NCBI GenBank assembly: GCA_043814315.1 | Contig: JBDRKE010000010.1 | Span: forward strand, 66,896 to 130,895 | Source: Candidatus Omnitrophota bacterium | GTDB taxonomy: Bacteria; Omnitrophota; Gorgyraeia; Gygaellales; Profunditerraquicolaceae | Length of the DNA stretch: 64,000 nt | Direction of reading: 5' to 3' | Part shown: positions 1 through 64,000 of the stretch, piece by piece | How the letters are laid out: every line of letters starts with the position of its first letter | How positions within the stretch are numbered: position 1 is the first letter of the stretch | Translations under genes and position numbers: made by a program | The notes under the pieces: model-generated | Told to the model about the DNA's origin: nothing | What the model saw: only the letters and a program-made list of their open reading frames with translations | The model's database searches: none

Positions 1-17
1 TACCAGGGAGGGATGTC

Positions 18-419
18 ATGCCAAACAAAAAAGGATATTCCTTGCTCGAGGTGATTATTGCCGTAGTCATCGTCAGTATCATAGCCGCTTTATCTTTGAC
101 CTATTATAATAACATAAAAGAAGCTACGTTGGACAAACAGGCCAAAGCGGATTTGAAGCTGTTGCGATCCGCTCAAATGAGCTATAAGATGGATAATAAT
201 AACGTTTATTATCCATCAGGCGGCAGCAGCTCAAATCTAGGTGATATTAATAATAATTTGAAAGTGAACCTTCCGACGGCTGCTACCCGGGCCTGGAATT
301 TTCGGGTTTGGTCAAGCGGATGCAACAGGGCCACCAGAAATGGAGACAATGGAAGGAGCTGGTATCTTACAATAAATGATGCTGACGGAGAACCCGATGC
401 GGGAGCAGGATGCCCATGA
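18..419 (+). CDS. type IV pilin / pseudopilin-like protein
   Basis: The N-terminus MPNKKG|YSLLEVIIAVVIVSIIAA has a short basic leader, a Gly, then a hydrophobic helix with Glu at +5. The C-terminal half resembles ORF 30418..30831 (NNNLKVNLP vs NDNLKVLLS; both end in CP). Its stop overlaps the argG start. Confidence 0.75.
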   Translation: MPNKKGYSLLEVIIAVVIVSIIAALSLTYYNNIKEATLDKQAKADLKLLRSAQMSYKMDNNNVYYPSGGSSSNLGDINNNLKVNLPTAATRAWNFRVWSSGCNRATRNGDNGRSWYLTINDADGEPDAGAGCP

Positions 420-1600
420 TGAAAAAAGTTATCTTAGCCTATTCGGGGGGTTTAGACACATCCTGTGCCATACGGTGGCTTAAGGAGCAAGGACTTGAGG
501 TTATTTGTTTTGTGGCTGATTTGGGTCAGGGGTTAAGCCAGGGAGAAGATTTTGAGGAGATCGAGGCGAGAGCCTTGGCTGCCGGTGCTTCAAAAGTCTA
601 TATTAAAGATCTTCAGGATGAATTCGTGGAAGATTTTATTCTGCCGGCCCTTAAGGCCCATGCGGTCTATGAAGGAAAATATTTATTGGCCACAGCCTTG
701 GGCAGGCCTTTGATTGCCAAATACCTGGTTCAGATAGCCCATAAGGAAAAAGCGGATGCCGTGGCCCACGGATGCACCGGAAAGGGGAATGATCAGGTGC
801 GGTTTGAGGTTACGGCAGGGATTCTGGATCCCAAACTGGAGGTCATCGCGCCTGTACGGGAGTGGGAGTTTAAATCCAGAGAAGAGGAGATAGAGTACGC
901 CCACATGTATAATATTCCCATAGATGTCACTAAGAAGAAACCCTATAGCATTGACAGAAATATCTGGGGTATCAGCATTGAAGCGGGTATCTTGGAGAAT
1001 TTAGAGCAGGAGCCTCCGGAGGATGCCTATCTTATCACGAAGAGCCCGACTTCCCAGTCGACTTACCCGAAATATATCGAGATTTATTTTGAAAAGGGTG
1101 TGCCCAAAAAGGTGGATGGCAAAACCTATAGATTAAAAAATTTGATCAACCATCTTAATGAGTTAGGAGGTTCCCACGGCGTGGGAAGAACCGACCTTGT
1201 GGAGAACAGGTTGGTGGGAATCAAATCCAGAGAGATTTATGAAGCGCCCGGGGCCACCATCCTTTATGCGGCGCATAAGGAATTAGAGAGCCTGGTCCTG
1301 GACAGAGAGCTCGCGCACTTCAAGGAGATAGTTTCGCTTAAATATGCGGAGTTGGTCTACTACGGGCTCTGGCATTCACCCCTTAAGGAAGCCCTGGATA
1401 AATTTGTGGATGCGACGCAAAAACACGTGACAGGTTCCATAAAACTAAAATTGTTTAAGGGAAATTGCGTGGCTGCGGCAAGAAAATCCAAACACTCCCT
1501 TTACAAAAAGGAATTAAGCACCTACGGGAAAGCGGATAAATTCGACCAGAAATTAGCAGAGGGATTTATTAAGTTGTGGGGGATGCCGTATAAAAGATAA
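410..1600 (+). CDS. argG: argininosuccinate synthase
   Basis: 396 aa with the AYSGGLDTS ATP-binding motif and the conserved blocks GCTGKGNDQVRFE and NRLVGIKSREIYE. The start could instead be the ATG at 416 or 419. Confidence 0.95.
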   Translation: MPMMKKVILAYSGGLDTSCAIRWLKEQGLEVICFVADLGQGLSQGEDFEEIEARALAAGASKVYIKDLQDEFVEDFILPALKAHAVYEGKYLLATALGRPLIAKYLVQIAHKEKADAVAHGCTGKGNDQVRFEVTAGILDPKLEVIAPVREWEFKSREEEIEYAHMYNIPIDVTKKKPYSIDRNIWGISIEAGILENLEQEPPEDAYLITKSPTSQSTYPKYIEIYFEKGVPKKVDGKTYRLKNLINHLNELGGSHGVGRTDLVENRLVGIKSREIYEAPGATILYAAHKELESLVLDRELAHFKEIVSLKYAELVYYGLWHSPLKEALDKFVDATQKHVTGSIKLKLFKGNCVAAARKSKHSLYKKELSTYGKADKFDQKLAEGFIKLWGMPYKR

Positions 1601-1637
1601 ATCCAAAATTCAAAATCCAAAACTAAAGAGGAGTAAA

Positions 1638-2927
1638 ATGGCGAAGAAATTATGGGGAGGTAGATTCAGTAAAAAGGCTCATCCCCTGACGGAAGAGTTT
1701 ACAAAATCCATTTCGTTTGATTACAAACTGTTACATTATGATATTGCAGGGTCTCTGGCGCACGTAGGTATCCTGAAAAGCGCGGGAATCATTTCAGCTG
1801 TGGAGGCTGCAAAGATTTCCCAGGGGCTTAAGTCCATCAAGTTCGACTCTAGGCTTGCGGATTATCAAGAGGATGTCCATACTTTCATTCAGAACCAATT
1901 GCATAGGAGAATCGGGAAACTGGCGTTGAAATTACACACAGCACGCTCAAGAAATGATCAGGTCGTCTTTTCCACGAAAATGTATTGCAAGGATAACCTT
2001 AAAAAGCTAATACAGGAGATCGATGGTTTTAGCAGCGCTTTAGGAACTCAGGTGAAGAAGCAAGCTCAGCTTATTCTCCCCGGGTTTACCCATTTGCAGC
2101 ATGCTCAGCCGGTTTACCTGAAGGACTATCTGAATGCTTACGCGTTGATGCTTAACCGGGACAAAAAAAGACTGGAGCTCATCCAAAAGAATGAGAAAGC
2201 GACATTAGGAGCCGGTGCCCTTGCCGGTACACCTATTGCCGCTTTAAAATACGCTAAGTTCGCTACGGCCAATTCATTGGATGCCGTAAGCAATAGAGAT
2301 TTTGTCTTGGAAATCATCAGCGCCTTGTCTATCCTAGCCATGCATTTATCAAGGTTGGCTGAAGATTTGATTATTTGGTCCACCAAGGAATTTGACTTCG
2401 TGGAGATTGACGAGGCTTTTTGCACAGGCAGTTCTCTGATGCCACAGAAGAAAAATCCTGATGTGCTGGAGTTGGTGAGAGGCTATGCAGGAAGGCTTTA
2501 TGGTAATCTGGTAAGTGTTCTAACGATGATGAAGGGGTTACCGCTGACTTATAACAGAGATATGCAATTGGATAAGGAACCTTTGTTTGATTCATTTGAA
2601 ATCGTTTCCAGGGAATTAAAAGTATTAACCGGGCTCATCGAGACGCTTAAATTCAATGAGAAGAAAATAAAAGAACACTTAAAGGATGAGTCTTTATATG
2701 CCACTGATTTAGTGTATTATCTTGTCGATAGAAAGATTCCCTTTAAAGAGGCGCATACGGCTATCGGCAAATTAGTGAAATATTCTCTGGATCATGGAAT
2801 CCAGATCAAAGACATGCCGGAAAGTTTATTGAACAAGTTTTCGAATAAAATTGTTAAAAAAGAAATAATAAAATTATTCGATCCGTTAGTTTCTGTCAGG
2901 TCGAAAAAGTCAATTAAGAGGAAATAA
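1638..2927 (+). CDS. argH: argininosuccinate lyase
   Basis: 429 aa. N-terminus LWGGRF, the lyase-family signature GSSLMPQKKNPD, and adjacency to argG. Confidence 0.93.
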   Translation: MAKKLWGGRFSKKAHPLTEEFTKSISFDYKLLHYDIAGSLAHVGILKSAGIISAVEAAKISQGLKSIKFDSRLADYQEDVHTFIQNQLHRRIGKLALKLHTARSRNDQVVFSTKMYCKDNLKKLIQEIDGFSSALGTQVKKQAQLILPGFTHLQHAQPVYLKDYLNAYALMLNRDKKRLELIQKNEKATLGAGALAGTPIAALKYAKFATANSLDAVSNRDFVLEIISALSILAMHLSRLAEDLIIWSTKEFDFVEIDEAFCTGSSLMPQKKNPDVLELVRGYAGRLYGNLVSVLTMMKGLPLTYNRDMQLDKEPLFDSFEIVSRELKVLTGLIETLKFNEKKIKEHLKDESLYATDLVYYLVDRKIPFKEAHTAIGKLVKYSLDHGIQIKDMPESLLNKFSNKIVKKEIIKLFDPLVSVRSKKSIKRK

Positions 2928-2959
2928 GTAGCGGGTGGCTTGGACTGATGAGTATAAAA

Positions 2960-3192
2960 ATGCACCTGGCGAGGTGCGAGCGAATGGAGCTTTTAGCAAG
3001 AGGAGCTTGAGCATTTGAGGGAATCTCGAGGTCAACGCGAAGCGTTGGCAATCTCGGGACGGCTGTGGGTGTCTGAGCGACGAGCGAGAGCGCGAGGAGC
3101 GAGTTCCGCAGACGCCGAAAATGCGAAAGAACTCTTGCGTCCTGAGCGAAGCGAAGGAAAAGCGACCTGAGCGAGCAGCTTGGCAGGTGCAT
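2960..3192. repeat. 233-bp GC/purine-rich intergenic element bounded by a short inverted repeat
   Basis: Left end atgcacctg (2960..2968) is the reverse complement of right end caggtgcat (3184..3192). The interior is full of gagcgaagcgaagg / gagcgacgagcgag motifs related to the cores at 15996..16024 and 18648..18690. Confidence 0.6.
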
Positions 3193-3221
3193 GTAACCGT
3201 CAAATAGTTTGGTAAGATTCC

Positions 3222-4499
3222 ATGCACGACTTTAAATATAAAAACAATCAGCTTTATTGCGAACAGGTTAAAGTCGAGGATTTAGCCAGGAAATTCGGCA
3301 CGCCTCTTTACGTCTACAGTTACCGTACTTTGATAGACCATTTCCTTAAACTGCAACATGCTTTTAAGAGCATAAATCCCCTGATCTGTTTCTCCGCAAA
3401 ATCCAATTCCAATCTGGCTATCCTGAAAGCCCTGGTGGATAAGGGGGCGGGCCTGGATATCGTTTCGGGGGGTGAGCTTTACAGGGCGCTTCGCGTGGGT
3501 TGCCCGCCCGAAAGAATCGTCTATGCTTCCGTCGGGAAAACCGAGCGCGAGATAGAAGAGGCTATCCGCCGAAGGATCCTTTTCTTTAATGTAGAAAGCA
3601 CAGCGGAATTGGAAAATATCAACCGTATAGCCAGAAGACTCAAACGGATTACGCGCCTGGCCATACGCATCAACCCGGATGTTGAGCCAAAAACCCACAG
3701 GTATATTACCACGGGAAAATTGACCAATAAATTCGGCATAGATTTCAGAAGCGCCTATCAGATTTTAATGGTGCGCCAAGCCCTCTCGCATGTGAAAATA
3801 TCCGGTTTGCATATCCACATCGGCTCTCAGATAACAGAAAGTGCTCCTTATGTTGCCGCTATGACCAAAATGGCAGCGTTTATTGAAAAACTGAGGAAGA
3901 AAGGAATAGGCCTTGAGTATCTTAATATCGGGGGCGGCCTGGGTATTGTCTATAATCACGAAACTCCGCAAACAGCCGTCCACTTTGCCGGTAAGGTCTT
4001 GCCTTTGCTTAAAAGGACAGGTTTAAAGATTATCTTAGAGCCAGGCAGATTCATTGTCGGCAATGCCGGTATCCTGGTTACAAAAGTGTTGTATCTTAAA
4101 TCGAGCCCTAGAAAGAAATTTGTCATTGTCGATGCGGGAATGAATGACTTGATCCGGCCTGCTTTGTATAACGCCTATCATCAGATTCTGCCCTTACGCA
4201 ATACGCAATACGCAATACGCAATACGCAGAAAGTCGATATAGTGGGCCCGATATGCGAAAGTGGCGATTTCTTTGCCAAAGAAAGGCCATTGCCTCAAGT
4301 CAAAGAAGGCCAGTATCTGGCAGTCATGAGTGCGGGCGCTTACGGTTTTAGCATGGCCTCTAATTATAATTCGCGAAAGAGGCCGCAGGAAATCATGGTC
4401 TTAAAGAATAAGTCCTTTGTCATAAGAAAAAGAGAGAACGAAAAAGATTTGGTTTGTAACGAAGTCATCCCGTCTTTTCTGTTTAAGGATACAGTATGA
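3222..4499 (+). CDS. lysA: diaminopimelate decarboxylase
   Basis: 425 aa. Conserved blocks GTPLYVY, FSAKSNSN and GPICESGD, within a lysine-operon context. Confidence 0.9.
   Translation: MHDFKYKNNQLYCEQVKVEDLARKFGTPLYVYSYRTLIDHFLKLQHAFKSINPLICFSAKSNSNLAILKALVDKGAGLDIVSGGELYRALRVGCPPERIVYASVGKTEREIEEAIRRRILFFNVESTAELENINRIARRLKRITRLAIRINPDVEPKTHRYITTGKLTNKFGIDFRSAYQILMVRQALSHVKISGLHIHIGSQITESAPYVAAMTKMAAFIEKLRKKGIGLEYLNIGGGLGIVYNHETPQTAVHFAGKVLPLLKRTGLKIILEPGRFIVGNAGILVTKVLYLKSSPRKKFVIVDAGMNDLIRPALYNAYHQILPLRNTQYAIRNTQKVDIVGPICESGDFFAKERPLPQVKEGQYLAVMSAGAYGFSMASNYNSRKRPQEIMVLKNKSFVIRKRENEKDLVCNEVIPSFLFKDTV
4196..4228 (+). repeat. heptanucleotide tandem repeat (acgcaat, about 4.7 copies) inside lysA
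   Basis: Read directly: acgcaat x4 followed by acgca. It is translated in frame as RNTQYAIRNTQ, just upstream of the conserved VDIVGPICESGD block. Confidence 0.9.
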
Positions 4500-5335
4500 A
4501 AAAAATAGAGTTTACCAAGATGGTCGCTTCCGGGAATGATTTCGTTGTTGCTGAGAAAAAACAACTATCCGCTATCCGCTATCCGCTATCCGCTATAGCT
4601 AATCAGATATGCAATAGGAAGTATGGTATAGGCGCTGACGGGTTGCTTATTCTTGAGAAAACAAAGGCAGCGGATATCAGGATGCGCGTGTTTAACGCCG
4701 ATGGTTCAGAAGCCGAGATGTGCGGGAATGGGGCAAGGTGCGTCGCCCTGTGGTTGAGTTCAAAGTTCCTGCCTGCCCGGCAGGCAGGCAAAGTTCATGG
4801 TTTAGAGTATAAAATCCAAACAAAAGCCGGCATCATTAAAGCCCAAGTCAATGGCGCATTAATAAGAATAAAGCTGACTGACCCCGCCGCTATAAAATTA
4901 AACGTACCCATCAGGATAAACAAGAAAATGCTGCACGTTAATTTTGTCAACACGGGGGTTCCTCATGCCGTGATATTTGTGGAGGGGTTGGATAAAATAG
5001 AAGTTGTAAGTTTGGGCAGGCAGGTGCGTTTCCATAAGGCGTTCTCGCCCGCAGGGGCCAATGTGGATTTTGTGGAAGCCTTAAATGATCATACTCTCGG
5101 ATTGAGAACATATGAGAGGGGTGTTGAGGATGAAACTCTGGCCTGCGGCACAGGAGCGGTTGCCTCGGCTTTAGCATACGTTATGCGCTACGCGCGAAAC
5201 GCCAAACAAATAAGAGTGCATACCCAGGGCAAGGAGATATTAAAAGTCTATTTTGAGAGAACAGGCCATAAATTAAAGAATGTTTGGTTAGAAGGAAAAA
5301 CGAAGGTTATTTGCAAAGGAGCGTATTATGTTTAA
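4496..5335 (+). CDS. dapF: diaminopimelate epimerase
   Basis: 279 aa. Contains SGNDFVV and the catalytic-Cys contexts MCGNGARC and ACGTGA. Confidence 0.9.
   Translation: MKKIEFTKMVASGNDFVVAEKKQLSAIRYPLSAIANQICNRKYGIGADGLLILEKTKAADIRMRVFNADGSEAEMCGNGARCVALWLSSKFLPARQAGKVHGLEYKIQTKAGIIKAQVNGALIRIKLTDPAAIKLNVPIRINKKMLHVNFVNTGVPHAVIFVEGLDKIEVVSLGRQVRFHKAFSPAGANVDFVEALNDHTLGLRTYERGVEDETLACGTGAVASALAYVMRYARNAKQIRVHTQGKEILKVYFERTGHKLKNVWLEGKTKVICKGAYYV
4565..4596 (+). repeat. heptanucleotide tandem repeat (ctatccg, about 4.5 copies) inside dapF
   Basis: Read directly: ctatccg x4 followed by ctat. It is translated in frame as LSAIRYPLSAI. Confidence 0.9.
4768..4788. repeat. 21-nt palindrome cctgcctgcc-c-ggcaggcagg inside dapF
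   Basis: The 10-bp arms are identical to the intergenic perfect palindrome at 10562..10581. It is flanked by the direct repeat caaagttc (4761..4768 and 4789..4796) and encodes part of FLPARQAGK. Confidence 0.85.
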
Positions 5336-6203
5336 AGGCTCGATGGTCGCCATCGTGACACCGTTTAAGAACGGGAAAGTAGACGAAAAGAAACTCAGGG
5401 ACCTAATTGACTTTCATATTAAGAGCGGCACAGCGGGGATTGTGCCTTGCGGCACAACCGGAGAATCCGCCACTTTGTCTTTTGAGGAACACGACCATGT
5501 TATTGAGGCTACCATTGATCAGGTAAGTCGCAGGGTCCCGGTCATTGCCGGCACAGGTTCCAATTCCACGGAAGAGGCGGTTATGCTGACGCGTCATGCC
5601 GCCAAAGCAGGCGCGGATGCGTCTTTGCAGGTGTCTCCTTATTACAACCGCCCCACACAGAAAGGCCTTTATGAACACTTTAAAGCTGTTGCGGATTCGG
5701 TTTCTATCCCGATCCTGCTTTATAATATCGCTTCAAGAACCGGGGTTAACATAGAGCCCGAGACAATAGCCAGGCTCACCCGTGATTGCAAAAATATTGT
5801 TGGCGTCAAAGAGGCTTCAGGAAGCCTGGATCAGATGTCGCGCATAAAATGGTTGTGTAAAGAGAATTTTGATCTTATCTCAGGAGATGACAGCCTGACT
5901 CTGCCCGTATTAAGCATTGCAGGCACAGGTGTTATTTCCGTCGTTGCCAATATTGTACCCAAAGATGTCGCTGGGCTGGTTCTTGAGTTTGAGAAAGGTA
6001 ATGTTAAAAGAGCCCAGGAGATCCATTTCAAATTATTACCCTTGATTAAAGCCATGTTTTTAGAAACAAATCCTATACCCGTTAAAACGGCTATGGGGCT
6101 ATTAGGGATGTGTGAACCGGATTTGAGGCTTCCCATGTGCCCCATGTCCGAGGAGAATCTGGAGAAACTGAAGGCAGCGCTGAAAGATTATGGATTACTG
6201 TGA
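5328..6203 (+). CDS. dapA: 4-hydroxy-tetrahydrodipicolinate synthase
   Basis: 291 aa. N-terminus GSMVAIVTPF, GTTGES, and the active-site Lys context GVKEASG. Confidence 0.93.
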   Translation: MFKGSMVAIVTPFKNGKVDEKKLRDLIDFHIKSGTAGIVPCGTTGESATLSFEEHDHVIEATIDQVSRRVPVIAGTGSNSTEEAVMLTRHAAKAGADASLQVSPYYNRPTQKGLYEHFKAVADSVSIPILLYNIASRTGVNIEPETIARLTRDCKNIVGVKEASGSLDQMSRIKWLCKENFDLISGDDSLTLPVLSIAGTGVISVVANIVPKDVAGLVLEFEKGNVKRAQEIHFKLLPLIKAMFLETNPIPVKTAMGLLGMCEPDLRLPMCPMSEENLEKLKAALKDYGLL

Positions 6204-6206
6204 GAA

Positions 6207-6364
6207 GCGTAAAACGCAAAGCGAAAAGCGTAAAACTAAAGCGGAAAACTTCCCGTTCGGCTATTAAATTTATTGCGGGATCCCGCTTTTCAGAAAATAG
6301 CTTAGCGGGAAAAACGTTTTGAGCTTACAACTTTAACTTTACGCTTTGCGCTTTGAGTTTTACG
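6207..6364. repeat. modular hairpin element (cgtaaaac/gcaaag arms, gcgggatcccgc core)
   Basis: The left arm gcgtaaaacgcaaagcgaaaagcgtaaaactaaagcg is roughly the reverse complement of the right arm ...ctttaactttacgctttgcgctttgagttttacg. The core holds the 12-nt palindrome gcgggatcccgc (6285..6296) and gcgggaaaaa. Confidence 0.8.
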
Positions 6365-6383
6365 TTAAAGCGAGGTGCTTGAT

Positions 6384-7094
6384 ATGATTAAGCTAGGTGT
6401 AGCCGGTGTTTGCGGAAGAATGGGGAGGCGTATATTTGAGTTGGCCTCTGTGGATAGGGATTTTGAGTTGACCCTTGCCCTTGAGAAAAAAGGTACGCCC
6501 ATGATTGGCCGGGATATGGGTAAGCTTAAGATATCCTCCAGTCCCGACGGCCTATTCCTTATTGATTGTTTTATAGATTTTACTACTCCCGAGGCAAGCG
6601 AGATTCATCTAGGGTATGTGGCAAAATACAAGAAACCCGTTGTCCTGGGCACAACCGGATTAAACGAAGCTCAATTAAAAGAAATAGAAGAGGTATCTAA
6701 AGTTGTCCCCGTGGTATTCTCACCGAATATGGCTGTCGGTGTAAACGTTTTGTTTGCCCTTTTGCCTGAAATAGCTAAGAGATTAGGTTTGGATTACAGC
6801 GTGGAGATCATAGAGGCCCACCATAAGGCGAAAAAAGACGCTCCTTCAGGAACGGCCAAGAAGCTGGGGCAGATTTTAGCGGATACCGCTAAAAAAGAAA
6901 TTCCTATCCATGCCATCCGGCTGGGGGATATTATCGGTGACCATACGGTCATATTCTGCGGTAACTCTGAGCGCATCGAAATAAAACATCAGGCGCACTC
7001 ACGCGATTTGTTCGCCCTGGGTGCTTTAAAGGCAGCGAAATGGATTGTTGGTAAACCTGCCGGTTTGTATTCGATGCAGGATGTGTTAAGATAG
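6384..7094 (+). CDS. dapB: 4-hydroxy-tetrahydrodipicolinate reductase
   Basis: N-terminus MIKLGVAGVCGRMG (Rossmann fold), EAHHKAKKDAPSGTA and HQAHSRDLFALGAL. The ATG at 6384 is preferred over the GTG at 6375 because of the upstream gcgagg Shine-Dalgarno (SD) sequence. Confidence 0.85.
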   Translation: MIKLGVAGVCGRMGRRIFELASVDRDFELTLALEKKGTPMIGRDMGKLKISSSPDGLFLIDCFIDFTTPEASEIHLGYVAKYKKPVVLGTTGLNEAQLKEIEEVSKVVPVVFSPNMAVGVNVLFALLPEIAKRLGLDYSVEIIEAHHKAKKDAPSGTAKKLGQILADTAKKEIPIHAIRLGDIIGDHTVIFCGNSERIEIKHQAHSRDLFALGALKAAKWIVGKPAGLYSMQDVLR

Positions 7095-7165
7095 CGTAAA
7101 GTGCAAAGTGAAAAACGCAAAACTAAAACGCTTTAAGTTCTAACTTTACGCTTTGAGCTTTACGT
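7095..7165. repeat. coreless hairpin element (cgtaaag/gcaaag-type arms)
   Basis: gcgtaaagtgcaaagtgaaaaacgcaaaactaaaacg is followed directly by the imperfect complement ctttaagttctaactttacgctttgagctttacgt. Confidence 0.75.
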
Positions 7166-7184
7166 ACAACTTATAGGATAGAAT

Positions 7185-8345
7185 ATGTTTGAACTGTCAC
7201 AGAAGATTCAAAGTCTGCCTCCGTATCTTTTCGCGGAAATCGATAAGGCGAAAAGAAAGGCCCGGGCCGAAGGCAGGGACATCATTGACTTAGGCGTGGG
7301 GGATCCTGATACGCCGACGCCAAAACACATTATTCAGGCTTTGTGTCAGGCCGCACAGGATCCTGTTTGTCACCGATATGCTTTGGACCAGGGGATGCCG
7401 GCTTTACGACAAGCTATTCAGCGTTGGTACAAAAAAAGATTCAACGTGGATCTTAATCCTGATACAGAAATCCTGCCATTGATTGGTTCCAAGGAGGGGC
7501 TGGCTCACTTTCCGTTGGCATTCCTGAATAAAGGGGATTATTCTTTGGTACCTGATCCCTGTTATCCTCCTTATAAAGGCGGAACGATTCTTGCCGGAGG
7601 CAGGCCCTTTTCTTTACCGCTTCTTGAGCAGAATTCGTTTTTACCGGACCTGAAAAATATACCCTCTTCTATCCGAAAAAAAGCCAAGCTCATATATATC
7701 AATTATCCTAATAACCCTACTTCTGCGACCGCAGAAAAGGATTTTTTTAGCGCAACTGTAGCATTTGCTCTCAAAAATAAAATAGGGATTTTATCAGACT
7801 TAGCCTATTCGGAGATGGCTTATGACGGCTATAGGCCCTCTAGCGCCCTGGAGGTCGAAGGGGCCAAGGAAGCCGTTGTAGAATTTCATTCCCTGTCCAA
7901 GACTTTTAACATGACCGGTTGGCGTATCGGCTGGGCGTGCGGTAATGAAAAAGCGATAGCTGCCCTGGCCAAGGTCAAATCCAACATGGATTCAGGGATA
8001 TTTTCTGCGATTCAATTAGCCGGCGTGGCTGCCCTGGAAGGGCCCCAGGCGCATATCAAGGATATGTGTCAGTTGTATCAGCAGCGCAGGGATATTCTCA
8101 TAAAAAGTTTACATTCCCTGGGTTGGCCGGCAGATTCTCCCAAGGCCACTTTTTACGTCTGGATGAAAGTTCCGCGTAAGACCGATTCCATAACATTTGC
8201 TCAAGTCCTGCTGAAAAAGGCCGATATTGTTGTCACCCCCGGTGTAGGATTCGGCAGATACGGAGGCGGTTTTATCCGCATGGCCCTGACCGTGCCTGAA
8301 GAGAGGATAGAAGAAGCCATACGGCGCTTAAAAAAAATTCTATGA
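7185..8345 (+). CDS. dapL: LL-diaminopimelate aminotransferase (class I aminotransferase)
   Basis: 386 aa. N-terminus LPPYLFAEID...DLGVGDPD, the PLP-Lys context SLSKTFNMTGWRIGW, and position directly after dapA/dapB/dapF/lysA. No dapD/dapC/dapE genes are in the window. Confidence 0.7.
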   Translation: MFELSQKIQSLPPYLFAEIDKAKRKARAEGRDIIDLGVGDPDTPTPKHIIQALCQAAQDPVCHRYALDQGMPALRQAIQRWYKKRFNVDLNPDTEILPLIGSKEGLAHFPLAFLNKGDYSLVPDPCYPPYKGGTILAGGRPFSLPLLEQNSFLPDLKNIPSSIRKKAKLIYINYPNNPTSATAEKDFFSATVAFALKNKIGILSDLAYSEMAYDGYRPSSALEVEGAKEAVVEFHSLSKTFNMTGWRIGWACGNEKAIAALAKVKSNMDSGIFSAIQLAGVAALEGPQAHIKDMCQLYQQRRDILIKSLHSLGWPADSPKATFYVWMKVPRKTDSITFAQVLLKKADIVVTPGVGFGRYGGGFIRMALTVPEERIEEAIRRLKKIL

Positions 8346-8746
8346 TGGCCATCTGTTATTTGGGAATAGGTTCGAACTTAGGCAATAGAAAAAAGAATAT
8401 TAGGATGGCCGTTAAAAAGATCAACGCCTTGGAAGAAACGAAGGTTATCAAATTATCCCGCCTCATGGAAACGGCGCCACTTAACGGCCCCACCAGCCAG
8501 AGAAAATTCCTGAATGCTTGCCTTAAGATCAAAACAGATATCAGCCCGTTTCATCTCCTTAAGAAACTTAAACAAATAGAAAAAGAGCTGGGTCGTAAGC
8601 GCACGTTGCGTTTCGGCTCCAGGACGATAGACTTAGATATATTGCTTTACCAGGATAAGGTTATAAACAGCAGGAATCTTAAAATTCCTCATCCGAGGAT
8701 GTTTGAGCGTAAATTTGTTTTAAAGCCCCTATCAGAAGTTGTATGA
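8342..8746 (+). CDS. folK: 2-amino-4-hydroxy-6-hydroxymethyldihydropteridine diphosphokinase
   Basis: 134 aa with the HPPK blocks YLGIGSNLGNR, RTIDLDILLY and PHPRMFERKFVLKPL. Confidence 0.85.
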   Translation: MMAICYLGIGSNLGNRKKNIRMAVKKINALEETKVIKLSRLMETAPLNGPTSQRKFLNACLKIKTDISPFHLLKKLKQIEKELGRKRTLRFGSRTIDLDILLYQDKVINSRNLKIPHPRMFERKFVLKPLSEVV

Positions 8747-9597
8747 GAATTGTCCGTAACATAAAAGAAATGGTCCGCTTCGCCCAAAAAGTGAGGCTTA
8801 AAGGGGATTCCATCGGATTTGTGCCGACTATGGGCGCCTTGCATCTTGGGCATCTGAGCTTAATCAGGCGTTGCCATAGAGAAAATGATTTTACGGTAGT
8901 CAGTATATTTGTTAATCCTATCCAGTTCTTGCCCCGCGAAGACTACAATAAATATCCGCGGGATCTCAAGCAGGATGCCGAGGTTTGCAGGAAGGAAGGA
9001 GTGGATATTTTATTTTATCCTGATGTCAAAGATATGTATCCGCAACCTTTGAGAACCACTGTTGATGTAAAGGGCCTAAGCGAGGTGTTATGCGGGCGCT
9101 TTCGGCCCGGTCATTTCAGAGGCGTTACGACGGTAGTCGCGAAACTTTTCCATATCGTTTATCCTGATAACGCTTATTTTGGCCAAAAGGACGCTCAACA
9201 GGCTGTCATTATCAAAAAGATGGTAGAGGATCTCAACTTCCCTGTTCAAATAAAAGTCATGCCTATCGTGCGGGAGCCAGACGGCCTGGCGATGAGTTCA
9301 AGGAATAAGTATCTTAATGAAGAGGAAAGAAGAGACGCGGCAGTTCTTTATCATGCCTTAAATCTGGCCAGGCGCTCTGTGGCCATGGGAGAAACGAGCG
9401 CATCCAAGATCATCAGTTTCATGCGGGAGCTTATTCAAAAGAAAAAAAGCGCGAAAATTGATTATATTTCCGTCATGGATTTACAAAATCATAAGCCTTT
9501 GAATAAAATAAAGGGGAAGGCCCTGATTGCCCTGGCGGTGCGGATAGGCAAGATCAGACTTATTGATAATATAATCGTGTCTGTCAAATATCGATGA
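8743..9597 (+). CDS. panC: pantoate--beta-alanine ligase
   Basis: 284 aa with PTMGALHLGHLSL, FVNPIQF, GQKDAQQ and MSSRN. Confidence 0.92.
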   Translation: MRIVRNIKEMVRFAQKVRLKGDSIGFVPTMGALHLGHLSLIRRCHRENDFTVVSIFVNPIQFLPREDYNKYPRDLKQDAEVCRKEGVDILFYPDVKDMYPQPLRTTVDVKGLSEVLCGRFRPGHFRGVTTVVAKLFHIVYPDNAYFGQKDAQQAVIIKKMVEDLNFPVQIKVMPIVREPDGLAMSSRNKYLNEEERRDAAVLYHALNLARRSVAMGETSASKIISFMRELIQKKKSAKIDYISVMDLQNHKPLNKIKGKALIALAVRIGKIRLIDNIIVSVKYR

Positions 9598-9620
9598 ATA
9601 TTAAGGTAAGTAATGACCTA

Positions 9621-9643
9621 TTTTGAATTTTGACATTTGAATT
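9621..9643. repeat. single G/T-rich repeat arm (ttttgaattttgacatttgaatt)
   Basis: Matches the reverse complement of 35101..35123 (aattcaaatgtcaaaatccaaaa) at 22 of 23 positions by eye. Confidence 0.7.
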
Positions 9644-9651
9644 GTAAAGGT

Positions 9652-10476
9652 ATGGCTAAGTTATTAAAAATTGGCATTGTCGGCTGCGGCGCTATCGGAA
9701 GCTCATTAGCCAAAACAGTCATTAAGGATTTTCAGAAGGAAGCGAAATTAACGTCGCTTTATGACATCGATAAAGAAAGGTCTGCAGTGCTTTCGAAGTC
9801 GGTCTTTGAGACGCGCAGGCTCCATGTGCATAGCCTTAAACAATTGATTTGTAAATCTGATTTGGTGATTGAGGCCAGCTCTGCCCGGGCTTCCTTCGGC
9901 ATAGCGCAGAAAGTATTGGCGCGAGGCAAGGGTGTCATGATCATGAGTGTTGGCGGAGTCGCCGGTCATATAAAGACGCTGGCCGCTTTAGCCAAGAGGC
10001 GGGGCGGCCGAGTCTACATTCCCAGCGGCGCTGTTTCGGGTATAGACGCTTTAAAAGCGGCAGGGTGTGCAAGGTTAAAAAAGGTTTGCCTGACGACGTA
10101 CAAGAATCCCGCATCTTTCAGGGGGGTAGATATCATCAACAGGAAGAAAATAGATCTGGATAAGATAAAAAAGGATACGGTCATATTCTGTGGTTCCGCA
10201 AGAGAGGCGATTCGGTTGTTTCCGCAGAATATCAATGTGGCAGGACTCCTGAGCATCGCCGGTGTCGGTCAAGACAGGACGACGGTCAAAATCATTGCAT
10301 CGCCTGCGACAAAGAAAAATATACACGAGATCCACATAGAGTCCTCGGCAGCCACAATTATGACGCGCACGCAGAATATTTTGCACCCTGATAATCCTAA
10401 GACGAGTTACCTGGCGGTGCTATCCGCGGTGGCCATGTTAAAACAGATATTAGAGCCAGTTAAAATTGGTACTTGA
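9652..10476 (+). CDS. nadX: aspartate dehydrogenase-like NAD(P)-binding protein
   Basis: N-terminus MAKLLKIGIVGCGAIG (Rossmann fold). About 275 aa, with length and layout typical of L-aspartate dehydrogenase. Assigned from family resemblance only. Confidence 0.55.
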   Translation: MAKLLKIGIVGCGAIGSSLAKTVIKDFQKEAKLTSLYDIDKERSAVLSKSVFETRRLHVHSLKQLICKSDLVIEASSARASFGIAQKVLARGKGVMIMSVGGVAGHIKTLAALAKRRGGRVYIPSGAVSGIDALKAAGCARLKKVCLTTYKNPASFRGVDIINRKKIDLDKIKKDTVIFCGSAREAIRLFPQNINVAGLLSIAGVGQDRTTVKIIASPATKKNIHEIHIESSAATIMTRTQNILHPDNPKTSYLAVLSAVAMLKQILEPVKIGT

Positions 10477-10486
10477 AATCAAAATA

Positions 10487-10610
10487 AGGTTTCATAAGGT
10501 TGCCTAAGGTTACATAATGTTCCATAAAGTTACGCCTTTGGTAACCTTACGTAACATTATGCCTGCCTGCCGGCAGGCAGGGAACCTCATGGTACCTTAT
10601 GTAACTTTAA
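10487..10610. repeat. modular hairpin element (cataaggtt-type arms, cctgcctgccggcaggcagg core)
   Basis: The left half is made of 9-10-nt units (tcataaggtt, cctaaggtt, acataatgtt, ccataaagtt). The right half holds their complements (aaccttacgt, aacattatg, aacctcatggt, accttatgt). A perfect 20-nt palindrome lies at 10562..10581. Confidence 0.8.
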
Positions 10611-10647
10611 TAATAAAATTAATAAATGAGAGGAGGTGAATTCGAAT

Positions 10648-10890
10648 ATGGCAGAAAAAGTAGTGAAGTTGGGCATCAAAAGGGAGAAAGGTTATCTCTA
10701 TTACATCGACAAAAAAGGAGATGTTTCTTGCGCCAAGATGGCTAGAGGCAAGAAAAAAGGCGGTAACCCGAAAAAAGTCGCAAAATGCGGCATCAAGAGA
10801 AAAGAGGGATACCTTTATTTTCTTGATAAAAAAGGGGATGTCTCCTGCGCCAAGATGAAAAGAGGCGGAAAAAAGAAGAAAAAAAGATAG
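10648..10890 (+). CDS. small, very basic protein made of two tandem ~38-aa repeats
   Basis: A strong SD (aggagg) lies upstream of the ATG at 10648. Repeat 1 is VKLGIKREKGYLYYIDKKGDVSCAKMARGKKKGG and repeat 2 is VAKCGIKRKEGYLYFLDKKGDVSCAKMKRGGKKKKKR. A clear terminator follows. Confidence 0.7.
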   Translation: MAEKVVKLGIKREKGYLYYIDKKGDVSCAKMARGKKKGGNPKKVAKCGIKRKEGYLYFLDKKGDVSCAKMKRGGKKKKKR

Positions 10891-10906
10891 TAAGAGAGAA
10901 AAAAGA

Positions 10907-10974
10907 GGGGGGGTCAGATCTATTCTTCTGACTCCGTTTCTAAAAAGAAAATAGATCTCACCCCCTTTTTTTTT
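10907..10974 (+). terminator. rho-independent terminator
   Basis: gggggtcagatctatt pairs with aatagatctcaccccc (one mismatch), followed by a run of nine T. Confidence 0.8.
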
Positions 10975-10992
10975 GCAAAAAGGACAAAAGCC

Positions 10993-11754
10993 ATGCTGGA
11001 AGGTAAGAAGGTTGTGGTGGTCATGCCTGCCTACAATGCGGAGAAGACTTTAGAGCAGACCTTTCGAGAAATCCCCAGGGATATCGTTGATGACATATTG
11101 GTGGTGGATGACAATAGCAAGGACAAGACCCTTGCAGTAACCAGGCGTTTAAATTTAGAGGTTTTTGTCCATGATAAAAATAAGGGTTACGGCGCCAATC
11201 AGAAGACTTGTTATACAGAGGCCCTTAAGAAAAAAGCGGATATCGTTATCATGCTCCATCCGGATTATCAATATCCGCCTAAACTGATCACGGCAATGGC
11301 AGGCTTGATCTGTTCCGGCATGTTTGATATCGTTTTGGGGTCAAGAATCCTTGGGGGAATGGCCCTTAAGGGTGGAATGCCTTTATATAAATATATAGCT
11401 AATAGGATTCTTACCCTTTTGGAGAATATCCTACTGGGGCAGAAGTTGTCAGAGTATCATACCGGCTACAGGGCTTTTTCAAAAGAGGTGCTTATGAATC
11501 TGGCGCTCCTTGAGAATTCAGATGATTTTGTTTTCGACAACCAGGTTATTGTTCAAGCGGTGTACGCCGGTTACAGGATAGGTGAAATCACCGCGCCTTC
11601 CCGGTACACCCAGGAGTCATCCTCCATTTCTTTCAAAAGAAGCGTTGTCTATGGCTTCGGGGTGCTCTGGACGGCCGTAAAATTCATCCTGCAAAAGATG
11701 AGTGTAGCGAAATTTTCAATTTTCGATAGAAATGGAAAAAAGATCGATCTCTAA
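10993..11754 (+). CDS. family 2 glycosyltransferase (polyprenol-phosphate sugar synthase-like)
   Basis: 253 aa. Contains VVMPAYNAE, VVDDNSKD and a C-terminal amphipathic region, which is the Dpm1/GtrB-like layout. Confidence 0.8.
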   Translation: MLEGKKVVVVMPAYNAEKTLEQTFREIPRDIVDDILVVDDNSKDKTLAVTRRLNLEVFVHDKNKGYGANQKTCYTEALKKKADIVIMLHPDYQYPPKLITAMAGLICSGMFDIVLGSRILGGMALKGGMPLYKYIANRILTLLENILLGQKLSEYHTGYRAFSKEVLMNLALLENSDDFVFDNQVIVQAVYAGYRIGEITAPSRYTQESSSISFKRSVVYGFGVLWTAVKFILQKMSVAKFSIFDRNGKKIDL

Positions 11755-12946
11755 CTTTTTTACGGACAAGCGTGTGTTCGTTTTTTTAGGCCTGTTTCTT
11801 GTTTCTTTCGCCCTCATCCAACTGAGTCTAAAGAACATAAACTTCGTCATCCTGGCCGATGAAGGATGTTACTTGAAATACGCTACGTTCATAGGGGATC
11901 ACGGCATAAGAGGATTCAAGAAATTATTTGAGCTTTATACGCAGGATCAAAGTAATTTCTTTCCGAACCCGCTGCGGGTAGGTTTTATCCTACTGTCGGT
12001 CTTTTGGTTGAAGGCCTTCGGGTACTCTTTTCTCGGGTTGGCCTACCTGTCTTTATTCTCATTTTTGGCCTTCTTATGCGTCAGTTATTATTTTTCCAGT
12101 AAGTATTTCGATAAAGACACAGGCTTATTCTATGTGGTCCTTCTTGCCTTTTCACCGCTTGCCTTAGGCTTTGCACGGCGCGCCATGTTGGAAAGTACGC
12201 TCCAGTTGTTTGTGGCCCTTTCCTTTTGGCTGTTCTGGAGCCTTATCCAGGAAAGAAGTTCCTTAAAGTCTGTTGTTTTCATCCTGGTTTTTAGCTTGGC
12301 CATCCTGATGAAGGAGACAGTCGTTTTGTTATCGCCAATCTTTGTTATTTTCCTTTTGCTGAACAAACTTTTATTTAAAAAAGAAGTTCGGCTCATGGAT
12401 TTTTTGACTGTTTCGGTTTTTCCTTTTTTGATCGTTGGGCTTATTTATATATCCGTGGGCGGGCTAACGAACACCCTCCAGACCATCAGGATTATCCTCC
12501 ATTCGCCGAAAACCAATCCCTACCCGATAGCCTTTGGCCAGGGGCCGTGGTTTCGTTATATCGTTGACTATATGCTGTTTTCTCCCTGGGTCCTGCTGTG
12601 TTCCGTCGGTTTTATATTTTCTTACTTTGTATCTGATAGGCGCCAAGACCTCCAGGCCTATTTCCTGGTTATGGCCATCATGAGTCTTGTGCTTTTTAAT
12701 TTTTTTACCAAGAATATACGATATGTGATGGTATTGGATATCCCCATGAGATTATTTACGGTCCTTATGTTAAAGGAGATTGTTTTTAAAAGAGTATCCA
12801 GGCACGCCACGGCGGTCCTTGCCTTGCTGGTTTTAGGGATAGCCTTGTCGGATTATCTCAATTTCTATGATTTATTCTTAAAGCAGGGAATTTATGACCC
12901 CGTCAGCTACGTACTTCTTAAATCCAAACGATTCATCCCGTTTTAA
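11732..12946 (+). CDS. polytopic membrane protein, GT-C (ArnT/PMT_2-like) glycosyltransferase candidate
   Basis: About 400 aa with 10 or more hydrophobic segments. It overlaps the upstream GT2 gene, a pairing typical of lipid-linked sugar donor plus GT-C transferase. Confidence 0.5.
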   Translation: MEKRSISNFFTDKRVFVFLGLFLVSFALIQLSLKNINFVILADEGCYLKYATFIGDHGIRGFKKLFELYTQDQSNFFPNPLRVGFILLSVFWLKAFGYSFLGLAYLSLFSFLAFLCVSYYFSSKYFDKDTGLFYVVLLAFSPLALGFARRAMLESTLQLFVALSFWLFWSLIQERSSLKSVVFILVFSLAILMKETVVLLSPIFVIFLLLNKLLFKKEVRLMDFLTVSVFPFLIVGLIYISVGGLTNTLQTIRIILHSPKTNPYPIAFGQGPWFRYIVDYMLFSPWVLLCSVGFIFSYFVSDRRQDLQAYFLVMAIMSLVLFNFFTKNIRYVMVLDIPMRLFTVLMLKEIVFKRVSRHATAVLALLVLGIALSDYLNFYDLFLKQGIYDPVSYVLLKSKRFIPF

Positions 12947-12980
12947 ACAAAAGACAACTTTTTTGAAAGCGAGCGTTCCT

Positions 12981-15854
12981 ATGCATAATCATGACGCTAT
13001 TGTTATCCATGGTGCTAAAGAGCACAACCTTAAAAATATAAATCTTATCCTACCGCGCCAGAGACTGATTGTTGTTACAGGGTTATCTGGTTCGGGTAAA
13101 TCAAGCCTCGCCTTTGATACCATCTACGCGGAAGGCCAGCGTCGATTCGTGGAGAGCCTTTCCAGCTACGCGCGTCAGTTTTTAGAACAATTACAGAAGC
13201 CCGATGTCGAATATATCGGCGGATTATCGCCGACCATTGCCATTGAACAGCGTACAGCAGGCGGCAATCCGCGTTCCACGGTAGCCACCCAAACCGAGAT
13301 CTACGATTATTTAAGATTGCTTTTTGCCCGCATCGGAAGGGTTTATTGTTATCGGTGTCAACGGCCGATCAACAGACAAAGTTCCCAAGAGATTGTTGAT
13401 AGAATCATGGCCATGCCGGCCCAGACAGAGATGCAAATACTAGCTCCTGTTATCTCAGGAAGAAAAGGGGAATATAAAGAGATCTTCAGTTGGATTCAAA
13501 AATCAGGGTTCCTGCGTTGTCGCGTTGACGGTAAGATTTACGAATTGCCGTTAGATTTAAAGTTAGCAAAATATAAAATGCATCATATCGAGGTGGTCGT
13601 AGATAGATTAGTCCTAAGCCCGCAAGTAAAGAAAAGACTTACGGATTCCATCGAGACGGCACTTAAAGTAGGCAAAGGCACGGTTATTATTAGCCAGCTA
13701 GCCAGTTACCCAATTACCCTATCGAACCGGCAAACCGGCCAATCGGCCAACCGGCCAACCGGCAAACCGGCAAATCGGCCAACCGACTTAGTCTTCAGCG
13801 AACAGTACGCCTGCACAAAATGCGGGATCAGCTATGCACAAGTCCAGCCGCGCAATTTTTCTTTTAATTCACCCTACGGCGCCTGCCCGGAGTGCCACGG
13901 CCTTGGCACAAAACTAGAGTTTGATCCTGACTTAGTTATTTCGGACAGAAGCAAATCCATCCAGGAAGGAGCGCTTGAGCCCTGGAAGAGGGGAGGCAGG
14001 GGCTACATCCTCTATTATCGCTGGCTCATCCGGGAGCTGTCTTACAAGATGCATTTTGATTTAGACACTCCGTTTAAGAACCTGAGAAAGGAAGTGCAGA
14101 AGGCCGTACTTTTTGGGACGGATGAAGAGGTCAACGGCAAGCCCTTCGAAGGCGTGATTCCCCATCTGGAAAGGTTATTCCGGGAAACGGATAGCGATTA
14201 TTTAAAAGAAGAGATATCCAAATTCATGTCGAGCCTGAGTTGTTCCTTGTGCCAGGGGGCCAGACTTAAAAAGGAAAGCTTGTCTGTGAAGATTCAAGGC
14301 AAGAATATTTGGCAGATCGCCCAGATGTCTATCAAAGAAGCCAGAGGCTTCTTTAAAGGTCTGGATTTAAGCGAAAAAGAAAAAACGATTGCGCATCAGG
14401 CCTTGAAAGAGATTGTCCAGAAATTACAGTTTTGCGTGGATGTGGGGTTGGAGTATTTAACGCTGGACAGAAGAAGCTCGACGCTTTCCGGCGGAGAGGC
14501 GCAGAGGATTCGCCTGGCCACTCAGGTTGGATCCGGCCTTGTCGGAGTGTTGTATGTATTGGATGAGCCCAGTATCGGCCTGCACCAAAGGGACAACAAT
14601 AAATTGCTTTCGACATTGGAGGCGTTACGGGATCTGGGCAACACGTTGATTGTTGTGGAGCACGACGAGAGTACAATTCTTTCCTCTGACTATATCGTGG
14701 ATTTGGGGCCGGGAGCTGGCCGGCACGGCGGGGAAGTCGTATTCTGTGGCACAAAGGAAGAATTATTAAGGCATCCGGAGTCGCTGACGGCGAAATATTT
14801 AAGGCGCGAATTAAAGATCGAGATCCCTAAGAAGAGAAGGCCCTGGCAAGACAGGAAATTCCTTGTGGTTACCGGAGCCAGAGAGCACAATCTTAAAAAC
14901 ATAGAAGTGAAATTTCCTCTGGGTCTTTTTATCTGCGTGACGGGAGTTTCTGGTTCGGGCAAGTCCACTCTGGTCGATGAGATCCTGTTCAGAAGCCTCG
15001 CGCAAAAACACTACAAATCCAAAGATAAACCGGGGCTTCACGATAAGATTACAGGTATAGAGCTTATCGATAAAGTGATTGTCGTGGATCAGTCTCCCAT
15101 AGGCAGGACTCCCCGCTCGAATCCCGCAACCTACACAGGAATGTTTGGCCCTATCAGGGATTTATTCAGCAAGCTTCCCGAAGCCAAGGTGCGCGGATTT
15201 AAACCCGGCAGATTTTCTTTTAACGTAAAAGGGGGCCGTTGCGAGGCGTGCTCCGGGGATGGCATCAAGAAAATCGAGATGCATTTTCTTCCGGATGTGT
15301 ATGTGAAGTGCGATATCTGCAAGGGGAACAGGTTCAACGAATCCACCCTGGAAGTCAAATTCAAAGGCCAATCCATAGCGGATGTCTTAAGGATGACCGT
15401 AGAGGAGGCCTTGGACTTATTTGGCAATGTGCCAAAGATAAAGAACACGCTGGGCTATCTTTATGACGTAGGCTTGGGGTATATGACGCTGGGGCAGGCC
15501 GCCACAACGCTTTCCGGCGGAGAGGCACAGCGCATTAAGTTATCTAGCGAGCTGAGCAAGCGCTCTACGGGAAAGACCCTGTACATTTTGGATGAGCCGA
15601 CAACGGGATTGCATTTTGCCGATGTAGACAAGCTGCTTTGCGTGCTCCAAAGGTTAGTCGACAAAGGCAACACCGTGGTCGTTATCGAACATAACTTAGA
15701 AGTCATTAAATGTGCTGATTATATTATCGATCTTGGGCCTGAGGGGGGAGATAGAGGCGGAGAATTGGTGGTAGCGGGGACTCCCGAAGCGTTGCTTCGC
15801 TGCAAGGCGTCGTTTACGGCCGATGCCCTGAGAAAGGTGTTGAAGAGGCGCTGA
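12981..15854 (+). CDS. uvrA: excinuclease ABC subunit A
   Basis: N-terminus MHNHDAIVIHGAKEHNLKNI, two Walker A motifs (GLSGSGKSS and GVSGSGKST), two LSGGE signatures and zinc-finger Cys pairs. The ATG at 12981 is preferred over the longer ORF from 12894. Confidence 0.95.
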   Translation: MHNHDAIVIHGAKEHNLKNINLILPRQRLIVVTGLSGSGKSSLAFDTIYAEGQRRFVESLSSYARQFLEQLQKPDVEYIGGLSPTIAIEQRTAGGNPRSTVATQTEIYDYLRLLFARIGRVYCYRCQRPINRQSSQEIVDRIMAMPAQTEMQILAPVISGRKGEYKEIFSWIQKSGFLRCRVDGKIYELPLDLKLAKYKMHHIEVVVDRLVLSPQVKKRLTDSIETALKVGKGTVIISQLASYPITLSNRQTGQSANRPTGKPANRPTDLVFSEQYACTKCGISYAQVQPRNFSFNSPYGACPECHGLGTKLEFDPDLVISDRSKSIQEGALEPWKRGGRGYILYYRWLIRELSYKMHFDLDTPFKNLRKEVQKAVLFGTDEEVNGKPFEGVIPHLERLFRETDSDYLKEEISKFMSSLSCSLCQGARLKKESLSVKIQGKNIWQIAQMSIKEARGFFKGLDLSEKEKTIAHQALKEIVQKLQFCVDVGLEYLTLDRRSSTLSGGEAQRIRLATQVGSGLVGVLYVLDEPSIGLHQRDNNKLLSTLEALRDLGNTLIVVEHDESTILSSDYIVDLGPGAGRHGGEVVFCGTKEELLRHPESLTAKYLRRELKIEIPKKRRPWQDRKFLVVTGAREHNLKNIEVKFPLGLFICVTGVSGSGKSTLVDEILFRSLAQKHYKSKDKPGLHDKITGIELIDKVIVVDQSPIGRTPRSNPATYTGMFGPIRDLFSKLPEAKVRGFKPGRFSFNVKGGRCEACSGDGIKKIEMHFLPDVYVKCDICKGNRFNESTLEVKFKGQSIADVLRMTVEEALDLFGNVPKIKNTLGYLYDVGLGYMTLGQAATTLSGGEAQRIKLSSELSKRSTGKTLYILDEPTTGLHFADVDKLLCVLQRLVDKGNTVVVIEHNLEVIKCADYIIDLGPEGGDRGGELVVAGTPEALLRCKASFTADALRKVLKRR
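13725..13786 (+). repeat. degenerate octanucleotide tandem repeat (cMaaYcgg, about 7.5 units) inside uvrA
   Basis: aaccgg caaaccgg ccaatcgg ccaaccgg ccaaccgg caaaccgg caaatcgg ccaaccga, translated as NRQTGQSANRPTGKPANRPT. The same unit occurs non-coding at 51302..51332 and flanks the mtaB insert. Confidence 0.9.
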
Positions 15855-15874
15855 AGAAATGATATAGTTTAAAC

Positions 15875-18520
15875 ATGGGTAAATCACAAATCCCAATTTC
15901 CAAATCCCAAACAAATCCAAAATTCAATGCTTCGACTGCGCTTGCCATTGACACCGAGGCGGCCCTTCGTTTCGTTTCACTCGCTGTGGGTCGTCCCGAG
16001 CGAAGTCGAGGGACGAAGCCGAGGTGCCAAATCCAAAAAATTCAAATTGGCAGATTACTTGTTGTTTTTTTTGTGCTTGTATTTGCTTCGAACTACGAAC
16101 TTCGAACTCCGTACTTTGCTTATGCCCAGGATCCCAAAGAGGAAGAGGCACTCTTCGTTGCAAAGAAAGCCTTTGATGATGGTTTCTATGATGTCAGTCA
16201 GAACTTATTAGAGCGATTCCTCATTCAATACCCGCGTTCTTCAAAGACAGCGGAAATTCATCTATTGATGGGGCGTTCTTTTTTTTACCAAAATAGATTC
16301 TTGGATGCGCTTTCCAAATTTGAAGAACTTTTGGGCCAGCCCCAGGCTAAAAACCTTAAAGATGCCCTTTTTTACTGGATAGCCGAAGTCCACTTCAAGG
16401 GCAATAGTTTCAATAAGGCGGCCAGTTTTTACAAAAAGATTATTGATGAATTCCCGTCTTCTTCCTATTTAGGCGCTTCCTATTATTCATTGGCGTGGTG
16501 TTACTTCCAGGAAAGAAAATTTGAAGAGGCCCTCGCTTATTTCAAGATCATCGAAGAAAGGTACCTTCAAGAATCCTCTTTTCAAGATGCACCTTTAAAG
16601 ATCATCGAGTGCCTTTACAATTTAAAAGATTATGAGGGACTCAAAAAAAAGGTGAGGTCTTACTTGAATCTTTATCCCAAGAGCGCAGAGCAATCGCCTT
16701 ACCCCTATTTTTATTTGGCTGAAGCTGATTATTACCTCGGTAATTTTCAAGAAGCGATCGAAGAATATTCTTCGATTCTTAAGAGCAGCCTTGATCCCAA
16801 GGCGCAGGCGCTCTCGAAGATGGGTATGGCATGGTCTTATCTTAAATTGAAAAAATACAAAGAGGCAGAAAGCGCATTTTTGGATATCAAAGAAGGACAC
16901 CTTGAGAAAAGAAGCCAGGAGATCTTGCGGCTGGGTGAGGCTATCCTCATGGTTGAGACGAACCGCGTCAACGAAGCCAAAGGCATTTATGAGCAACTGC
17001 TGAGCCGTTCGGACGATCCCCTTGTTTTAATTCAGGCCTATCTGGGGAAAGCAGACGCCCTTTATAACCTTGCAGAATATCATGAGGCGATCAGCGTATA
17101 TAAAGAGGCCTTGAGTAAGTTTAGCCCCGGGACCGTTCCTCAGGAGATCATGGATAAAATACACTATAGCCTTAGCTGGACCTATTTAAAGCAGGGGGAA
17201 TTCAAGGAGGCCATCAAAGAGTTTCAGAGAATCGTCAAAGAAACAGACGATAAAATCGTTAAAGTCAGCGCGCTTTGTCAAATAGGTGATGCGTATCAGG
17301 ATTCCGGAGATTATACCGAAGCCCAGGAAGCCTATTCCGTCATATTAAAGGATTACCCCGATAATTTCTATAGCGATTATGTGCAATACCAGTTAGGCCT
17401 GACGCTGCTTAAAGCCTCTAACTATGAAGGGGCTATTATGAGCTTTCAGGCCCTCAAAAGAAATTTTCCCCAATCCAAACTTTTAGACGACGCCACGTAC
17501 GCGCTTGGGTTAGCCTATTTCCAAAGACAGGATTATAATTCCAGCCGTGTCCTCTTTGAAAGTTTTGAGCAGGAATTCAAGGATAGTCCACTTAAGCCCC
17601 AGGCCCTTTATCTTCTTGGCACCTGTTTCTATAACCTGCGTGAATTTGCCAAGGCGATTGAGGTGTTTAAGAATGTCATCAGATTGTATAGCCAGGATAC
17701 CGATTTGGTCCAGAAGGCAGAATATGAAATAGCCGATTGTTATGACCAGATGGGAGACGAAAAAGAGGCGGTGAACCGATTCAATATCTTGCGTTCCAAA
17801 TATCCTGATTCGAGCCTGACCCCCGAAGTCATGTGGTGGCTGGGAGAATACTATTACAAACATAACGAATTGGAGTTGGCGCGCCGGTACTTTTCGACCC
17901 TCATCAGAGACTTTCCCAAAAGCCCGCTGGTCGCGGATTCCTATTATGCCGTAGGGACAAGTTTTGAAGAGGAATCCAGGCATGAGGAGGCAATAGAGAA
18001 TTTTCGGAAAGTCATGGATTTGGGCAAAACCGACCTTAATGGCCAGGCTGCTATCGCTATCGCAGACATATACGTCAAACAGGAAAACCTGGAATCAGCC
18101 ATCAAGGCTTATCAGGAGATTAGCAGAGAATATCCGAATCTGACCCATTTGATTTATCCCAAGATGGCCCAGCTTTACTACAAAACTGCAGATTTCAGTC
18201 AAGCTTTAAATTTTTATCGCAAGAGCCTTGATGTGGTATCGGTAAGAGAAATGGGGAATATCCATTTTAAAATAGCCGAAGTGTTGCAAGCACAGGGAAC
18301 TCTGGATGAGGCTATAGAGGAATACCTGAAAGTCGCCTACCTTTATCCAGAGAATGACTTGCTCGCCATTAAGGCCCTTTTAAGAGTAGCTCAGATCTAT
18401 GAAGATAAAGAGAATTTTAAAGAGGCCGCGCGTATCTATGAAAAAATAGTTTCAATAGACGCTGAAGAAGCCAAGTATGCACAAGAGAGGATAGACTGGA
18501 TAAAGGTACACGTAAAATAA
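15875..18520 (+). CDS. large TPR-repeat protein (probably exported); N-terminus uncertain
   Basis: About 800 aa of tandem TPR-like repeats (the YbgF/CpoB-style pattern A..Y..A....g.y.eA). The first ~70 codons of the ORF read through an intergenic repeat element. No canonical start lies just before the hydrophobic LLVVFFVLVFAS segment. Confidence 0.7.
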   Translation: MGKSQIPISKSQTNPKFNASTALAIDTEAALRFVSLAVGRPERSRGTKPRCQIQKIQIGRLLVVFFVLVFASNYELRTPYFAYAQDPKEEEALFVAKKAFDDGFYDVSQNLLERFLIQYPRSSKTAEIHLLMGRSFFYQNRFLDALSKFEELLGQPQAKNLKDALFYWIAEVHFKGNSFNKAASFYKKIIDEFPSSSYLGASYYSLAWCYFQERKFEEALAYFKIIEERYLQESSFQDAPLKIIECLYNLKDYEGLKKKVRSYLNLYPKSAEQSPYPYFYLAEADYYLGNFQEAIEEYSSILKSSLDPKAQALSKMGMAWSYLKLKKYKEAESAFLDIKEGHLEKRSQEILRLGEAILMVETNRVNEAKGIYEQLLSRSDDPLVLIQAYLGKADALYNLAEYHEAISVYKEALSKFSPGTVPQEIMDKIHYSLSWTYLKQGEFKEAIKEFQRIVKETDDKIVKVSALCQIGDAYQDSGDYTEAQEAYSVILKDYPDNFYSDYVQYQLGLTLLKASNYEGAIMSFQALKRNFPQSKLLDDATYALGLAYFQRQDYNSSRVLFESFEQEFKDSPLKPQALYLLGTCFYNLREFAKAIEVFKNVIRLYSQDTDLVQKAEYEIADCYDQMGDEKEAVNRFNILRSKYPDSSLTPEVMWWLGEYYYKHNELELARRYFSTLIRDFPKSPLVADSYYAVGTSFEEESRHEEAIENFRKVMDLGKTDLNGQAAIAIADIYVKQENLESAIKAYQEISREYPNLTHLIYPKMAQLYYKTADFSQALNFYRKSLDVVSVREMGNIHFKIAEVLQAQGTLDEAIEEYLKVAYLYPENDLLAIKALLRVAQIYEDKENFKEAARIYEKIVSIDAEEAKYAQERIDWIKVHVK
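15881..16050. repeat. modular repeat element (aaatcccaaa arm, gagcgaagtcgagggacgaag core)
   Basis: A/C-rich arm at 15881..15927, a GC-rich core with cgaag-periodic inverted segments at 15960..16024, and a second short A/C arm at 16027..16050. Confidence 0.75.
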
Positions 18521-18536
18521 CATATAAGACAACATG

Positions 18537-18731
18537 ATAAATCCCAGATCCAAAATAAATCCCTGCCTGTGGCAGACAGGCAAAATCCCAAATCCAAAAC
18601 TATTTGGGATTTTGAAATTGGCACTTCGGGTTCGCCTCAGTGCCAATGGTGAGCGAAGTCCTGAGCTTGTCGAAGGACGAAGTCGAACCGTGGGATTTGT
18701 TTGGTAGTATTGGTATTATTTGGATTTTGTC
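18537..18731. repeat. modular hairpin element (aaatcccaaa / tttgggattt arms with two GC-rich cores)
   Basis: Left arm ataaatcccagatccaaaataaatcc, a gcctgtggcagacaggc hairpin, aaaatcccaaatccaaaac/tatttgggattttg, the core ggtgagcgaagtcctgagcttgtcgaaggacgaagtcgaac, then gggatttgtttggtagtattggtatt. Confidence 0.8.
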
Positions 18732-18753
18732 TGATTAACAGAGGAGGATAAGG

Positions 18754-19386
18754 ATGGATCTTTACAGGATGAATTTTTTTCAGGTTTTTTTAGCAGGCGG
18801 CCCGGTGATGTGGCCGATACTCTTGTGTTCTATTTTTGCGCTGGCCATAGTGCTGGAGAAGATCTGGTACTTGTATAAAATAAAAATAGACACCCAGGAT
18901 TTCTTGAACAAGATTCTGGATAAGATGAAACGCCATGACACTAAAGAGGCTTTACGCATTTGCGACGGCACAAAGAGCCCCATAGCTAATATTTTGAAGG
19001 CGGGAATTCTTAAATACGACCGGCCGCGCCCTCAGATTATAGAGGGGATCGAAGATGCTTCTTTGTATGAGATACCCCGCATAGAAAAGAATCTTACGAC
19101 GCTGGCAACCATTGCGCATGTTTCTCCGCTCTTAGGACTCTTGGGAACGGTTACGGGAATGGTGAGGTCTTTCCAAATCATCCAGGCGAAAGCCAGCAGT
19201 TTTCATCCTGTTTCTCCGGGAGATTTGGCCGGCGGGATTTGGGAGGCGTTATTAACGACAGTAGCCGGTTTGATTGTGGCCATACCTACTTTTGTAGCCT
19301 ATAATTACCTGGTTAGCCGCATCAATCATTTTATTCTGGAGATGGAAAAAGCCTCAACCGAATTGGTAAATTTTCTTACTGAATAA
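18754..19386 (+). CDS. MotA/TolQ/ExbB family proton channel
   Basis: 210 aa with three TM segments. C-terminal region GDLAGGIWEALLTTVAGLIVAIPTFVAYNYL is typical of TolQ/ExbB. Confidence 0.85.
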   Translation: MDLYRMNFFQVFLAGGPVMWPILLCSIFALAIVLEKIWYLYKIKIDTQDFLNKILDKMKRHDTKEALRICDGTKSPIANILKAGILKYDRPRPQIIEGIEDASLYEIPRIEKNLTTLATIAHVSPLLGLLGTVTGMVRSFQIIQAKASSFHPVSPGDLAGGIWEALLTTVAGLIVAIPTFVAYNYLVSRINHFILEMEKASTELVNFLTE

Positions 19387-19411
19387 AAAAGTTACAGTGG
19401 AGAGCATCGTG

Positions 19412-19440
19412 CTGTTAACTGTTAACTGCAAACTGAGAAC
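19412..19440 (+). repeat. short heptamer-periodic tract (ctgttaa ctgttaa ctgcaaa ctgagaa)
   Basis: Read directly in the tolQ-tolR spacer. It is a single arm with no complementary partner nearby. Confidence 0.6.
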
Positions 19441-19464
19441 TCTTGCGGCTGAAAGGAGCAAGTG

Positions 19465-19866
19465 ATGCGCTTTAAAGGACGAATGGAATTAGAGCACGGG
19501 CTCAAACAAATTGATATCGCGCCTTTGATAGATATCATTTTTCAGCTGTTGATATTTTTTATGCTGACATCAAGCTTTATCATACAGCCGGGCATAAGAA
19601 TTAATTTACCCAAGGCTGTAACTAGTGAAGTCGTCAAAATTGAGAATGTCGAAATCATAATTACCGGCGAGAACATTATTTATTTAAACGGTAAGGTTAT
19701 CACGAGCGCTGAGCTCAAGGGGTTTCTTAAACAGGCCGCTAAAAGGGATCAGGCTATTTTGATTAAATCCGACAGGCGCGCCTCTTTAGGCAGAGTCGTG
19801 GAGATCTGGGATATGGCGCGGGATTTAGGGGTCAGCCAGATCAATATCGCCACAAACCAGGAGTAG
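19465..19866 (+). CDS. ExbD/TolR family protein
   Basis: The sequence IDIAPLIDIIFQLLIFFMLT sits in the single N-terminal TM segment. About 133 aa, located directly after the TolQ-like gene, with the SD aaaggag upstream. Confidence 0.8.
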   Translation: MRFKGRMELEHGLKQIDIAPLIDIIFQLLIFFMLTSSFIIQPGIRINLPKAVTSEVVKIENVEIIITGENIIYLNGKVITSAELKGFLKQAAKRDQAILIKSDRRASLGRVVEIWDMARDLGVSQINIATNQE

Positions 19867-19871
19867 ATTTT

Positions 19872-20516
19872 TTGATTTTTAAGGAATTCATATTCATATC
19901 TTTACTAAGTCATATCACCCTGTTTAGCCTTTTTAGCCTATCGTTTGGCAACAAAATCCCGGTGGCAGATTATACGGCTGTTTCTTTTTTAGGGCAGCTG
20001 CTGTTTTCTTCGCAGGTAGAGCCTGGCACCCTGACCTTAAATGGCGAAGAGCAGGATTCCGGTAGTTTAAAAACCATCTTCAAAAGAAATTCAGGCAAGA
20101 TATTATTGAAAGAAAACAGCAAGGGCATTCCTTATGGTTTCGATTATTATTTTAAACCCGCACTGGAGCCTGGCATGACAGCCCCGGGAAAGGCATCCAT
20201 GTTCTTAGAGACGGTTTTTACGCCCCCGCCTTTAGTCCGCAAAGATCAGACAGTCATATTCCATCCCATACTGCCTTACAGTTTTCCACTCTATTTCCGA
20301 GATAGGCAGGTGGCCCACGTTGAACTCATTTTCAAGATAGCGCCGGCCGGCCCGAGGGATTTAGTACTTATAAAAAGAAAGATTTCCTCGGGTAATCTGG
20401 AGGTTGATCTTTTGAGTATGCGTTATATCGGACGCTACCTTTTTATCCAGCAGAAAGGCTTTGTTCCCACCGACTGGCAGACCGTCAAGATTGACCTTTC
20501 GGCGAGGCAGGAGTGA
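19872..20516 (+). CDS. membrane-anchored protein with a TonB/TolA-like C-terminal region
   Basis: N-terminal TM segment. The C-terminal KRKISSGNLEVDLLSMRYI resembles the TonB_C SSG..LD motif. Its position after ExbB/ExbD-like genes supports the call. Confidence 0.4.
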   Translation: MIFKEFIFISLLSHITLFSLFSLSFGNKIPVADYTAVSFLGQLLFSSQVEPGTLTLNGEEQDSGSLKTIFKRNSGKILLKENSKGIPYGFDYYFKPALEPGMTAPGKASMFLETVFTPPPLVRKDQTVIFHPILPYSFPLYFRDRQVAHVELIFKIAPAGPRDLVLIKRKISSGNLEVDLLSMRYIGRYLFIQQKGFVPTDWQTVKIDLSARQE

Positions 20517-20517
20517 G

Positions 20518-20739
20518 ATGATCAGCATAGATTTTTCTCTGGCCATCGCTTTATTTAATTTTGTCTTTTTGGCTTTGCTGTTAGCGTTCTGGATATTTAG
20601 TAAAAAGCAAAAGGATAAAGATTTAAGCCTTAATCCCAAATTTATCTGGTTCTGCTCTATCTGCACCTACACCTATGTCAATACGAAAGAGGATGTTATT
20701 TCAACATGCCCACGATGCGGGAATTATAATAAGAGGTAA
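20518..20739 (+). CDS. small membrane-anchored zinc-ribbon protein
   Basis: MISIDFSLAIALFNFVFLALLLAFWIF (TM segment) followed by CSIC...CPRCG. The ATG at 20518 lies 1 nt after the upstream stop. Confidence 0.5.
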   Translation: MISIDFSLAIALFNFVFLALLLAFWIFSKKQKDKDLSLNPKFIWFCSICTYTYVNTKEDVISTCPRCGNYNKR

Positions 20740-20831
20740 GTGAGGGGTCGTAATACCGAGGATTTTATCTCAAGTGTATTTTCAAAAAGTGGAGGGGGAT
20801 TAATTCGCAGACGGCTTATTAAAAAAACTAA

Positions 20832-20859
20832 TTGACCCTTATCTTTTTGTTGCTATAAT
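20832..20859 (+). promoter_or_regulatory. sigma70-like promoter candidate
   Basis: TTGACC (20832..20837), a 16-nt spacer, then TATAAT (20854..20859), about 65 nt upstream of the 20926 start. Confidence 0.5.
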
Positions 20860-20925
20860 ATTTTCAACAAACAAAGGTAAAAAAGGGAAACGTCAGTATC
20901 TTACAATCGCATGGAGGGATAAAAG

Positions 20926-21132
20926 ATGATTACAGAAATCGGGATCGTAGCCGGCGATATATGGCATTTTTTGGATCAGCACGGAGAAGTCAGCATATCG
21001 TTTCTTGTGCAAGGGTTAGATAAGCCGCGCGATAATGTGCTTATGAGTTTAGGGTGGCTCGCCAGAGAAGGGCATGTGATTGTCCAGCAGGTTGAGGGAG
21101 AATACAAAATAAGTTTAAGAAAAGATGACTGA
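20926..21132 (+). CDS. small winged-helix protein (DUF2582-like)
   Basis: 68 aa. The pattern GDIWHFLDQHGEVSISFLVQGL...LMSLGWLAREGHV fits the ~70-aa winged-helix family. Confidence 0.55.
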   Translation: MITEIGIVAGDIWHFLDQHGEVSISFLVQGLDKPRDNVLMSLGWLAREGHVIVQQVEGEYKISLRKDD

Positions 21133-21541
21133 TAAGCCAATGCAAAAAAAGGGCGTATTGCTGCTTATCGTGATTACAACTATAGTGATAGCTGTTATTT
21201 TGAGTAATGTTATCTTAAATATAATGCTTAGTCAAGGCCGCCTGACCACCTATGAGCTCAACCGCATCCAGGCCAAATATGCGTGTATGGCAGGCATAAA
21301 CTGGGGTTACGAAAACCTAAGAAGCGGGAATTGGGCAAAGCCTGCAGCCGGGGCTTGCGATAGAAGGCCTCTTACGGATGCTGCTTTTCCTTCCTCTATC
21401 CGTAGTATTGATGTATATGTGGCATCTCCAGGTGCCGTTTGCCAAGATGCAGGTGGCACCCAGGTTACACAACCTTGCAGTCCTCCTGCCGGAGCCGAGG
21501 TTTGTATTAGTGTCATTTCAGACTATCTTTACACCCCCTAA
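21125..21541 (+). CDS. PilX/GspK-like minor pilin-like protein
   Basis: Basic N-terminus plus a long hydrophobic helix (KKGVLLLIVITTIVIAVILSNVILNIM), then AKYACMAGINWGYENL, comparable to the PilX_N A..LAEAG block of ORF 43606. It overlaps the winged-helix gene by 8 nt. Confidence 0.45.
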   Translation: MTDKPMQKKGVLLLIVITTIVIAVILSNVILNIMLSQGRLTTYELNRIQAKYACMAGINWGYENLRSGNWAKPAAGACDRRPLTDAAFPSSIRSIDVYVASPGAVCQDAGGTQVTQPCSPPAGAEVCISVISDYLYTP

Positions 21542-21565
21542 ATATTTCTTAAAATCCTCCCTTAA

Positions 21566-21598
21566 AAAACTATTATAATCTAAGTAAAACTATTATAA
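21566..21598 (+). promoter_or_regulatory. 13-nt direct repeat pair spaced 20 nt (candidate operator)
   Basis: aaaactattataa occurs at 21566..21578 and 21586..21598. The 8-bp inverted repeat atgtataa/ttatacat follows at 21615..21639. Confidence 0.3.
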
Positions 21599-21652
21599 AA
21601 TTATATCATGTAGTATGTATAATTTTATGGTTTATACATTCTCAGCCAGAAT

Positions 21653-21735
21653 CCTTCGGCAGGCTCAGGACACTTCGCCGAAGAATAACCATAGCAAACC
21701 TTAGGCTTTAGACCGAGGTACCCGTAGGTTGATTT
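21653..21735 (+). repeat. two dispersed-repeat modules in the cluster A leader region
   Basis: The hairpin core ccttcggcaggctcaggacacttcgccgaag (21653..21683) recurs at 36989..37020 inside mtaB. The segment ccttaggctttagaccgaggtacccgtaggttgattttt (21699..21735) recurs at 50899..50938 upstream of rplU. Confidence 0.8.
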
Positions 21736-21778
21736 TTCAAATATAAGTAAGTCTAAGTAAATTTATAGCAAAAAATAC

Positions 21779-21807
21779 TTGACAATACTAGAATCTTATG
21801 TTCTAAT
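21779..21807 (+). promoter_or_regulatory. sigma70-like promoter candidate for pilus cluster A
   Basis: TTGACA (21779..21784), a 17-nt spacer, then TCTAAT (21802..21807), about 70 nt upstream of the 21879 start. Confidence 0.5.
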
Positions 21808-21878
21808 TAAGTTCAATATAGTTTATCATGTTTTTTAATAATTTTGCTTTATCTAGTTAGAAACAGGAGTAAAGCCTG

Positions 21879-22079
21879 ATGACGAGATTGATCGATATTA
21901 ATGAATTAGCCGACTATTTACGATTAAAGAAACAGACCATTTATAATTGGCTGCATCAGTCAAAGATTTCTGGTATTAAGGTGGGTGGGGTGTGGAGGTT
22001 TGACCGTAAAGATGTGGATAGTTGGTTGAAAAGCAGAAGGCGATTGTCAAAAGACTTAAAATCCGGAGAAAAGCAATGA
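21879..22079 (+). CDS. excisionase/MerR-type helix-turn-helix DNA-binding protein
   Basis: 66 aa. LIDINELADYLRLKKQTIYNWLHQSKISGIKVGGVWRFDRKDVDSWL is the HTH_17 pattern. Its stop overlaps the next start (ATGA). Confidence 0.7.
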   Translation: MTRLIDINELADYLRLKKQTIYNWLHQSKISGIKVGGVWRFDRKDVDSWLKSRRRLSKDLKSGEKQ

Positions 22080-23644
22080 GTTCGTTAGGAATATATTTTG
22101 GCCCTAAGTTGATAAAGATTGTGGAATGCCAAGGCCACAATCTCAAAAATGTCACCCAGATTCATCAGTCGACAATCTCTGCGGGAGAATTGGAAGAAAA
22201 AGTCCCCGCTGAAGTTAAAACCATTGAATTCGTCGCTCTTTTTAAAGATGAGCTGCGAAGAAACAAAATTGAAGCCAAACAGGCCACGCTCTCTCTTTCC
22301 GGAAGGGATTTGATTATTCGGACCTTTGAGATACCCATGATTCCGCGCGAAGAAATAGAAAGCGCCGTAAATTTTGAAGCCAAAAAATACATCCCCTTTA
22401 AAGTCGAAGAACTGGTAACGGATTTTCAGCTAAAATTTGACAAGTCCAGCCGTACAAATCTGGTTCTTTTTATGGGGTTAAAAAAAGAGACTTTAGATAA
22501 ATATGTTTCTATTCTTAATCAGTTGAACATCAAGATTCATGCCATCGAATATTCGGCTTTTAGCATGATAAGATGTTTGAAGCTTAGCGGCTTAAGCGAT
22601 AGAGGAACTATAGGGATTTTGGGTGCTGACCTGACAGGGGAGGATGAGGTTAATTTTACGGTTTTGGAAGATGGTTTTCCGCTGTTTAGCCGGGATATTT
22701 CTTTGGCAGGAGGACCTGAAAGCTTAGGCAGGCTAAAAGAGACAGGGCCGTTGGAAGCTTTAGAAAAGCTTAAGACGGAGATCCATGTTTCTTTAGATTA
22801 CTACAACCGTAAATACCCCACCAAAAATATCAAGAAAATATTTCTTATTTCCGACCCTGATAATCGCCTGGAATTGGAAGCGTTTATTAAGGAAACGGGT
22901 TTATTGGTTCAATTTGTTAATACGTCTAAATACTCGAAGGAATCCCCGGCTTACTCTTTAAGTTTTTTAAAAGCCTACAGCAGTTCTTTATCTAAAACGA
23001 TAAGGCTGTTGCTGAAGGTCAATCTATTAGCAGCAAAAGAAAAGTTAAAATTAGCAAAAGAAAAAGCTGTTTTCAAGGAGAGGCTTTCCCTATTTGAGAA
23101 CTTAAGGCTGGATTATAGAGTCCTTTTTCTGGGCCTCTTGTTATGCGTGGGCGCTTACGGTTACGGCGTTTATCAAATGCAACCTTTACGTAAGGACCTT
23201 GTTGATATCCATTCCAGAAGATTGGCGGTTTCCAGCGTAAATGCAGGCGGCACTCAAGAAGAATTAACCGATGCCGCTGTCCAGGCTAAAAGGAGGCTTG
23301 GGTCCTTGGAAAACCTTATTAAGGGGCAAGTGTATCTTACGGAAATATTTAATATCCTGCCCCAGGATCTCCCCAGGGGCCTATGGTTCACTAATTTTTC
23401 TCTTGGCAAGAAAGAGGAAACGGGAACCGAGCTTATCCTGGGAGGCAGGGTGGATCTGGGGGATAGCGATGAAGAATTCAAGACCGTAAACGATTTTCTT
23501 TCGAACCTGGAAAGACGCACGGAATTCGTCAAATACTTTAAACAGGTCAGCCTCATCTCCTTAGAGAATGTACAATTAGCGAATGAGCTCTATCCGTATA
23601 CCCAGTTTGTCATTTCTTGTAAAAGTTATTCGACTGAGGAATAG
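22076..23644 (+). CDS. PilM-PilN fusion protein (type IV pilus assembly)
   Basis: The N-terminal ~330 aa are PilM-like (RTFEIPMIPREEIESAVNFEAKKYIPF). These are followed by VNLL, a TM segment (VLFLGLLLCVGAYGYGVY) and a PilN-like periplasmic domain. Confidence 0.75.
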   Translation: MSSLGIYFGPKLIKIVECQGHNLKNVTQIHQSTISAGELEEKVPAEVKTIEFVALFKDELRRNKIEAKQATLSLSGRDLIIRTFEIPMIPREEIESAVNFEAKKYIPFKVEELVTDFQLKFDKSSRTNLVLFMGLKKETLDKYVSILNQLNIKIHAIEYSAFSMIRCLKLSGLSDRGTIGILGADLTGEDEVNFTVLEDGFPLFSRDISLAGGPESLGRLKETGPLEALEKLKTEIHVSLDYYNRKYPTKNIKKIFLISDPDNRLELEAFIKETGLLVQFVNTSKYSKESPAYSLSFLKAYSSSLSKTIRLLLKVNLLAAKEKLKLAKEKAVFKERLSLFENLRLDYRVLFLGLLLCVGAYGYGVYQMQPLRKDLVDIHSRRLAVSSVNAGGTQEELTDAAVQAKRRLGSLENLIKGQVYLTEIFNILPQDLPRGLWFTNFSLGKKEETGTELILGGRVDLGDSDEEFKTVNDFLSNLERRTEFVKYFKQVSLISLENVQLANELYPYTQFVISCKSYSTEE

Positions 23645-23648
23645 CCCT

Positions 23649-24155
23649 ATGGATGCATTTGAATTCATGACCAAGCATAAAAATAGAATTTTCAATCTTT
23701 TATTTTTCGCCTTATCTCTTTTTATTGCCGGCAAGATTTATAATAAGCAACTCAGAGAGGTGGATCTATTAATCGAAAAGAAGAATTTGGAATCGAAAAG
23801 AAATGAAATATTGGAAAGCATCAGCAGCACCGAGAAAAAAATCGATGCCTATAAGAATCTCTTGGAGAGAAGAGACGTAAGCAATGTTATAAACACCATA
23901 AGCGATATTGCCAGCGCAACGGACGTTAGCATCACCTCCATGAGGCCTAACCATCAAGAAAAATATCCTGAATACGTTAAGATTCCTTATAAATTGGAAC
24001 TGGCGACTGAAAGTTATCATAACCTGGGCCGTTTTCTAAGCCGCCTGGAGAGCCATGAGGACGTTTTTATGGTGGATTCTATTGATATAAGGACACAGGA
24101 ACGCTCTGATGGATTAAAGGCCGCTTTAACCTTAAATTTAGTTGTATATAAATAA
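23649..24155 (+). CDS. PilO-like pilus assembly protein
   Basis: N-terminal TM segment, a coiled coil, then YVKIPYKLELATESYHNLGRFLSRLESHEDVFMVDSIDI, which is the PilO signature layout. Confidence 0.65.
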   Translation: MDAFEFMTKHKNRIFNLLFFALSLFIAGKIYNKQLREVDLLIEKKNLESKRNEILESISSTEKKIDAYKNLLERRDVSNVINTISDIASATDVSITSMRPNHQEKYPEYVKIPYKLELATESYHNLGRFLSRLESHEDVFMVDSIDIRTQERSDGLKAALTLNLVVYK

Positions 24156-24159
24156 CCTT

Positions 24160-24705
24160 ATGGTACAAAATCTCATACTTGGCCGCATAAAAGGCTTAAG
24201 ATTCAAAGGAGAGGGAATTTTTCTAATGATATTTGTCTTGACGGTAGGAGGCTTAATCGGGAGAGATTCATTGGCTGCCTCCGCAACTTATGAGGAGATT
24301 CAGGAATTAGAGAAAGATGAAAACATTTCTCCTCCTGCGCGTATCGAAAGGCCCGTTGTCGAATATCGGTCAGGACACTTAAAGGATCCTTTTCAGCGGT
24401 TCAGGAGCAGCAAAAGGACGCAAGGCCCGCAAGACGCCACAGAAGCTAAATCCGCTAAAAAGAAAAGACCCCTTCCGCCTTTGGAGATTCAAGGGGTAGT
24501 CTGGGGAGGGATTTTTCCTCAAGCCGTCGTTGATAATAAAGTTGTAAAAGTTGGAGATACCATAAAGCTTGAGCAGGCGCAAGAAGAGATAAGAATTATC
24601 AGTATCGATAAAGAAGGGATAACGGTATCTTTCGATGAGCAAAATTATAAATTGTCAGCTCCGGCAGGAGGCGACACTTCTTTCAAAATACCTTCAGGAG
24701 GATAA
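24160..24705 (+). CDS. PilP-like small periplasmic protein
   Basis: Signal/TM segment and a C-terminal beta-domain (LEIQGVVWGG..AVVDNKVVKVGD...IISIDKEGITVSF), positioned immediately before the secretin gene. It parallels ORF 46748..47137. Confidence 0.4.
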   Translation: MVQNLILGRIKGLRFKGEGIFLMIFVLTVGGLIGRDSLAASATYEEIQELEKDENISPPARIERPVVEYRSGHLKDPFQRFRSSKRTQGPQDATEAKSAKKKRPLPPLEIQGVVWGGIFPQAVVDNKVVKVGDTIKLEQAQEEIRIISIDKEGITVSFDEQNYKLSAPAGGDTSFKIPSGG

Positions 24706-24706
24706 A

Positions 24707-26284
24707 ATGAAAAAAATCTTTAGGCTGGGTGTATCTTTTTTTATGGTGATTTTTTACCTGTTCCTTCCTAAGCTGAATGCTTATCCAGAGGCCCCTTTGC
24801 TGGAGGCGGATAGTCCTGCGGAAATCTCCATGGATTTCAAGGACGCCAACCTCAAGGATGTCTTAAAAGTATTTTCTATCCAGTCCGGCATGAATTTTAT
24901 CTCTTCTGAAGCCGTGCAAGACAGGAAGATAACCCTCTATCTGGATAAGGTCCCTATCGAACAGGCTATGGATAAACTGTTTAAAGCCAACAATCTTTCC
25001 TATGAATATTACAGGGATTCCAATATATTTATCGTTAAGGAATGGGGAAAATTACAGATTGAAACCCAAACCCGCGTATTTTATCTTAAGCACGCGACGG
25101 TTTCCACCTCTTCTTTAAAACAGGAGATGCACGATATTCTGGTCAGTCAAGATAGCGGTGGAAATGCTGGTGCAGGAAAATGGAAGCAGGAAGAGGCTGC
25201 CGGCATTTCGACGGTCATCAAAAAGTTACTTTCTGACGCAGGCTCCATGATTGAAGATTATCGCACCAACAGTCTTATTATTACGGATACACCCCAACGG
25301 TTGCAGGTTATTGCCGGGGTCATTGCTTCCCTGGATGTGCCTGTTCCGCAGGTCCTCTTGGAAGTGGAGATGTTAGATGTCAGTAAGAATAGCGTGGATA
25401 AATTAGGATTGAAATGGCCTACGACATTAGCGCAGTTGACCGTACCCGGATCCCGTATGACTTCGTTTCCTTTCTCGGGAAATAAAGGAACCTCAGGAAA
25501 TAGCTATACTATTGATCCCAATGAGGGTGCTTTCGGAGGTCCGGGCGACGGATGGGATTTTCCAGCGTGGGGGGCGTCTCATTTCGGTCCGTCAATTCTC
25601 ACTATTATAGGCACAACCCTGACCCTGGATTTTTTAAGAACCCAAACCGACACCAAATTTTTGGCTCGGCCCCGGATCCTGACCTTGAATAATGAAACCG
25701 CGGAGATCCGCATTGCTACGAATGAATCCATCGGCGTAACCACTACCACTACTTCTGCCGGAGGGAACACCGGTTCATCCACAGCCGAGGCAGAAAGAGT
25801 AGAAACCGGGGTGATTTTAAGAGTAACGCCTCAGATCAATCTGGAGACCGGCGAAATCACCATGTTTATTTACCCTAAAGTTTCAGAGGCCGTGCAAGGA
25901 AGCACGATAACCAGCGGAGGTCAGACAAGCAGATTCAGGGATCCGGAAGTGCGCAGCACCAAGTCTTTGGTAAAGGTTAAGGATGGGGAAACGATTGTTA
26001 TCGGCGGGCTTCTGCGCGATGAATTCAGCCAGGTTACGGAAAAATTACCCATTTTAGGGGATCTCCCCTTTATAGGGGCCTTATTCAGGCATAAGGGAGG
26101 CGATAGCGATAAGAATAAACAACGCGAACTGCTTGTTTTTATTACGCCTCATATCATGAAAGATTCGGAAATAAAACTTGTTCAAAGGGAGCAAGTAAAG
26201 TTGTCTGGCAGGGAGCAGAGTACGATTTCAGCACTGAGTCGAGAGGTGGCTATCAATTCCAGCATGAACCGTTTTGATCAATAA
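24707..26284 (+). CDS. secretin (PilQ/GspD family)
   Basis: Signal peptide, an N0-like domain (ISMDFKDANLKDVLKVFS...) and a C-terminal secretin domain (RPRILTLNNETAEI..., VKDGETIVIGGL, LPILGDLPFIGALFR). Confidence 0.9.
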   Translation: MKKIFRLGVSFFMVIFYLFLPKLNAYPEAPLLEADSPAEISMDFKDANLKDVLKVFSIQSGMNFISSEAVQDRKITLYLDKVPIEQAMDKLFKANNLSYEYYRDSNIFIVKEWGKLQIETQTRVFYLKHATVSTSSLKQEMHDILVSQDSGGNAGAGKWKQEEAAGISTVIKKLLSDAGSMIEDYRTNSLIITDTPQRLQVIAGVIASLDVPVPQVLLEVEMLDVSKNSVDKLGLKWPTTLAQLTVPGSRMTSFPFSGNKGTSGNSYTIDPNEGAFGGPGDGWDFPAWGASHFGPSILTIIGTTLTLDFLRTQTDTKFLARPRILTLNNETAEIRIATNESIGVTTTTTSAGGNTGSSTAEAERVETGVILRVTPQINLETGEITMFIYPKVSEAVQGSTITSGGQTSRFRDPEVRSTKSLVKVKDGETIVIGGLLRDEFSQVTEKLPILGDLPFIGALFRHKGGDSDKNKQRELLVFITPHIMKDSEIKLVQREQVKLSGREQSTISALSREVAINSSMNRFDQ

Positions 26285-26286
26285 CC

Positions 26287-28008
26287 ATGCCGAAAGACAG
26301 ATATTTAAGATTAGGGGAACTCCTCATTAAAGAGGGGCTGATCAATACCGGTCAGTTAGAAAAAGCCATCAGCGCCCAAAGGCACGAGGGTGGCCGATTA
26401 GGAGAGGTTTTGGTCAGGTTGGGGTTTATCAGGGAGGACCAGGTCGTTGCTGTTCTGGGCAAGCAACTTAATATTCCTTATTTTTCTTTGGGCACGGGGA
26501 TGTTAAAACCCGCCATGGATCAGGGGCTGGAACGCCTCATCTCCGAGGATTTTGCCCTTAAGAATTCAGTCCTTCCCTTATCGCGCACCTTAAGGTCTAT
26601 TACCGTGGCGATGTCCGACCCCCTGGACCTTATCCTGGTTGATAATTTGAGAAAATTGACGGGGTGCGAAATCAATCCTGTCATTGCCACCAAATCCGAT
26701 ATCGCTAAAGCCGTCGAGGCCTTTTATGGGAAGTCCGCTATGCTGAAAGAGGCGGTGGAGGCCAGTTATGACCTTTCCAAAGTCGAAGCGCCATCGGGTG
26801 ACGCGGAAACCGCTGACCAGGAGCTCTCACTCGATAAATTAATTGCCCGCGCTGAAGAGGCTCCGGTGGTGAAATTGGTAGATTTGATCGTGCGTCAGGC
26901 GATTGATGAAAGGGCTTCGGATATCCATATCGAGCCGTTCAAAGACAGGATTTCGCTTCGGTATCGAGTCGACGGCAAGCTCTATGAGATTCCTCCTCCG
27001 GCCAAACACCTGCACATGCCGATTATATCGCGCGTCAAAATTTTGTCAAAATTAGATATTGCGGAGAAGCGGCTTCCGCAAGACGGTGCCTTCTTAGTCA
27101 GGATAAACGAAAAACCGATAGATATAAGAGTTTCCACCATACCCACCATCTATGGGGAGAAGGTCGTTATGAGAATACTGGATAGGAGCGCCGTAGTTTT
27201 GGATATTAATGTTTTAGGGTTCGGCCCCAAACAACTGGAAGACATGCGCCGCTCGATCAATGCTCCTTACGGACTGGTATTCTTAACCGGGCCTACGGGT
27301 AGCGGGAAAACCACGACCCTTTACGCCATATTAAACGAAATAAAAAATCCCACAAAAAACATAGTGACTGTCGAGGATCCGGTCGAATACAAATTAGAAG
27401 GCATTAATCAAGTCCAGGTCAAGCCTGAGATCGGGCTTACCTTTGCTGCGGCACTGCGCAGTTTCTTAAGGCAGGACCCGGATATCATGTTAGTCGGCGA
27501 GGTAAGGGATTTAGAAACGGCAGAGATTTGCATCCGTTCTGCTTTAACCGGACACCTCGTGCTAAGCACACTGCACACTAATGATGCGCCTTCAGCCGTG
27601 AACCGCCTCATGGATATCGGCATTGAGCCTTACATGCTGGCGCCATCTTTACTGTGCGTAGTGGGGCAGCGTCTCTTAAGGAAACTTTGCCCTGAATGCA
27701 AAGAGGCTTATGAGCCCGCCCAGGAAGAGCGTGACAGCGTAAAGTTAAAAGCAGATTTGATCTACCGGCCGAAAGGCTGTACGAAGTGCAACAATACGGG
27801 GTTTAACGGCCGGGTCTGTATCGCCGAGGTTATGATAGTCAACCAGGAGATTCAGGACTTGATTAACCAGAAGGCGCCTTTTCAGAAAACAAGGGCTGCC
27901 GCCAAGGCGCACGGGATGGAGACGCTTTATGAATCGGCCATAAAGAAGGTCGAACAGGGGGTTACCTCCCTTGAAGAGGCCCTTTCAGTTACGCTGGGTG
28001 CTGATTAA
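26287..28008 (+). CDS. GspE/PilB family type II/IV secretion ATPase
   Basis: 573 aa. T2SSE_N-like N-terminus, Walker A motif GPTGSGKTTT, Walker B/Asp box, His box, and a tetracysteine motif (CPECK...CTKCNNTG). Confidence 0.93.
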   Translation: MPKDRYLRLGELLIKEGLINTGQLEKAISAQRHEGGRLGEVLVRLGFIREDQVVAVLGKQLNIPYFSLGTGMLKPAMDQGLERLISEDFALKNSVLPLSRTLRSITVAMSDPLDLILVDNLRKLTGCEINPVIATKSDIAKAVEAFYGKSAMLKEAVEASYDLSKVEAPSGDAETADQELSLDKLIARAEEAPVVKLVDLIVRQAIDERASDIHIEPFKDRISLRYRVDGKLYEIPPPAKHLHMPIISRVKILSKLDIAEKRLPQDGAFLVRINEKPIDIRVSTIPTIYGEKVVMRILDRSAVVLDINVLGFGPKQLEDMRRSINAPYGLVFLTGPTGSGKTTTLYAILNEIKNPTKNIVTVEDPVEYKLEGINQVQVKPEIGLTFAAALRSFLRQDPDIMLVGEVRDLETAEICIRSALTGHLVLSTLHTNDAPSAVNRLMDIGIEPYMLAPSLLCVVGQRLLRKLCPECKEAYEPAQEERDSVKLKADLIYRPKGCTKCNNTGFNGRVCIAEVMIVNQEIQDLINQKAPFQKTRAAAKAHGMETLYESAIKKVEQGVTSLEEALSVTLGAD

Positions 28009-29237
28009 TGCCAAAATTTTTCTACATTGCCAGGAATAAGCTCGGCAAGAAAGATACCGGAGCCGAAGAGGCTGCCACACAGGAAGAAGCCATTCTTAGG
28101 TTGCAGTCTAGGGATCTGGTGGTCATCAGCATCCTACCTGCCTTTAAAGAATCCGGGGTCAACCAGGAAGTCATATCAAAGGCGAAGTTTAAACCAAAGC
28201 ACTTCCGTATTTCAGGGGAAGACCTGGTTCTTTTCTGCAGGCAGTTAGCCACGCTTTTAGGCGCAGGCGTAACGATCTTGAAGAGTCTGGATATTATTTC
28301 GCAACAGGTATCCAGCCGCAGGCTTTATGAGGTTATCAAAGAGTTACAGAAAAATATGGAAGCAGGATTAAGTTTTCATGAAGCTATATCAAAGCACCGT
28401 TTGATATTTTCTGAATTGTGGGTTAATCTTGTGGAAAGCGGGGAGGCCTCCGGAAATTTAGCCATGGTTTTGAGCCGCCTGGCCAGCTACTTAGAGAGAA
28501 ATGCGGCGTTTAAGAAAAAGATTGTTTCTGCTTTGATTTACCCTACCATCTTGATGCTGGTCGGGACAGGCGCACTTTTGTTCTTGACCGTTAAGATTAT
28601 ACCTACCTTTGCCGTCTTATTTCAGGGTTTCGATGTAAAGATGCCCTTTTTGACATCCGTGCTTATAGCCGTAAGCGGCTTTATGAGAAAATACCTGCTC
28701 ACTATTTTTGTCTTAGGGATTATCGGGTTCTTCATTTTTAAAAATTATATTTCTACAAAGCAGGGCCGAAGAGCCTTTGAGAAAATTTTGTTCAATCTTC
28801 CGGTCTTCGGAGAATTTTTTCGTGTGCTGATTGTGGAGCGCTTCACTTCTGAAATGGCCACTCTCGTTGAAAGTGGCGTGCCCATATTGTATTCTTTGGA
28901 AATCACGGAGCATAGCGTCGGAAATCTGACGCTGGGGGAGATCATCGGCAGAATCAAAGACGATGTGCGCGAAGGCAAACCTTTGTCCCAGCCGCTGGAC
29001 AGAAGCGGATTCTTCGAGCCTATGGCCGTACAAATGGTGACGATCGGAGAAGAAATCGGAGAATTATCCAGTATGTTTAAGAAATTGAATTCTTTTTATC
29101 AGGAATACGTGGATACGTTTTTGACCCGGTTTACGGTCATGTTTGAGCCGATAATGCTTATTTTTATGGGTGTCGTGATCGGCATGATGGTGGTGGGGAT
29201 GTTTTTACCTATATTCCAGCTTGTCCAGATACGCTAG
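28008..29237 (+). CDS. GspF/PilC family platform protein
   Basis: 409 aa with two T2SSF repeats and three TM segments. The start overlaps the ATPase stop. Confidence 0.92.
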   Translation: MPKFFYIARNKLGKKDTGAEEAATQEEAILRLQSRDLVVISILPAFKESGVNQEVISKAKFKPKHFRISGEDLVLFCRQLATLLGAGVTILKSLDIISQQVSSRRLYEVIKELQKNMEAGLSFHEAISKHRLIFSELWVNLVESGEASGNLAMVLSRLASYLERNAAFKKKIVSALIYPTILMLVGTGALLFLTVKIIPTFAVLFQGFDVKMPFLTSVLIAVSGFMRKYLLTIFVLGIIGFFIFKNYISTKQGRRAFEKILFNLPVFGEFFRVLIVERFTSEMATLVESGVPILYSLEITEHSVGNLTLGEIIGRIKDDVREGKPLSQPLDRSGFFEPMAVQMVTIGEEIGELSSMFKKLNSFYQEYVDTFLTRFTVMFEPIMLIFMGVVIGMMVVGMFLPIFQLVQIR

Positions 29238-29257
29238 GTTCCATACGCATAATTTAT

Positions 29258-29285
29258 TTGACTTGATTGTTTTTTGTGATATTCT
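29258..29285 (+). promoter_or_regulatory. sigma70-like promoter candidate (extended -10) for the pilin operon
   Basis: TTGACT (29258..29263), a 16-nt spacer ending in TGa, then TATTCT (29280..29285). This predicts a leader of roughly 275 nt before the pilin ATG. Confidence 0.45.
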
Positions 29286-29401
29286 AAATCAAGAGAGAGG
29301 AGGTGGTAGGTAGAGTAAATTTTTTGTTATTTCGAAAATGGTGTTATTGAAAAGTCGAAGGGCAGGTTTATCCCTCGCACCTGACAAGCCATAGATGGGT
29401 G

Positions 29402-29557
29402 CTCGGGATAATTTGCTGACCCGTAAGAGCGGGCAAATTAATTCGTTAACCCGTTATAGCTGGCGAATAATTTACTGAGCGGTTATAGCGGGGAAATTAA
29501 TCCGCTGACTAGTTATAGCAGACGGATAATTTGCTGACCCGTAATAGCGGGCAAATT
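29402..29557 (+). repeat. tandem array of five ~30-nt hairpin units directly upstream of a pilin SD
   Basis: Each unit has the form aatt-X5-...gtta/tagc...-X5'-aatt, and the outer stems differ between units (ttgc/gcaa, ttcg/cgaa, tccg/cgga). The first and last units (29406.. and 29524..) are identical except for one base. The array ends 1 nt before the aggagg SD. Confidence 0.85.
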
Positions 29558-29568
29558 AGGAGGAAAAG

Positions 29569-29964
29569 ATGAAAAGAGGTTTTACGTTACTAGAACTGAT
29601 CATTGTCATCATCGTCGTCGGTATATTAGCTACCCTTGGTTTTGTCCAGTATACAAGCATGATTGAAAAAGGCCGAAAAGCAGAGGCCAGAAGCATTTTG
29701 GGGACGTTACGTCAGTTAGAGGTTGTGCGGTATCAGGAAACAGGAGCTTATAGTAATTTGGCTGGCTTAAGTACGGGTGTACCTGACGGCGCATGTGCAG
29801 CCACACATTATTTTTTCTACGCCTGCGCCGCTGGAACAGGCACCTGCACAGCTACTAGATGTATAGGTGTTGTAGGTAAACAGCCAGGCGTTCCTGCCGC
29901 AGATGTCTATACCATTACGTTGAGTGTTGACGGAAATTTCAACGGAACAGGCAATTGGCAGTAA
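29569..29964 (+). CDS. type IV pilin-like protein (paralog 1)
   Basis: MKRG|FTLLELIIVIIVVGILA prepilin motif. The C-terminal domain has four Cys. Confidence 0.85.
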   Translation: MKRGFTLLELIIVIIVVGILATLGFVQYTSMIEKGRKAEARSILGTLRQLEVVRYQETGAYSNLAGLSTGVPDGACAATHYFFYACAAGTGTCTATRCIGVVGKQPGVPAADVYTITLSVDGNFNGTGNWQ

Positions 29965-29988
29965 GGATATAAAAAAGACAGCATTATC

Positions 29989-30399
29989 TTGGAGAGAAAG
30001 AAGAAGAAAAAAGGCTTTACAATGTTAGAGCTAGTTATAGTCATTGTGGTCGTGGCTATACTAGTGAGTTTAGGGCTTGTTCAGTTTACTTCCGTGATGG
30101 AAAAGGGCCGTAAAGCAGAAGCCAGAAGCATCCTGGGGACGCTGCGTCAGTTAGAGATTTCGCGATACGAAGAGATGCTCACGTATAGTAATTTAGCAGG
30201 ATTAGGCATAGCTGTACCTGACGGCGCATGTGCAGCCACGCATTATTTTTTCTACGCCTGCGCCGCTGGAACAGGCACCTGCACGGCTACTAGATGTATA
30301 GGTGCTGTAGGTAAACAGCCAGGCGTTCCTGCCGCAGATGTTTATACCATCACGCTGGATGTTAACGGAAATTTCTCGGGAACAGGCAATTGGCAGTAA
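29989..30399 (+). CDS. type IV pilin-like protein (paralog 2)
   Basis: TTG start with leader MERKKKKKG|FTMLELVIVIVVVAILV. The last ~186 nt are nearly identical to paralog 1. Confidence 0.85.
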   Translation: MERKKKKKGFTMLELVIVIVVVAILVSLGLVQFTSVMEKGRKAEARSILGTLRQLEISRYEEMLTYSNLAGLGIAVPDGACAATHYFFYACAAGTGTCTATRCIGAVGKQPGVPAADVYTITLDVNGNFSGTGNWQ

Positions 30400-30417
30400 G
30401 GACAGGAGAAAAAGCCG

Positions 30418-30831
30418 ATGAAGAAAACTGGCGTTACTTTGCTGGAAATGGTGATTACCGTTATGCTCATCGGTATTTTAGGTACACTGGGCTTTATCCA
30501 ATACGGGAATTACCGAGAAGAGGCTTTGGGCAAAGAGGCGCGCGCGAATTTGAGATTGATTATAGCTGCGCAAAGGATCTACAAGATAAAAACAAGCGCT
30601 TACTTCCCTGCTGCCGGAGGTACCGAGAGTAACACAGGCACCATTAATGATAATCTGAAAGTGCTTTTGTCCACTTTAGCGGGTTCTGGCCGGACATGGG
30701 ATTATCTGGTGACCTCTTCAGGCGGTTCAACCTGCGTTCAGGCAACGAGATTTAATGGGCCTGCAAAAACCTGGAGATTCCGCAATAATGAACCTGGCGG
30801 AGATCCTCTTGAAAATGCCACTTGTCCTTAA
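30418..30831 (+). CDS. type IV pilin / pseudopilin-like protein
   Basis: MKKTG|VTLLEMVITVMLIGILG. The C-terminus is similar to ORF 18..419. Confidence 0.8.
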   Translation: MKKTGVTLLEMVITVMLIGILGTLGFIQYGNYREEALGKEARANLRLIIAAQRIYKIKTSAYFPAAGGTESNTGTINDNLKVLLSTLAGSGRTWDYLVTSSGGSTCVQATRFNGPAKTWRFRNNEPGGDPLENATCP

Positions 30832-30836
30832 CCTTA

Positions 30837-31268
30837 ATGCCTATGTGTGAAAAAAGTATAATGGCCTTTACCCCGCACTTCATAAAGCCTCGTCTTAAAT
30901 CCTGCACCCCTCTTGTGCGGAATTTAGGACGATGTGCGGGGTTTACCTTGATTGAAATCTTAGTTTCTACGGTGCTCATTTCTTTGGTTTTAGTTGGGTT
31001 AGGGAATCTTTTTCTGGGCGGAAAAAAATGGATGCAGCACCGCCGCTACCAAATCACTGCCGGCCAAATAGCCAAGGTTTTTTTAGACCCTTTGCAGATG
31101 GATGTCCGTCAGGACCAATGGGGAAGTAACTGTTTAAGCAGCGGCATAGGTTGCCCAGGCACCCAAAATGTGGATGGCATTACCTACACTCCTGTTTATA
31201 ATATTTCGGCTGTTGGGAATTTGCGTCGCGTCCAGTTGACTATTAGCTGGAGCGAGCCCACCTCTTAG
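30837..31268 (+). CDS. minor pseudopilin-like protein with an unusually long leader
   Basis: Contains ..LGRCAG|FTLIEILVSTVLISLVLVGL. The start is uncertain (TTG 30822, ATG 30837 or ATG 30861), which gives a 27-40-aa leader. Confidence 0.6.
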   Translation: MPMCEKSIMAFTPHFIKPRLKSCTPLVRNLGRCAGFTLIEILVSTVLISLVLVGLGNLFLGGKKWMQHRRYQITAGQIAKVFLDPLQMDVRQDQWGSNCLSSGIGCPGTQNVDGITYTPVYNISAVGNLRRVQLTISWSEPTS

Positions 31269-31862
31269 ATGCCCGAAAATAAAAAAATTCCCGGAGTCAC
31301 TCTTATAGAATTAATTATCGCTATTGTCTTGATTTCATTCATTGTCTTAGGGATTGCGAATATTGATACCTTCTTCCATTTTCATGTCCTGAATGCGGAT
31401 CGCCGCATTAAGATTCAATATGAAACCTCCATTTCCTTAGAACACATGACGAAGGAGATGGTAAGGGCCATAGGAGATACCAATAAGCCTCCTGTGACCT
31501 TGCTTTTGCCTTCTGGTTCCATCTACCGCGGCATTAGGGTCTGGGTGGATGAAAACCAAAACGGAATTCAGGATACTTACCCCACGGACCGTGAAATCGG
31601 TTATCTCTACCAACAGGGCTCGAGTACGATTCAGTATTATAACCCCTGCCGAGGCCCGAGCTGCAACTGGGCAGGAAGCCTGCTGAATGAGACCCTATCT
31701 CGACAGATTGCCGAGTGTACCTTTACCTGGTCTGCGAGCACTGGAAACTTCGTTGATGTCAACATCACCTCGCGCCACAATACCTCCGTGGCCTCTTCTG
31801 TGGATAATCCCGAAATGAACATGATCGCCCGTATTCAAATGCCTGCCGTATCTACCCATTGA
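31269..31862 (+). CDS. minor pseudopilin-like protein (GspJ/PilW-like size)
   Basis: MPENKKIPG|VTLIELIIAIVLISFIVLGI. 197 aa. Confidence 0.7.
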   Translation: MPENKKIPGVTLIELIIAIVLISFIVLGIANIDTFFHFHVLNADRRIKIQYETSISLEHMTKEMVRAIGDTNKPPVTLLLPSGSIYRGIRVWVDENQNGIQDTYPTDREIGYLYQQGSSTIQYYNPCRGPSCNWAGSLLNETLSRQIAECTFTWSASTGNFVDVNITSRHNTSVASSVDNPEMNMIARIQMPAVSTH

Positions 31863-32111
31863 TTTTTTTACAAAGCCCCTCTTGGCATCCGCAAGAATTT
31901 ATTTGCCCGCCTGCAGAAACTATGGTAAATTAATATGACGAAAGGGAAATATTCTTGATGAGAAAGAATTTTTTAGTCCTGCGCCCTAGATAAAAGATTA
32001 GGGTGGGCTTAGGACAAAATTTTTCGAATAAAAAAATTTCAGTACTTCCCCCTTAAATAAAAGCTTAAGGTAGGGGAAGTACAAAAAATTCTTGCTCAGC
32101 AAGAATTTTTT

Positions 32112-32187
32112 GGGGCAGTAGCTCAGCTGGGAGAGCGTCGCGTTCGCATCGCGAAGGTCGGGAGTTCGATCCTCCTCTGCTCCACCA
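32112..32187 (+). tRNA. tRNA-Ala (anticodon CGC), CCA encoded
   Basis: The cloverleaf was folded by hand. Acceptor stem ggggcag/ctgctcc includes the G3:U70 Ala identity pair. The anticodon loop ttCGCat and T-loop ttcgatc are present, with discriminator A followed by CCA. Confidence 0.93.
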
Positions 32188-32420
32188 AAATTTTCCAGCC
32201 TCTCGCCCTTTGGGCTCGGGATAATTCGTCGACCGATAAGGTATAACGGGCGAATTAACAAGGAAAATTTTGGTGGCACTTGAACGAGCGCGGGCGAGGC
32301 AGCCCCTCGGCCGTTGGCCTCGGGATAATTCACCGATATGCAATAGCGGGTGAATTAACAAGCGAGGCAGCGAGTGAAAGTGCATACTTCCTTGATTTTT
32401 GATAAGGAAAAATTTGGTGG
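32188..32420 (+). repeat. two ~105-nt repeat units downstream of tRNA-Ala, each with a ctcgggataatt...aattaacaag hairpin
   Basis: The hairpins at 32213..32262 (aattcg/cgaatt stem) and 32318..32366 (aattcacc/ggtgaatt stem) share the ctcgggataatt lead-in seen at 29402. In addition, ggaaaa(a)tttggtgg at 32262 and 32406 is an inverted copy of the tRNA 3' end caccaaaattttcc. Confidence 0.8.
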
Positions 32421-32428
32421 CCTCCTCT

Positions 32429-33532
32429 ATGAAAAATATATTCAGATTGCCTTTGGCTGTTGTTTTATTTTCGGCAATCCTGACGGCCTGTTTCTATTGG
32501 CCGTTGATTTCAGCCGAGGCGCCCCTTAAAGAAGGCCTTTTTTATGAGAAGCTGAAAGGTAATACTGTTCAGTGTCATATCTGTCCCCGTCATTGTATTA
32601 TTCCCGCAGGCAGGCGGGGATTCTGCGGCGTCAGAGAGAATCGCGACGGCATTCTGTACGCCTTATCCTACGGAAAACTGGTTTCCGCCCATATTGACCC
32701 CATTGAAAAAAAGCCTTTGTTTCATTTCTATCCTGCCACTACCGCTTTTTCCATTGCCACGGCTGGCTGTAATTTAAGATGCAAATTCTGTCAAAACTGG
32801 GAGATCTCCCAGAGAAAACCCGAGGAGGTCAATTATAGTTATATTGAGCCCCGGGATTTAATAGAGAAGGTTATGGAATCCGGTTCTCTCACCATTGCCT
32901 ACACGTATACGGAGCCCACCATATTTTACGAATATATGCTGGAGACGGCAAAGCTGGCTAAAAAAGAAGGGATCAAAAATATTATGCACTCCTGCGGGTA
33001 TATCAACGAGCCGCCCTTGCGGGAGTTGATTCCGTATCTGGATGCCGCTAACATTGATTTAAAAGGCTTTAGCGACGATTATTATCAGAAACTTTCGGAA
33101 GCAAGCCTTGAGCCCGTACTTAACACGTTGAGGATATTAAAAGAAGAAGGGGTGCATCTGGAGATAACCAATTTGCTCTTGCCTGGATTTAACGATGATC
33201 CCGAAACGATAGCCAAGATGTGCCTCTGGATAAAAGAAAATCTGGGTGCGGATACGCCGCTGCATTTTTCCCGCTTTTTTCCGATGTATAAATTGTTAAG
33301 CTTAAACCCTACGCCTGTGCAGTCTTTAGAAAGGGCGCGCCAGATCGCGTTGGATAGCGGCCTGAAATACGTCTATATAGGGAATCTGGCAGGGCATCCG
33401 GCTGAGAATACCTATTGCCCCAAATGCAAACAGCTTTTGATTGAACGTAAGGGCTACTTTATCCTGAAAAACAATATTCAGGACGGAAAGTGCAAATACT
33501 GCGGAGAGAAGATTGAAGGAGTCTGGCAGTAA
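32429..33532 (+). CDS. AmmeMemoRadiSam system radical SAM enzyme
   Basis: Contains CHICPRHCIIPAGRRGFCGVRENRDG and the CNLRCKFCQNWE (CxxxCxxC) cluster, and is adjacent to a Memo/AMMECR1 gene. It carries an extra hydrophobic N-terminus (MKNIFRLPLAVVLFSAILTACFYWPLISA). Confidence 0.85.
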   Translation: MKNIFRLPLAVVLFSAILTACFYWPLISAEAPLKEGLFYEKLKGNTVQCHICPRHCIIPAGRRGFCGVRENRDGILYALSYGKLVSAHIDPIEKKPLFHFYPATTAFSIATAGCNLRCKFCQNWEISQRKPEEVNYSYIEPRDLIEKVMESGSLTIAYTYTEPTIFYEYMLETAKLAKKEGIKNIMHSCGYINEPPLRELIPYLDAANIDLKGFSDDYYQKLSEASLEPVLNTLRILKEEGVHLEITNLLLPGFNDDPETIAKMCLWIKENLGADTPLHFSRFFPMYKLLSLNPTPVQSLERARQIALDSGLKYVYIGNLAGHPAENTYCPKCKQLLIERKGYFILKNNIQDGKCKYCGEKIEGVWQ

Positions 33533-33547
33533 AATGAAAACACGGTT

Positions 33548-33686
33548 CAAATCCCAAATCCAAAATCCCAAATCCCAAACAAATCCCAAACACCAATTTC
33601 CAATATTTCAAACTTTAATGTTTCGGTCATTGGTCATTGGGGCATTGGTGCTTATTTGGAATTTGGTGCTTGGTACTTGGAATTTA
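33548..33686. repeat. modular hairpin element (aaatcccaaa.. / ..ttggaatttggtg arms)
   Basis: A/C-rich arm at 33548..33614 and complementary G/T-rich arm at 33626..33686. The right arm lies within the reading frame of the downstream gene. Confidence 0.8.
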
Positions 33687-35090
33687 CATGCGCAAGATAT
33701 TAAAGAACCAAACGTGGCTGGTGCTTTTTATCCGGCTAACGCCGAAGAGTTGTCCCGCATGATAGACGGTTTTCTAGTTGCGGCAACGCCTGAGTTGATC
33801 GAAGGGGACATATTCGTTTTGATTTCTCCTCATGCCGGATATGGTTATTCTGGCCAGACTGCCGCTTACGGTTATAAGTTGGTGAGGGGCAAGCCCTATA
33901 AAACCGTCATTGTTTTAGGCTCAAGCCACCATTATGGTTTTAGCGGTGCCTCTGTATATGCGCAAGGATCATTGCGCACGCCTCTGGGGGATGTGGCCGT
34001 AGATGAAGCATTCGCACAGAAACTCCTTAATAAGACTGAGGAGATATTTTTTGATCCCAGCGCCTTTGAGAAGGAACACTCCGTAGAAGTGCAATTGCCT
34101 TTTTTGCAAAAGGCGCTCTCTGATTTTAAAATCGTTCCCATTGTTATGGGCGATTGCACTCTTTCCACGTGCCAGAATCTGGCAAATCTGCTTAAAGAAG
34201 CCATCGGCGAGCGTCAGGATGTTCTTGTGGTGGCATCCACCGATATGTATCACGGCTACGATTACGATGAGGCAGATTCCGTGGATAATCTGACCCTATC
34301 TTTTTTAAAAAATATGGATGCCCAGGGTTTATATTATGGGTTACGCGAAGGCAAGCTTCAGCTTTGCGGGGGGTTTGGCGTGGTTTCTGCTATGATTTTG
34401 GCCAAAGAGTTAGGCCACCAAAAATTGAGCATTTTAAAACACACAAATTCCGCTATTGTTACCGGTGAAAAGGTTAAAGGACGCTGGACCGTCGGCTATG
34501 TCAGCTGTGTTATAGACCAGGAAAAAGGAGGAGAGGCCTTGCTAAACAAAGACCAGAGAAAACGATTGATTGAGATCGCCAGAAGCTCTATTGAAACATA
34601 CCTAAAAACCAATAAGAAATTGGAAGTCATGGTTCAGGACCCCGCGTTGTCGAAAAATATGGGAGCTTTTGTGACTCTTCATGACCGTGCAGGGTTACGG
34701 GGCTGCATCGGTAATCTTGTCGCAAGGCAGCCGCTTTATCTGACCGTCAGGGACATGGCTGTTCAGGCGGCTGTGGATGACCCGCGTTTTTCTCCTCTTA
34801 CGCTATCGGAACTTGGAGAGGTCGAGATTGAGATTTCAGTATTAACCCCCTTGGAAAGGATAGTTTCAGCAGAGGAAATACAATTAGGCACTCACGGCGT
34901 CCTGGTTATAAAAGGCCCCAACAGCGGCGTCTTCCTGCCGCAGGTCGCCGCAGAGACCGGTTGGTCCAAAGAAGAATTCCTGTCCAACCTTTGTAGTCAT
35001 AAGGCAGGCCTTTTGCCTGATGCCTGGAAGGATAAGTCAACTGAAATCTATACATTCACTGCCGAAGTATTTTCGGAAAGCAATTATTAG
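33618..35090 (+). CDS. fused AmmeMemoRadiSam protein B (Memo-like) and protein A (AMMECR1)
   Basis: The Memo part has AGAFYPANAEEL and ISPHAGYGYSG. The AMMECR1 part has GAFVTLHDRAGLRGCIGN. The start is uncertain: ATG 33618 gives a hydrophobic N-terminus encoded by the repeat arm, and downstream TTG/GTG codons are alternatives. Confidence 0.85.
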   Translation: MFRSLVIGALVLIWNLVLGTWNLHAQDIKEPNVAGAFYPANAEELSRMIDGFLVAATPELIEGDIFVLISPHAGYGYSGQTAAYGYKLVRGKPYKTVIVLGSSHHYGFSGASVYAQGSLRTPLGDVAVDEAFAQKLLNKTEEIFFDPSAFEKEHSVEVQLPFLQKALSDFKIVPIVMGDCTLSTCQNLANLLKEAIGERQDVLVVASTDMYHGYDYDEADSVDNLTLSFLKNMDAQGLYYGLREGKLQLCGGFGVVSAMILAKELGHQKLSILKHTNSAIVTGEKVKGRWTVGYVSCVIDQEKGGEALLNKDQRKRLIEIARSSIETYLKTNKKLEVMVQDPALSKNMGAFVTLHDRAGLRGCIGNLVARQPLYLTVRDMAVQAAVDDPRFSPLTLSELGEVEIEISVLTPLERIVSAEEIQLGTHGVLVIKGPNSGVFLPQVAAETGWSKEEFLSNLCSHKAGLLPDAWKDKSTEIYTFTAEVFSESNY

Positions 35091-35098
35091 AATACTTA

Positions 35099-35243
35099 TA
35101 AATTCAAATGTCAAAATCCAAAAAGAATCCCTGCCTTGCCGGCAGGCAGGCAAGGCAGGGAGGCAAATGTTAAAACAGAAGATTCATCGTTTTGAATTTT
35201 GTGCTTTGTGCTTATTTTGAATTTTGAGCTTTGTCATTTGAAT
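35099..35243. repeat. modular hairpin element (aattcaaatgtcaaaatccaaaa arm, ccctgccttgcc-ggcaggca-ggcaaggcaggg core)
   Basis: A 12-bp palindromic stem core lies at 35129..35160. The right arm ttttgaattttgtgctttgtgcttattttgaattttgagctttgtcatttgaat complements the left arm. Confidence 0.8.
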
Positions 35244-35253
35244 CTTAATTCTT

Positions 35254-35907
35254 ATGTTAAATATCACCTTCAGTCTTTTCCTGACGGGTCTGTTATTCGG
35301 TTCCGGACCGTGCCTGGCCACTTGCGGCCCCATCCTTGTGTCTTATGTCGTGGGTACCTGTAAAGATATCCCGAAGGGGCTTAAAGACTACCTTTTGTTT
35401 TCCTTAGCCAGGATTTTTGTTTACCTCGTGTTGGTCCAAGCAGTCTTTTTTTTAGGTAGCTTTACCCTCCAGAGGATTTTAGGAAGATATGCTCAATATC
35501 TATTAATCCTGGGAGGCATTTTTATTGCATGGATAGGCGTGCTCATGATGCTGGGGAAAAGACCGGAATTCAAGTTTTGGCAGCGCGTCCATAAAAACAT
35601 CGCAGGCCGCGATAAACAAAACCTGATAGGGATGGGTTTAGTCGTCGGGATCCTGCCTTGTGCACCTCTTTTAGCCGTACTTTCCTACATTGGGCTGACA
35701 TCCAAAACCTGGGCCCATAGCCTTCTCTACGGCGTCAGTTTTGGCTTGGGTACATTTTTATCTCCCCTGATAGCCCTCGTTATTCTTGCAGGATTTATTC
35801 CAAGGGTATTAATGTCCCGCAAGGCCGTTTATGAGCGCGTCTTTAGCTTAATCTGCGGTTTTATTATCTTTTTTTTCGGTTTACGATTGATCATCAGTGC
35901 CATTTGA
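35254..35907 (+). CDS. polytopic membrane protein with a CxxxC motif (DsbD_2/CcdA-like candidate)
   Basis: 217 aa with about six TM segments. GSGPCLATCGPIL lies in the first TM segment. Assigned from motif resemblance only. Confidence 0.45.
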   Translation: MLNITFSLFLTGLLFGSGPCLATCGPILVSYVVGTCKDIPKGLKDYLLFSLARIFVYLVLVQAVFFLGSFTLQRILGRYAQYLLILGGIFIAWIGVLMMLGKRPEFKFWQRVHKNIAGRDKQNLIGMGLVVGILPCAPLLAVLSYIGLTSKTWAHSLLYGVSFGLGTFLSPLIALVILAGFIPRVLMSRKAVYERVFSLICGFIIFFFGLRLIISAI

Positions 35908-35911
35908 ACTC

Positions 35912-36640
35912 ATGCGAAGATTTTTTTCTGAAATAGTGGAAGTTTCTCAGGGCCGCATAACGCTTTCTGATAAGGATACGGTGCACCATATAAGGGATGT
36001 TCTGCGCCTGCAAAAAAATGACGGCCTCATTGTCTTTGACAAAACAGGCCATGAATATATCGGCGAGATAGAGAAGTTGTCCGAAAGACACATCATTTTG
36101 AGAGTCAAGGAGAAAAAGGGGGGTAGGTTGCAAAAGACGTTTTCGCTGACCTTTGCCTGCGCTATCCCCAAAAACTCCAGGATGGATGATATCATTGATA
36201 AACTCACGCAGTTGGGCGTAGATAGGATGATACCTTGTAAAACAAAACACACGGTTGTAGCCTTCGACAGGCAAAAAGCCATTGCGCGGCATGAGCGCTG
36301 GAACAAGATTGGCCGCAGTGCAAGCGAGCAGTCCAAGAGAAATACCGTGCCCGTGATTGACCCCGTCAAGGACTTTAGAGAGCTTATTTGTGAAGCAAAG
36401 AATTTTGACCTGAAATTAATACCCACGTTAAGAGGCAGGCGTGTGCGGCTCAAAGATGCTTTGAGGGCCAAGCCGCCAAAAAATATGCTGGTGGTTATCG
36501 GGCCGGAGGGGGACTTTAGCGAGGAGGAAGTTCGGTTAGCCAGGGCCGCCGGTTTTATTCCTGTATCTCTGGGCGAACGGGTGTTACGGGTAGAGACCGC
36601 AGCTGTTGCTGTTGCAAGTTATATAAAATTATCGACATAA
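35912..36640 (+). CDS. rsmE: 16S rRNA (uracil1498-N3)-methyltransferase
   Basis: MRRFF start, a PUA-like N-terminus, and the C-terminal IGPEGDFSEEEV / LGERVLRVETA blocks. Confidence 0.85.
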   Translation: MRRFFSEIVEVSQGRITLSDKDTVHHIRDVLRLQKNDGLIVFDKTGHEYIGEIEKLSERHIILRVKEKKGGRLQKTFSLTFACAIPKNSRMDDIIDKLTQLGVDRMIPCKTKHTVVAFDRQKAIARHERWNKIGRSASEQSKRNTVPVIDPVKDFRELICEAKNFDLKLIPTLRGRRVRLKDALRAKPPKNMLVVIGPEGDFSEEEVRLARAAGFIPVSLGERVLRVETAAVAVASYIKLST

Positions 36641-36645
36641 AAAAG

Positions 36646-37968
36646 ATGCAAACCGTTAAATTTTATACTTTAGGCTGCAAGGTGAATCAGTATGATACGC
36701 AGAACTTGAGGGAGCGTTTTGAGGAGGCAGGATTTAAGGAATTAGAGGACACAGAGGCTGCGGATGTCTGTGTCGTGAATACCTGCACGGTCACGCACAA
36801 GGCGGATGCAGATTCCTTAAACATCATCCGCAAAACCAGAAGGCAGAACCCGAAGGCAAGGATTATCGTCACGGGGTGCCTTACCGAATTAGACGAAAAG
36901 AAGATCAAAGATGCCGGCGCGCGCCTGATTATCAAAAATAAAGATAAAACAAGGATAACGGAGATTTTAAACCGGCAAATGGGCAAATCCTTCGGCAGGC
37001 TCAGGACGCTTCGCCGAAGGGCGCTGAGCGAAAGAGAAGTGCCGGCAAACCGGCAAATGTACAAAGGCATTTCTTTTTTTAAGGGCCACACGCGCGCCTT
37101 CATAAAAATTCAGGATGGTTGCGATAACTTTTGCTCCTATTGCAAGGTTCCCCTGGTTAGAGGTGCTTCGCGGAGCAGGCCGCTTAAGGATGTTGTTGAA
37201 GAGGCTAACAGATTAAGTCAAAACGGTTTCAGAGAGATAGTCCTCACTGGCATATGTTTAGGCTCATACGGTAGGGATTTAAAGCAGAGGGTTTCTCTTG
37301 TCAATGTAATCGATAAGTTGGAAGACATCGACGAACAGTTACGCATCAGACTGAGCTCTATTGAGGCAGGCGATATTTCAGATGGATTAATACATAAGCT
37401 TGCGCATTCTAGAAAATTATGCCGACATCTGCACGTGCCTTTTCAGAGCGGCGATAACGAAATATTAAAAAAAATGAACCGCAGAGATACTTTTGAAGAT
37501 TATTTGAGACTTATCCGCAGGATAAAAGCCGCCATACCAGAAATCGCCATAACTACAGATATCATAGTTGGATTTCCATCAGAAACTGAAGAGAATTTTC
37601 AGAATACCCTTAGCCTGATTAAGCAGACTATGCCTTTAAGAGTGCATATCTTTACATACAGTTTAAGAGAGCCCACCGCCGCAAGTAATTTTAAGGAAAA
37701 TTGTAATCCGGTTATCGTAAAAAAAAGAGTCTCTAAACTTAAAGAAATCTCCCAGAATTGCAGCCTCATTTTTAAAAAGCGATTTCTCAACAGAAAAATG
37801 GAAGTCCTTATAGAAGGCCGGGCAAAAGAAAATAAGGATTACTGGCAGGGTTATACTGGGAATTATATGAAGGTGGAGGTTAAATCCGAACTCGATTTAA
37901 AGAATAAAATGGTTCCCTTACAATTGAAAAAAATATTTAACAGCCATATTCTGGCAGATTTTTATTGA
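36646..37968 (+). CDS. mtaB: MiaB-like tRNA methylthiotransferase (MtaB type)
   Basis: N-terminal MTTase domain (FYTLGCKVNQYD, VVNTCTVT), the radical SAM motif CDNFCSYCKVP and a C-terminal TRAM-like region. It carries a 78-nt repeat insertion in the interdomain linker. Confidence 0.8.
   Translation: MQTVKFYTLGCKVNQYDTQNLRERFEEAGFKELEDTEAADVCVVNTCTVTHKADADSLNIIRKTRRQNPKARIIVTGCLTELDEKKIKDAGARLIIKNKDKTRITEILNRQMGKSFGRLRTLRRRALSEREVPANRQMYKGISFFKGHTRAFIKIQDGCDNFCSYCKVPLVRGASRSRPLKDVVEEANRLSQNGFREIVLTGICLGSYGRDLKQRVSLVNVIDKLEDIDEQLRIRLSSIEAGDISDGLIHKLAHSRKLCRHLHVPFQSGDNEILKKMNRRDTFEDYLRLIRRIKAAIPEIAITTDIIVGFPSETEENFQNTLSLIKQTMPLRVHIFTYSLREPTAASNFKENCNPVIVKKRVSKLKEISQNCSLIFKKRFLNRKMEVLIEGRAKENKDYWQGYTGNYMKVEVKSELDLKNKMVPLQLKKIFNSHILADFY
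36971..37059 (+). repeat. in-frame repeat insertion in mtaB flanked by an 11-bp direct repeat
   Basis: accggcaaatg occurs at 36971..36981 and 37049..37059, exactly 78 nt (26 codons) apart. Between them lies the hairpin core ccttcggcaggctcaggacgcttcgccgaagg (36989..37020), also found intergenically at 21653..21683. Confidence 0.85.
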
Positions 37969-38054
37969 CGCCTAATTATAGGTATGATATAAAAATCACA
38001 AAGGTTCCAAAGGTTCTTTCGCAAAAGGAATGATCACTAAACAAGGAGGCTAAA

Positions 38055-39251
38055 ATGCAGAAAATGAAGCTTTTACTATTTTTCTTAATCTTCTTCGTGG
38101 TTTTTCCTGCTTTTCTTTTTGCTCAAGAAACCCTAACCATCACCACTTATTATCCTAGTCCCTATGGGAGCTATAACCAATTATACGTTGCAGATAGGGT
38201 CGGCATCGGGACGACGGCTCCGCCAGAAAAATTATCTGTTTACAGCAATAATTCCGCCTCCCTGTTAAAACTGCACGGCGCTGGCGACGCATGGAATTTC
38301 TCAGGTATTGCCCTAACTTCAGAGGAAGCGGCGGGTAATAAAAGCTGGGATATTTTACATCGGAAAGTCGCAGGTGAACTCAATAATTTTATCATTCAGG
38401 AATTTGACAACGTTTACACTACGAGATTGACTATCAAACCGGGTGGCAACGTCGGCATCGGCACGGAAAATCCTCAATGGAAATTAGAAGTAGATGGCTT
38501 TGCTGGAGTGGCTAATCAATTAAACATCACGGGCCCGGGGGGATGGGCACAGGTGCAATCAGCAGATGTCGATGTCGATTTGGAATTGAAAACTGTCTCT
38601 GGAACTGGGGCCATCAAGTTCAGTCCAAATGATAACGAAGTCATGACAATAACTTCGACGGGAAGGGTAGGTATCGGGACAGCAGTACCGAATACAAAAC
38701 TCGCAGTTAGCGGGCTTACGTCCAATAATCTATCTAGGAGAATTAGAATGAGTGCATCCGGTAACTTTTATTATTATAGTGCGGCGTTTACAGAATATCA
38801 TTCTTATTTGTCAGACAACCCAGATGTTTTAGGCATCGGGGATGCTGTTTGTCTTGTAAATGGTAAACTTGTCAAATCATCTTCTAAAAGACAGACGAAC
38901 TGTGTTGGAATTGTTGCTTTTAAAGGCATCGGAAGAGGCAATACTGATTCATTGAGCGGGGCCCCTGAAAGTAAAAATTTAATACAGGTGGCCTCTATTG
39001 GAGATAACAGGGAACAGAAGAACGATGTTTCTTTAAAGGGCCGTAAGGTATTGAGAGGATTTAAAGTTTGTAATGAGGGGGGCGCTATTAAAACAGGCGA
39101 CTTATTGTGCACTTCTTCTAAGTCGGGTTTTTTAATGAAACAGGACGATGATATAATGCATAGTTATACTGTTGGTAAAAGCTTGGTCGATGTGTCATTT
39201 GATAAAAATGGCGAAGCAAAGGATGTTTACGGGTATTTACTCTGTAATTAA
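38055..39251 (+). CDS. secreted protein with repeated GIGT..P..KL.V motifs (tail-fibre-like repeat)
   Basis: Signal peptide MQKMKLLLFFLIFFVVFPAFLFAQ. There are three motif copies: RVGIGTTAPPEKLSV, NVGIGTENPQWKLEV and RVGIGTAVPNTKLAV. A good SD (aaggagg) is present. Confidence 0.6.
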   Translation: MQKMKLLLFFLIFFVVFPAFLFAQETLTITTYYPSPYGSYNQLYVADRVGIGTTAPPEKLSVYSNNSASLLKLHGAGDAWNFSGIALTSEEAAGNKSWDILHRKVAGELNNFIIQEFDNVYTTRLTIKPGGNVGIGTENPQWKLEVDGFAGVANQLNITGPGGWAQVQSADVDVDLELKTVSGTGAIKFSPNDNEVMTITSTGRVGIGTAVPNTKLAVSGLTSNNLSRRIRMSASGNFYYYSAAFTEYHSYLSDNPDVLGIGDAVCLVNGKLVKSSSKRQTNCVGIVAFKGIGRGNTDSLSGAPESKNLIQVASIGDNREQKNDVSLKGRKVLRGFKVCNEGGAIKTGDLLCTSSKSGFLMKQDDDIMHSYTVGKSLVDVSFDKNGEAKDVYGYLLCN

Positions 39252-39384
39252 AGCGGCAACGTTGGCATTGGACTACGAGCCTTATCCCAAATCCAAAAAG
39301 TATTTGAATTATGCTTAAGATATGGTATACTTATAAGGTAAGGCTATTTGAAAGAATGGAAAGGGGTTAAAACAGTTTTTATGC

Positions 39385-39413
39385 TTGACAAATCGGAAAG
39401 GAGGTGTTATAAA
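39385..39413 (+). promoter_or_regulatory. sigma70-like promoter candidate for the major pilin gene
   Basis: TTGACA (39385..39390), a 17-nt spacer, then TATAAA (39408..39413). This predicts a leader of roughly 135 nt. Confidence 0.5.
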
Positions 39414-39553
39414 AAAAGAGTTACCCGAAGGGGACAGGCGCTGTTAAAATACCTCTTTAGGAAAATAGAGGTTATAATATATAAATAAGACGGAAAAGAG
39501 GTGGTTAAGAGCGCGACATGTCAATCTGACCTTAGGAAGGAGGCTTTATCAGT

Positions 39554-39976
39554 ATGAAAAATAGAGGTTTTACACTCGTAGAAATCATGATCGTTGTGGC
39601 CATTATCGCCTTGTTAGCTGCCATTGCTATACCGAACCTGTTGACAGCAAGAAGAACGGCTAACGAAGCAGCAGCCAAAGCCACAGTGCGCAGTCTCTCA
39701 ACTGCGGCAGAGACATATGCCACGTCTAATAGTGGCGTGTATCCGTCGGCTGTAGGGACAGCTGGTGCCTCATGTACTCAGTTGGCTTGCTTTATCAGTT
39801 CAGCTGCTAGCTACTGCGCAGATGCAGCAGGTACGCTTAGGGCTGTCCAGGGTTACAACTACAGATGCACCTTGACAACAGGCGGTTACAATTTTGTAGC
39901 TGAGCCTATGACCGTCGGCACAACGGGAAATTTCACTTATACAGCGTCTACAGGAGGCGTGATTACGCCTCTGTAA
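39554..39976 (+). CDS. type IV major pilin-like protein (PilA/GspG-like)
   Basis: MKNRG|FTLVEIMIVVAIIALLAAIAIPNLL is a canonical prepilin N-terminus. The gene has its own promoter candidate, a strong SD (ggaaggagg) and a terminator. Confidence 0.88.
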   Translation: MKNRGFTLVEIMIVVAIIALLAAIAIPNLLTARRTANEAAAKATVRSLSTAAETYATSNSGVYPSAVGTAGASCTQLACFISSAASYCADAAGTLRAVQGYNYRCTLTTGGYNFVAEPMTVGTTGNFTYTASTGGVITPL

Positions 39977-40000
39977 GGTGAGAGTTTTATAACGCTGATA

Positions 40001-40030
40001 AAAGGAGGAGAATCAAATCTCCTCCTTTTA
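40001..40030 (+). terminator. rho-independent terminator after the major pilin gene
   Basis: aaaggaggaga, loop atcaaa, then tctcctccttt, followed by a T/A-rich run. Confidence 0.7.
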
Positions 40031-40069
40031 TATATATACAGCCCTTCACAAAATTCGTTTCGGGCTGTT

Positions 40070-40103
40070 GATTACACAGATTTCTAAAAGATTACACAGA
40101 TTT
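40070..40103 (+). promoter_or_regulatory. 14-nt direct repeat pair spaced 20 nt (candidate operator)
   Basis: gattacacagattt occurs at 40070..40083 and 40090..40103, preceded by the hairpin cagccc...gggctg (40040..40068). Confidence 0.3.
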
Positions 40104-40122
40104 TTCCGTCGAGTCATAACTG

Positions 40123-42138
40123 GTGCAATCTATGATGACACAGACTAAATATAACAGAACAAAATTATTTATCAGTGGTTTTGTCTTAATCATATGTTGT
40201 GTCTTTTTAGTCTATTCAAATAGCCTCAACAGCCCCTTTATCTGGGATGACGAAGCTTTAGTCGTCGCAAACCCCTTAATTAAAGACGGGGGTTCTTTAG
40301 CAAAGATTTTTACCAGCGACCTTTACTACGGCTCGTCCACCGGTTCCAATTTTTATCGTCCCCTTCAGACCTTGACTTATCTGGTCAATTATCATTTCTG
40401 GCAATTAGAGCCTCGGGGTTACCATATCACAAACATTCTCTTACAAGGATTGGTTTCGTTTCTCGTTCTTTTATTGGCCTATTGGCTTTTGGGAGATTTT
40501 GCCGTTTCTTTGGCCGCTGCCTTACTTTTCGCTGTATGCCCTTTGCATACAGAAGCCGTTACCTATATTTCCGGAAGGGCCGAAATGCTCATGGGCCTAT
40601 TTTTAATTTCATCTTTTATTCTATTTCTTAAAAGCCTAGGCCCTAAGACTAAAAACAAAAACAACTTCTTCGGATTTTCCTTAATCTTATTTATTTGCGC
40701 GTTGCTTACTAAAGAATTATCCGTGCTTTTTCCTTTAGTCATTCTTTCCCATATTTTTTATTTTGCAAAAAACAGACTTAAGAAACCCGTGGTTCTTGCT
40801 AAAATCCTCCTGCCTTTCTTTGCGACGGCGGCATCGTACATTATTTTAAGGCTGTTTTTTCTAAACTTTATGACTCTTAGGCCTCCGGCATTAACGAAGT
40901 TTCCGTTCCTATTAAGAATCACGGTTTTTCCTAAAGTGCTTTTAACCTACCTGAAACTTTTGATTTTTCCCGTCGACCTGCACATGTCGAGAGAGTTCAT
41001 CAGGCCCACCACATTCGGGGGGTATTTTATTGCCTGGTTTGCCCTCGGTAGCATCATAGCGGGTGTCTTTTATGCCTTGCGCAATAATAGAGGCCGTAAA
41101 GTTGCCCCGTTTCTGTTATCATGGTTTTTGGTTTTCCTTCTGCCCCAATCCGGATTATTGGCCATAAACGCCTTCGTTGCGGAGCACTTTTTGTATCTAT
41201 CCTCTATAAGTTTTTTTATTGCCGTCGCCTATGTAATGAATAGATACCTGAGGCCTCGGTTATTTATTTTTGCCGTAGTGGGCCTATTGTTTTTTTACGG
41301 GACATTAACTTTTTCTCGTAATTATGAATGGTCGGACCCGGTTATTTTTTACGAGCGCATCTTAAAATTTTCACCCAGCAGTTTCCAGGCCCATAACAAC
41401 CTCGGGATACATTATCAGCGCCGAAGTCTTTATCAACAGGCCATACGGGAATACGAAAAAGCGCTAGAGATTATGCCTGACCTTTTGGAGGCCCGTTCTA
41501 ATTTAGCGGACATCTATTTTAAAATGGGCCGCTTGGACGATGCCAAGAGAGAGTATGCTTTCGTCGAAAAAACAGCGCCCGGAAGCAAGGCAGGCGAGAT
41601 CCAGAATAACATCGCCGCGATTTACGAATCACAAGGTTTATGGGATGAGGCGCTGGATAAATACAAGCTTGCCTTGCAACTGGATCCGGGTTTAGACTTC
41701 ACTCATTTTAATATGGCCAGGGTTTATTTTGTAAAAGGCGATTCTCCTTTGGCGGCACAGGAAATTCTTAATTCCCTTTCAAAATTAAACCTGCCCGAAA
41801 AGGAAGTGCCGATTCTTTTGAAATTGATTGAGGGGTATTTTGATTCAGGCAAGCGTCATACGCGCGCCCTGACCTTTTATAATGATCTGGGAGTGTTATT
41901 CGCGCAGAAAGAGTTTTTTGATGCCAGTATTGTGGCCTTTCAAAAAGTATTAGAACTGGATTTGCGATATAGTGATGCGCATTTTAATCTAGGTTTGGCT
42001 TATTGGAAGAAAGGCCTTAAGGCCAAAGCAGCGCTAGAATTCAAATACGCCCTTAAAATAAATCCCGGCCACGTGCAGGCTAAGGGTATGCTATCCGAGA
42101 TCAAAAAAGAAAATTTTTTTTATAGGATATCCTACTAA
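40123..42138 (+). CDS. polytopic membrane protein with a C-terminal TPR domain (GT-C / TMTC-like glycosyltransferase candidate)
   Basis: About 400 aa with 10 or more TM segments, followed by ~250 aa of TPR repeats (AHNNLGIHYQRRSLYQQAIREYEKALEI...). The start could be GTG 40123 or ATG 40132. Confidence 0.6.
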   Translation: MQSMMTQTKYNRTKLFISGFVLIICCVFLVYSNSLNSPFIWDDEALVVANPLIKDGGSLAKIFTSDLYYGSSTGSNFYRPLQTLTYLVNYHFWQLEPRGYHITNILLQGLVSFLVLLLAYWLLGDFAVSLAAALLFAVCPLHTEAVTYISGRAEMLMGLFLISSFILFLKSLGPKTKNKNNFFGFSLILFICALLTKELSVLFPLVILSHIFYFAKNRLKKPVVLAKILLPFFATAASYIILRLFFLNFMTLRPPALTKFPFLLRITVFPKVLLTYLKLLIFPVDLHMSREFIRPTTFGGYFIAWFALGSIIAGVFYALRNNRGRKVAPFLLSWFLVFLLPQSGLLAINAFVAEHFLYLSSISFFIAVAYVMNRYLRPRLFIFAVVGLLFFYGTLTFSRNYEWSDPVIFYERILKFSPSSFQAHNNLGIHYQRRSLYQQAIREYEKALEIMPDLLEARSNLADIYFKMGRLDDAKREYAFVEKTAPGSKAGEIQNNIAAIYESQGLWDEALDKYKLALQLDPGLDFTHFNMARVYFVKGDSPLAAQEILNSLSKLNLPEKEVPILLKLIEGYFDSGKRHTRALTFYNDLGVLFAQKEFFDASIVAFQKVLELDLRYSDAHFNLGLAYWKKGLKAKAALEFKYALKINPGHVQAKGMLSEIKKENFFYRISY

Positions 42139-42186
42139 CTTAATCTGTATCAAGCAGTTACCTAAAGACCCCACAAAAAAATTCCC

Positions 42187-42215
42187 TTGCGTAACTTGTT
42201 CTTTTGTGATAGAAT
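42187..42215 (+). promoter_or_regulatory. sigma70-like promoter candidate (extended -10)
   Basis: TTGCGT (42187..42192), a 17-nt spacer ending in TGa, then TAGAAT (42210..42215). It overlaps the nominal GTG start (42206) of the ORF track. Confidence 0.45.
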
Positions 42216-42235
42216 CATTCGAGTTAATTAAAAAA

Positions 42236-42655
42236 ATGATGAAAGGCCATGGCGCGAAGAGTTTTGTAACCATCATGATAGTGATTGCTATATCATCGCT
42301 TGTTGCTCGAACCGTGGTGGGCGTCTTCATAGACATGAACATGGGGCAGAATGAATCTAACGCAGAGGGAACCCTCAAACTCATAGCCGCTTCTTTGGAG
42401 AATTACGCCAACGATCATCGCGACAAATACCCGTCCAGTTTCTCTGCCTTGACACAATCCAAGATCGCCTATCTTGATAAAGATTACGTATCCGCTTCTC
42501 CTATAAAAGGTTACCTATACGGCTGTTTAAAGCTTGAGCCTTCTGGATACAATTGCTTTGCCGGGCCTACCCGATGCGGCTTGACTGGAAGAACCACTTA
42601 TAGCGTAACCACAGGAAGTCAGCTTGTTTCAGAGGGTTGCAAAAAGAGCGAATAA
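42236..42655 (+). CDS. atypical pilin-like protein (no Glu5 motif)
   Basis: MMKGHGAKSFVTIMIVIAISSLVARTVVGVF is followed by NAEGTLKLIAASLENYAND, a pilin-like alpha1-C pattern. It has four Cys and lies at the head of the minor-pilin operon. The start is placed at ATG 42236 because of the promoter candidate. Confidence 0.35.
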   Translation: MMKGHGAKSFVTIMIVIAISSLVARTVVGVFIDMNMGQNESNAEGTLKLIAASLENYANDHRDKYPSSFSALTQSKIAYLDKDYVSASPIKGYLYGCLKLEPSGYNCFAGPTRCGLTGRTTYSVTTGSQLVSEGCKKSE

Positions 42656-42667
42656 TAAGGAGAATTC

Positions 42668-43024
42668 ATGAGATTTTCTTATAACGCCTTTTCCTTAGTA
42701 GAATTAATGGTAGGTATAGTCATCTTGATGGTCGTTATCTCCGGATGCCTGCTTACGTATATTTACTGTGTCTTGCTCAACGATACGAGTCATAACATGG
42801 TAGTGGCGGTCAATGATGCCCAGTATGTTTTAGAACAGATTAAGTCCTTGGCGTATGGCGATATTGCCACATATACGGCTCCTGCGTTTAGCAATTTACC
42901 CAGTGAGGTCGTTACATTAAATAGTGCCATGGGGGCTTCGATGGGTACGATTACCGTAAATGTGAGCTGGCAGGAGAGAACGCGCTCAAGAACTCTTTCC
43001 TTGAAGACCTACGTGGCCAAATAA
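42668..43024 (+). CDS. minor pilin-like protein (PilV/GspI-like size)
   Basis: MRFSYNA|FSLVELMVGIVILMVVISG. 118 aa. Confidence 0.7.
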   Translation: MRFSYNAFSLVELMVGIVILMVVISGCLLTYIYCVLLNDTSHNMVVAVNDAQYVLEQIKSLAYGDIATYTAPAFSNLPSEVVTLNSAMGASMGTITVNVSWQERTRSRTLSLKTYVAK

Positions 43025-43025
43025 C

Positions 43026-43613
43026 ATGAAAAACTATTTATCCCAGGGCTGCGGATTCACGATTATTGAAGTTCTTTGCTCAGTTACCGTCGCGAGTTTC
43101 ATTGTTGGGGTTTTGTTTTACGCCTTAAGCAGCGCAGAGTATTCTCGGGCTGCCAGTGCCGCTAAGATCGAGGTGCAATCTGAGGTCAGGCGCAGCATCG
43201 ATTGGATTGTCAAGGACGTGCGTCAGGCCGTCAGTTGGGAAATCGCCGACGCTGACAACAGCCCGTCAAATACACACATTAAATTCCGGAAGGTCGAGGG
43301 TTGGAATACGACGGCAGAGACGTTTCTTTTAAGCGCCGATTACACCGAATACACGTACGATTCCGGTGATGATAGGATCACCCGCAGGCTCAGCGACTCA
43401 GATGATGAGACGAAACAGACATGGTCTTTAAACCATATTCAGCGAGCGCCCTTTTATACTTTGGATGGCTCGGGTAATGTTGTTGCTCTGAATGGCGGTG
43501 ATTTGCTCACCAGTAGAAAGCTGGTTATCGATATTAGGGGCAGTAAGCCCATTAAGGGCTCTTTAAATGCCACCGCAACGCTTATTGAAGAGGTGAAAAT
43601 AAGAAATGAATAA
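43026..43613 (+). CDS. minor pilin-like protein (PilW/GspJ-like size)
   Basis: MKNYLSQGCG|FTIIEVLCSVTVASFIVGV. 195 aa. Confidence 0.7.
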   Translation: MKNYLSQGCGFTIIEVLCSVTVASFIVGVLFYALSSAEYSRAASAAKIEVQSEVRRSIDWIVKDVRQAVSWEIADADNSPSNTHIKFRKVEGWNTTAETFLLSADYTEYTYDSGDDRITRRLSDSDDETKQTWSLNHIQRAPFYTLDGSGNVVALNGGDLLTSRKLVIDIRGSKPIKGSLNATATLIEEVKIRNE

Positions 43614-44478
43614 ACGCAGAGGAATCGTTTTAGTCTTTGCCCTTATGGTCATGCTCGTCCTGTCTATTTTATTGACTTCCTTTTATTTTCAGAGTGCCAA
43701 CGAAGGAAAGCTGGCGATGGTCTATGAAAATTCAACGCGCGCTTTTTGGTTAGCCGAGGCAGGTATGGCCCAGGCCTTGAGCACTTTTAGCGGGCCAACG
43801 TCATTCAGCGGCTTTATAGATGATGCCAATCATGCGTATAACGTGCAGGTGAGTTTTTTGTCAGGTATATACTATACTATTGTTTCTACCGGTACGGTCA
43901 CATCCCCGGCCACAGGAACGACGAATAGGGCTATAAGCGCCACGGTAAGAACAGGAGTGATTGACCCCACGAAATTTAAATATGGCATCGAAACAACCAC
44001 GGATTTGATTATCAAGGGGAGCGTGGATATCAATCCCAGCGGCAGCTGGAAAGAATACTCCACATTGGATTTTGCGGATCTGTTCGGAATAACGAAGGCG
44101 GAGATGAAGGATAATGCCACGCATGTTTATGCATCGGATACTTTCGATGGTCAGCCCGTTGACGGCATCACTTGGGTGGATGTTGATGACTCCATGAATA
44201 TCGCGGGAAATCTCGTCGGTAGTGGTATTTTAGTTATCAACGGAAATGTGCATTTCTCAGGGACCGTTCAATTTAACGGCATCATATATGTCATCGGAAA
44301 ATTGACGATGACGGGAACGGTGGATATATTTGGAAGCGTTCTGGCGGAGAGCAGTACCACCGTAGACACAGAACTCAAAGGAAACGTCGGGATCAATTAC
44401 AGCCTATCGGAGATAACGAATGCCCTAGGTTCCGTTCAATATATAACGAAAGAAATGGTTTCCTGGCAGGAAATATAA
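43606..44478 (+). CDS. PilX/GspK-like minor pilin-like protein
   Basis: MNKRRGIVLVFALMVMLVLSILLTSFY...STRAFWLAEAGMAQAL is the PilX_N pattern. 290 aa. Confidence 0.65.
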   Translation: MNKRRGIVLVFALMVMLVLSILLTSFYFQSANEGKLAMVYENSTRAFWLAEAGMAQALSTFSGPTSFSGFIDDANHAYNVQVSFLSGIYYTIVSTGTVTSPATGTTNRAISATVRTGVIDPTKFKYGIETTTDLIIKGSVDINPSGSWKEYSTLDFADLFGITKAEMKDNATHVYASDTFDGQPVDGITWVDVDDSMNIAGNLVGSGILVINGNVHFSGTVQFNGIIYVIGKLTMTGTVDIFGSVLAESSTTVDTELKGNVGINYSLSEITNALGSVQYITKEMVSWQEI

Positions 44479-44483
44479 TAGTC

Positions 44484-45512
44484 ATGAATATGAAATGGCT
44501 CAATGGGTTTAAGGAAAGAGTCGCCAAAGAAAGATTTACGTTCGGCCTGGATATCGGCAGCCGGCAGATCAAGATCGTCAAGTTGAAATTATTCAAAGAC
44601 GCTATTGAGCTGTGCGGTTTTGAGGTCGTGCCGGTGCAGCTGGATGTGGGAGCGGTTCTTAAAAAGTTCAAGCATTCTTTAGGTATCTCTTATGCCAACG
44701 TCGGCGTCTGCGGTTCCTCAACCGTGATAAGGTATGTGGATTTTCCCCTGATGAATCAGGCCGAGCTAAAACAGGCGTTGCGGTTTGAGGCACAAAAACT
44801 CATCCCTTTTGCCTTGAGTGAAGTCATTATAGACGGCTGCATTTTAAGGGAAAACGTAAAGGATAATAAAATGCTTGTTTTGATTGCAGCGGTCAAAAAA
44901 GACCTGATCCAGCAACGTCTGAAACTGCTGGAAGAGTCAGGATTAAAGGTTAAAATTATTGATATTGATTCGGTTGCGCTGGTTAATACCTTTAATCATA
45001 ATTACGCGCAGGATGAATTTATGAAGAATAAGACGATCGGCCTGCTTAACATCGGGTCTTCTTTAAGCAGCCTCAATATATTGGAAAATGGTGTTCCCCG
45101 TTTAAGCAGGGATATCCAGATAGCCGGTAATAATTTTACCCAGAAACTTGTCGATGCCTTCGGTATTGATTTTAAAGCCGCTGAAGAATTAAAGCTCAAT
45201 CCGGATAACGATAAAAAAGACAAAGTTGCCGTAGGCCTAGAGACGGTGCTGGCCAGCCTGGCAGGGGAAGTCAGGGTGTCTTTTGATTATTACGAAAGCC
45301 AAAACACCACTTCCGTCTCAAAGATTTTCTTAAGCGGGGGCGGCAGCCAGTTCATCGGTTTCAAGGATAGGCTCTCTGACCTTTTGGGGATAGACGTGCA
45401 GTACTGGGACTCTTTAAAACACATAACTATTTCAAATGAAATTGATTCTCAAAAAGTGAATAATCTGTCCGGCCAGTTAGCGGTGGCGGTAGGCCTGGCA
45501 TTGCGGGAGTGA
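44484..45512 (+). CDS. pilM: type IV pilus assembly ATPase-fold protein PilM
   Basis: 342 aa. Contains FGLDIGSRQIKIVKL, LRFEAQKLIPF and LSGGGSQ, the actin-like fold of the PilM family. Confidence 0.88.
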   Translation: MNMKWLNGFKERVAKERFTFGLDIGSRQIKIVKLKLFKDAIELCGFEVVPVQLDVGAVLKKFKHSLGISYANVGVCGSSTVIRYVDFPLMNQAELKQALRFEAQKLIPFALSEVIIDGCILRENVKDNKMLVLIAAVKKDLIQQRLKLLEESGLKVKIIDIDSVALVNTFNHNYAQDEFMKNKTIGLLNIGSSLSSLNILENGVPRLSRDIQIAGNNFTQKLVDAFGIDFKAAEELKLNPDNDKKDKVAVGLETVLASLAGEVRVSFDYYESQNTTSVSKIFLSGGGSQFIGFKDRLSDLLGIDVQYWDSLKHITISNEIDSQKVNNLSGQLAVAVGLALRE

Positions 45513-45554
45513 CGCCGAAAAAATTATTTCAGGGAATTTGGAATAGGTTAAAAG

Positions 45555-46130
45555 ATGATCAAGATTAATTTATTGCCGGAAGAATTCAACGCTAAGGCCG
45601 CAAGTCATAAAGTCAGGGTTGTTATCGAGGTCAAGTATTTAATTTATTTTATACCTCTTACTTTGGTTACCCTGCTTCTTTTTCACTCCTATCTGGGCGC
45701 GTTGCTGGTGGCCAGGTATAATCAGATAGCCGGGCTTAATAAAAAATGGCAAAGCCTCGAACCCGAGAGAAAAAAACTAGAAATTTTTAATAAAGAGAAT
45801 ACCTTGTACACACAGGATTCTTCTGCAGTTAAGACATTAGTTGAGCAGAGGGTAGTTTGGTTCGAAAAATTAAATGCCCTTAGCAATAGCCTTATGCCCG
45901 GTATTTGGTTTACCGAGCTTTCTATCGCTCCCAGAATTTTTACATTAAAGGCCTCGGTTGTTTCTTTGCAGAAAGAAGAGATGGGTATTATCAAGAAATT
46001 TATCGATAATCTAAAAACTGATGCCGCTTTCTTTAAGAACTTTAACAGCCTGGAGTTAAGTTCCGTACAGAGAAGAACTATGGGTAGTTTTGATGTGCTG
46101 GATTTCACTTTAGCCGGGACATTGAATTAA
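45555..46130 (+). CDS. pilN: type IV pilus assembly protein PilN
   Basis: MIKINLLPEE start, a single TM segment and ~190 aa, located directly after pilM. Confidence 0.8.
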   Translation: MIKINLLPEEFNAKAASHKVRVVIEVKYLIYFIPLTLVTLLLFHSYLGALLVARYNQIAGLNKKWQSLEPERKKLEIFNKENTLYTQDSSAVKTLVEQRVVWFEKLNALSNSLMPGIWFTELSIAPRIFTLKASVVSLQKEEMGIIKKFIDNLKTDAAFFKNFNSLELSSVQRRTMGSFDVLDFTLAGTLN

Positions 46131-46131
46131 G

Positions 46132-46746
46132 ATGAAAATAGAACAATTATTGAATGAACCGCGTTTCGTTGCCTTGCGGGATAGGTTACGCATCGATGAT
46201 AGAAAGCTGTCTTTGATCATCGTTATTTTTTTAACCCTGGTGATTTATCTGGATGTGCAATTCATCATGAAAAGACAGTTTGAAGGCCTAGGGAAGTTAG
46301 GGTCGGAAATAGCAAGGTTAAAAACAGATCTGGAGTTTGTAAATAAAAATTTGCCGATTATGCAGAGTTTAGAAGGTAAGCAGGCCCAGCCGCAAGATCT
46401 TACTGCGACGAAAGCCAAGAAGCTCATGCGGGAAGAAGAAATCAATGCTTTGTATCAGGATATTTCCGTGTTGGCCAAAAGAAATAATGTGAGGATTGTG
46501 TTGATGAAGCCGAAACGCGAATCCCCTGCTTCCAAAGTGGAAAAGGCTGCCATATCGGAAAATTACACACCGCTGTTGCTTTCTTTGGATCTGGTCTGTA
46601 ATTATCATCGCCTGGCCGGTTTTATAAATGATTTAGAGAATGGCGAGGCCCTGCTTATCGTGCAGAATATAAAAATCATGCCTCAGCAGGACGATCTCTC
46701 TGGCCAAAAAGTGGATCTGGTGTTAAAGACATATTTAGGGAGATAG
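46132..46746 (+). CDS. pilO: PilO-like pilus assembly protein
   Basis: TM segment, a coiled coil, then YTPLLLSLDLVCNYHRLAGFINDLENGEALLIVQNIKI. Confidence 0.65.
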   Translation: MKIEQLLNEPRFVALRDRLRIDDRKLSLIIVIFLTLVIYLDVQFIMKRQFEGLGKLGSEIARLKTDLEFVNKNLPIMQSLEGKQAQPQDLTATKAKKLMREEEINALYQDISVLAKRNNVRIVLMKPKRESPASKVEKAAISENYTPLLLSLDLVCNYHRLAGFINDLENGEALLIVQNIKIMPQQDDLSGQKVDLVLKTYLGR

Positions 46747-46747
46747 G

Positions 46748-47137
46748 ATGCGTATGTTTAAACCGAAAATAGGAATCAGTATAGCGATTATTTCGTTCTT
46801 CGTTCTTCGTTTTTCGTTCTTCGTTTACAGCCAGGAGAAGAACACCGATGAAACTAAAAGTGCGCGTAATCCCTTTATGCCTTTGGTCACAGCCGATGGC
46901 CGCCTGATCAACCTCGACAAAGATAAGACAAGGGCGGATTTGGTGGTGGAGGGTACGATGTTTGACAAGCATGGCCGTTCCTACGCGATCGTGAACGGTC
47001 TGGTCGTAGAAGTCGCAGATACAATAGACGGTTTCAGAGTCTTGAAGGTCGAACAGGGAAAGGTCACTTTTATGAAGGATGGGCAAACCAGGGTCGTAGA
47101 AGTAAAGAGTGAAGAGAAAAAGGAGGAGGAAAGGTGA
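46748..47137 (+). CDS. PilP-like small periplasmic protein
   Basis: Signal/TM segment and a beta-domain (LVVEGTMFDKHGRSYAIVNGLVVEVADTIDGFRVLKVEQGKVTF), directly upstream of and overlapping the secretin gene. Confidence 0.45.
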   Translation: MRMFKPKIGISIAIISFFVLRFSFFVYSQEKNTDETKSARNPFMPLVTADGRLINLDKDKTRADLVVEGTMFDKHGRSYAIVNGLVVEVADTIDGFRVLKVEQGKVTFMKDGQTRVVEVKSEEKKEEER

Positions 47138-48912
47138 AAAAAATTAAATTCTTATGCCTCGGTGTCTTACTTTGTCTCATCGTATTAGGTTTTTATTTCT
47201 ACGCTTTTGCGCAGCAAAAGGAAACTTCCGTTGATCCTGTCTCGCCCGAGAATCCGAAAGTGCAAGAAGAGGCTTCATCAAAGAGCCAGGATTCGTTTGA
47301 AGAGTCAGATCACTCCTTTGCAGGAGGCAGCTTATCTGCTTCCGAGAACGTGACTCTGGATTTCAAGGAAGCTGATATTCAGAATGTCCTAAAAATCATC
47401 TCTTATAAATCAGGGGTTAACATCGTCAGTACTCCCGACGTTATAGGGAATGTTACCATCAAACTCGTTGATGTCCCCTGGGAGATGGCCTTGGATGTGC
47501 TCTTGAAGACCTACGGCTTTGGTTACCAAAAACAGGGGAATATTATTCTGGTTACTAAATTGGAGAACATATCCAAGATACAGGCGGAGGAAACGTTACA
47601 GACAGAGATTTTTTCGCTCAAATTCCTTGACGCCCAGGACGCTCAGAAGATTCTTATTTCGTTGCTTTCTCCGCGGGGCAAAATCTCCGTCCTCTACACC
47701 CGAGGCATGAAAGGTTGGCAGTTCGGCACTTTCAAGATTGGAAAAGAAACGGCATCCACTACGGGCCTAGCCAGAGAGAGAGAAGAGCCGGTTAAGTCCG
47801 AAACAATTTCCATTGAAAGGACGGCTGAGGGGGATACGGTGTCGCGTAAAGCCGAATTTGAACCCTCCATCAAATCCAAGACATTAGTTATCACGGACAC
47901 AGCCGCTTCTTTGGACAGGATCCGAAATGTTATTCTTCCCATGATTGATAAAAAACCAAAGCAGGTCCTCATTGAAACGAAACTTATAGAGGTCAATAGG
48001 AATAAGTTAAGAGACTTAGGCGTGGATTTCGGCACAGGCGCGACGGGCGCAACATCCAGTTCGATTGAGTATACGCCTGCGGGGAAAAAGTCCGGCATTG
48101 ATACTTCCCAGATAGGCGGACAAGTTTTGGGTTCCCAGTTTAAGCCTTCCATTTTTAGCGCGCTGGAAGGTTCAACCCTGGCGCCGGGGACAGAGCCTTA
48201 CAATTTGGGCGCTGAGCTGGTATTTAGAAAATTGACCGGAACGAATTTTCAGGTTATATTGCATGCCCTTGAAGAGGATGCCAATACAAACACTTTATCC
48301 AGCCCAAAGATATTAACGTTGGATAATCAAGAGGCTTCCATCCTGGTAGGCTTTCATACGCCTATCCTTACTTCTACGGTAACGGCTGGTTCAACCACGG
48401 GAGGAACCGGAGCCACGGTCACGCAGAGCTTAGACTATTATCAGGAAATAGGCATCCGTCTCAATGTCGTGCCTCAGATCAGCGAAGAAGGCTACATCAA
48501 TATGATCATTCATCCCAGCATCACCTCGACGACTTCTAACGTCACGGCGACATCCACGGCCAGCGGTGTGACGACCAGCACAAGTTATCCTGTCATCGAT
48601 GTGCGCGAAGCCCAGACCCAGGTACTCCTGAAAGACGCAGAGACTATCGTCATCGGAGGCCTGCTCAAGGATGTTAAGAGCAAGCAAACCATAGGCGTTC
48701 CTTTCTTAAGCGCCATTCCTTTTCTGGGAGCCTTGTTCAGACGGGATACCTATGATACGGAAAAAGTAGACCTGTTGATATTCATCACCGCCCGCATTAT
48801 TAAAGACGGGGAGTTCTCTCAAGAGGATATTGCGAAATTGCAGAAGAACTTAAGCCCTATCGAGAGCGAAGCCAAAGAGAAAGCTGTTGTCAAGGACAAG
48901 AAGAAAAAGTAG
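47134..48912 (+). CDS. pilQ: secretin (PilQ/GspD family)
   Basis: Signal peptide, an N0-like domain (VTLDFKEADIQNVLKIISY...) and a secretin domain (SSPKILTLDNQEASI, LKDAETIVIGGL, VPFLSAIPFLGALFR). Confidence 0.9.
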   Translation: MKKIKFLCLGVLLCLIVLGFYFYAFAQQKETSVDPVSPENPKVQEEASSKSQDSFEESDHSFAGGSLSASENVTLDFKEADIQNVLKIISYKSGVNIVSTPDVIGNVTIKLVDVPWEMALDVLLKTYGFGYQKQGNIILVTKLENISKIQAEETLQTEIFSLKFLDAQDAQKILISLLSPRGKISVLYTRGMKGWQFGTFKIGKETASTTGLAREREEPVKSETISIERTAEGDTVSRKAEFEPSIKSKTLVITDTAASLDRIRNVILPMIDKKPKQVLIETKLIEVNRNKLRDLGVDFGTGATGATSSSIEYTPAGKKSGIDTSQIGGQVLGSQFKPSIFSALEGSTLAPGTEPYNLGAELVFRKLTGTNFQVILHALEEDANTNTLSSPKILTLDNQEASILVGFHTPILTSTVTAGSTTGGTGATVTQSLDYYQEIGIRLNVVPQISEEGYINMIIHPSITSTTSNVTATSTASGVTTSTSYPVIDVREAQTQVLLKDAETIVIGGLLKDVKSKQTIGVPFLSAIPFLGALFRRDTYDTEKVDLLIFITARIIKDGEFSQEDIAKLQKNLSPIESEAKEKAVVKDKKKK

Positions 48913-48987
48913 CCTGCAGGAAGAGTTTTAGTTTTTTCTTAGGACGCCTTTTTAAGGTGGACGGGAAAAAAGTGCCCATTATTTTTT

Positions 48988-49290
48988 ATGGTCAGAGTGA
49001 AATTCATTTTTACAAAAAAAGGACACATGAGGTTTATCTCGCATCTGGACCTGATGCGCCTATTGATGCGAGCGTTTCGACGCAGCGGTCTGCCTCTTAA
49101 AATGACAGAGGGTTTTAATCCGCATCCGAAGCTCAGTATGCGGCGTGCTTTAAAATTAGGGCTTGAAAGCGACCACGAAGAGGCCGCGATCGTTTTAAGG
49201 GAAGAGTTGGGACTGAAGGAATTTGGTGAGCGTCTGTCAAAACAATTACCCGAGGGAATTCATATAAAAGAGGTTGAAAAAGATGCCTAA
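48988..49290 (+). CDS. short DUF2344 (TIGR03936-like) protein, N-terminal part only
   Basis: The sequence RFISHLDLMRLLMRAFRRSGLPLKMTEGFNPHPKLSMRRALKLG matches the family N-terminus. It is only 100 aa and overlaps the rng start. Confidence 0.5.
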   Translation: MVRVKFIFTKKGHMRFISHLDLMRLLMRAFRRSGLPLKMTEGFNPHPKLSMRRALKLGLESDHEEAAIVLREELGLKEFGERLSKQLPEGIHIKEVEKDA

Positions 49291-50725
49291 AGAAATTTTT
49301 ATAAATGTTGAGCCTCAGGAAAAACGCGTCGCGATTATTTCCGACGCCAGGCTTGAGGAGTTTACCATTGAACGGCCCCAGGATAGGACTATTGTCGGCA
49401 ATATCTATAAAGGTAAAATAGAGGCGGTTATGCCTTCCATAGGCGCAGCGTTTGTGGATATTGGTTTAGCTAAGAAAGGCTTTCTTTATTTATCCGAGAT
49501 AGAATCTGCCTTTGAAGGGCTGGAGCAGCCTAAGGTAGCGGTGAAGCGGGAAATAAAAAAAGGCCAGGAGATACTGGTGCAGGTGGTCAAGGAGTCATTT
49601 GGGACAAAGGGGCCGAGGTTATCGACGCAGATTGGCTTGGCAGGCAGGTGTTTGGTCCTTCTGCCTCATGAGAACCAGATCGGCGTATCCAGACGGATAG
49701 AGGATGAGGAGGAGAGAAGGCGTTTGAAGCTAGTGCTACGCGAGATCAAGCTGCCTAAGAATGTCGGTTATATCGTGCGCACGGCAGCCAGCGGCAAATT
49801 AAAGAAAGACATAGCTCAGGACGCGCAATTCCTCTTTAAGTTATGGAAAAGGCTGGAGCGCATCATCGCACGCAAGAGCGCTCCCAGCCTTATCTACGAA
49901 GAGTACGATTTGACGTTGAGGGCCATAAGGGATTCTTTCACAGACGAGGTCGCCAGGCTGGTCGTTGATTCGAAGCCAGAGTATTATCGGATACAGAATT
50001 TTATGAGGCATTTCTTAAGCCACTTAACGAAAAGAATCGAGTTGTACAAAGGGGATAATTTATTCGAGGATAAGGGGATCGAGAAACAGATCAACAGGAT
50101 TTTTGAAAGCCATGTTTATTTAAAATCCAAGGCCTACCTGATTATAGAGCCTACCGAAGGCTTGGTGGTCATCGACGTCAATAGCGGAGGCTTTAAAAGG
50201 AAGTTCGGCCAGGAAGAAACCGCTTTTAAGGTGAATTGCGAGGCAGCGGAGGAAGCCGCCCGCCAACTGGTTTTACGCGATTTAGGCGGTATCATTGTCA
50301 TAGACTTTATTGACATGGAAAGAGAGCATCACCGGCGGGAGGTTTTGAATATTCTCAAGAACGCTTTGAGCCGCGATAAAGCCAAATACGATATCTTAGG
50401 TATCTCTAAGTTTGGGTTGGTAGAAATGACGCGGGAGCGCGTTCATAAGACCGCCCACATGCTTTCTTATCAGACGTGTTCTTACTGCCACGGCAGGGGC
50501 AAGGTCAAGTCGCCAACGACCACGGCCATCTATACGCTTAAGGAGCTCAAGAGGTTTTTAAAAGAGAAGAAAGTAGAACAGGTGAATCTGACTTTGAATC
50601 CTGCCGTTATAGACGAAATCTTAAATCACAAGGAAAATATTAGACTCATCGAGACAAGGTTTAAGACCAGGGTCAATCTGATTTCAAACCCTCAAGTTCA
50701 CACCGAAGAGATAAAAATCTCCTGA
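49274..50725 (+). CDS. rng: Rne/Rng family ribonuclease (RNase G-like)
   Basis: 483 aa. S1 domain (GNIYKGKIEAVMPSIGAAFVDIG), the catalytic region IIEPTEGLVVIDVNSG, and Zn-link Cys residues (CSYCHGRG). Confidence 0.88.
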   Translation: MKKMPKEIFINVEPQEKRVAIISDARLEEFTIERPQDRTIVGNIYKGKIEAVMPSIGAAFVDIGLAKKGFLYLSEIESAFEGLEQPKVAVKREIKKGQEILVQVVKESFGTKGPRLSTQIGLAGRCLVLLPHENQIGVSRRIEDEEERRRLKLVLREIKLPKNVGYIVRTAASGKLKKDIAQDAQFLFKLWKRLERIIARKSAPSLIYEEYDLTLRAIRDSFTDEVARLVVDSKPEYYRIQNFMRHFLSHLTKRIELYKGDNLFEDKGIEKQINRIFESHVYLKSKAYLIIEPTEGLVVIDVNSGGFKRKFGQEETAFKVNCEAAEEAARQLVLRDLGGIIVIDFIDMEREHHRREVLNILKNALSRDKAKYDILGISKFGLVEMTRERVHKTAHMLSYQTCSYCHGRGKVKSPTTTAIYTLKELKRFLKEKKVEQVNLTLNPAVIDEILNHKENIRLIETRFKTRVNLISNPQVHTEEIKIS

Positions 50726-50898
50726 CCTCCCGGTTATTTTCCTTGATTCCCTCAAGAATTGTGCTAATATATAAATTTAAAGCATTTTCAGCAGGTACGC
50801 GCAGATACTTTTAAAAGAGTTCTTTATACATTCGCGGGCAGAAACCTTGTCCTTCAGGGCAAGGATGAAAAATGGCCGCTTGAGTACCAACCATGACA

Positions 50899-50938
50899 GG
50901 CCTCGGCTTAAAGGCCGAGGTAATCGTAGGTTGATTTT
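50899..50938 (+). repeat. hairpin-containing leader motif shared with 21699..21735
   Basis: ggcctcggcttaaaggccgaggtaatcgtaggttgatttt here, compared with ccttaggctttagaccgaggtacccgtaggttgattttt at 21699..21735. It ends just before the rplU SD (aggagg). Confidence 0.7.
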
Positions 50939-50951
50939 AGGAGGAAAGCAA

Positions 50952-51266
50952 ATGTATGCAGTGATTGAAGTTGGAGCAAAACAGTTTAGCGTAAAAAAGG
51001 ATGATATTATTGAGGTGGAAAAGCAGACCGCCGAAGAAGGTCAAGAGATAAGCCTGGATAAGGTGTTGTTTTTATCCAAGGATAAGAAAATTGAGGTGGG
51101 CCGGCCTTATCTTATCAATGTGTCGCTACGAGCCCTGGTTTTAAAGCATGGAAAAGGTGCAAAGGTCATTAGTTTTAAATATCGCCGAAGAAAGTCTAAG
51201 CATTGGACAAAGGGGCACAGGCAGCAATTGACCCGCCTTAAAATAAAAGATATTATTATAAGTTAG
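50952..51266 (+). CDS. rplU: 50S ribosomal protein L21
   Basis: MYAVIEVGAKQFSVKKDDII start and HRQQLTRLKI C-terminus. 104 aa, with an SD upstream of ATG 50952. Confidence 0.92.
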   Translation: MYAVIEVGAKQFSVKKDDIIEVEKQTAEEGQEISLDKVLFLSKDKKIEVGRPYLINVSLRALVLKHGKGAKVISFKYRRRKSKHWTKGHRQQLTRLKIKDIIIS

Positions 51267-51335
51267 CCTGTTTTCCTGTTAGTCGGTTAGCCTGTGGAAT
51301 TGGCAAACCGGCGAACCGGCCAACCGGCAAACAGC
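51267..51335. repeat. hairpin-type spacer with ccggcaaa-family octamer units
   Basis: cctgttttcctgttagtcggttagcctgt is followed by ggcaaaccggcgaaccggccaaccggcaaac (51302..51332). It fills the whole rplU-obg spacer. Confidence 0.75.
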
Positions 51336-51336
51336 A

Positions 51337-52290
51337 ATGTTCATAGATCAGGCAAAGATATACGTTAAAGCGGGAAGTGGCGGCAAAGGCTGCAATAGTT
51401 TCTATCGCGATAAGTATAGCCGGGGCGGCATTCCGGACGGAGGCAGCGCAGGTGATGGAGCCGACATTGTTATAAGGGCCGATAGAAACCTGCACACGCT
51501 GCTCGATTTTAAATACAACAGGCATTTTACTGGTTCGCACGGAGGCCACGGTTCAGGAAATAACAAAAAAGGTAAAGATGCGCCTCGTATTATCATCCGT
51601 GTTCCCTGCGGCACCACGGTCAAAGATTTAAAGACAGATTGCCTCTTACGCGATTTAGAAAAGGATCAGGATGAGTTTGTCGTGGCTCGTGGGGGCTCAG
51701 GGGGCAGAGGTAATAAACACTGCCGAGAAGCAGAAACGGGTGAGCTCGGAGAAGAGAGGGAGATTTTTCTTGATTTAAAACTCATAGCCGAAGTGGGCAT
51801 TGTGGGTTTTCCCAATGTTGGCAAGTCTACGCTGATTTCCCGTATTTCCAATGCCAGGCCGCAAATAGCCTCTTACCCTTTTACCACGAAATTTCCCGTG
51901 CTGGGGGTGGTTCGTTCCTCGCAGAAGTCTTTCGTTATTGCGGATATTCCCGGCTTGATAGAAGGCTCCTCCCAGAGCAGGGGCCTTGGAGATAAATTCT
52001 TAAGGCACGTAGAGCGCACAAAAATCCTTATCCACGTCGTGGATATGTCAGGGGTTGAAGGGAGAGATCCCCTGCAGGATTACAAGATTATAAACAGGGA
52101 GCTCAAAAGTTATGCCAAAGGTATCGAAAAAAAACCGCAGGTCATTGCAGCCAATAAGATGGATTTAGAAGGAGCCAAAGAAAACCTAAAACGATTCAAT
52201 AAAGCCGTAAGGAAGAAAGTTTATTGTATATCTGCCCTAAAACACGAAGGGCTAAAGGAGCTCGTTGAAACAGTCGCAAGAAAGCTATAA
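51337..52290 (+). CDS. obg: GTPase Obg
   Basis: Glycine-rich Obg fold (GSGGKGCNSF..GGIPDGGSAGDG) and the G domain motifs GFPNVGKST, DIPGLIEG and NKMD. At 317 aa it lacks a C-terminal extension. Confidence 0.92.
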   Translation: MFIDQAKIYVKAGSGGKGCNSFYRDKYSRGGIPDGGSAGDGADIVIRADRNLHTLLDFKYNRHFTGSHGGHGSGNNKKGKDAPRIIIRVPCGTTVKDLKTDCLLRDLEKDQDEFVVARGGSGGRGNKHCREAETGELGEEREIFLDLKLIAEVGIVGFPNVGKSTLISRISNARPQIASYPFTTKFPVLGVVRSSQKSFVIADIPGLIEGSSQSRGLGDKFLRHVERTKILIHVVDMSGVEGRDPLQDYKIINRELKSYAKGIEKKPQVIAANKMDLEGAKENLKRFNKAVRKKVYCISALKHEGLKELVETVARKL

Positions 52291-53332
52291 AAGGATTGTG
52301 ATAAAGGTCGGCAGCAGCCTTTTTTATTCGAAAGGCCACGGCTTTGATTCTCGCGTTTTGCATCAGATCGTCCGGCAGGTGGTTGCCGTGAAGAAAAGCG
52401 GTAAAGAAGTCGTGATTGTTTCTTCGGGAGCCATTGCTTTAGGTATGCATATCCTAAAGTGGTCCCAGCGGCCGAAAGAATTGCACCGTTTACAGGCAGC
52501 GGCGGCCATAGGCCAGAATGAATTGATCGATAAGTATCGCGATTTTTTTAAAGGAAAAGGCATTCATATCGCGCAGGTCCTTTTAACCTGGGATGACTTT
52601 AATGATCGTAAACGTTATTTGAATGCCAAGAATACATTTTGTGAACTCCTGAGGCATTATAATGTGCCGATCGTCAATGAAAATGACAGCGTATCGACGG
52701 AGGAGATCCGGTTTGGCGATAATGATCGGCTTTCTGCTTTAGTGGCCAGTTTGATTTCCGCCGACATGCTGATCATTCTTTCTGACGTGGATGGGCTGCT
52801 AGAAAAAGACAAGAAAACCATCGTCAGGACCGTGGAAGAAATCACCCCTTCCGTAAGAGCCCTTGCGTTTCCTACATCTAAGCATACCTGTAGAGGCGGG
52901 ATGATTTCAAAATTGGAAGCCGCCAAGATGGCTACGGATTCAGGGATGCCTTGCGTGGTGGCTAACGGAAGGAAGAAAAATATTATTTTGTCTGTTTTAA
53001 AAGAACCGCAGGGATTCGGTACCTTATTTTTGCCCAAGAAAGGTCTGGCAGCCAGAAAGCGCTGGATTGCTTTTAGCTCTCAGCCTAAAGGTAAAATCAC
53101 AGTGGATGACGGCGCTCGCAAAGCCCTTATAAGCCAAAAAAGCCTTCTTTCCGTGGGAGTTGTGGCCTGTGCAGGCGATTTTTGCGCGGGAGACATCGTG
53201 AGCCTGGCGGATAAAGAGGGGAGTGAATTTGCAAGAGGCAGGGCCGGAATTTCTCGTAAGGATTTGGAAAAGGTGAAGGGCGCTCGTTACGAAAAAGAGA
53301 TTATCCATCGGGACAACATCGTGATACTTTAA
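52265..53332 (+). CDS. proB: glutamate 5-kinase
   Basis: Contains RIVIKVGSS and VSSGAIA, plus a C-terminal PUA domain. The TTG start overlaps the obg end. Confidence 0.9.
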   Translation: MKQSQESYKRIVIKVGSSLFYSKGHGFDSRVLHQIVRQVVAVKKSGKEVVIVSSGAIALGMHILKWSQRPKELHRLQAAAAIGQNELIDKYRDFFKGKGIHIAQVLLTWDDFNDRKRYLNAKNTFCELLRHYNVPIVNENDSVSTEEIRFGDNDRLSALVASLISADMLIILSDVDGLLEKDKKTIVRTVEEITPSVRALAFPTSKHTCRGGMISKLEAAKMATDSGMPCVVANGRKKNIILSVLKEPQGFGTLFLPKKGLAARKRWIAFSSQPKGKITVDDGARKALISQKSLLSVGVVACAGDFCAGDIVSLADKEGSEFARGRAGISRKDLEKVKGARYEKEIIHRDNIVIL

Positions 53333-53337
53333 TTGCT

Positions 53338-54594
53338 ATGAGCATGAAACAGGAAATCACAGATATAGCCAAGAAGGCGAAGGTCGCATCAAGATATCTG
53401 GCGCAGGTTTCTTCGGGGAAAAAAGACGTTGTTCTTAAAGAGATGGCCGCAGGGCTCCTCAGGCATAAAGATCTCGTGTTGAAAGCCAATAAAAAGGATA
53501 TCATTAAGGCACAGCGTTCTGGCAGGTCAGCAGCTTTTTTGGAGAGGCTCACCCTGAACGAAAAAAGAATTAAAGAGATGGCTGAGTCCTTGATTCAGAT
53601 ATCCAGGTTAAAGGACCCTGTGAACAGCTTGATTAAGGCGTGGGTGAGGCCTAACGGCCTTCGCATACATAAAGTGCGTGTTCCTATAGGAGTCGTGGCT
53701 ATTATCTACGAATCGCGGCCTAACGTAACCAGCGACTGTATCGGACTTTTGTTTAAGTCAGGCAACAGCGTTATCTTAAAGGGGGGTAGTGACGCCTTAA
53801 CTTCAAATCTTGCCATATTTAAGATACTCAGGGCTGTGGCGGTAAAACACCAAATTCCCGACGGGGCCGTTTCTTTGTTGACGGCCATAGACAGGAGATC
53901 GCTAGATTTATTGCTGAAGCAGGATGATTTCGTTGATTTGGTTATGCCCCGGGGAGGAGAAGGATTGATCAGGCGTGTCCTGAATGGTTCGCGTATACCC
54001 GTACTCAAGCATTATAAAGGGATATGCCATGTTTATGTTGATGAAGGAGCGGATTTGAATATGGCGCAAGATATCTGTTTTAACGCCAAGGTCCAAAGGC
54101 CAGGTGTCTGCAATGCCATGGAAAGCATGTTAGTGCATGAAAGGGTAGCCGGGAGGTTTTTACCGGGGATGTTAAGAAAATTCAAGCAGGCAGGCGTAGA
54201 AATCCGCGGAGATGCCTTGACGCAAAGGCTCGCAAAAGACATAAAAAGGGCTAAAGAGAAAGACTATCGCACAGAATACCTTGATCTGATTCTTTCTGTA
54301 AAGGTGGTTAAAGATTTAGAGGAGGCCATCTCCCGTATCAATCATTATGGCTCGCATCATTCCGATGCGATTGTTACGGATCATGAGGCCAGTGCTAAGC
54401 AATTTTTAAGCCGGGTGGATTCTGCCTGCGTTTACGTCAATGCCTCGACGCGTTTTACGGACGGTTATCAATTCGGCCTGGGTGCCGAAATCGGCATATC
54501 TACGGATAAACTGCATGCGCGCGGCCCCGTGGGGCTGGAAGAGTTGACGACGTATAAGTACGTTGTATATGGGAAGGGACAGATAAGGACATAA
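53338..54594 (+). CDS. proA: glutamate-5-semialdehyde dehydrogenase
   Basis: 418 aa. Contains IYESRPNVT, the catalytic-Cys context GVCNAMESMLVH, and NASTRFTDG. Confidence 0.93.
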   Translation: MSMKQEITDIAKKAKVASRYLAQVSSGKKDVVLKEMAAGLLRHKDLVLKANKKDIIKAQRSGRSAAFLERLTLNEKRIKEMAESLIQISRLKDPVNSLIKAWVRPNGLRIHKVRVPIGVVAIIYESRPNVTSDCIGLLFKSGNSVILKGGSDALTSNLAIFKILRAVAVKHQIPDGAVSLLTAIDRRSLDLLLKQDDFVDLVMPRGGEGLIRRVLNGSRIPVLKHYKGICHVYVDEGADLNMAQDICFNAKVQRPGVCNAMESMLVHERVAGRFLPGMLRKFKQAGVEIRGDALTQRLAKDIKRAKEKDYRTEYLDLILSVKVVKDLEEAISRINHYGSHHSDAIVTDHEASAKQFLSRVDSACVYVNASTRFTDGYQFGLGAEIGISTDKLHARGPVGLEELTTYKYVVYGKGQIRT

Positions 54595-54596
54595 AT

Positions 54597-54708
54597 GGTT
54601 AAATCCCTATTTAAAAATCCCAAACAAAACATTTGGATTTGGGATTTGTTTGGTAGTATTGGGATTTTGGATTTGTTTGGGATTTGGGATTTGGAAATTG
54701 GGATTTTC
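54597..54708. repeat. modular hairpin element (aaatccc.. / tttgggattt.. arms)
   Basis: Short A/C arm at 54601..54630 and a longer G/T arm at 54631..54708 that contains gggatttgtttggtagtattgggatt (54641..54666). Confidence 0.8.
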
Positions 54709-54713
54709 CAGGC

Positions 54714-55283
54714 ATGAAAATAGGCATATTAGGGGGGACTTTCAATCCTATCCACATCGGTCATCTGATCCTGGCCGAAGAGGCCAGAGAGAAATTGAGT
54801 CTGGATAAGATACTCTTTGTGCCTACATACCTGCCTCCTCACAAAGAAGATTGCGGGATTGCGCCTGCTAAGGCTCGATTAGCCATGGTGAAGCTGGCTA
54901 TAGCCGGAAATAGGTATTTTAGCGTTTCCGATAAAGAAACCGCAAGGAACGGCCGCTCTTATACTATTGATACGATCAGAGAGCTTAAGAAGGAGCATCC
55001 CGCAGACGAATTATATTTTATTATCGGATCAGACCTGCTTAAATATTTAGAGGACTGGAAAGATTGGGATGAGATCGCGGGAATGGTAAAATTTATTGTA
55101 GCGACACGGCCCGGATATCCGCTGGAGAAGATTCCTTCTTACATCCATACGGTAGCTATCCGCGCAGTGGATGTCTCGGGCTTTCAGATCCGCACCTGCA
55201 TAAAGGAAAACAGGTCCTTCCGGTATCTGGTATCTGACGCCGTATATAAATATATAACCGAAAATAAGCTTTATGAAAATTAA
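54714..55283 (+). CDS. nadD: nicotinate-nucleotide adenylyltransferase
   Basis: MKIGILGGTFNPIHIGH start and the ISS-type motif region (VDVSGFQIR). ATG 54714 is preferred because the longer ORF reads through the repeat arm. Confidence 0.9.
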   Translation: MKIGILGGTFNPIHIGHLILAEEAREKLSLDKILFVPTYLPPHKEDCGIAPAKARLAMVKLAIAGNRYFSVSDKETARNGRSYTIDTIRELKKEHPADELYFIIGSDLLKYLEDWKDWDEIAGMVKFIVATRPGYPLEKIPSYIHTVAIRAVDVSGFQIRTCIKENRSFRYLVSDAVYKYITENKLYEN

Positions 55284-55926
55284 GATTGCTCCTTCCATAT
55301 TATCGGCAGATTTTAGCCGTCTCGCGCAGGAATTAAAAAGGATCGAACGGGCCGGGGCGGATATGGTCCATATAGACGTTATGGACGGACACTTTGTGCC
55401 GAATATCACCATCGGGGCTGTGGTCGTAAAATATATACGGCTAGCGACAAGATTGCCTTTGGATGTGCACCTTATGGTTGCAAACCCCTTGGACTTTATT
55501 GATGCATTTATGGCCTGCGGGTGCGACATGATTACGGTGCATGTGGAAACGATATCCAGGACCGCGCTTATCGGCCTTAGGTCAAAGCTAAAAGCGAAAA
55601 GAGTAAAGCTGGGGATTTCTTTGAACCCGGACACGCCTTTGAAAAAGATTGAAGGCATGCTTAAGTATGTCGACTTTGTTCTAGTTATGTCCGTTTATCC
55701 GGGTTTTAGCGGCCAGCGATTCATCCCATCGGCATTGCCCAAAATAAAGAAACTGCGTTCTTTATTTAAAGGAGACATTGCGGTTGACGGAGGCGTGAAT
55801 GACTCAACTGCCAAACCTCTTGTTCTCGCCGGAGCGAATATTCTGGCCTCTGGCTCTTATATATTCGGCGCCAAGGATGCAAGGAGGGCCATAAAGAAAT
55901 TGAGGCAAGTGTATGATGGAACATAA
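55273..55926 (+). CDS. rpe: ribulose-phosphate 3-epimerase
   Basis: Contains IAPSILSADF, HIDVMDGHFVPN and PGFSGQ.F. 217 aa. Confidence 0.92.
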   Translation: MKIKIAPSILSADFSRLAQELKRIERAGADMVHIDVMDGHFVPNITIGAVVVKYIRLATRLPLDVHLMVANPLDFIDAFMACGCDMITVHVETISRTALIGLRSKLKAKRVKLGISLNPDTPLKKIEGMLKYVDFVLVMSVYPGFSGQRFIPSALPKIKKLRSLFKGDIAVDGGVNDSTAKPLVLAGANILASGSYIFGAKDARRAIKKLRQVYDGT

Positions 55927-57298
55927 GATTAAATTCGGAACAGACGGTTGGCGGGGCATCATTGGAGACACTTACACTTTTAAGAACGTAAGGATTGTTT
56001 CCCAGGCCATTGCGGATTATCTGGGCCCGGGTAAAAGGATAGCCGTGGGTTTTGATACGCGCTTCATGTCAGGTTCATTTGCCAGGGTGAGTGCCGAAGT
56101 CTTGAGCCACAATGGCATTGAAGCGGTGCTCTCCGAAAAGTTTGTTTCAACGCCCATCTTAAGCTTTGCCGTAAAATCAAGAAAGTTCGATTTAGGAGTG
56201 ATGATCACGGCGTCCCATAATCCTGCCGAATATAACGGTTTAAAGATTAAAGATCCCACGGGAGGGTCAGCCTCTCCGGAAATAACCGATAAAATCGAGA
56301 GCCTTTTAGGAAAAAACCCCGTAAAGGAAGCGAACTCTCTATCGGCCCGGATAAAGACAGAAGACCTTTTGGACGATTATGTCAGATTTATCCGTTCCTA
56401 CATTGATTTAAAAAGGATAAAGAACAAAAAGTTTAAAGTTCTGGTGGATGCTATGTACGGCGCAGGAGATAGTTTTATCGCCAAGATCTTAAGCGGCACG
56501 GGGATTCGTTTGGATTTTATGCGTCATGAGATCAATCCTTCTTTTGGAGGTATTCGTCCTGAACCCGTCGAAGAGCATTTGAAAGAACTAAAATCCAGGG
56601 TTAAAGATGAGAAGTTTGATTTGGGTATCGCCCTTGACGGTGATGCCGATAGGATTGCATGCGTAGCCCCCCAAGGAATTTTTATTCATCCGCAAAAGAT
56701 ATTAGGATTATTGGCGCTGCATCTTCATCAGGACCGGCGCCTTTCCGGCGGTATTGTCAAGACTATCGCCGGAACGACCATGATCGACCATATCGCCGAG
56801 TTTCTAAAGATAAAGCTTTACGAGACGCCCGTGGGCTTTAAATACATTTCTAACCTTATGGAAAAGGAGGATATCCTTACGGGAGGAGAAGAGGCCGGAG
56901 GCATTGGGGTCAAGGGGTACATCCCGGAGCGCGACGGCACGGTAGTGGGTCTTTTGCTTCTTGAGATGATGGCGTACCGCAATAAAAATATACTGAAGAT
57001 CTTAAACGAAACCGAGAAACAATTCGGCCGTTATTATTATCTTCGCGAGGAAAGTAAATTGGATAAGAGTATTCGGCTTAAAAGCGAAAAATTACCTCGT
57101 CGATTACTCGGGAATAAAGTTGTGCAGGTTGAGGATTACGATGGGGTCAAGTTGATCTGCGGGGATGAAAGTTGGCTGATGCTTCGGGCTTCCGGCACGG
57201 AGCCGATTGTGCGCATCTATGCCGAATCAAAAAATTTAAATCAGTCAAAGCGGCTTATTGAACTGGGAAAGAATCTCGTAAAAAATCAGACAGGATAG
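55913..57298 (+). CDS. phosphoglucomutase/phosphomannomutase family protein
   Basis: 461 aa. Contains FGTDGWRG, the phosphoserine loop TASHNPAEYNGLK, the metal loop DGDADR, and GEEAGG. Confidence 0.85.
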   Translation: MMEHKIKFGTDGWRGIIGDTYTFKNVRIVSQAIADYLGPGKRIAVGFDTRFMSGSFARVSAEVLSHNGIEAVLSEKFVSTPILSFAVKSRKFDLGVMITASHNPAEYNGLKIKDPTGGSASPEITDKIESLLGKNPVKEANSLSARIKTEDLLDDYVRFIRSYIDLKRIKNKKFKVLVDAMYGAGDSFIAKILSGTGIRLDFMRHEINPSFGGIRPEPVEEHLKELKSRVKDEKFDLGIALDGDADRIACVAPQGIFIHPQKILGLLALHLHQDRRLSGGIVKTIAGTTMIDHIAEFLKIKLYETPVGFKYISNLMEKEDILTGGEEAGGIGVKGYIPERDGTVVGLLLLEMMAYRNKNILKILNETEKQFGRYYYLREESKLDKSIRLKSEKLPRRLLGNKVVQVEDYDGVKLICGDESWLMLRASGTEPIVRIYAESKNLNQSKRLIELGKNLVKNQTG

Positions 57299-57310
57299 AG
57301 GTTTGATGCT

Positions 57311-57895
57311 GTGATATATTGGGTTTCGCGTTTTCTGTGTTTTTTCTTGTTAAAGATACTATGTCATTTGAAAGTGCGGGGAGAAGAGCATATCCCCAAA
57401 AAAGGGGGGTTTATCCTGGCCGCTAACCACGTGAGCTTTCTGGATCCCCTTGCTTTAGGGGCTGTATGCCCCAGAAAAATGAATTATATGGCGCGTCATG
57501 ATTTATTTTCTCGACCGGTACTGGGCTGGTGGTTGTTTCAGATAGGTGCTTTTCCGGTAAAAAGGAATTCCGCTGATTTGTCTGCTTTAAAGGAAGCGAT
57601 GAGATGCGTTAAAAAAGGCAGGGGCCTGCTTTTGTTCCCCGAAGGCAGCCGTCAATCCGAAAGCCTTACCGCTAATCCTCAAGCCGGCATCGGTTTTTTG
57701 GCGGCTAAACTCGGCTGTCCCGTGATTCCGGCCTTTGTCAAAGGCTCAGAAATGGCCTTGCCCAAAGGAGCCAGATTTTTGAAGTCCGCAAAGATAACTG
57801 TGCATTTCGGTCAGCAAATTCTTATAGAAAGGAGGATGCCTTATCAAGATATCGCGCAGCTTATCATGGCACGTATCAGGCATCTTTCATGTTAG
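57311..57895 (+). CDS. plsC: 1-acyl-sn-glycerol-3-phosphate acyltransferase
   Basis: Contains the ANHVSFLDP (HX4D) and FPEGSR motifs. 194 aa. Confidence 0.8.
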   Translation: MIYWVSRFLCFFLLKILCHLKVRGEEHIPKKGGFILAANHVSFLDPLALGAVCPRKMNYMARHDLFSRPVLGWWLFQIGAFPVKRNSADLSALKEAMRCVKKGRGLLLFPEGSRQSESLTANPQAGIGFLAAKLGCPVIPAFVKGSEMALPKGARFLKSAKITVHFGQQILIERRMPYQDIAQLIMARIRHLSC

Positions 57896-58022
57896 ATAGT
57901 CGCTTCTTTCCATCCGTTATCCTTTCGTTATCGTCTTTAGATTCAAAAATCTCAAAGTGAAGGGGGGTATATTTTAAAATTCAAAATTAAAAATCCAAAA
58001 TTCAAAAATAAAGGAGAAATAA

Positions 58023-59564
58023 ATGAATGAAACAAAATCAGAACTGGAAGAGCTGTATAATCAGAGTATCAGGCTTATCAAAGAAGGGCAGGTGATAACG
58101 GGCAAGATCGTTACGATAAAGACCAAAGAGGTACTGGTGGATGTAGGATTTAAATCAGAGGGGATCGTCCCGATTGCGGAATTCAGTTCACAGGATCTGG
58201 AAGCCGGCAAGGAACTTGAGTTTTTTGTCGAATCCATAGAGAATGATGCGGGTAACATCGAGCTGTCGCGCGAAAAAGCCATACGCATCCAGGGATGGGA
58301 CAGGATCGTCAAGTTTTCTCAGACCGGCGAGTTGGTGGAAGGCAGGCCTATTAAAAAGGTCAAAGGGGGATTTCTAGTTGATGTGATGGGTATCGAGGGG
58401 TTTCTCCCTTCCTCGCTTTCGGCTTTCAAGGGTGTGGCCGAAAGAGAAATCATGTACAAGCCTTTTAAGTTCAAGATCGTCAAGATAAACAACTTAAGAA
58501 GAAGCATCATTGTCAGCCGCAGGGAGGCGGTGCAGAAAGCAAAAGAGGAGGTCAAGGATAAGATTTGGCAGGACTTGAAGATCGGTAATATTTATCCCGG
58601 CACGGTCAAGGCCATAACGGATTTTGGTGCCTTTGTGGACTTGGGAGGAGTGGATGGCCTCTTGCATATCACGGATATGTCCTGGTCTAAGATCAGCCAT
58701 CCTTCGGAAATTGTGGCCTTGGGAGACAAGATCGAAGTCATGGTGTTGAATTTTGACAAGGAATCGGGAAAGATATCGCTCGGCTTAAAGCAGAGGCTCC
58801 CTGACCCCTGGCAGGATATAGAGAAGAAATTTATCGTCGGTTCCAAAATCAAAGGCAAGGTCGTCAATATCCTTCCTTAAGGAGTATTTGTGGAACTAGA
58901 GAAGGGTATCGAGGGGCTCATCCATGTTTCTGAAATCTCTTGGACAAAAAGGATCAATAATCCGAATGAGATGTTTGCTATCGCAGATATGGTGGAAACT
59001 CAGATCCTTAACGTAGATAAGGATTCCCGCAGGATATCCTTGAGCCTGAAACAGCTCGAGCAGAATCCGTGGCTGGAAGCCGAATCTAAATACCCTGCCG
59101 GAACCAAAATCACGGGAAAAGTGAGAGGATTCACAGATTACGGAGCCTTTGTTGAGTTGGATAGTAACCTGGAAGGGATGATCCATGTATCGGATATCTC
59201 CTGGACAAAAAGGATAGCGCATCCTCAGGATGTTCTTAAGAAAGGTCAGAAGATTGAGGCCATAGTACTCTCTGTGGACAGCCAGAATCGCCGTATCGTG
59301 TTAGGCTTAAAGCAGCTGCAGTCAAACCCCTGGCCCGAGATCGCTGCCAAATATCCTTTAGATACCGTCTTGGAAGCAGAGACTGTCAGTATCACAGAGT
59401 TCGGCGTATTTGTTAAGATAGAAGAGGAACTCGAAGGTTTGGTGTATGCCAGCGAGATAGACAGGGAGACCGTTTCACAATTGAAACCCGGGGATAAGTT
59501 TAAGGTAAAAATAATCAAGGTGGATGTGGAGCAGAACAAGATTGGACTGTCGGCAAAGATATAA
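58023..59564 (+). pseudogene. rpsA: 30S ribosomal protein S1, contiguous frame interrupted by one in-frame TAA (58878..58880)
   Basis: ORFs 58023..58880 and 58890..59564 are in the same frame. Across the junction the translation reads [29 protein letters not shown], where the other S1 repeats of this protein have F/Y-G-A/V-F-V. The label pseudogene is provisional; a sequencing error or a split gene is equally possible. Confidence 0.85.
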
Positions 59565-59567
59565 TGT

Positions 59568-59734
59568 TAAATCCAAAATCCAAATATTACCAAATCCAAA
59601 ATAAATCCCAATCTCTCCCGCATAAGCGGGATCCCGCTAGACGTTACAAGTTGCGCGGGAAAAATCCCAAATAGTTTTGGATTTTGGATTTGGGATTTGT
59701 TTGGTAGTATCGGTATTAGTGGGATTTGGGGTTT
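59568..59734. repeat. modular hairpin element (aaatccaaaa / ttttggattt arms, gcgggatcccgc core)
   Basis: Left arm aaatccaaaatccaaatattaccaaatccaaaataaatccc. The core is cccgcataagcgggatcccgc...gcgcgggaaaaa, with the palindrome at 59626..59637. The right arm is agttttggattttggatttgggatttgtttggtagtatcggtatt. Confidence 0.85.
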
Positions 59735-59762
59735 ATCGGGTCATTTAAGGAAGAGGTTAATT

Positions 59763-60935
59763 ATGGAGATCGATAAACAATTAGCCATTATCAAGCGCGG
59801 CTGCGTTGGCATCATCTCTGAAGACGAGCTAAGAAGAAAATTAGAAGAGAGCCTAAAGTCAAAAAAGCCCTTGGTGATCAAGGCCGGATTTGACCCGACA
59901 GCCCCCGATATTCATTTAGGTCACACCGTTCTCTTAAGGAAGATGAGGCAATTCCAGGATTTAGGCCACCAGGTCATTTTCCTGATCGGGGATTTTACGG
60001 CGCGTATCGGCGACCCTACGGGAAGGTCGGAAAAAAGAAAACCGCTGACCCAGGAAGAAGTTGCCCGATACGCCCCCACCTATAAAAAACAGATCTCTAA
60101 AATACTTGACCTAAAAAACTTGAAGATTGTTTTTAACAGCACCTGGTTCCAAAAGATGTCTGTTCTGGATTTTTTAGAGCTCACTCAACACGCTACCGTT
60201 TCCCAGATGCTGGCCAGGGAGGATTTCAAGAAAAGATTGTTCAAACAGGAGGATATTTCTCTATTGGAATTTATGTATCCGCTTTTGCAGGGTTATGATT
60301 CCGTGGTGTTAAAAGCGGATGTGGAGTTGGGTGGTACGGATCAGATTTTTAATCTCTTGGTGGGGCGGGATATCCAAAAGGATTTTTCATTATCCCCCCA
60401 GGTGGTCTTGACTATGCCGCTTCTGGAGGGGACAGACGGCCAGCAAAAGATGAGCAAGTCCTTTGCTAATTATATCGGTATCCATGAGACTCCTCAGGAG
60501 ATGTTCGGTAAGATCATGTCTGTAACTGATGAGCTTATGCTTAAGTATTATGAACTGTTGACGGATGAGGAGATGGAGGTTGTTAAGTCGCAGCACCCTC
60601 GGCAGGCCAAGATGAATCTGGCCAGGATCATCATTACTCAGTATCATGGCGAGAAAGAGGCGCGTTTGGCCGGGGAAGAATTTGAAAGGGTGTTCAGTCA
60701 GAAGCAGGTTCCACAAGAAATTCCGTCTTACCGATTGGGTTACGAGAAAAGAAATATCCTGGATATCCTCGTTGAGAGCGGTTGTGCGGTCAGTAAAAAC
60801 GAAGCCCGCCGCCTCATCGCGCAGGGTGGGGTGTATCTGGAGAGTGAAAGAATCGATACAGAGGACGCCCTGATAGAAAAAGAAGGGATTCTTAAGGTCG
60901 GCAAGAGGCGTTTTCTAAAATTGGTCAAAAGCTAA
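59763..60935 (+). CDS. tyrS: tyrosine--tRNA ligase
   Basis: Contains the HLGH and KMSKS motifs and a C-terminal S4-like domain. ATG 59763 is preferred because the longer ORF reads through the repeat arm. Confidence 0.93.
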   Translation: MEIDKQLAIIKRGCVGIISEDELRRKLEESLKSKKPLVIKAGFDPTAPDIHLGHTVLLRKMRQFQDLGHQVIFLIGDFTARIGDPTGRSEKRKPLTQEEVARYAPTYKKQISKILDLKNLKIVFNSTWFQKMSVLDFLELTQHATVSQMLAREDFKKRLFKQEDISLLEFMYPLLQGYDSVVLKADVELGGTDQIFNLLVGRDIQKDFSLSPQVVLTMPLLEGTDGQQKMSKSFANYIGIHETPQEMFGKIMSVTDELMLKYYELLTDEEMEVVKSQHPRQAKMNLARIIITQYHGEKEARLAGEEFERVFSQKQVPQEIPSYRLGYEKRNILDILVESGCAVSKNEARRLIAQGGVYLESERIDTEDALIEKEGILKVGKRRFLKLVKS

Positions 60936-60998
60936 GATTATCCTTTTGCGCTATTTTACCCATTTGTCAGCATATGATTTTTCTGGCGGAGTCAAATA

Positions 60999-62237
60999 GT
61001 GATAAAAGATTTAAGAGATAGAGACGGGTTCGCTAAAAACGTAGCTTTTGTTTTTCTAGGGACATCAGTCGTTAATTTCTTTAATCTTCTTTATCAACTT
61101 TACGTTGCCCACCGATTGACGCCCCAAGATTTCGCGGCATTCAATTCATTGATTTCGATATACATACTACTTTCCTCCCCCCTCATGACGCTTCAGACAG
61201 CCGTAGGTAAATACGGAGCCCAGTTTCGCGCCTGCGGTGGTATCTCTAAGGTAACTGTCCTGTTAAACGGTTTATTAAAGAGATCTTTGGGATTTGCCCT
61301 GGCGACATTCCTGTTGTTTTTCTTAATCTCCGGTTTAATCTTTCAAAGGCTTAAGATTCCTTCCTCCGCCTCTGGCCTGATTCTGGCTGCCATCATTGCC
61401 TCCAGCTGGCTAACGCCTATCCTGTGGGGTGGACTTCAAGGCCAGGAGCTTTTTTTATGGCTCACTCTTGTCTTGTTAGTCACAGCACTCTTGAAATTGA
61501 TTTTTTCAGTCGTTTTTATCCACTTAGGGATGAATTTTTCAGGTGCCCTGCTTGCCCTTCTCTTGGCATCTTGCGTAGGCATCGCGTTATCTCTATTAGG
61601 ACTCAGGCGTTTTCTTCGCAAGCCCCCTGGAAAAGAAGATGTTAACTTTCGGGAGATTTTTATCTATGGTTTACCTGTGGCCGTGGCCTTTTTCTTATTT
61701 ATGAATCTGGTCAACATGGATATGATATTGGTGAAATATTTTTTTACGCCCAAGGCAAGCGGTTTTTATTCGTTGGCGCAGATGATAGGAAAGGTCTTTC
61801 TGTATCTGCCTTTGGCTATCAGCATGGTATTGCTTCCCAGGGCAAGCGCCCTTCATGCGCAAAGATTAGATACAGCCGCTATATTGAAAAGATCGCTTTT
61901 GTATGCATCGCTTTTGTGCGTTTTGGCCCTCCTTTTATTCAATCTTTTCCCGACATTCACTCTAAAGGCGCTGACCGGAAAGGCGTTTGCCGAATCTGTT
62001 TTTTTAGGCAGGCTGTTTGGCCTCTCCATGACCTTTTTTACGCTCCTCTACTTGCTCATCACGTATTTCCTTGCCATCAAGGACCTGCGTTTCATTAAAT
62101 ATCTCGTCATAGGCTCGTTAGCGCAATTCTTTGGCATCGTTTTTTTCCATCAAAATCTTGTTCAGGTTCAGGCGGTCCTGTGCGTGAATGCCATGTTTTT
62201 ATTCGGTATTCATCTGGCACTCGTTTTTAAGAAATGA
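60999..62237 (+). CDS. polysaccharide flippase-like polytopic membrane protein (MOP/Wzx-like)
   Basis: 412 aa with about 12 TM segments, followed by two GT2 genes. Confidence 0.6.
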   Translation: MIKDLRDRDGFAKNVAFVFLGTSVVNFFNLLYQLYVAHRLTPQDFAAFNSLISIYILLSSPLMTLQTAVGKYGAQFRACGGISKVTVLLNGLLKRSLGFALATFLLFFLISGLIFQRLKIPSSASGLILAAIIASSWLTPILWGGLQGQELFLWLTLVLLVTALLKLIFSVVFIHLGMNFSGALLALLLASCVGIALSLLGLRRFLRKPPGKEDVNFREIFIYGLPVAVAFFLFMNLVNMDMILVKYFFTPKASGFYSLAQMIGKVFLYLPLAISMVLLPRASALHAQRLDTAAILKRSLLYASLLCVLALLLFNLFPTFTLKALTGKAFAESVFLGRLFGLSMTFFTLLYLLITYFLAIKDLRFIKYLVIGSLAQFFGIVFFHQNLVQVQAVLCVNAMFLFGIHLALVFKK

Positions 62238-63028
62238 AAGGTCTCAAAGAAAAAGTCAGCGTCATCATGCCCGCTTTTAATGAGGGCAACCGCATCCAGC
62301 AGAGCATAAGGGAGACGGCAGGAGTCTTTTCGTCCGCAGGCTGTACGTGGGAACTTATTGTGATGGATGACGGATCTAGCGACGATACATTTGAAAAAGC
62401 CAACGCGCTCCTCAAAGAGTATCCTGAGAACCTCATGGTTAAAAAGAATCCTATGAATCTCGGCAAGGGTCGGGCGCTTAAAAAGGCGATTCATTATGTC
62501 AAGGGAGAATATGTTGTGTTTCTTGACGCCGATATGGATTTGCATCCACTTCAGATCGAAACCCTTTTTGACATGATGCAGCTCAATAATTCCGACATCG
62601 TCATCGGATCCAAGCTGCATCCGAATTCCAAGGTGGATTATCCGCTCTGGCGTAAGCTCATGAGCTTCGTTTATTATTGTCTGGTCAAATTTTTATTCAA
62701 TCTGCCCTGTCATGATACCCAGACAGGACTCAAGGTCTTTCGAGCCGAAGTGCTGCACCGTGTTTTCCCCCGTCTTTTGGTCAAACAATTCGCCTTTGAT
62801 TTGGAGCTTCTTGTGAATGCGCATCACCTGGGGTACAAAATATCCGAGGCGCCCATCGTATTGAATTCTCAGAGATACCACGGCCGGATAGGCTTTCAGT
62901 CAGCCTATTCCACGTTTTTGGATACGCTGGCCATATTTTATCGCTTGCGCATTATAAGATACTATGACCGTATCGATTATTATCGTCACAAAAACATGGC
63001 AAAAGAATTTAGAAGAGTGCGTCGCTAG
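62234..63028 (+). CDS. family 2 glycosyltransferase
   Basis: Contains VIMPAFNEG, VMDDGSSD and LDADMD. Confidence 0.8.
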   Translation: MKGLKEKVSVIMPAFNEGNRIQQSIRETAGVFSSAGCTWELIVMDDGSSDDTFEKANALLKEYPENLMVKKNPMNLGKGRALKKAIHYVKGEYVVFLDADMDLHPLQIETLFDMMQLNNSDIVIGSKLHPNSKVDYPLWRKLMSFVYYCLVKFLFNLPCHDTQTGLKVFRAEVLHRVFPRLLVKQFAFDLELLVNAHHLGYKISEAPIVLNSQRYHGRIGFQSAYSTFLDTLAIFYRLRIIRYYDRIDYYRHKNMAKEFRRVRR

Positions 63029-63941
63029 GTGTCAGGAACTGAATTTTTCTGATTTTGAGATTCTCGTTTTTCCTGATAATGAGCTTACGCCAAGCGATTG
63101 TTCTCGGATGAGGTTAGAGTCTGTCCGTGTTTTTCCTACGGGGCCGGTGTGTCCTGCGGACAAGCGTGATATGGCCCTGAAATACGCCAAAGGAGGGATC
63201 ATCGCCTTTATTGATGATGATGCATATCCTAGTAGGGATTGGCTCAGGAATGCCGAGATCCATTTTAAAGATGAAAAAGTGGCGGCGGTCGCAGGGCCGG
63301 CTATGACAGCGCAGGAAGATAATCTTCGGCAAAAAGCAAGCGGTGCGGTTTATGCCTGTTTTTTAGTCAGTGGCCCGTACACCTACCGCTATGAGCCAAA
63401 GGAAAAGAGGGAAGTGGATGATTTTCCCAGTTGTAATTTTTTGGTGCGTAAATCCGTGTTGCAGAAATTAGACGGTTTTCATACCCGTTTCTGGCCGGGA
63501 GAAGATACCAGATTATGCGCGGATATCACTAAGAAGTTAGGTAAAAAAATTATTTATGATCCGCTAGTTTACGTCTGGCATCACCGCAGGCCCTTATTTA
63601 TTTCTCATCTTAGACAGGTTTCGCGTTATGCCCTTCACAGGGGGTATTTTGCAAAAAGATACCCAGAGACCTCCCGCAAGTTCGCTTACTTTATGCCTAC
63701 AGCTTTTGTAATAGCCATATTAACAGGAGGTATCCTGTCTATGTTTTTCCCTTTCTTAAGAGGGCTTTACTTCCTGGGTTTGTCGTTTTATGTTTTTTTA
63801 GTTTTTATCTTTAGCATTTCTAAAGAGTTGCGTTTGATTCCTTTGGTTTTTTCTGGTATAATACTTACTCATATTGCCTACGGGATTTATTTTTTAACAG
63901 GCATGTTTTCAAAAAGATTAAGGGAAGAGGTTAGGCCATAA
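62964..63941 (+). CDS. family 2 glycosyltransferase with C-terminal membrane segments
   Basis: Contains SIIIVTKTW, FIDDDAYP and WPGEDTRLC, followed by three hydrophobic C-terminal helices. Confidence 0.75.
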   Translation: MTVSIIIVTKTWQKNLEECVARCQELNFSDFEILVFPDNELTPSDCSRMRLESVRVFPTGPVCPADKRDMALKYAKGGIIAFIDDDAYPSRDWLRNAEIHFKDEKVAAVAGPAMTAQEDNLRQKASGAVYACFLVSGPYTYRYEPKEKREVDDFPSCNFLVRKSVLQKLDGFHTRFWPGEDTRLCADITKKLGKKIIYDPLVYVWHHRRPLFISHLRQVSRYALHRGYFAKRYPETSRKFAYFMPTAFVIAILTGGILSMFFPFLRGLYFLGLSFYVFLVFIFSISKELRLIPLVFSGIILTHIAYGIYFLTGMFSKRLREEVRP

Positions 63942-64000
63942 AAATAAGGATTTCTGATAGGTGAAAGTTTTAATTTCTTATCCTCCCATTTCAAGTATTA

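Follow-up and report, generated by a model that had tools for sequence, protein, structure and literature searches.

The window analysed here, a 64,000-nt stretch of DNA from a Candidatus Omnitrophota bacterium, contains a tRNA-Ala(CGC) gene followed at a distance of 240 nt by an AmmeMemoRadiSam radical SAM gene; the neighbours are pilin genes and the AmmeMemoRadiSam operon. The interval contains a series of candidate hairpins, and related hairpins lie upstream of the major pilin gene. The features are listed below.

29371..29563, plus strand: third copy of the hairpin family, in the 5'UTR of the major pilin gene (covariance model R1, 40.8, 28.6 and 16.1 bits; repeat families; fold z = -4.24)
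32112..32187, plus strand: tRNA-Ala(CGC) gene with encoded CCA (ARAGORN; Rfam tRNA match, 62 bits)
32182..32196, plus strand: 5' arm (a) of hairpin H, formed by the tRNA 3' end and the trailer, CCACCAAAAUUUUCC (inverted repeats; fold of 32180-32278)
32196..32262, plus strand: motif copy U1, composed of CAG, P1 (32200-32220), P2 (32222-32258, UAAUUCG...CGAAUUA) and ACAAG (model R1, 69.9 bits, E = 5e-16; fold; covariation)
32262..32276, plus strand: 3' arm (a'1) of hairpin H, GGAAAAUUUUGGUGG, perfectly complementary to 32182-32196 (inverted repeat; fold)
32276..32299, plus strand: 5' strand of host stem B, GCACUUGAACGAGCG CGGGCGAGG (fold of 32274-32388, z = -4.55)
32300..32362, plus strand: motif copy U2, with hairpins P1 (32304-32324) and P2 (32326-32357) (model R1, 84.7 bits, E = 6e-20; fold z = -2.58)
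32363..32383, plus strand: 3' strand of host stem B, CGAGGC AGCGAGUGAAAGUGC (fold; comparison with relatives including L002)
32384..32405, plus strand: linker ending with UUGAUAA (direct repeat; comparison with GACAAGGAAAATTTTGAGGG of L002)
32406..32420, plus strand: second inverted copy (a'2), GGAAAAAUUUGGUGG, complementary to the tRNA trailer at 14 of 15 positions (inverted repeat)
32429..33532, plus strand: AmmeMemoRadiSam radical SAM gene (Pfam Radical_SAM; 100% identical NCBI protein, AmmeMemoRadiSam enzyme)

Hairpin arrays downstream of tRNA-Ala and upstream of the pilin gene

The final six nucleotides of tRNA-Ala (CCACCA) are part of the trailer hairpin H. The loop of this hairpin holds U1, and the resulting fold is a three-way junction; segment 32180-32278 folds as predicted (z = -4.5). 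The P1 hairpin of U1 has 3+4 base pairs with a UC/UC internal loop. U2 occupies the apical loop of stem B, which has the pairing GCACUU/AAGUGC and GA-rich segments capable of tandem G.A pairing. The flanks of stem B, GCACTTGAACGAGCG and AGCGAGTGAAAGTGC, are identical in loci L016, L044 and L055, and occur in a variant form in L002, L009 and L038.

The sequence CCACCAAAATTTTCC (32182-32196) has inverted copies at 32262-32276 (15/15) and 32406-32420 (14/15), as the original prediction had it. The first of them is just the 3' arm of H, and the second is part of a further, degenerate H-like unit, which now overlaps the ribosome-binding site; the linker upstream is the degenerate 5' arm and GAUAA loop of that unit. 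The direct repeat D7 (32255-32277 and 32399-32421) is 87% identical. The 3' end of a'2, GGUGG, situated 8 nt ahead of the ATG, is likely to be the Shine-Dalgarno box of the radical SAM gene, and L001 and L002 retain the pattern AAGGAAAATTT(G/T)G(R)GG with 8 nt between it and the ATG. A consensus scan from tRNA-Ala to this ATG detected neither promoter-like nor terminator-like sites. The radical SAM gene probably shares the tRNA-Ala transcript, with the elements forming its 5' leader. The elements also account for spurious ORFs, e.g. 31998-32333 and 32065-32385 on the minus strand.

The sequence CTCGGGATAATT occurs at 29402, 32215 and 32319, always on the plus strand, and has no further exact matches in the window. 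The number expected from shuffled sequences is 0.01, and three matches were reached in none of 100 shuffles; thus the predicted lead-in common to both units and the pilin array is confirmed. In both units CTCGGGATAATT is followed by a stem-loop and then by AATTAACAAG, which ends at 32262 and 32362. The conserved unit reaches further in the 5' direction and includes a small GC hairpin, P1 (with the UC/UC internal loop), ahead of GGGAUAAUU. The earlier description of two tandem repeats of about 105 nt is therefore only a first approximation: the starts are indeed 104 nt apart, but the units are larger, 81% identical in the model-anchored alignment, and inserted in two different host stems.

Within the window, matches to model R1 are confined to 29371-29563 and 32196-32362, and a search for other hairpins with GACAA loops produced one match, which is the chance level. 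In the pilin-leader copy a long-loop P1 (29371-29407) is followed by a tandem series of five P2-type hairpins spaced by about 30 nt, and the final hairpin of the series touches the Shine-Dalgarno box GGAGG (29559-29563) of the pilin gene, whose ATG is at 29569. The consensus scan identified a promoter-like site at 29258-29285. The pilin leaders of L001 and L004 contain no hairpin array. Exact-protein look-ups found no database record for the pilin (29569-29964) or for the last pilin-like gene (31269-31862).

A family of modules at stable-RNA genes of Omnitrophota

The motif is a strongly conserved, previously uncatalogued Y-shaped RNA/DNA module of stable-RNA trailers and spacers in Omnitrophota. 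Its architecture is well supported: it is about 63 nt long, consists of two hairpins in the order CAG-P1-P2-ACAAG, and substitutes for the GACAA loop of an H or B stem, so that the host stem becomes a three-way junction. With the covariance model R1, 49 copies were identified in genomes and metagenomes of Omnitrophota. Across them, 95.7% of stem cells are paired, and compensatory changes are seen in 12 of 17 pairs. The observed values were reached in 0 of 500 shuffles, and slid controls had only 31-58% of cells paired. Five of the six pairs of the lower P2 helix are invariant, and hence this helix is not proved by covariation. The excess of G.U pairs (23) over A.C pairs (16) in the motif stems is modest, which makes it a weak test of selection at the RNA level. 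The single-stranded junction bases CAG and ACAAG are kept even between genomes whose motif copies otherwise diverge by more than 30%.

Among 40 matches to the sequence pattern in genomes, ten are true copies, eight of them in MAGs titled Omnitrophota or Omnitrophica and two in MAGs titled Planctomycetales; the other 30 are structureless chance matches in other phyla. As the loci were retrieved with patterns derived from the motif itself, this sample is biased towards canonical copies. In viral contigs 75 loci fit a loose pattern and none matched model R1, and thus no link to phages was found. In Rfam 15 the window matches only tRNA at gathering thresholds, and a search of 29200-32500 with E <= 10 returned nothing at the motif. 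Eight related loci matched only tRNA, a group I intron and the c-di-GMP-I riboswitch, again with the motif unmatched.

It is also well supported that the array region is composed of three module types, H, B and the 63-nt motif, which are typical of stable-RNA units in this clade. H is an AU-rich hairpin of 13-16 bp, usually with the loop GACAA, whose 5' arm starts in the terminal nucleotides of the tRNA or tmRNA. Hairpins of this type were found at 25 of 54 tRNA and tmRNA genes in the fetched Omnitrophota loci. In 17 loci the H helices are 99.2% Watson-Crick, with compensatory changes in 12 of 15 pairs, and the 3' arm follows the terminal nucleotides of each tRNA, be it CCA, CCG or CAC. G.U pairs are absent from all 255 cells, and some loops are inverted (UUGUC in place of GACAA). 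This combination looks more like maintenance of a palindrome at the DNA level than selection at the RNA level. B is an irregular GC/GA-rich stem, GCACUYRAGCGAGCG ... AGCGAGYGRAGUGC.

The original prediction tied the hairpin family to a tRNA flank, and this link extends far beyond the window. In other Omnitrophota the motif follows, or is located between, tRNA genes for Lys, Asp, Cys, Leu, Tyr, Ser, Gly and Ala; it is also present 3' of a tmRNA gene and within a 16S-23S spacer. All copies with sufficient flanking sequence are on the same strand as the adjoining tRNA, tmRNA or 16S-23S spacer. A same-strand tRNA or tmRNA gene is present within 700 nt upstream of 26 of the 49 copies; for most of the remaining ones the contig end is reached, the upstream tRNA is split by an intron, or the copy lies in the 16S-23S spacer. 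An opposite-strand tRNA is the sole neighbour of none of the 49. The exceptions to the stable-RNA setting are the pilin 5'UTR of the window and two arrays without a visible tRNA; L059, which contains up to four motif copies, is an array with H but without a tRNA. Copies between clustered tRNAs or in the rRNA spacer must be transcribed. By position, the elements of the window, of tRNA clusters, of the tmRNA locus and of the 16S-23S spacer all belong to transcribed spacers and trailers (3'ETS/ITS). Canonical terminators (a GC hairpin with a U-tract) follow the arrays in L047, L025 and L066. The arrays also carry a Bro-N ORF and a LAGLIDADG ORF.

The arrays differ between close relatives. At the orthologous locus, compared in L001-L004 but not in P0006, the motif is single in L001 and absent from L002, whose H and B stems, the same as in the window, end in plain GACAA loops. 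L003 and L004 are devoid of the elements, which are thus dispensable at this locus; in these two relatives the ATG of the radical SAM gene is situated within about 20-25 nt of the tRNA. The tRNA gene is adjacent in four of the five related loci (the window, L001, L003, L004); the L002 locus is cut off by the contig end and retains upstream only a 3' fragment resembling a tRNA. A single motif distinguishes L058 from L061, whose H hairpins are otherwise near-identical, and perfect tandem units are present in L059 and L062. The motif is 87-94% identical between tRNA loci of one genome versus 69% between genomes, and has clearly propagated, as had been suggested. Later a' copies in L005, L038 and L059 have no complementary 5' arm, and the preservation of their sequence may reflect recent duplication only.

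Possible function and origin of the modules

With somewhat better than even confidence, we favour the explanation that the elements are co-transcribed structured trailer modules that act as RNA and spread by duplication and gene conversion. We infer function at the RNA level only from the strand bias and the location of the copies; the molecular role would be in processing, stability or protein binding. The modules would be transcribed within the tRNA precursor or the 5' leader. H would clamp the 3' end of the tRNA and the trailer into a long helix, and the stems after it would fold on their own. Jointly they could form double-stranded determinants of processing or protection, keeping the downstream mRNA apart from the tRNA, and the invariant junction and loop nucleotides of the motif could be the binding site of a putative factor. 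Tandem duplication and gene conversion between the repeated arms would enlarge, shorten and homogenise the arrays, which is why close relatives would have zero, one or two copies.

A doubtful but serious alternative is that the modules are selfish palindromic repeats maintained at the DNA level (similar to REP/BIME, BOX or MITE), which have no function for the host and proliferate in tolerant, highly transcribed non-coding DNA. Existing GACAA loops would then be the preferred entry points, and the strand bias and base conservation would be imposed by the copying mechanism. This would agree with presence or absence in close relatives, insertion exactly at hairpin loops, nesting of modules in one another and the high identity among loci of one genome. 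It would also explain perfect H palindromes devoid of G.U pairs and with sometimes inverted loops, the pilin 5'UTR copy outside the tRNA context and the tRNA-less array of L059, and the Bro-N and LAGLIDADG ORFs would be other selfish inserts attracted to the arrays. However, all informative copies keep a strict orientation with respect to the stable RNA gene, and the junction bases are kept despite the divergence of the rest of the motif. In 64 kb, copies are seen at the tRNA flank and in the pilin leader only, unlike dispersed REP-type repeats. No transposase or RAYT-type gene was found among the ORFs and called genes inspected beside the elements. Neither target-site duplications nor terminal inverted repeats are present: the ends are CAG... 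and ...ACAAG, unlike those of MITEs and transposons. The sequence CGAGGCAG on both sides of U2 is not a target-site duplication, since it represents two strands of the host stem B, and elsewhere GCGAGGC and GCCGAGC pair in the same way. As for RAYT-associated REP/BIME proper, there is no GTAG head, all copies are co-oriented, and the window has matches at two sites only.

It is unlikely, in our opinion, that the 63-nt module represents a new class of functional RNA elements of stable-RNA transcripts, being a recognition site or sponge, or else a homing module. In the former case it may be the site of a putative Omnitrophota processing nuclease or RNA-binding protein, and the tRNA-linked arrays may also sponge a protein controlling translation of pilus genes. 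In the latter case it may be a self-propagating module with GACAA pentaloops of transcribed hairpins as its homing targets. In both cases the mechanism would have no described bacterial counterpart.

We give rather little weight to the possibility that the arrays are platforms for a putative RNA-binding protein, such that the P2 hairpins of the pilin leader control translation and the stable-RNA copies serve as decoys, by analogy with CsrB/CsrA-type or tRNA 3'ETS sponges. The loop and junction bases and the lower P2 helix are invariant, the hairpins occur in multiples (five ahead of the pilin gene, while L059 contains up to four copies of the motif), and highly expressed stable-RNA transcripts would be a suitable location for a sponge. 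The 3' arm of P2 directly adjoins the Shine-Dalgarno box and ATG of the pilin gene in the window and of an ORF in L054, whose N-terminus seems to resemble pilus or secretion ATPases. However, such cases number only two, and the orthologous pilin leaders of L001 and L004 have no hairpins.

A locus-specific riboregulator, in which the tRNA trailer CCACCAAAAUUUUCC pairs alternatively with a'1 or a'2, seems very improbable. As a'2 contains the likely Shine-Dalgarno sequence GGUGG, translation of the radical SAM gene would be coupled to 3' processing of tRNA-Ala. The complementarity (15/15 for a'1, 14/15 for a'2), the end of a'2 at 8 nt before the ATG, and adjacency of the tRNA gene in four of the five related loci agree with this. 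However, sequences near the Shine-Dalgarno boxes of L001 and L002 are not complementary to their own tRNA trailers, L003 and L004 have no such pairing at all, and repeated a' copies arise generally when arrays are duplicated, also at loci without a downstream gene. A T-box riboswitch, with UGGUGG facing ACCA, was rejected as well: there is no Rfam T-box match at E <= 10, and the pairing is not conserved. The complementarity extends 9 nt into the trailer, and thus the pairing would be in cis with the precursor rather than of the T-box type.

One local tandem duplication, chance similarity or relics of integrase att sites can practically be dismissed: the unit starts are 104 nt apart, and tRNA and tmRNA genes are classic integration sites, but the motif occurs with covariation at many other loci and genomes, including other tRNA loci and an rRNA spacer, while U1 and U2 are only 81% identical and lie in different host stems. 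The suggestion of a recombination remnant is likewise unsupported: an att-site duplication would give direct copies of the tRNA end, but those seen here are inverted, and the called genes and ORFs on either side of the tRNA locus (window and L001-L004), like the others seen beside the elements, include no integrase. The 240-nt interval and the pilin and AmmeMemoRadiSam neighbours also do not fit an att-site duplication.

The other suggestion, a termination structure, does not hold either. There is no U-tract and no intrinsic terminator on the plus strand in 32188-32429; H is AU-rich and followed by CAC or AUGC. Canonical terminators occur downstream of other arrays, and the consensus scan assigned no promoter-like site to the downstream gene. 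Integron attC sites contain inverted core sites R''/L'' and L'/R' (RYYYAAC ... GTTRRRY) and form cassette arrays beside intI. AATTAAC does not fit RYYYAAC, there is no GTTRRRY partner at the other end, and no intI-like gene was found among genes called in the fetched loci. By-eye inspection gave no match to small ribozymes: the CUGA + stem + CAAA arrangement of the pilin hairpins lacks G8, A9 and G12 of the hammerhead. Similarly, the bulge and the G.A register of stem B do not fit a kink-turn or loop E.

Omnitrophota are an uncultured phylum of mostly ultra-small bacteria, whose RNA biology is essentially unexplored. Bacterial spacers at such sites are normally short and unstructured; here they contain a well-supported structure absent from Rfam and tied to tRNA, tmRNA and rRNA-spacer transcripts. 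It provides an entry point to maturation and protection of stable RNA in this phylum, and for annotation the elements account for unusually long tRNA spacers. The arrays also show, in a clean natural case, how hairpin modules become nested in one another and are made uniform throughout a genome. A dedicated factor that binds or cleaves them, should there be one, would add a new component to tRNA processing or to the post-transcriptional control of pilus genes.

Comparison with known systems

The loop of P22 boxB is GACAA, and boxA of the E. coli rrn operons is UGCUCUUUAACAA; in sites of the rRNA type, a single-stranded boxA (similar to GCUCUUUAACAA) bound by NusB/NusE lies beside a boxB hairpin. 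The Omnitrophota modules share with this arrangement the hairpin with a GACAA pentaloop, the motif tail ...UUAACAAG resembling the 3' part of boxA, and a position within untranslated stable-RNA operons, among them the 16S-23S spacer 3' of a tRNA. However, the match to boxA is only 7 nt long (UUAACAA) and mostly paired in P2, and the U-rich core is absent.

Literature searches for RNA motifs of Omnitrophota and for repeats 3' of tRNA genes produced one relevant case. In Methanopyrus kandleri, the palindrome CGTTA-N9-TAACG is situated about 10 bp 3' of about half of the tRNA genes and was speculated to be a signal of 3' maturation (PMC5217627). This is also a lineage-specific palindrome immediately after many tRNA genes, but it is archaeal, single and short, stays clear of the tRNA end and lacks additional modules or arrays.

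REP/BIME of proteobacteria and BOX of Streptococcus pneumoniae are short, hairpin-forming, multi-copy extragenic repeats. Like the modules described here, they are modular or nested, co-transcribed with neighbouring genes and homogeneous within a genome, and their copy number differs between close relatives. Unlike REP/BIME, the modules lack a GTAG-type head and are not arranged as inverted REPIN pairs, and a RAYT gene was not seen beside them. Unlike both families, they are not dispersed within the 64-kb window, are strictly associated with tRNA, tmRNA and rRNA spacers on the same strand, and have a core in the form of a two-hairpin cap producing a three-way junction.

Finally, external and internal spacers of bacterial tRNA operons (ETS/ITS) are transcribed with the tRNAs, released by processing and able to have a function of their own, as exemplified by the 3'ETS of E. 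coli glyW-cysT-leuZ, which is a sponge for small RNAs. The modules similarly belong to non-tRNA sequence between tRNAs or between a tRNA and the terminator. Unlike the known ETS/ITS, the Omnitrophota spacers are long (100-800 nt) and composed of repeated conserved modules common to unrelated tRNA loci, tmRNA and the rRNA spacer.

Two repeat copies and the tRNA-Ala trailer

The spacer between the tRNA-Ala gene and the AmmeMemoRadiSam radical SAM gene contains two copies, U1 and U2, of a two-hairpin motif of about 63 nt, CAG-P1-P2-ACAAG:

32112-32187, plus strand: tRNA-Ala(CGC), identified by ARAGORN and Rfam
32182-32196, plus strand: tRNA 3' end and trailer, CCACCAAAATTTTCC, with two inverted copies
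32196-32262, plus strand: U1, in the loop of a 15-bp helix in which the tRNA end/trailer pairs with the first of its inverted copies
32300-32362, plus strand: U2, in the apical loop of stem B, a GC/GA-rich host stem
32406-32420, plus strand: second inverted copy, preceded by a degenerate arm and a GAUAA loop

Within the 64 kb there are exactly three occurrences of the 12-mer CTCGGGATAATT (29402, 32215 and 32319, each on the plus strand), against 0.01 expected from shuffles; the lead-in is indeed common to both tRNA-Ala units and the pilin leader. An inverted-repeat search found a perfect inverted copy of CCACCAAAATTTTCC at 32262-32276 and another, matching in 14 of 15 positions, at 32406-32420. 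These results confirm the original prediction for the tRNA-Ala flank. The unit has the sequence described there, but its extent was underestimated, as each GGGAUAAUU is preceded by the small hairpin P1 (3-4 bp, a UC/UC internal loop, 4 bp and a 3-nt loop). Downstream of GGGAUAAUU is the hairpin P2 of the form UAAUUC...GAAUUA, and the 3' tail of the motif is ACAAG.

U1 within its helix is predicted to fold into a three-way junction (MFE -38.8 kcal/mol, z-score -4.5). In the predicted fold of stem B (z-score -4.55), GCACUU (32276-32281) pairs with AAGUGC (32378-32383), and GA-rich strands inside the stem may form tandem G.A pairs. The copy at 32406-32420 ends 8 nt before the ATG of the radical SAM gene (32429), and its GGUGG thus probably serves as ribosome-binding site. 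Between tRNA-Ala and this ATG, a scan for consensus sites found nothing promoter-like or terminator-like. The window contains no matches to R1, the covariance model of the motif, beyond U1, U2 and the pilin-leader copies, and no other GACAA-loop hairpins above chance.

The tRNA-Ala/radical SAM adjacency is kept on relatives' contigs with 84-85% identical radical SAM proteins, and the intergenic content differs. In L003 and L004 the ATG lies only about 20-25 nt past tRNA-Ala, and there are no elements. L001 has the trailer hairpin and a single motif copy immediately upstream of the ATG. L002 has both host stems of the window, capped by plain GACAA loops: the trailer hairpin CCACCAAAAATTTAC-GACAA-GTAAATTTTTGGTGG and stem B, GCACTC...GACAA...GAGTGC. 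When aligned, the window equals L002 with two insertions exactly before the (G/A)ACAAG loops. U1 and U2 are therefore separate occupants of two hairpin loops and not one local tandem duplication.

Of the five fetched relatives, four (the window, L001, L003 and L004) have the AmmeMemoRadiSam operon, consisting of the radical SAM gene and a fused Memo-AMMECR1 gene, directly 3' of tRNA-Ala (tRNA-Ala and operon together: window 32112-35090; L003 769-3580; L004 2526-5337). This adjacency and the short distance in L003 and L004 imply that tRNA-Ala and the operon would share one tRNA-mRNA co-transcript.

The 250 nt upstream of tRNA-Ala (31863-32111) contain several further hairpins. One, at 32082-32112, is a perfect palindrome of 15 bp, and its 3' arm ends at the first tRNA-Ala base; a similar hairpin is at 31947-31974. 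There is also a GUACUUCCCC...GGGGAAGUAC hairpin at about 32040-32080, and a GUCCU...AGGAC hairpin (about 31975-32015) resembling one upstream of tRNA-Ala(UGC) in the rRNA spacer of L063. The conserved sequence TTGCCC-17 nt-TAAATT (31903-31931), common to the window, L003 and L004, may be the tRNA-Ala promoter. Two mechanical ORFs on the minus strand, 31998-32333 (111 aa) and 32065-32385 (106 aa), cross the tRNA and the repeat modules in antisense direction; although almost certainly spurious, they could be mistaken for genes in annotation.

The motif family and stable-RNA genes

When one genome per species was scanned with a sequence pattern, 40 loci matched. Ten of them are true copies, complete with P1, P2 and ACAAG tail (eight in MAGs titled Omnitrophota or Omnitrophica, two in MAGs titled Planctomycetales), and the other 30 are chance matches without structure in other phyla. 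A metagenome scan yielded 22 more loci. With R1, constructed from 17 motif copies, 49 copies were found in the non-redundant genome and metagenome loci at E < 1e-4. Across these copies 95.7% of the stem cells are paired, with compensatory changes in 12 of 17 stem pairs; none of 500 shuffles reached the observed values, and slid controls were 31-58% paired. There are no R1 matches among the 75 viral loci fitting a loose pattern, and Rfam contains no family matching the motif.

Motif copies occur downstream of or between genes for tRNA-Lys, Asp, Cys, Leu, Val, Tyr, Gly, Ser, Arg and Ala, 52 nt past a tmRNA gene (one copy, L050), and in a 16S-23S spacer on both sides of tRNA-Ile (L063). All copies beside tRNA, tmRNA and rRNA-spacer genes are on the same strand as the gene. 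The proposed link to tRNA flanks holds: 26 of the 49 copies have a same-strand tRNA or tmRNA gene at most 700 nt upstream. Nearly all others are cut by a contig end, follow an intron-split tRNA-Tyr not called by ARAGORN, or lie in an rRNA spacer; several of the cut copies still show a fragment of a tRNA 3' end or a bare trailer hairpin at the contig boundary. Three places clearly depart from this pattern: the window's pilin 5'UTR, L066, and L059, where an array opens with the trailer hairpin and has no tRNA.

In L044 (110-1000) a group I intron (Rfam Intron_gpI, 95 bits, 663-930) apparently interrupts the anticodon loop of tRNA-Tyr, and the spacer separating this gene from tRNA-Thr contains a 200-aa ORF whose only match, to HTH, is weak. 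Directly upstream of a motif copy without a visible tRNA, L066 has a cluster of four palindromes of classical REP-like type (about 12950-13130, minus strand); they have a GTAG head (GTAGTTGCCCGATTTATCGGGC) and include inverted partners.

The major pilin 5'UTR (29371-29563) contains a long-loop P1 and, downstream of it, P2-type hairpins in a tandem array of five, spaced by about 30 nt; the final hairpin adjoins the Shine-Dalgarno box GGAGG. This array is absent from the orthologous pilin leaders of L001 and L004. Apart from this one, a P2-SD-ATG junction was found only in L054 (1150-1271, minus strand), where a motif copy is followed by a half P2 hairpin, AAUAGCGGGUGAAUUA, adjoining GAGGG-N8-AUG of an ORF whose N-terminus presumably resembles pilus/secretion ATPases. 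Two adjacent pilin genes of the window (29569-29964 and 29989-30399) form a tandemly duplicated pair; they share 78% identity over 300 nt, and their cysteine-rich C-terminal segments are identical.

The trailer hairpin and its turnover

The trailer hairpin H (13-16 bp) follows 25 of 54 tRNA/tmRNA genes in the fetched Omnitrophota loci, redundant contigs counted. Its 5' arm begins within the last 2-6 nt of the gene, the loop is mostly GACAA (variants GAUAA, GGCAA, UUAA and inverted UUGUC), and directly 3' of it is CAC or AUGC, the start of stem B. In 17 H helices 99.2% of pairs are Watson-Crick and 12 of the 15 pairs show compensatory changes; the outer pairs follow the terminal nucleotides of each tRNA. 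Given this structure across loci, the window copy at 32262 is the true 3' arm of H, and the copy at 32406 belongs, as 3' arm, to another unit, which is degenerate and found also in L002 and L001. A termination structure was among the possibilities raised for the hairpin family. Canonical terminators, GC-hairpins with U-tracts, lie downstream of the arrays in L047, L025 and L066, which shows that the arrays are inside the transcription unit and that H is not a terminator.

Arrays in L005, L038, L059 and L062 contain two to five extra 3'-arm copies of H with degenerate matching 5' arms. Since neighbouring units are up to 98-100% identical, recent tandem duplication is the best explanation of these copies. 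Within one genome (GWF2_43_52, STC_8), canonical copies from separate tRNA loci on different contigs are 87-94% identical; the mean identity between genomes is 69%. L058 and L061 share a near-identical H, and the motif is present in one only; the added copy resembles that in the neighbouring unit, suggesting that the repeated arms undergo gene conversion with each other.

A 277-aa Bro-N domain ORF (L038 5879-6712, minus strand) splits the repeat array downstream of tRNA-Ser mid-way, and a c-di-GMP-I riboswitch (4417-4511, minus strand) lies further downstream. A free-standing LAGLIDADG ORF (L031 4501-5175) directly follows a B-plus-motif module in a tRNA-Cys/tRNA-Leu spacer.

Possible roles and known systems

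The nature of the element seems secure: its structured repeats form a modular, lineage-specific family and lie in trailers and spacers that are transcribed with stable-RNA genes. A role at the RNA level is favoured because of the strict co-orientation, necessary co-transcription and conserved unpaired bases. H would clamp the tRNA 3' end and trailer, the stems may be double-stranded determinants for processing or protection and provide insulation, and the invariant junction and loop bases are a putative factor-binding site. On the other hand, H has no G.U pairs and sometimes inverted loops, G.U pairs in the motif stems are only in modest excess over A.C (23 vs 16), and close relatives dispense with the elements. 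The same observations fit the main rival, a selfish DNA-level palindromic repeat nesting into hairpin loops. More speculatively, P2-type hairpins could act as a protein sponge or in translational control, an idea suggested by the five hairpins ending at the pilin Shine-Dalgarno box and the second junction in L054. A locus-specific switch, with the tRNA trailer competing for the Shine-Dalgarno-containing copy, is poorly supported, since L001 to L004 do not conserve the pairing. With modest probability, the family hides a new mechanism.

The motif and H bear a partial resemblance to boxB (GACAA loop) and boxA (UUAACAA). Like REP/BIME and pneumococcal BOX elements, the family is modular, hairpin-forming, co-transcribed and variable in copy number; unlike them, it has no GTAG head, inverted pairs, dispersal, TIR or TSD. 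By position it belongs to the transcribed spacers of tRNA operons (3'ETS/ITS), and we rate it as a kind of structured extragenic repeats or stable-RNA spacers. Among published precedents, the nearest found is the CGTTA-N9-TAACG motif of M. kandleri (PMC5217627), a lineage-specific palindrome that lies downstream of tRNA genes.

Follow-up and report, generated by a model that had tools for sequence, protein, structure and literature searches.

How did a housekeeping gene come to carry 26 additional codons and stay in frame? The question is posed by mtaB in the window, by which we mean the whole 64-kb stretch of DNA analyzed here, taken from a metagenome-assembled genome (MAG) of Candidatus Omnitrophota. 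The earlier note on this DNA had proposed that a hairpin element bounded by a target-site duplication (TSD) entered the gene without breaking it. The insertion part of that reading held, in that the segment is lineage-specific, in frame, located in a linker and part of a repeat family; the TSD was not supported as stated. We favor, at a probability of roughly 0.7, a reading in which the insert represents one copy of E, a palindromic repeat that is small and non-autonomous, within a short array of YSGGCAAA octamers in a hypervariable linker.

The host gene and the position of the insert

The mtaB product is 100% identical to NCBI MFH1457905.1 (MtaB, Candidatus Omnitrophica MAG). Compared with its homologs, it keeps all family-invariant residues, and the invariant Cys is present. 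Pfam placed UPF0004 at residues 4–90 and Radical_SAM at residues 153–325, so the insert (residues 113–138) lies in the linker between the MTTase and radical SAM domains, where the earlier note had put it. Across the insert, the protein reads ...LNRQM GKSFGRLRTLRRRALSEREVPANRQM YKGIS.... Two checks had been proposed, an alignment with MtaB orthologs and an AlphaFold model, and both came out in favor of the insertion. The 26 amino acids are missing from all 43 of the 43 Omnitrophota MtaB homologs in the alignment. The AlphaFold model had a mean pLDDT of 89.8 and fell below 50 only at residues 115–138, with a short helix of low confidence at 121–127. These observations support a lineage-specific in-frame insert in a tolerant, disordered linker. 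Its intact frame suggests that the insert is translated; it would then form a disordered loop at the surface, one that MtaB tolerates.

The linker itself varies in both length and sequence among the 43 homologs. At the insert position, the closest syntenic relative reads KDKEKILATGQRDKGIS, a short linker with a single AACGGGCCAG at the orthologous spot. Orthologs also have arrays in this linker, whether related or not: (CYTRCGAA)x8 in P0039 and NAACGGGC-type 9-mers in P0023. No genome closer to the source than ~66–70% protein identity was found, so the comparison has no true empty site and the junctions are not fixed to the base. The 3′ copy of the direct repeat described below (NRQM-YKGIS) aligns with xQTxKGIS of several MtaB orthologs. 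No internal terminator or promoter made by the insert was found on the + strand of mtaB.

Table 1. Features of the mtaB locus and related repeats in the 64-kb window.
Feature	Position	Strand	Basis
mtaB ORF, host gene (440 aa, intact)	36646..37968	+	ORF listing
Left copy of 13-nt direct repeat AAACCGGCAAATG	36969..36981	+	Sequence; 11-mer accggcaaatg at 36971–36981
Two octamer units, CCGGCAAA + TGGGCAAA, directly 5′ of E	36972..36987	+	Sequence, repeat families, TRF, 8-mer census
Element E, 54-nt (18-codon) quasi-palindrome TCCTTCGGCAGGCTCAGGACGCTTCGCCGAAGGGCGCTGAGCGAAAGAGAAGTG	36988..37041	+	nhmmer profile match 36988–37042, E = 5.9e-17
Hairpin CCTTCGGC-16 nt-GCCGAAGG, 5′ half of E	36989..37020	+	Repeat search, folding
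Degenerate 3′ half of E, GCGCTGAGCGAAAGAGAAGTG	37021..37041	+	Alignment to consensus ACACTGAGCGAAGTCGAAGTG; folds
Two octamer units, CCGGCAAA + CCGGCAAA, directly 3′ of E	37042..37057	+	Sequence; TRF period 8, 100% matches
Right copy of 13-nt direct repeat AAACCGGCAAATG	37047..37059	+	Sequence; 11-mer accggcaaatg at 37049–37059
Shortened intergenic copy of E (first 33 nt)	21652..21684	+	Profile match, model 1–33, E = 1.6e-9
Diverged full-length relative of E (contains TTCGACAAGCTCAGGAC)	18621..18677	-	Profile match, model 1–55, E = 1.4e-5
TTAGCCAG-type and CCGGCMAA-type octamer arrays without E, in frame in uvrA	13682..13790	+	Repeat families, TRF
TTAGCCAG-type and CCGGCMAA-type arrays, rplU–obg intergenic	51255..51332	+	Repeat families, TRF

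The direct repeat and its octamer units

The 11-mer that the earlier note had reported twice, in frame and 26 codons apart, is indeed present at both positions and extends to a 13-mer whose copies are 78 nt apart. A search for the 13-mer with one mismatch allowed found it three times where 0.27 matches were expected; not one of 100 shuffles had as many. The layout in mtaB is CCGGCAAA TGGGCAAA / E / CCGGCAAA CCGGCAAA. E sits exactly between whole octamers, so 78 = 54 + 3 × 8. The two 13-mer copies are not in one octamer register, since 78 = 9 × 8 + 6, and the register across the insert is restored once the 54 nt of E are removed. The TGTACAAA at 37058–37065 may be a third, decayed unit.

According to the 8-mer census, + strand CCGGCAAA/TGGGCAAA units occur in the window only at the uvrA array, the rplU–obg array and mtaB; CCGGCAAA itself is present seven times on the + strand, each time at one of these three loci. 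The uvrA arrays amount to an insert of ~26 aa relative to solved UvrA structures.

Anatomy of element E

The hairpin pointed out in the earlier note is real, and in the predicted RNA fold it grows to 13 pairs, with one bulge and UCAGGAC as its loop. The element is longer than this 31-nt hairpin, which makes up the 5′ half of a 54-nt quasi-palindrome; the intergenic copy at 21652 retains 33 nt of it. Only for the decayed mtaB copy does the hairpin represent the minimum-energy fold. Three independent insertions, each between whole array units, fix the limits of E, and all full copies start with TCCTTCG and end with CGAAGTG. Its architecture is that of two ~23-nt units arranged head to head, and in mtaB the 3′ half is the inverted sibling of the 5′ unit. 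The E consensus folds as one interrupted hairpin of 7 + 6 + 4 pairs (z = −3.2 for DNA, −3.5 for RNA), in which CTTCGAC...GTCGAAG and GCTCAG...CTGAGC pair as terminal inverted repeats.

This pairing has decayed in mtaB. The mtaB copy agrees with the metagenome consensus at 48 of 55 positions, and a GTC>AGA change in the 3′ half breaks its outer helix; this decay argues for passive tolerance and against a function in MtaB. The copy is probably neutral. Four of the six frames of E are stop-free; the +1 frame used in mtaB reads SFGRLRTLRRRALSEREV.

Both other copies in the window are intergenic. The shortened copy, upstream of a PilM/PilN-like ORF, has a promoter-like TTTATACATTC to one side and a leader-like motif to the other, and the diverged relative is part of a composite, flanked by TTTGGGAT-type tandem arrays. 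Over 21653–21684, the shortened copy differs from the mtaB hairpin at two positions in 32, or at one in 31, which is the single-base difference given by the earlier note for 21653–21683; 0.00 such matches are expected by chance. Rfam found only a tRNA, both at the gathering threshold over the whole window and 17 related loci and in permissive scans of the two hairpin loci.

E at other loci and the origin of the insert

E was also found in four metagenome contigs, identical in L123, L124 and L125 and near-identical in L126 (54–55 nt). Tandem 2 + 2 units flank it in two of the four. Counting the window, E stands between whole units at three loci, with octamers in the window and L124 and heptamers in L125. 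The L124 copy is in serS, in frame +3, flanked by near-identical units CGGGCAAA; the L123 copy is in a pyrK-like gene, in frame −3. Relative to solved structures, the copies in mtaB, serS and the pyrK-like gene are each an insert of ~20 aa. L126 holds a full E in a context similar to that of the 21652 copy; synteny between L126 and the 21.6-kb locus was rejected, the match being confined to the element region. Protein P0124 (5115 aa) contains four copies of NRPxGQ-SFDRLRTLRRRTLSESEV-PxNRPTN, all in the same frame and between globular parts. The near-identical flanks of these four copies (NRPTGQ...PANRPTN) are octamer-encoded, so the flanks recur along with the element. A word-indexed protein search with four E-encoded peptides concatenated returned only two candidates, neither of which gave a score.

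These flanks bear directly on the proposed TSD. Suppose that a ~65-nt MITE-like element had transposed into a native AAACCGGCAAATG and that its transposase had duplicated 13 bp. The exactness of the 13-nt direct repeat would be explained, as would flanking repeats of 15 nt at L124 and 14 nt at L125, and among all motif matches flanking repeats of at least 9 nt were about twice as frequent as in controls (22 vs. 10). The 3′ copy looks native, to judge by the conserved Q...KGIS spacing. Together with the one unit-like sequence of the closest relative, the NRQM-YKGIS alignment implies that part of the repeat may be a native target, as a TSD model expects. However, the repeat is the same octamer that forms E-free arrays in uvrA and between rplU and obg. 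Flanks almost identical to these also go with E in another organism, in serS, and in all four copies in P0124, which would not be expected of random targets. The flanking repeats consist of two tandem 7- or 8-nt units and vary in length by locus, while L123, L126 and the 21652 copy have none. A 23-nt core in L104 (see below) was inserted with no duplication at all, and neither a transposase nor a parent insertion sequence was seen in the window or the examined loci. Classical transposition is accordingly an unlikely origin. With octamers forming arrays where E is absent and recurring with E at unrelated sites, the TSD reading is doubtful, and the flanking repeat in mtaB most likely represents array units.

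Two further candidates were rejected. A conserved target beside E, in the style of IS200/IS605, would give a consensus in the left flanks, which end in AAA, AAA, TTA, TAG, TCC and GAA and have none. As for a mobile element bracketed by motif copies, L174 proved to be an ordinary phage head-morphogenesis region and L037 ordinary metabolic genes, with no transposase found in either region.

Could the segment instead be a protein module under selection, moved from gene to gene for its usefulness as a flexible or charged linker peptide (SFxRLRTLRRR...) and not as selfish DNA? In favor of this, P0124 repeats peptide and flanks four times without a change of frame, in a very large protein with globular parts to either side, and the low-confidence helix predicted at residues 121–127 of MtaB points the same way. 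The same DNA nevertheless occurs in noncoding 5′ regions (21652, 18621–18677, L125 and L126). In three genes it is read in three frames or orientations, giving unrelated peptides (SFGRLRT..., LRQAQDT... and TSTSLSVLRR...), and its conservation is at the nucleotide level, as fits a hairpin. The absence of the insert from 43 MtaB homologs also speaks against selection for it. We regard this explanation as improbable, although the fourfold repetition of one peptide in P0124 leaves room for some protein-level selection.

A single ectopic repair or gene conversion event, copying the hairpin from 21652 to mtaB with no mobile family involved, is more improbable still. In its favor, 15 kb separates the two copies, which share a strand and are 31/33 identical. 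Their common core is only 33 nt, however, and the 54-nt mtaB copy, being the longer, is not derivable from the other; E is also present at full length in four other contigs and in P0124. Least likely of all is repeat-induced mis-joining during assembly: the source is a MAG and the repeats are short and multi-copy, but mtaB resumes in frame at the orthologous residue, both flanks are colinear with homologs, and independent assemblies carry E in frame in other genes.

Insertion of E among octamers, our preferred reading, would have the following history. A unit-like seed, AACSGGCMA, would already have been present in the MtaB linker of Omnitrophota and would then have grown by three units (24 nt). 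The 54-nt E would have been placed between whole units afterwards, although this order of events is the one we infer. Such expansion and placement would keep the frame because 24 + 54 = 78 nt. Alternatively, an array-E-array composite may have been copied in through homology with the seed. The copying of E as a mobile repeat was probably either trans-acting or repair-based.

The ~23-nt unit in other phyla and in viruses

The first ~23 nt of E form a sharply bounded motif with a much wider distribution than E, occurring in at least 119 genome stretches from many phyla (at least 15) and in at least 120 viral contigs. In base counts over 112 matches, the conserved positions run from −2 to +21 relative to the searched 18-mer and no further, a block of ~24 nt, and the block conserved across phyla is YCCTTCGGCAGGCTCAGGACAGGC. 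In L025, 16 matches to the 18-mer are spaced at 23 nt. In L104 (Bacteroidota), filled and empty copies of a tandem array adjoin and differ by 23 nt; the core has been inserted into the array, and nothing is duplicated. The unit is found in an array context in the window, L124, L125, L008 and L104. The unit matched no Rfam family, and searches of a literature library with the motif as peptide words and as DNA words returned nothing relevant.

It is possible, and we suggest it only tentatively, that the unit, (Y)CCTTCGRCARGCTCAGGRC(AGGC), is an ultra-small mobile or copy-pasted module of most bacterial phyla and their viruses, one that inserts without target duplication, prefers 7–8-nt arrays and pairs head to head into E-like colonizers of coding sequences. 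Were that true, it would imply a widely shared mechanism of mobilization or templated repair, or else a universal host factor that binds the conserved 11-nt loop. The 7–8-nt arrays could then be a by-product of the copying process of the unit.

Comparison with known repeat families

Palindromic repeats that colonize housekeeping genes in frame are familiar mainly from Rickettsia and from a few proteobacteria rich in REPs. The mtaB element is a real insertion of this RPE-like or intragenic-REP-like kind. Omnitrophota show in-frame repeat colonization too: a single 64-kb window has it in mtaB, uvrA and dapF, and relatives have it in serS and a pyrK-like gene. Interdomain linkers can grow in quantized steps, by 8-nt units in threes and by an 18-codon palindrome. 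Stop-free repeats of this sort can also extend or fuse ORFs, and translations such as SFDRLRT, LRQAQD and VLSLSK contaminate protein databases.

The Rickettsia palindromic elements (RPEs) that Ogata et al. described in 2000 (refs 13–14 of PMC3733652) are reportedly in-frame insertions in housekeeping genes, which add a loop to the protein where its surface tolerates one, with intergenic copies as well. The comparison with them drawn in the earlier note is apt in outcome. E is a palindromic insert with a hairpin fold, kept in frame within the ORFs of mtaB and, as siblings, of serS (L124) and the pyrK-like gene (L123), and it too has intergenic copies. It differs in size (54 nt against roughly 100–150 nt for RPE-1), in its host (Omnitrophota, not Rickettsiales), in being embedded in 7–8-nt tandem arrays and in having a 5′ unit common to many phyla and viruses.

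REP superfamilies, tagged GTAG or CGTC, have hairpin units of 20–40 nt, often in head-to-head pairs, and are mostly extragenic near ORF ends (Di Nocera et al. 2013, PMC3733652). A minority is intragenic and encodes 20–30 aa, with uvrA a notable case alongside other repair- or RNA-related genes (PMC3733652). E resembles them as an imperfect palindrome of two ~23-nt units, head to head in one interrupted hairpin. In contrast to REPs, E lacks a GTAG or CGTC terminal tag, as does the cross-phylum block; no RAYT was seen in the 64 kb read, and the link to tandem arrays is not described for REPs.

In behavior there is also a likeness to the small dispersed repeats (SDRs) of Nostocaceae described by Elhai et al. 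(2008, Genome Res 18:1484). These are reportedly sharply bounded modules of 21–27 nt whose insertion is precise and leaves no target duplication; typical sites are tandem heptamer repeats or hairpins. The ~23-nt unit is likewise sharply bounded and found in many contexts (a spacing of 23 nt in L025, 23 nt inserted in L104, a ~24-nt block), and the filled and empty pair at L104 represents precise insertion into an array without duplication. Because the hosts here are not cyanobacteria, this likeness is a functional analogy only; unlike SDRs, the unit is present in at least 15 phyla and in viral contigs. SDRs are reported only from Nostocaceae (PMC5861425); they are also mentioned in PMC4390886 and PMC3116915. 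Should the ~23-nt unit prove mobile, the unexplained "very small mobile elements" of cyanobacteria would have a counterpart in bacteria at large.

MITEs such as Correia/NEMIS and ERIC are short, non-autonomous, multi-copy elements with inverted repeats that may be co-transcribed or, occasionally, lie in ORFs; classical ones have a TSD of fixed length and a recognizable parent insertion sequence. E shares the first set of features, with terminal inverted repeats in its consensus, but is flanked by 7- or 8-nt array units and has no known parent element. The STRR heptamer arrays of cyanobacteria are tandem 7-nt repeats, intergenic and often paired as hairpin arms. The 7–8-nt tandem arrays described here are similarly scattered between genes, but they belong to another phylum, have other units, and also lie in frame inside lysA, dapF, uvrA and mtaB.

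Lineage-specific insert in a tolerant MtaB linker

The insert in mtaB is a real feature. The ORF (36646..37968) matches, at 100% identity, a protein that NCBI names MtaB in a Candidatus Omnitrophica MAG; around the insert it reads ...TTTAAACCGGCAAATG GGCAAATCCTTCGGCAGGCTCAGGACGCTTCGCCGAAGGGCGCTGAGCGAAAGAGAAGTGCCGGC AAACCGGCAAATG TACAAAGGC... The direct repeat described in an earlier note on this DNA is exact even over 13 nt (AAACCGGCAAATG, 36969-81 and 37047-59), and its copies lie 78 nt (26 aa) apart, both within the ORF. Searching for AAACCGGCAAATG with one mismatch allowed gave 3 matches versus 0.27 expected, and 0 of 100 shuffles gave 3. The hairpin from the same note (36989-37020) was also found, as was its single close copy at 21653-84, where 0.00 matches were expected.

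As the note had supposed, the 26 residues are lineage-specific, being absent from all 43 Omnitrophota MtaB homologs in our alignment (55-70% identity). The window MtaB retains every residue that is invariant across that alignment, in which the length of the interdomain segment is hypervariable. The closest relative, P0002 (from a syntenic locus), has KDKEKILATGQRDKGISYF in place of KDKTRITEILNRQM[26 aa]YKGISFF. Pfam limits (UPF0004, 4-90; Radical_SAM, 153-325) confirm the proposed interdomain location. In an alignment-based AlphaFold2 model (mean pLDDT 89.8), scores fall below 50 only at residues 115-138, within the insert, which is thus predicted to lie in a disordered linker. In another homolog, P0039, this linker holds a (CYTRCGAA)x8 array of unrelated sequence, which makes the linker a recurrent landing or expansion site.

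Element E and its flanking units

The hairpin is half of a 54-nt repeat, here called E, that belongs to a wider family. Scanning metagenomes with the genome-specific 3' arm yielded four contigs, all containing TCCTTCGACAGGCTCAGGACACTTCGCCGAAGGACACTGAGCGAAGTCGAAGTG(C): L123, L124 and L125 share exactly the same sequence, and that of L126 is nearly the same. Used as the basis of a profile, these copies gave three matches in the window (see table). The consensus of E folds into a single interrupted hairpin of 7+6+4 pairs (z = -3.2 as DNA, -3.5 as RNA). GTC>AGA disrupts the outer helix of the mtaB copy, so the best fold there is the hairpin of the note, with 13 pairs, which indicates that this copy has decayed. 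E is compatible with translation: it spans 18 codons, four of its six frames are stop-free, and the mtaB insert equals 54 + 3x8 nt.

Copies of E with their flanking units, and other repeats in the window
Feature	Window position	Strand	Profile match	5' units	3' units
E, mtaB	36988-37042		model 1-55; E-value 5.9e-17; 48/55 identical to consensus	CCGGCAAA TGGGCAAA	CCGGCAAA CCGGCAAA
E, intergenic, truncated	21652-84		model 1-33; E-value 1.6e-9		
E, diverged	18621-77	minus	model 1-55; E-value 1.4e-5		
E, L124 (serS)				CGGGCAAA CGGGCAAA	CGGGCAAA CGGGCAAC
E, L125				AAACTTA CAACTTA	CAACTTA CAACTTA
lysA array, TACGCAA x5	4195-4228				
dapF array, CTATCCG x4.6	4565-4596				
dapF palindrome, CCTGCCTGCCCGGCAGGCAGG	4768-4788				
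AAATCCCA/TTTGGGAT composites	18520-18754, 54594-54707, 59562-59727, 33548-33674, 15881-15922, 35093-35243				

The direct repeat had been read as a target-site duplication, which our comparisons do not bear out. At three loci (window mtaB, L124 and L125) E sits exactly between whole tandem units, and the repeat flanking E in mtaB most likely consists of array units. On the plus strand of the window, CCGGCAAA occurs only at 13727, 13759 and 13767 (uvrA array), 36972, 37042 and 37050 (mtaB), and 51324 (rplU-obg). An exhaustive HMMER search with a 30-aa segment matched one protein, P0124 (5115 aa), which has four copies of [NK]RP[IT]GQ-SFD[RK]LRTL.RR.LSESEV-P[AV]NR..., with 75% identity along query positions 1-28; the matches therefore include the octamer-coded flanks together with the E peptide. 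Target duplication would not be expected to yield flanks that accompany E at unrelated loci, as they do in L124 and P0124.

P0124, from a representative library, is a giant predicted protein with the look of several enzymes linked through repeat composites that lack stop codons (ASPLA 16 times, SQFAS 5, E with flanks 4). Either such a giant protein with repeat linkers truly exists, or consecutive ORFs have been fused via stop-free intergenic repeats.

Unit-like sequence is present at the same linker position in orthologs (NAACGGGC-type 9-mers in P0023, AAACGGGCAAACGAAT in P0075, a single AACGGGCCAG in the locus of P0002). Judging from these sequences, a native unit seed probably existed in the MtaB linker, so part of the 3' repeat copy may be native.

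Relation to known repeats and possible origin

The suggested likeness to Rickettsia palindromic elements (RPEs) is sound, since siblings of E lie in frame in two other housekeeping genes. L124 has E inside seryl-tRNA synthetase in frame +3 (ILRQAQDTSPKDTERSRS), an insert of ~20 aa versus 2dq3, and L123 has it on the opposite strand (TSTSLSVLRRSVLSLSK) in a PyrK-like protein, directly after GPLGNGF. The copies at L125, L126 and window position 21652 are 5'-untranslated or intergenic. REPs in frame in uvrA and other genes are already known from several phyla (PMC3733652). The mtaB insert is likewise an in-frame insertion resembling RPEs or intragenic REPs, but it differs in its phylum, which is new, and in its distinctive array-embedded architecture.

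An array may have expanded from the native seed in the linker, with E then inserted between units; alternatively, an array-E-array composite could have been copied in by a homology-driven process. The insert would afterwards have been passively tolerated and decayed. We saw no conserved target base next to E among the loci compared, no terminal GTAG/CGTC tag on E, and no neighboring transposase at the loci examined.

The ~23-nt unit across phyla and viruses

The ~23-nt unit is a more novel lead than the mtaB insert itself. The 18-mer CTTCGGCAGGCTCAGGAC, from the 5' unit of E, was found in at least 119 stretches of one-genome-per-species GTDB (chance expectation estimated at ~17). Hosts among the matches listed include Chloroflexota, Patescibacteria, Nitrospirota, Acidobacteriota, Planctomycetota, Verrucomicrobiota, Bacteroidota, Proteobacteria and others; base counts over 112 hits place conservation beyond the 18-mer only at -2 (Y, 97%), -1 (C, 94%) and +18..+21 (AGGC). 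A degenerate 19-mer of the 5' unit occurs in at least 120 IMG/VR contigs. Among these viral copies, the base preceding CCTTCG covaries with R of CAGGRC (T-A 30, C-G 71, C-A 27, other 7), a sequence pattern compatible with either two subfamilies or a stem of 4 pairs that closes a conserved loop of 11 nt. The unit has no matching family in Rfam, and its motif was not found in the papers searched.

A Dehalococcoidia chromosome (OZ240213.1; L025, 2401-2764) has 16 matches to the 18-mer at 23-nt spacing, forming a perfect tandem run of the 23-nt unit CCCTTCGGCAGGCTCAGGACAGG. In a Bacteroidota locus (L104), an array copy with a 23-nt insertion and one without it are neighbors, and the insertion is accompanied by no duplication. 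Small dispersed repeats of Nostocaceae, described by Elhai in 2008, are reportedly 21-27 nt long, with precise insertion inside heptamer arrays; the ~23-nt unit behaves alike in size, precise insertion and association with arrays.

At four loci from various phyla (L110, L083, L052 and L097), the unit is concatenated in both orientations with sibling units TTCGACAAGCTCAGGGCGAACGG and GGTGAGCCTGTCGAACCAT, and the result is long, GC-rich, imperfect palindromes. A variant of it, GCTCAGGACGAACG, may resemble the 16S rRNA 5' end immediately downstream of the 27F primer site.

Other repeats in the window

The window genome habitually has such repeats inside genes. The uvrA gene contains an in-frame insert of ~26 aa (SQLASYPITLSNRQTGQSANRPTGKPANRPTD; 13682-13790) built of TTAGCCAG-type octamers followed by CCGGCMAA-type ones. 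The arms of this array pair perfectly, G:U included, solely in the minus-strand transcript. Both kinds of array are seen again at 51255-51332, and P0124 has them in peptide form. Three further repeats are in frame: the lysA heptamer array (net +3 aa), the dapF heptamer array, which replaces an equal-length segment of solved homologs and leaves the length unchanged, and a perfect dapF palindrome or hairpin (+7 aa) with a second, intergenic copy at 35130-35150.

Intergenic regions of the window are rich in 7-8-nt arrays paired as hairpin arms. In composites located between co-directionally transcribed genes, AAATCCCA-type arrays opposite TTTGGGAT-type arrays form long arms, and GC-rich hairpins frequently occupy the center. 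Five copies of a 29/59-nt tandem repeat (GGATAATTTGCTGACCCGTAAGAGCGGGCAAATTA-like; 29406-29558) are found upstream of a tandem pair of paralogous ORFs, each of ~130 aa (29566-30300; 300-nt repeat, 78% identical); one more copy is at 32323.

Two paralogous leader-like regions (21630-21736 and 50813-50938; no Rfam match) lie upstream of a PilM/PilN-like ORF (22022..23644) and of rplU, respectively. Both have the order common TTTATACATTC, 5' hairpin, AACCAT..CCGAGGTA..CGTAGGTTGATTTT (74% identical over 50 nt), and may represent a shared cis-regulatory RNA. A similar motif follows the E copy of L126.

What the first reader, a model, noticed from the sequence alone, without database searches (positions are those of the whole stretch)
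58878..58892. Single in-frame TAA splits rpsA exactly inside an SD-like AAGGAG followed by GTG
S1 is otherwise one continuous frame of 513 codons (58023..59564). The stop replaces the aromatic residue of the conserved S1-domain motif: the translation reads ..[10 protein letters not shown].., whereas sister domains have DFGAFV, DYGAFV and EFGVFV. A single-base change from TAT or TAC would explain it.

TAA is used as a genuine terminator elsewhere in the window (argG and argH), so genetic-code reassignment is unlikely. The stop lies within tAAGGAG (58879..58884) and is followed after 5 nt by GTG (58890), so termination-reinitiation could produce two polypeptides. However, the break falls inside an OB fold. 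The alternatives are a sequencing or assembly error, a population variant, or readthrough.
Basis: partly seen in the sequence, partly recalled or inferred. Interest (0 to 1): 0.55.

Follow-up and report, generated by a model that had tools for sequence, protein, structure and literature searches.

The report
One-base premature stop in rpsA
In one uncultured Omnitrophota genome assembly, a single base change turns an otherwise invariant tyrosine codon of the ribosomal protein S1 gene into a stop; nothing points to an evolved split gene, so it is most likely an assembly error or a very young defective allele.

Summary
TAA at 58878-58880 is codon 286 of a 513-codon rpsA frame (58023-59564). It lies inside AAGGAG and is followed after 5 nt by an in-frame GTG.

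The gene is the six-domain bS1 of a Candidatus Omnitrophota MAG. GenBank annotates the two halves as separate CDSs, MFH1457928.1 (285 aa) and MFH1457929.1 (224 aa).

All 120 closest proteins and all 160 related loci have Tyr here (117 TAC, 43 TAT). None has an in-frame stop anywhere in S1. Of 217 positions that are at least 98% conserved among relatives, the window differs only at this one. dN/dS is about 0.05 on both sides of the stop.

TAA is the commonest true terminator in the window. About 60 other genes were checked, and only one short ORF (48988-49290) raises a doubt.

The 'SD + GTG' context is largely a by-product of encoding Tyr-Gly-Val-Phe-Val: 46 of 160 relatives already carry GGAG plus GTG.

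So this is a private, very recent one-base lesion or a consensus error. It is not a conserved split gene, a recoding site or a code change. No same-species sibling or reads were available to separate error from a real allele.

If real, the product matches the barely viable E. coli rpsA delta-4-6 allele, and a restart at the GTG is mechanistically plausible. Interest is low.

The parts
58023..59564 (+). rpsA (ribosomal protein bS1, six S1 domains): one 513-codon frame plus the terminal TAA, interrupted only at codon 286.
   Evidence: Translation. Pfam S1 domains in both halves. 91-92% identical to uninterrupted 513-aa Omnitrophota S1 proteins. Collinear with solved bS1 chains, E = 3e-119 to E. 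coli 6h4n_y.
58011..58016 (+). AAGGAG Shine-Dalgarno sequence of rpsA itself, 6 nt upstream of ATG 58023.
   Evidence: Read directly from the sequence.
58023..58880 (+). N-terminal ORF of 285 aa: S1 domains 1-3 plus about the first 15 residues of domain 4. GenBank CDS MFH1457928.1.
   Evidence: Corresponds to the E. coli rpsA delta-4-6 product (PMC3858243).
58878..58880 (+). In-frame TAA at codon 286. It replaces an invariant Tyr codon (TAC or TAT), so base 58880 is the changed base.
   Evidence: Aligns with E. coli bS1 Tyr290 in domain 4.
58879..58884 (+). SD-like AAGGAG. It consists of the last two bases of TAA, the Gly codon GGA and the G of the Val codon GTA.
   Evidence: GGAG at this place in 60 of 160 intact relatives.
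58874..58883 (.). Perfect 10-bp palindrome TCCTTAAGGA, completed by the changed base 58880. With TAC or TAT it would be an imperfect palindrome.
   Evidence: There are 73 such palindromes in the window, covering 1.2% of its bases, so this may be coincidence.
58890..59564 (+). Possible restart ORF of 224 aa from GTG (normally Val290): domain 4 without its first strands, plus domains 5 and 6. GenBank CDS MFH1457929.1.

Best explanation
The TAA is a private, single-base replacement (TAC or TAT to TAA, base 58880) of an invariant tyrosine codon. It lies in domain 4 of an otherwise intact and strongly constrained six-domain rpsA of one Candidatus Omnitrophota metagenome-assembled genome.

It is not an evolved feature: not a split gene, a programmed recoding site or a reassigned codon. 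Most likely the organism's working gene reads Tyr, and the TAA is either a consensus or assembly error or an unfixed (minor or transient) nonsense allele captured by the assembly.

The SD-like AAGGAG and the GTG downstream are ordinary coding bases (TA[A]-GGA-G... GTG = Tyr-Gly-Val-Phe-Val) that happen to look like a restart signal.

Shown: the lesion is unique, the rest of the gene is undamaged, and the context pre-exists in relatives. Inferred: the lesion is an error or an unfixed allele rather than the fixed state of the organism.
For: 1. Tyr at this column in 120 of 120 best protein relatives, all 512-521 aa and uninterrupted.
2. TAC (117) or TAT (43) in 160 of 160 related loci from GTDB genomes and metagenome contigs, with no in-frame stop anywhere in S1 in any of them.
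3. Of 217 positions at least 98% conserved among relatives, the window deviates only at 286. Against the three nearest relatives, dN/dS is 0.049-0.054 upstream of the stop and 0.038-0.049 downstream, so there is no relaxation after the stop.
4. TAA is the main genuine terminator in the window.
5. No other adjacent same-frame ORF pair looks like one interrupted gene. About 60 other ORFs match full-length family profiles or have no hit. The one exception is the 100-aa ORF at 48988-49290, which matches only positions 1-96 of the 176-position DUF2344 profile and was not followed up. On this evidence the rpsA stop is an isolated lesion rather than a genome-wide property.
6. The GGAG plus GTG context is present in 46 of 160 intact relatives.
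7. No other protein in the 5.8-billion-sequence collection ends or starts at this break, apart from the window's own two GenBank CDSs, each a one-member cluster seen on one contig.
8. Established knowledge: in E. coli, S1 lacking domains 4-6 supports only extremely slow growth (PMC3858243). A fixed allele of this kind would therefore be strongly counter-selected.
Against: - No reads and no same-species sibling could be examined. The nearest relatives are only 91-92% identical in protein. An exact 26-mer around the site, with N at the changed base, has no match in the metagenome collection. Error versus real allele is therefore not resolved.
- The rest of the window looks like a clean assembly, which argues against a generally error-prone consensus.
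- Only 0.25-0.5% of possible nonsense sites would have so good a restart context. This is what one might expect if a real nonsense allele had survived because of a restart, although the argument is post hoc.
- The E. coli domain 1-3 fragment is barely viable rather than lethal, and chloroplast S1 has only three domains (5x8p_8 aligns to residues 22-272). A real allele is therefore not impossible.
Confidence: 0.62

Rival explanations
1. The TAA is real and is the majority allele. It is a very young nonsense mutation that is tolerated. Ribosomes terminate at UAA after Pro285 and release a 285-aa domain 1-3 protein that still binds the 30S subunit and acts as a minimal S1. Some ribosomes restart at GTG 58890 using AAGGAG (5-nt spacer) and make a 224-aa fragment carrying domains 5-6.
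For: - The stop/SD/start geometry equals a genuine junction in the same window: TAA-TAAGGAG-5 nt-ATG at 42653-42670.
- rpsA's own SD is also AAGGAG.
- Such a context is expected at only 0.25-0.5% of random nonsense sites.
- E. coli S1 domains 1-3 retain 30S binding, and the delta-4-6 allele still allows growth (PMC3858243).
- Chloroplast S1 has three domains.
- GenBank's annotation calls exactly these two CDSs.
- A second Omnitrophota MAG (L161) has rpsA broken in domain 4 by a different lesion, leaving a domain 1-3 ORF and a domain 5-6 ORF.
Against: - No relative shares the split.
- The break is inside an OB fold, and residues YGVF would be in neither product.
- Domains 4-6 are under the same strong purifying selection as domains 1-3 in this lineage, so their loss should be costly.
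- E. coli delta-4-6 grows extremely slowly.
- The SD and GTG are coding by-products.
- The L161 coincidence is biased by having searched with the 285-aa fragment.
Confidence: 0.24
2. The TAA is real but is read through. Either a near-cognate tRNA (tRNA-Tyr would restore the wild-type residue) or a suppressor tRNA encoded elsewhere in the genome supplies enough full-length S1.
For: - Intact downstream frame with dN/dS of 0.04-0.05.
- From general knowledge, not tested here: near-cognate readthrough of UAA inserts Tyr, Gln or Lys, and a C-terminal proline (here Pro285) weakens termination in E. coli.
Against: - UAA is the most used terminator here, so an efficient UAA suppressor would damage most genes.
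- No suppressor tRNA lies in the window; the only tRNA is Ala-CGC.
- No relative has a stop here, so there is no conserved recoding signal.
- Spontaneous readthrough is far too low for a stoichiometric ribosomal protein (general knowledge).
Confidence: 0.06
3. rpsA is an old, decaying pseudogene, its function having been taken over by another copy. Alternatively, TAA is reassigned as a sense codon in this organism.
For: Only the presence of a disabling in-frame stop.
Against: - There is no further lesion.
- None of the other 216 highly conserved positions is changed, and dN/dS is about 0.05 after the stop.
- TAA ends 38 of 68 long open stretches, including rpsA itself.
- No other interrupted gene turned up among about 60 checked, apart from one unresolved short ORF at 48988-49290.
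Confidence: 0.03

Closest known systems
Engineered E. coli rpsA delta-4-6 allele (Duval et al. 2013, PMC3858243)
   Same: The 285-aa product ends about 15 residues into domain 4. It is in effect S1 domains 1-3, the minimal protein that still binds the 30S subunit and allows growth in E. coli. The stop aligns with E. coli Tyr290 in domain 4.
   Different: The E. coli allele is an engineered deletion that gives extremely slow growth. Here the lesion is a single nonsense codon with an intact downstream frame, in an uncultured Omnitrophota, and nobody has shown that it exists in cells.
Translational coupling / termination-reinitiation junctions of bacterial operons
   Same: A stop codon overlaps an AAGGAG, followed 5 nt later by a start codon. 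This is identical in form to the real junction at 42653-42670 in this window.
   Different: Real junctions separate independently folding proteins and are conserved. This one cuts an OB fold, is absent from all 160 related loci, and is built from ordinary Tyr/Gly/Val codons.
Internal-stop 'pseudogenes' and split CDSs in metagenome-assembled genomes
   Same: An isolated disabling lesion in a conserved single-copy gene, annotated as two CDSs. Another example in the same gene is L161 (GCA_026387405.1), with a 190-nt deletion plus frameshift in domain 4.
   Different: Nothing notable. The restart-like context is the only unusual trait.
Naturally short S1 proteins (chloroplast/cyanobacterial three-domain S1, e.g. 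PDB 5x8p chain 8)
   Same: Chloroplast S1 aligns with residues 22-272 of this protein, i.e. domains 1-3 only. This shows that a three-domain S1 can serve a ribosome.
   Different: Those are evolved, conserved short genes. In Omnitrophota all sampled relatives keep six domains under strong constraint.

Membership tests
Bacterial ribosomal protein bS1 (rpsA) | Tandem S1 (OB-fold) RNA-binding domains, PF00575 | tested here: met
   PF00575 in three stretches in each half, E = 2.8e-33 and 6.2e-45.
Bacterial ribosomal protein bS1 (rpsA) | Collinear full-length similarity to experimentally placed bS1 | tested here: met
   Residues 9-438 align with E. coli bS1 6h4n_y residues 6-442, E = 3e-119. Residues 6-507 align with 9zcd_A.
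Bacterial ribosomal protein bS1 (rpsA) | Orthologous position and high identity to the rpsA of relatives | tested here: met
   91-92% identity to 513-aa Omnitrophota S1 proteins. L161 has the same neighbours: PGM, acyltransferase, S1, tyrS, polysaccharide synthase.
Bacterial ribosomal protein bS1 (rpsA) | Uninterrupted reading frame | tested here: not met
   TAA at codon 286.
Evolved split gene with termination-reinitiation | Stop, SD and start codon within a few nucleotides | tested here: met
   TAA 58878-58880, AAGGAG 58879-58884, GTG 58890. Same form as the junction at 42653-42670.
Evolved split gene with termination-reinitiation | The split is conserved in related genomes | tested here: not met
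   None of the 160 loci and none of the 120 proteins carry it. The only proteins ending or starting at the break are the window's own.
Evolved split gene with termination-reinitiation | The break separates independently folding units | tested here: not met
   The break lies about 15 residues inside S1 domain 4, at the residue aligned to E. coli Tyr290.
Evolved split gene with termination-reinitiation | Two polypeptides are actually made | not testable with these tools
   Needs proteomics or ribosome profiling.
Stop-codon reassignment or programmed readthrough | The codon is not used as a terminator, and in-frame copies recur in many genes | tested here: not met
   TAA ends 38 of 68 long open stretches. 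rpsA is the only same-frame ORF pair that forms one gene. About 60 other ORFs are full-length or without a hit, with one unresolved short ORF at 48988-49290.
Stop-codon reassignment or programmed readthrough | A cognate suppressor tRNA is present | tested here: inconclusive
   The only tRNA in the window is Ala-CGC. The rest of the genome was not available.
Decaying pseudogene | Relaxed constraint or further lesions after the disabling mutation | tested here: not met
   dN/dS is 0.038-0.049 downstream against 0.049-0.054 upstream. None of the other 216 highly conserved positions is changed.

The most novel reading that the evidence does not exclude
The TAA is the true, fixed state of this Omnitrophota population. 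S1 is then made as two polypeptides: a ribosome-bound domain 1-3 minimal S1, and a free domain 5-6 fragment produced by termination-reinitiation at TAAGGAG-N5-GTG. Together with the independent domain-4 deletion in another Omnitrophota MAG (L161), this would mean that domain 4 of S1 is recurrently expendable in these slow-growing, possibly host-dependent bacteria.
Probability: 0.06. Interest if true: 0.45.

Novelty: already known. Interest (0 to 1): 0.1.

Why it matters
As it stands, this matters mainly for data hygiene. A universal single-copy marker gene is deposited as two 'S1 RNA-binding domain-containing protein' CDSs (MFH1457928.1 and MFH1457929.1). That can mislead marker-gene phylogenies, completeness estimates and protein clustering.

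If the allele were real and fixed, it would be a natural counterpart of the E. coli rpsA delta-4-6 experiment. It would show how little of S1 a free-living or host-dependent bacterium can live with, and it would give a natural case of reinitiation inside a ribosomal protein gene. The evidence does not favour that reading.

Tried and rejected
1. Searching for the source contig or siblings by exact protein look-up failed. The S1 halves, PGM and the 60999 ORF are not on record with DNA. The listing of cluster members gave only GenBank protein accessions, each a one-member cluster.
2. An exact 26-mer around the stop, with N at the changed base, has no match in metagenome contigs.
3. Protein-guided scans of GTDB genomes and metagenome contigs returned 160 loci. 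The best is only 91% identical, so there is no same-species comparison. A few loci are the same contig held in both collections.
4. Searches with each half alone, looking for truncated relatives, found only the window's own CDSs at the break. They also found one differently broken rpsA (P0161/L161). P0347 sits at a contig end and is uninformative.
5. Code reassignment was rejected from stop-codon usage.
6. An old pseudogene was rejected from dN/dS and conserved-site counts.
7. A low-quality assembly as a general explanation was rejected. About 60 other ORFs match full-length profiles or have no hit. The one exception is the 100-aa ORF at 48988-49290, which covers only half of the DUF2344 profile and was not followed up.
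8. No Rfam family lies near rpsA; the only hit in the window is tRNA-Ala.
9. The 10-bp palindrome completed by the mutation could fit quasi-palindrome template switching or a sequence-specific sequencing error. I treat it as a coincidence at about the 1% level, because 73 such palindromes occur in the window.

Full report
**Observation.**
- The frame opening at ATG 58023 runs to TAA 59562-59564. It has 513 codon positions plus the terminator.
- Its only interruption is TAA at 58878-58880, which is codon 286. The translation there reads [18 protein letters not shown].
- AAGGAG occupies 58879-58884, the spacer TATTT occupies 58885-58889, and an in-frame GTG lies at 58890.
- The mechanical ORFs are 58023..58880 (285 aa) and 58890..59564 (224 aa).
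- Both halves carry Pfam S1 domains.

**What the gene is.**
- The repaired protein is 80-92% identical to the 120 best-scoring database relatives. These are 512-521 aa long (98 of them exactly 513 aa), are uninterrupted, and are named 30S ribosomal protein S1 of Candidatus Omnitrophota wherever a source names them.
- It is collinear with solved bS1 chains.
- The region around the stop aligns best with E. coli bS1 residues 265-354, which is domain 4. Codon 286 falls on E. coli Tyr290.
- Neighbouring genes are phosphoglucomutase, an acyltransferase, then rpsA, tyrS and a polysaccharide synthase. This order recurs in a related MAG.
- The window's own genome is an NCBI MAG with a contig of 133,396 bp. 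There the two ORFs are deposited as separate CDSs, MFH1457928.1 (285 aa) and MFH1457929.1 (224 aa, starting at the GTG). Each is a one-member cluster seen on one contig.

**Is the stop shared?**
No.
- All 120 best protein relatives have Tyr at this column.
- I fetched 80 loci from GTDB species representatives and 80 from metagenome contigs. A few are the same contig held twice.
- All 160 have a Tyr codon here (117 TAC, 43 TAT). All align over essentially the whole protein, and none has an in-frame stop anywhere in S1.
- Searches with each half alone were meant to surface truncated relatives. They found nothing ending or starting at this break except the window's own CDSs.
- The nearest relatives are only 91-92% identical, and an exact 26-mer around the site has no match in the metagenome collection. 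No same-species sibling was available.

**State of the rest of the gene.**
- Among 217 positions that are at least 98% conserved in the 160 relatives, the window differs at exactly one, the stop.
- Pairwise dN/dS against the three nearest relatives is 0.049-0.054 for codons 1-285 and 0.038-0.049 for codons 287-513.
- The part downstream of the stop is therefore as constrained as the part upstream. The lesion is either extremely young relative to the divergence from sampled relatives, or it does not exist in the organism.

**Genome-wide explanations.**
- TAA ends 38 of the 68 long open stretches on the + strand, against 17 TGA and 13 TAG. This rules out TAA as a sense codon.
- The only same-frame ORF pair that makes one gene is rpsA. 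The other such pairs are separate genes, for example tandem pilin-like ORFs.
- About 60 other ORFs either match family profiles over their full length or have no hit. The one exception is a 100-aa ORF at 48988-49290 that covers only half of the DUF2344 profile. The assembly is not generally error-ridden.
- The only tRNA in the window is Ala-CGC.

**The SD + GTG context.**
- By chance this context is uncommon. Of 7283 possible single-base nonsense substitutions in the window's genes, 0.25% (6-mer SD) to 0.5% (5-mer SD) would be followed within 15 nt by an in-frame NTG with such an SD. With a 4-mer core the figure is 3.5%.
- At this codon, however, the context comes from the protein sequence. 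Tyr-Gly-Val-Phe-Val is often encoded TAY GGA GTN TTY GTG.
- 60 of 160 intact relatives have GGAG after the Tyr codon, 107 have GTG at the Val codon, and 46 have both.
- The A that turns ACGGAG or ATGGAG into AAGGAG is the mutation itself. The context was therefore not built after the split.
- It would nevertheless work as a restart signal. A genuine junction in the window reads TAA-TAAGGAG-AATTC-ATG (42653-42670), with the same SD and the same 5-nt spacing. rpsA's own SD is AAGGAG.

**Consequences if the stop is real.**
- The 285-aa product is S1 domains 1-3 plus a stub of domain 4.
- Duval et al. 2013 report the E. coli equivalent (PMC3858243). Domains 1-3 retain 30S binding. Deleting domains 5-6 is tolerated. 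Deleting domains 4-6 allows only extremely slow growth. Deleting domains 3-6 is lethal.
- Chloroplast S1 has three domains and aligns with residues 22-272 here.
- A real allele would therefore be severely deleterious but not necessarily lethal.
- A restart product would lack YGVF and the first strands of the domain-4 OB fold. It would carry domains 5-6 without the ribosome-binding part.

**Verdict.**
This is a private one-base lesion of a Tyr codon in an otherwise perfect, strongly constrained rpsA.
- I put about 0.62 on a consensus error or unfixed variant.
- I put about 0.24 on a real, young allele with termination and possibly restart.
- I put about 0.06 on readthrough or suppression.
- I put about 0.03 on an old pseudogene or a code change. 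The small remainder is unassigned.

Nothing supports an evolved split gene. The decisive test is the read pile-up of the source assembly, which these tools cannot reach.

**Seen in passing.**
- A second Omnitrophota MAG (L161, GCA_026387405.1) has rpsA broken differently. A 190-nt deletion corresponding to window 58823-59012 removes nearly all of domain 4 and shifts the frame, giving CDSs of 276 and 174 aa. Broken rpsA genes therefore occur sporadically in such assemblies. That both breaks lie in domain 4 is biased by my query.
- The changed base completes a perfect 10-bp palindrome, TCCTTAAGGA.
- An AAATCC(A/C)AAAT heptad-like motif is strongly enriched in intergenic regions, including both flanks of rpsA.

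Noticed in passing
L161 5001-6352 (GCA_026387405.1, JAPLLV010000010.1); corresponds to window 58823-59012: Another Omnitrophota MAG with the same gene order has rpsA broken by a different lesion. A 190-nt deletion removes nearly all of S1 domain 4 and shifts the frame, giving CDSs of 276 aa and 174 aa (TTG start overlapping the TGA stop). It could be real or an assembly artefact. That both lesions hit domain 4 may reflect my use of the 285-aa query.
   Followed up: partly
window 1599-1623, 18546-18612, 33549-33573, 35114-35224, 54637-54692, 57977-58001, 59569-59698: A heptad-like A-rich motif, AAATCC(A/C)AAAT, occurs 28 times (up to 1 mismatch) against 4.9 expected; none of 100 shuffles reached 28. 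Almost all copies are intergenic, on both strands, and flank rpsA on both sides. Downstream of rpsA, 16-nt perfectly complementary arms (59569-59584 and 59676-59691) enclose a GC-rich inner hairpin. It may be a terminator or a REP-like element. There is no Rfam match.
   Followed up: partly
window 58874-58883: The changed base 58880 completes a perfect 10-bp palindrome, TCCTTAAGGA; with TAC or TAT it would be imperfect. This fits quasi-palindrome template-switch mutation or a sequence-specific sequencing error. However, 73 such palindromes exist in the window (1.2% of bases), so it may be chance.
   Followed up: partly
window 48988-49290: A 100-aa ORF matches only positions 1-96 of the 176-position DUF2344 profile and abuts or overlaps the RNase G ORF (49274-50725). 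It may be a truncated gene or a naturally short form.
   Followed up: no
window 22022-31862 and 39554-48912: Two separate clusters resembling type IV pilus or type II secretion systems (PilM, PilO, secretin, T2SSE ATPase, T2SSF, N-methyl pilin-like ORFs). Three tandem pilin-like ORFs of about 135 aa lie in the same frame (29569-30831). Two of them end with the identical sequence GGCAATTGGCAG-TAA.
   Followed up: no
window 1-64000: Every ORF with a family match lies on the + strand, and GC skew is positive almost throughout (cumulative skew rises steadily). The window is therefore a long co-oriented stretch, presumably on the leading strand.
   Followed up: no
window 42653-42670: A genuine gene junction, TAA-TAAGGAG-AATTC-ATG, has exactly the SD and spacing seen at the rpsA internal stop. 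It is useful as a positive-control template for restart tests.
   Followed up: yes
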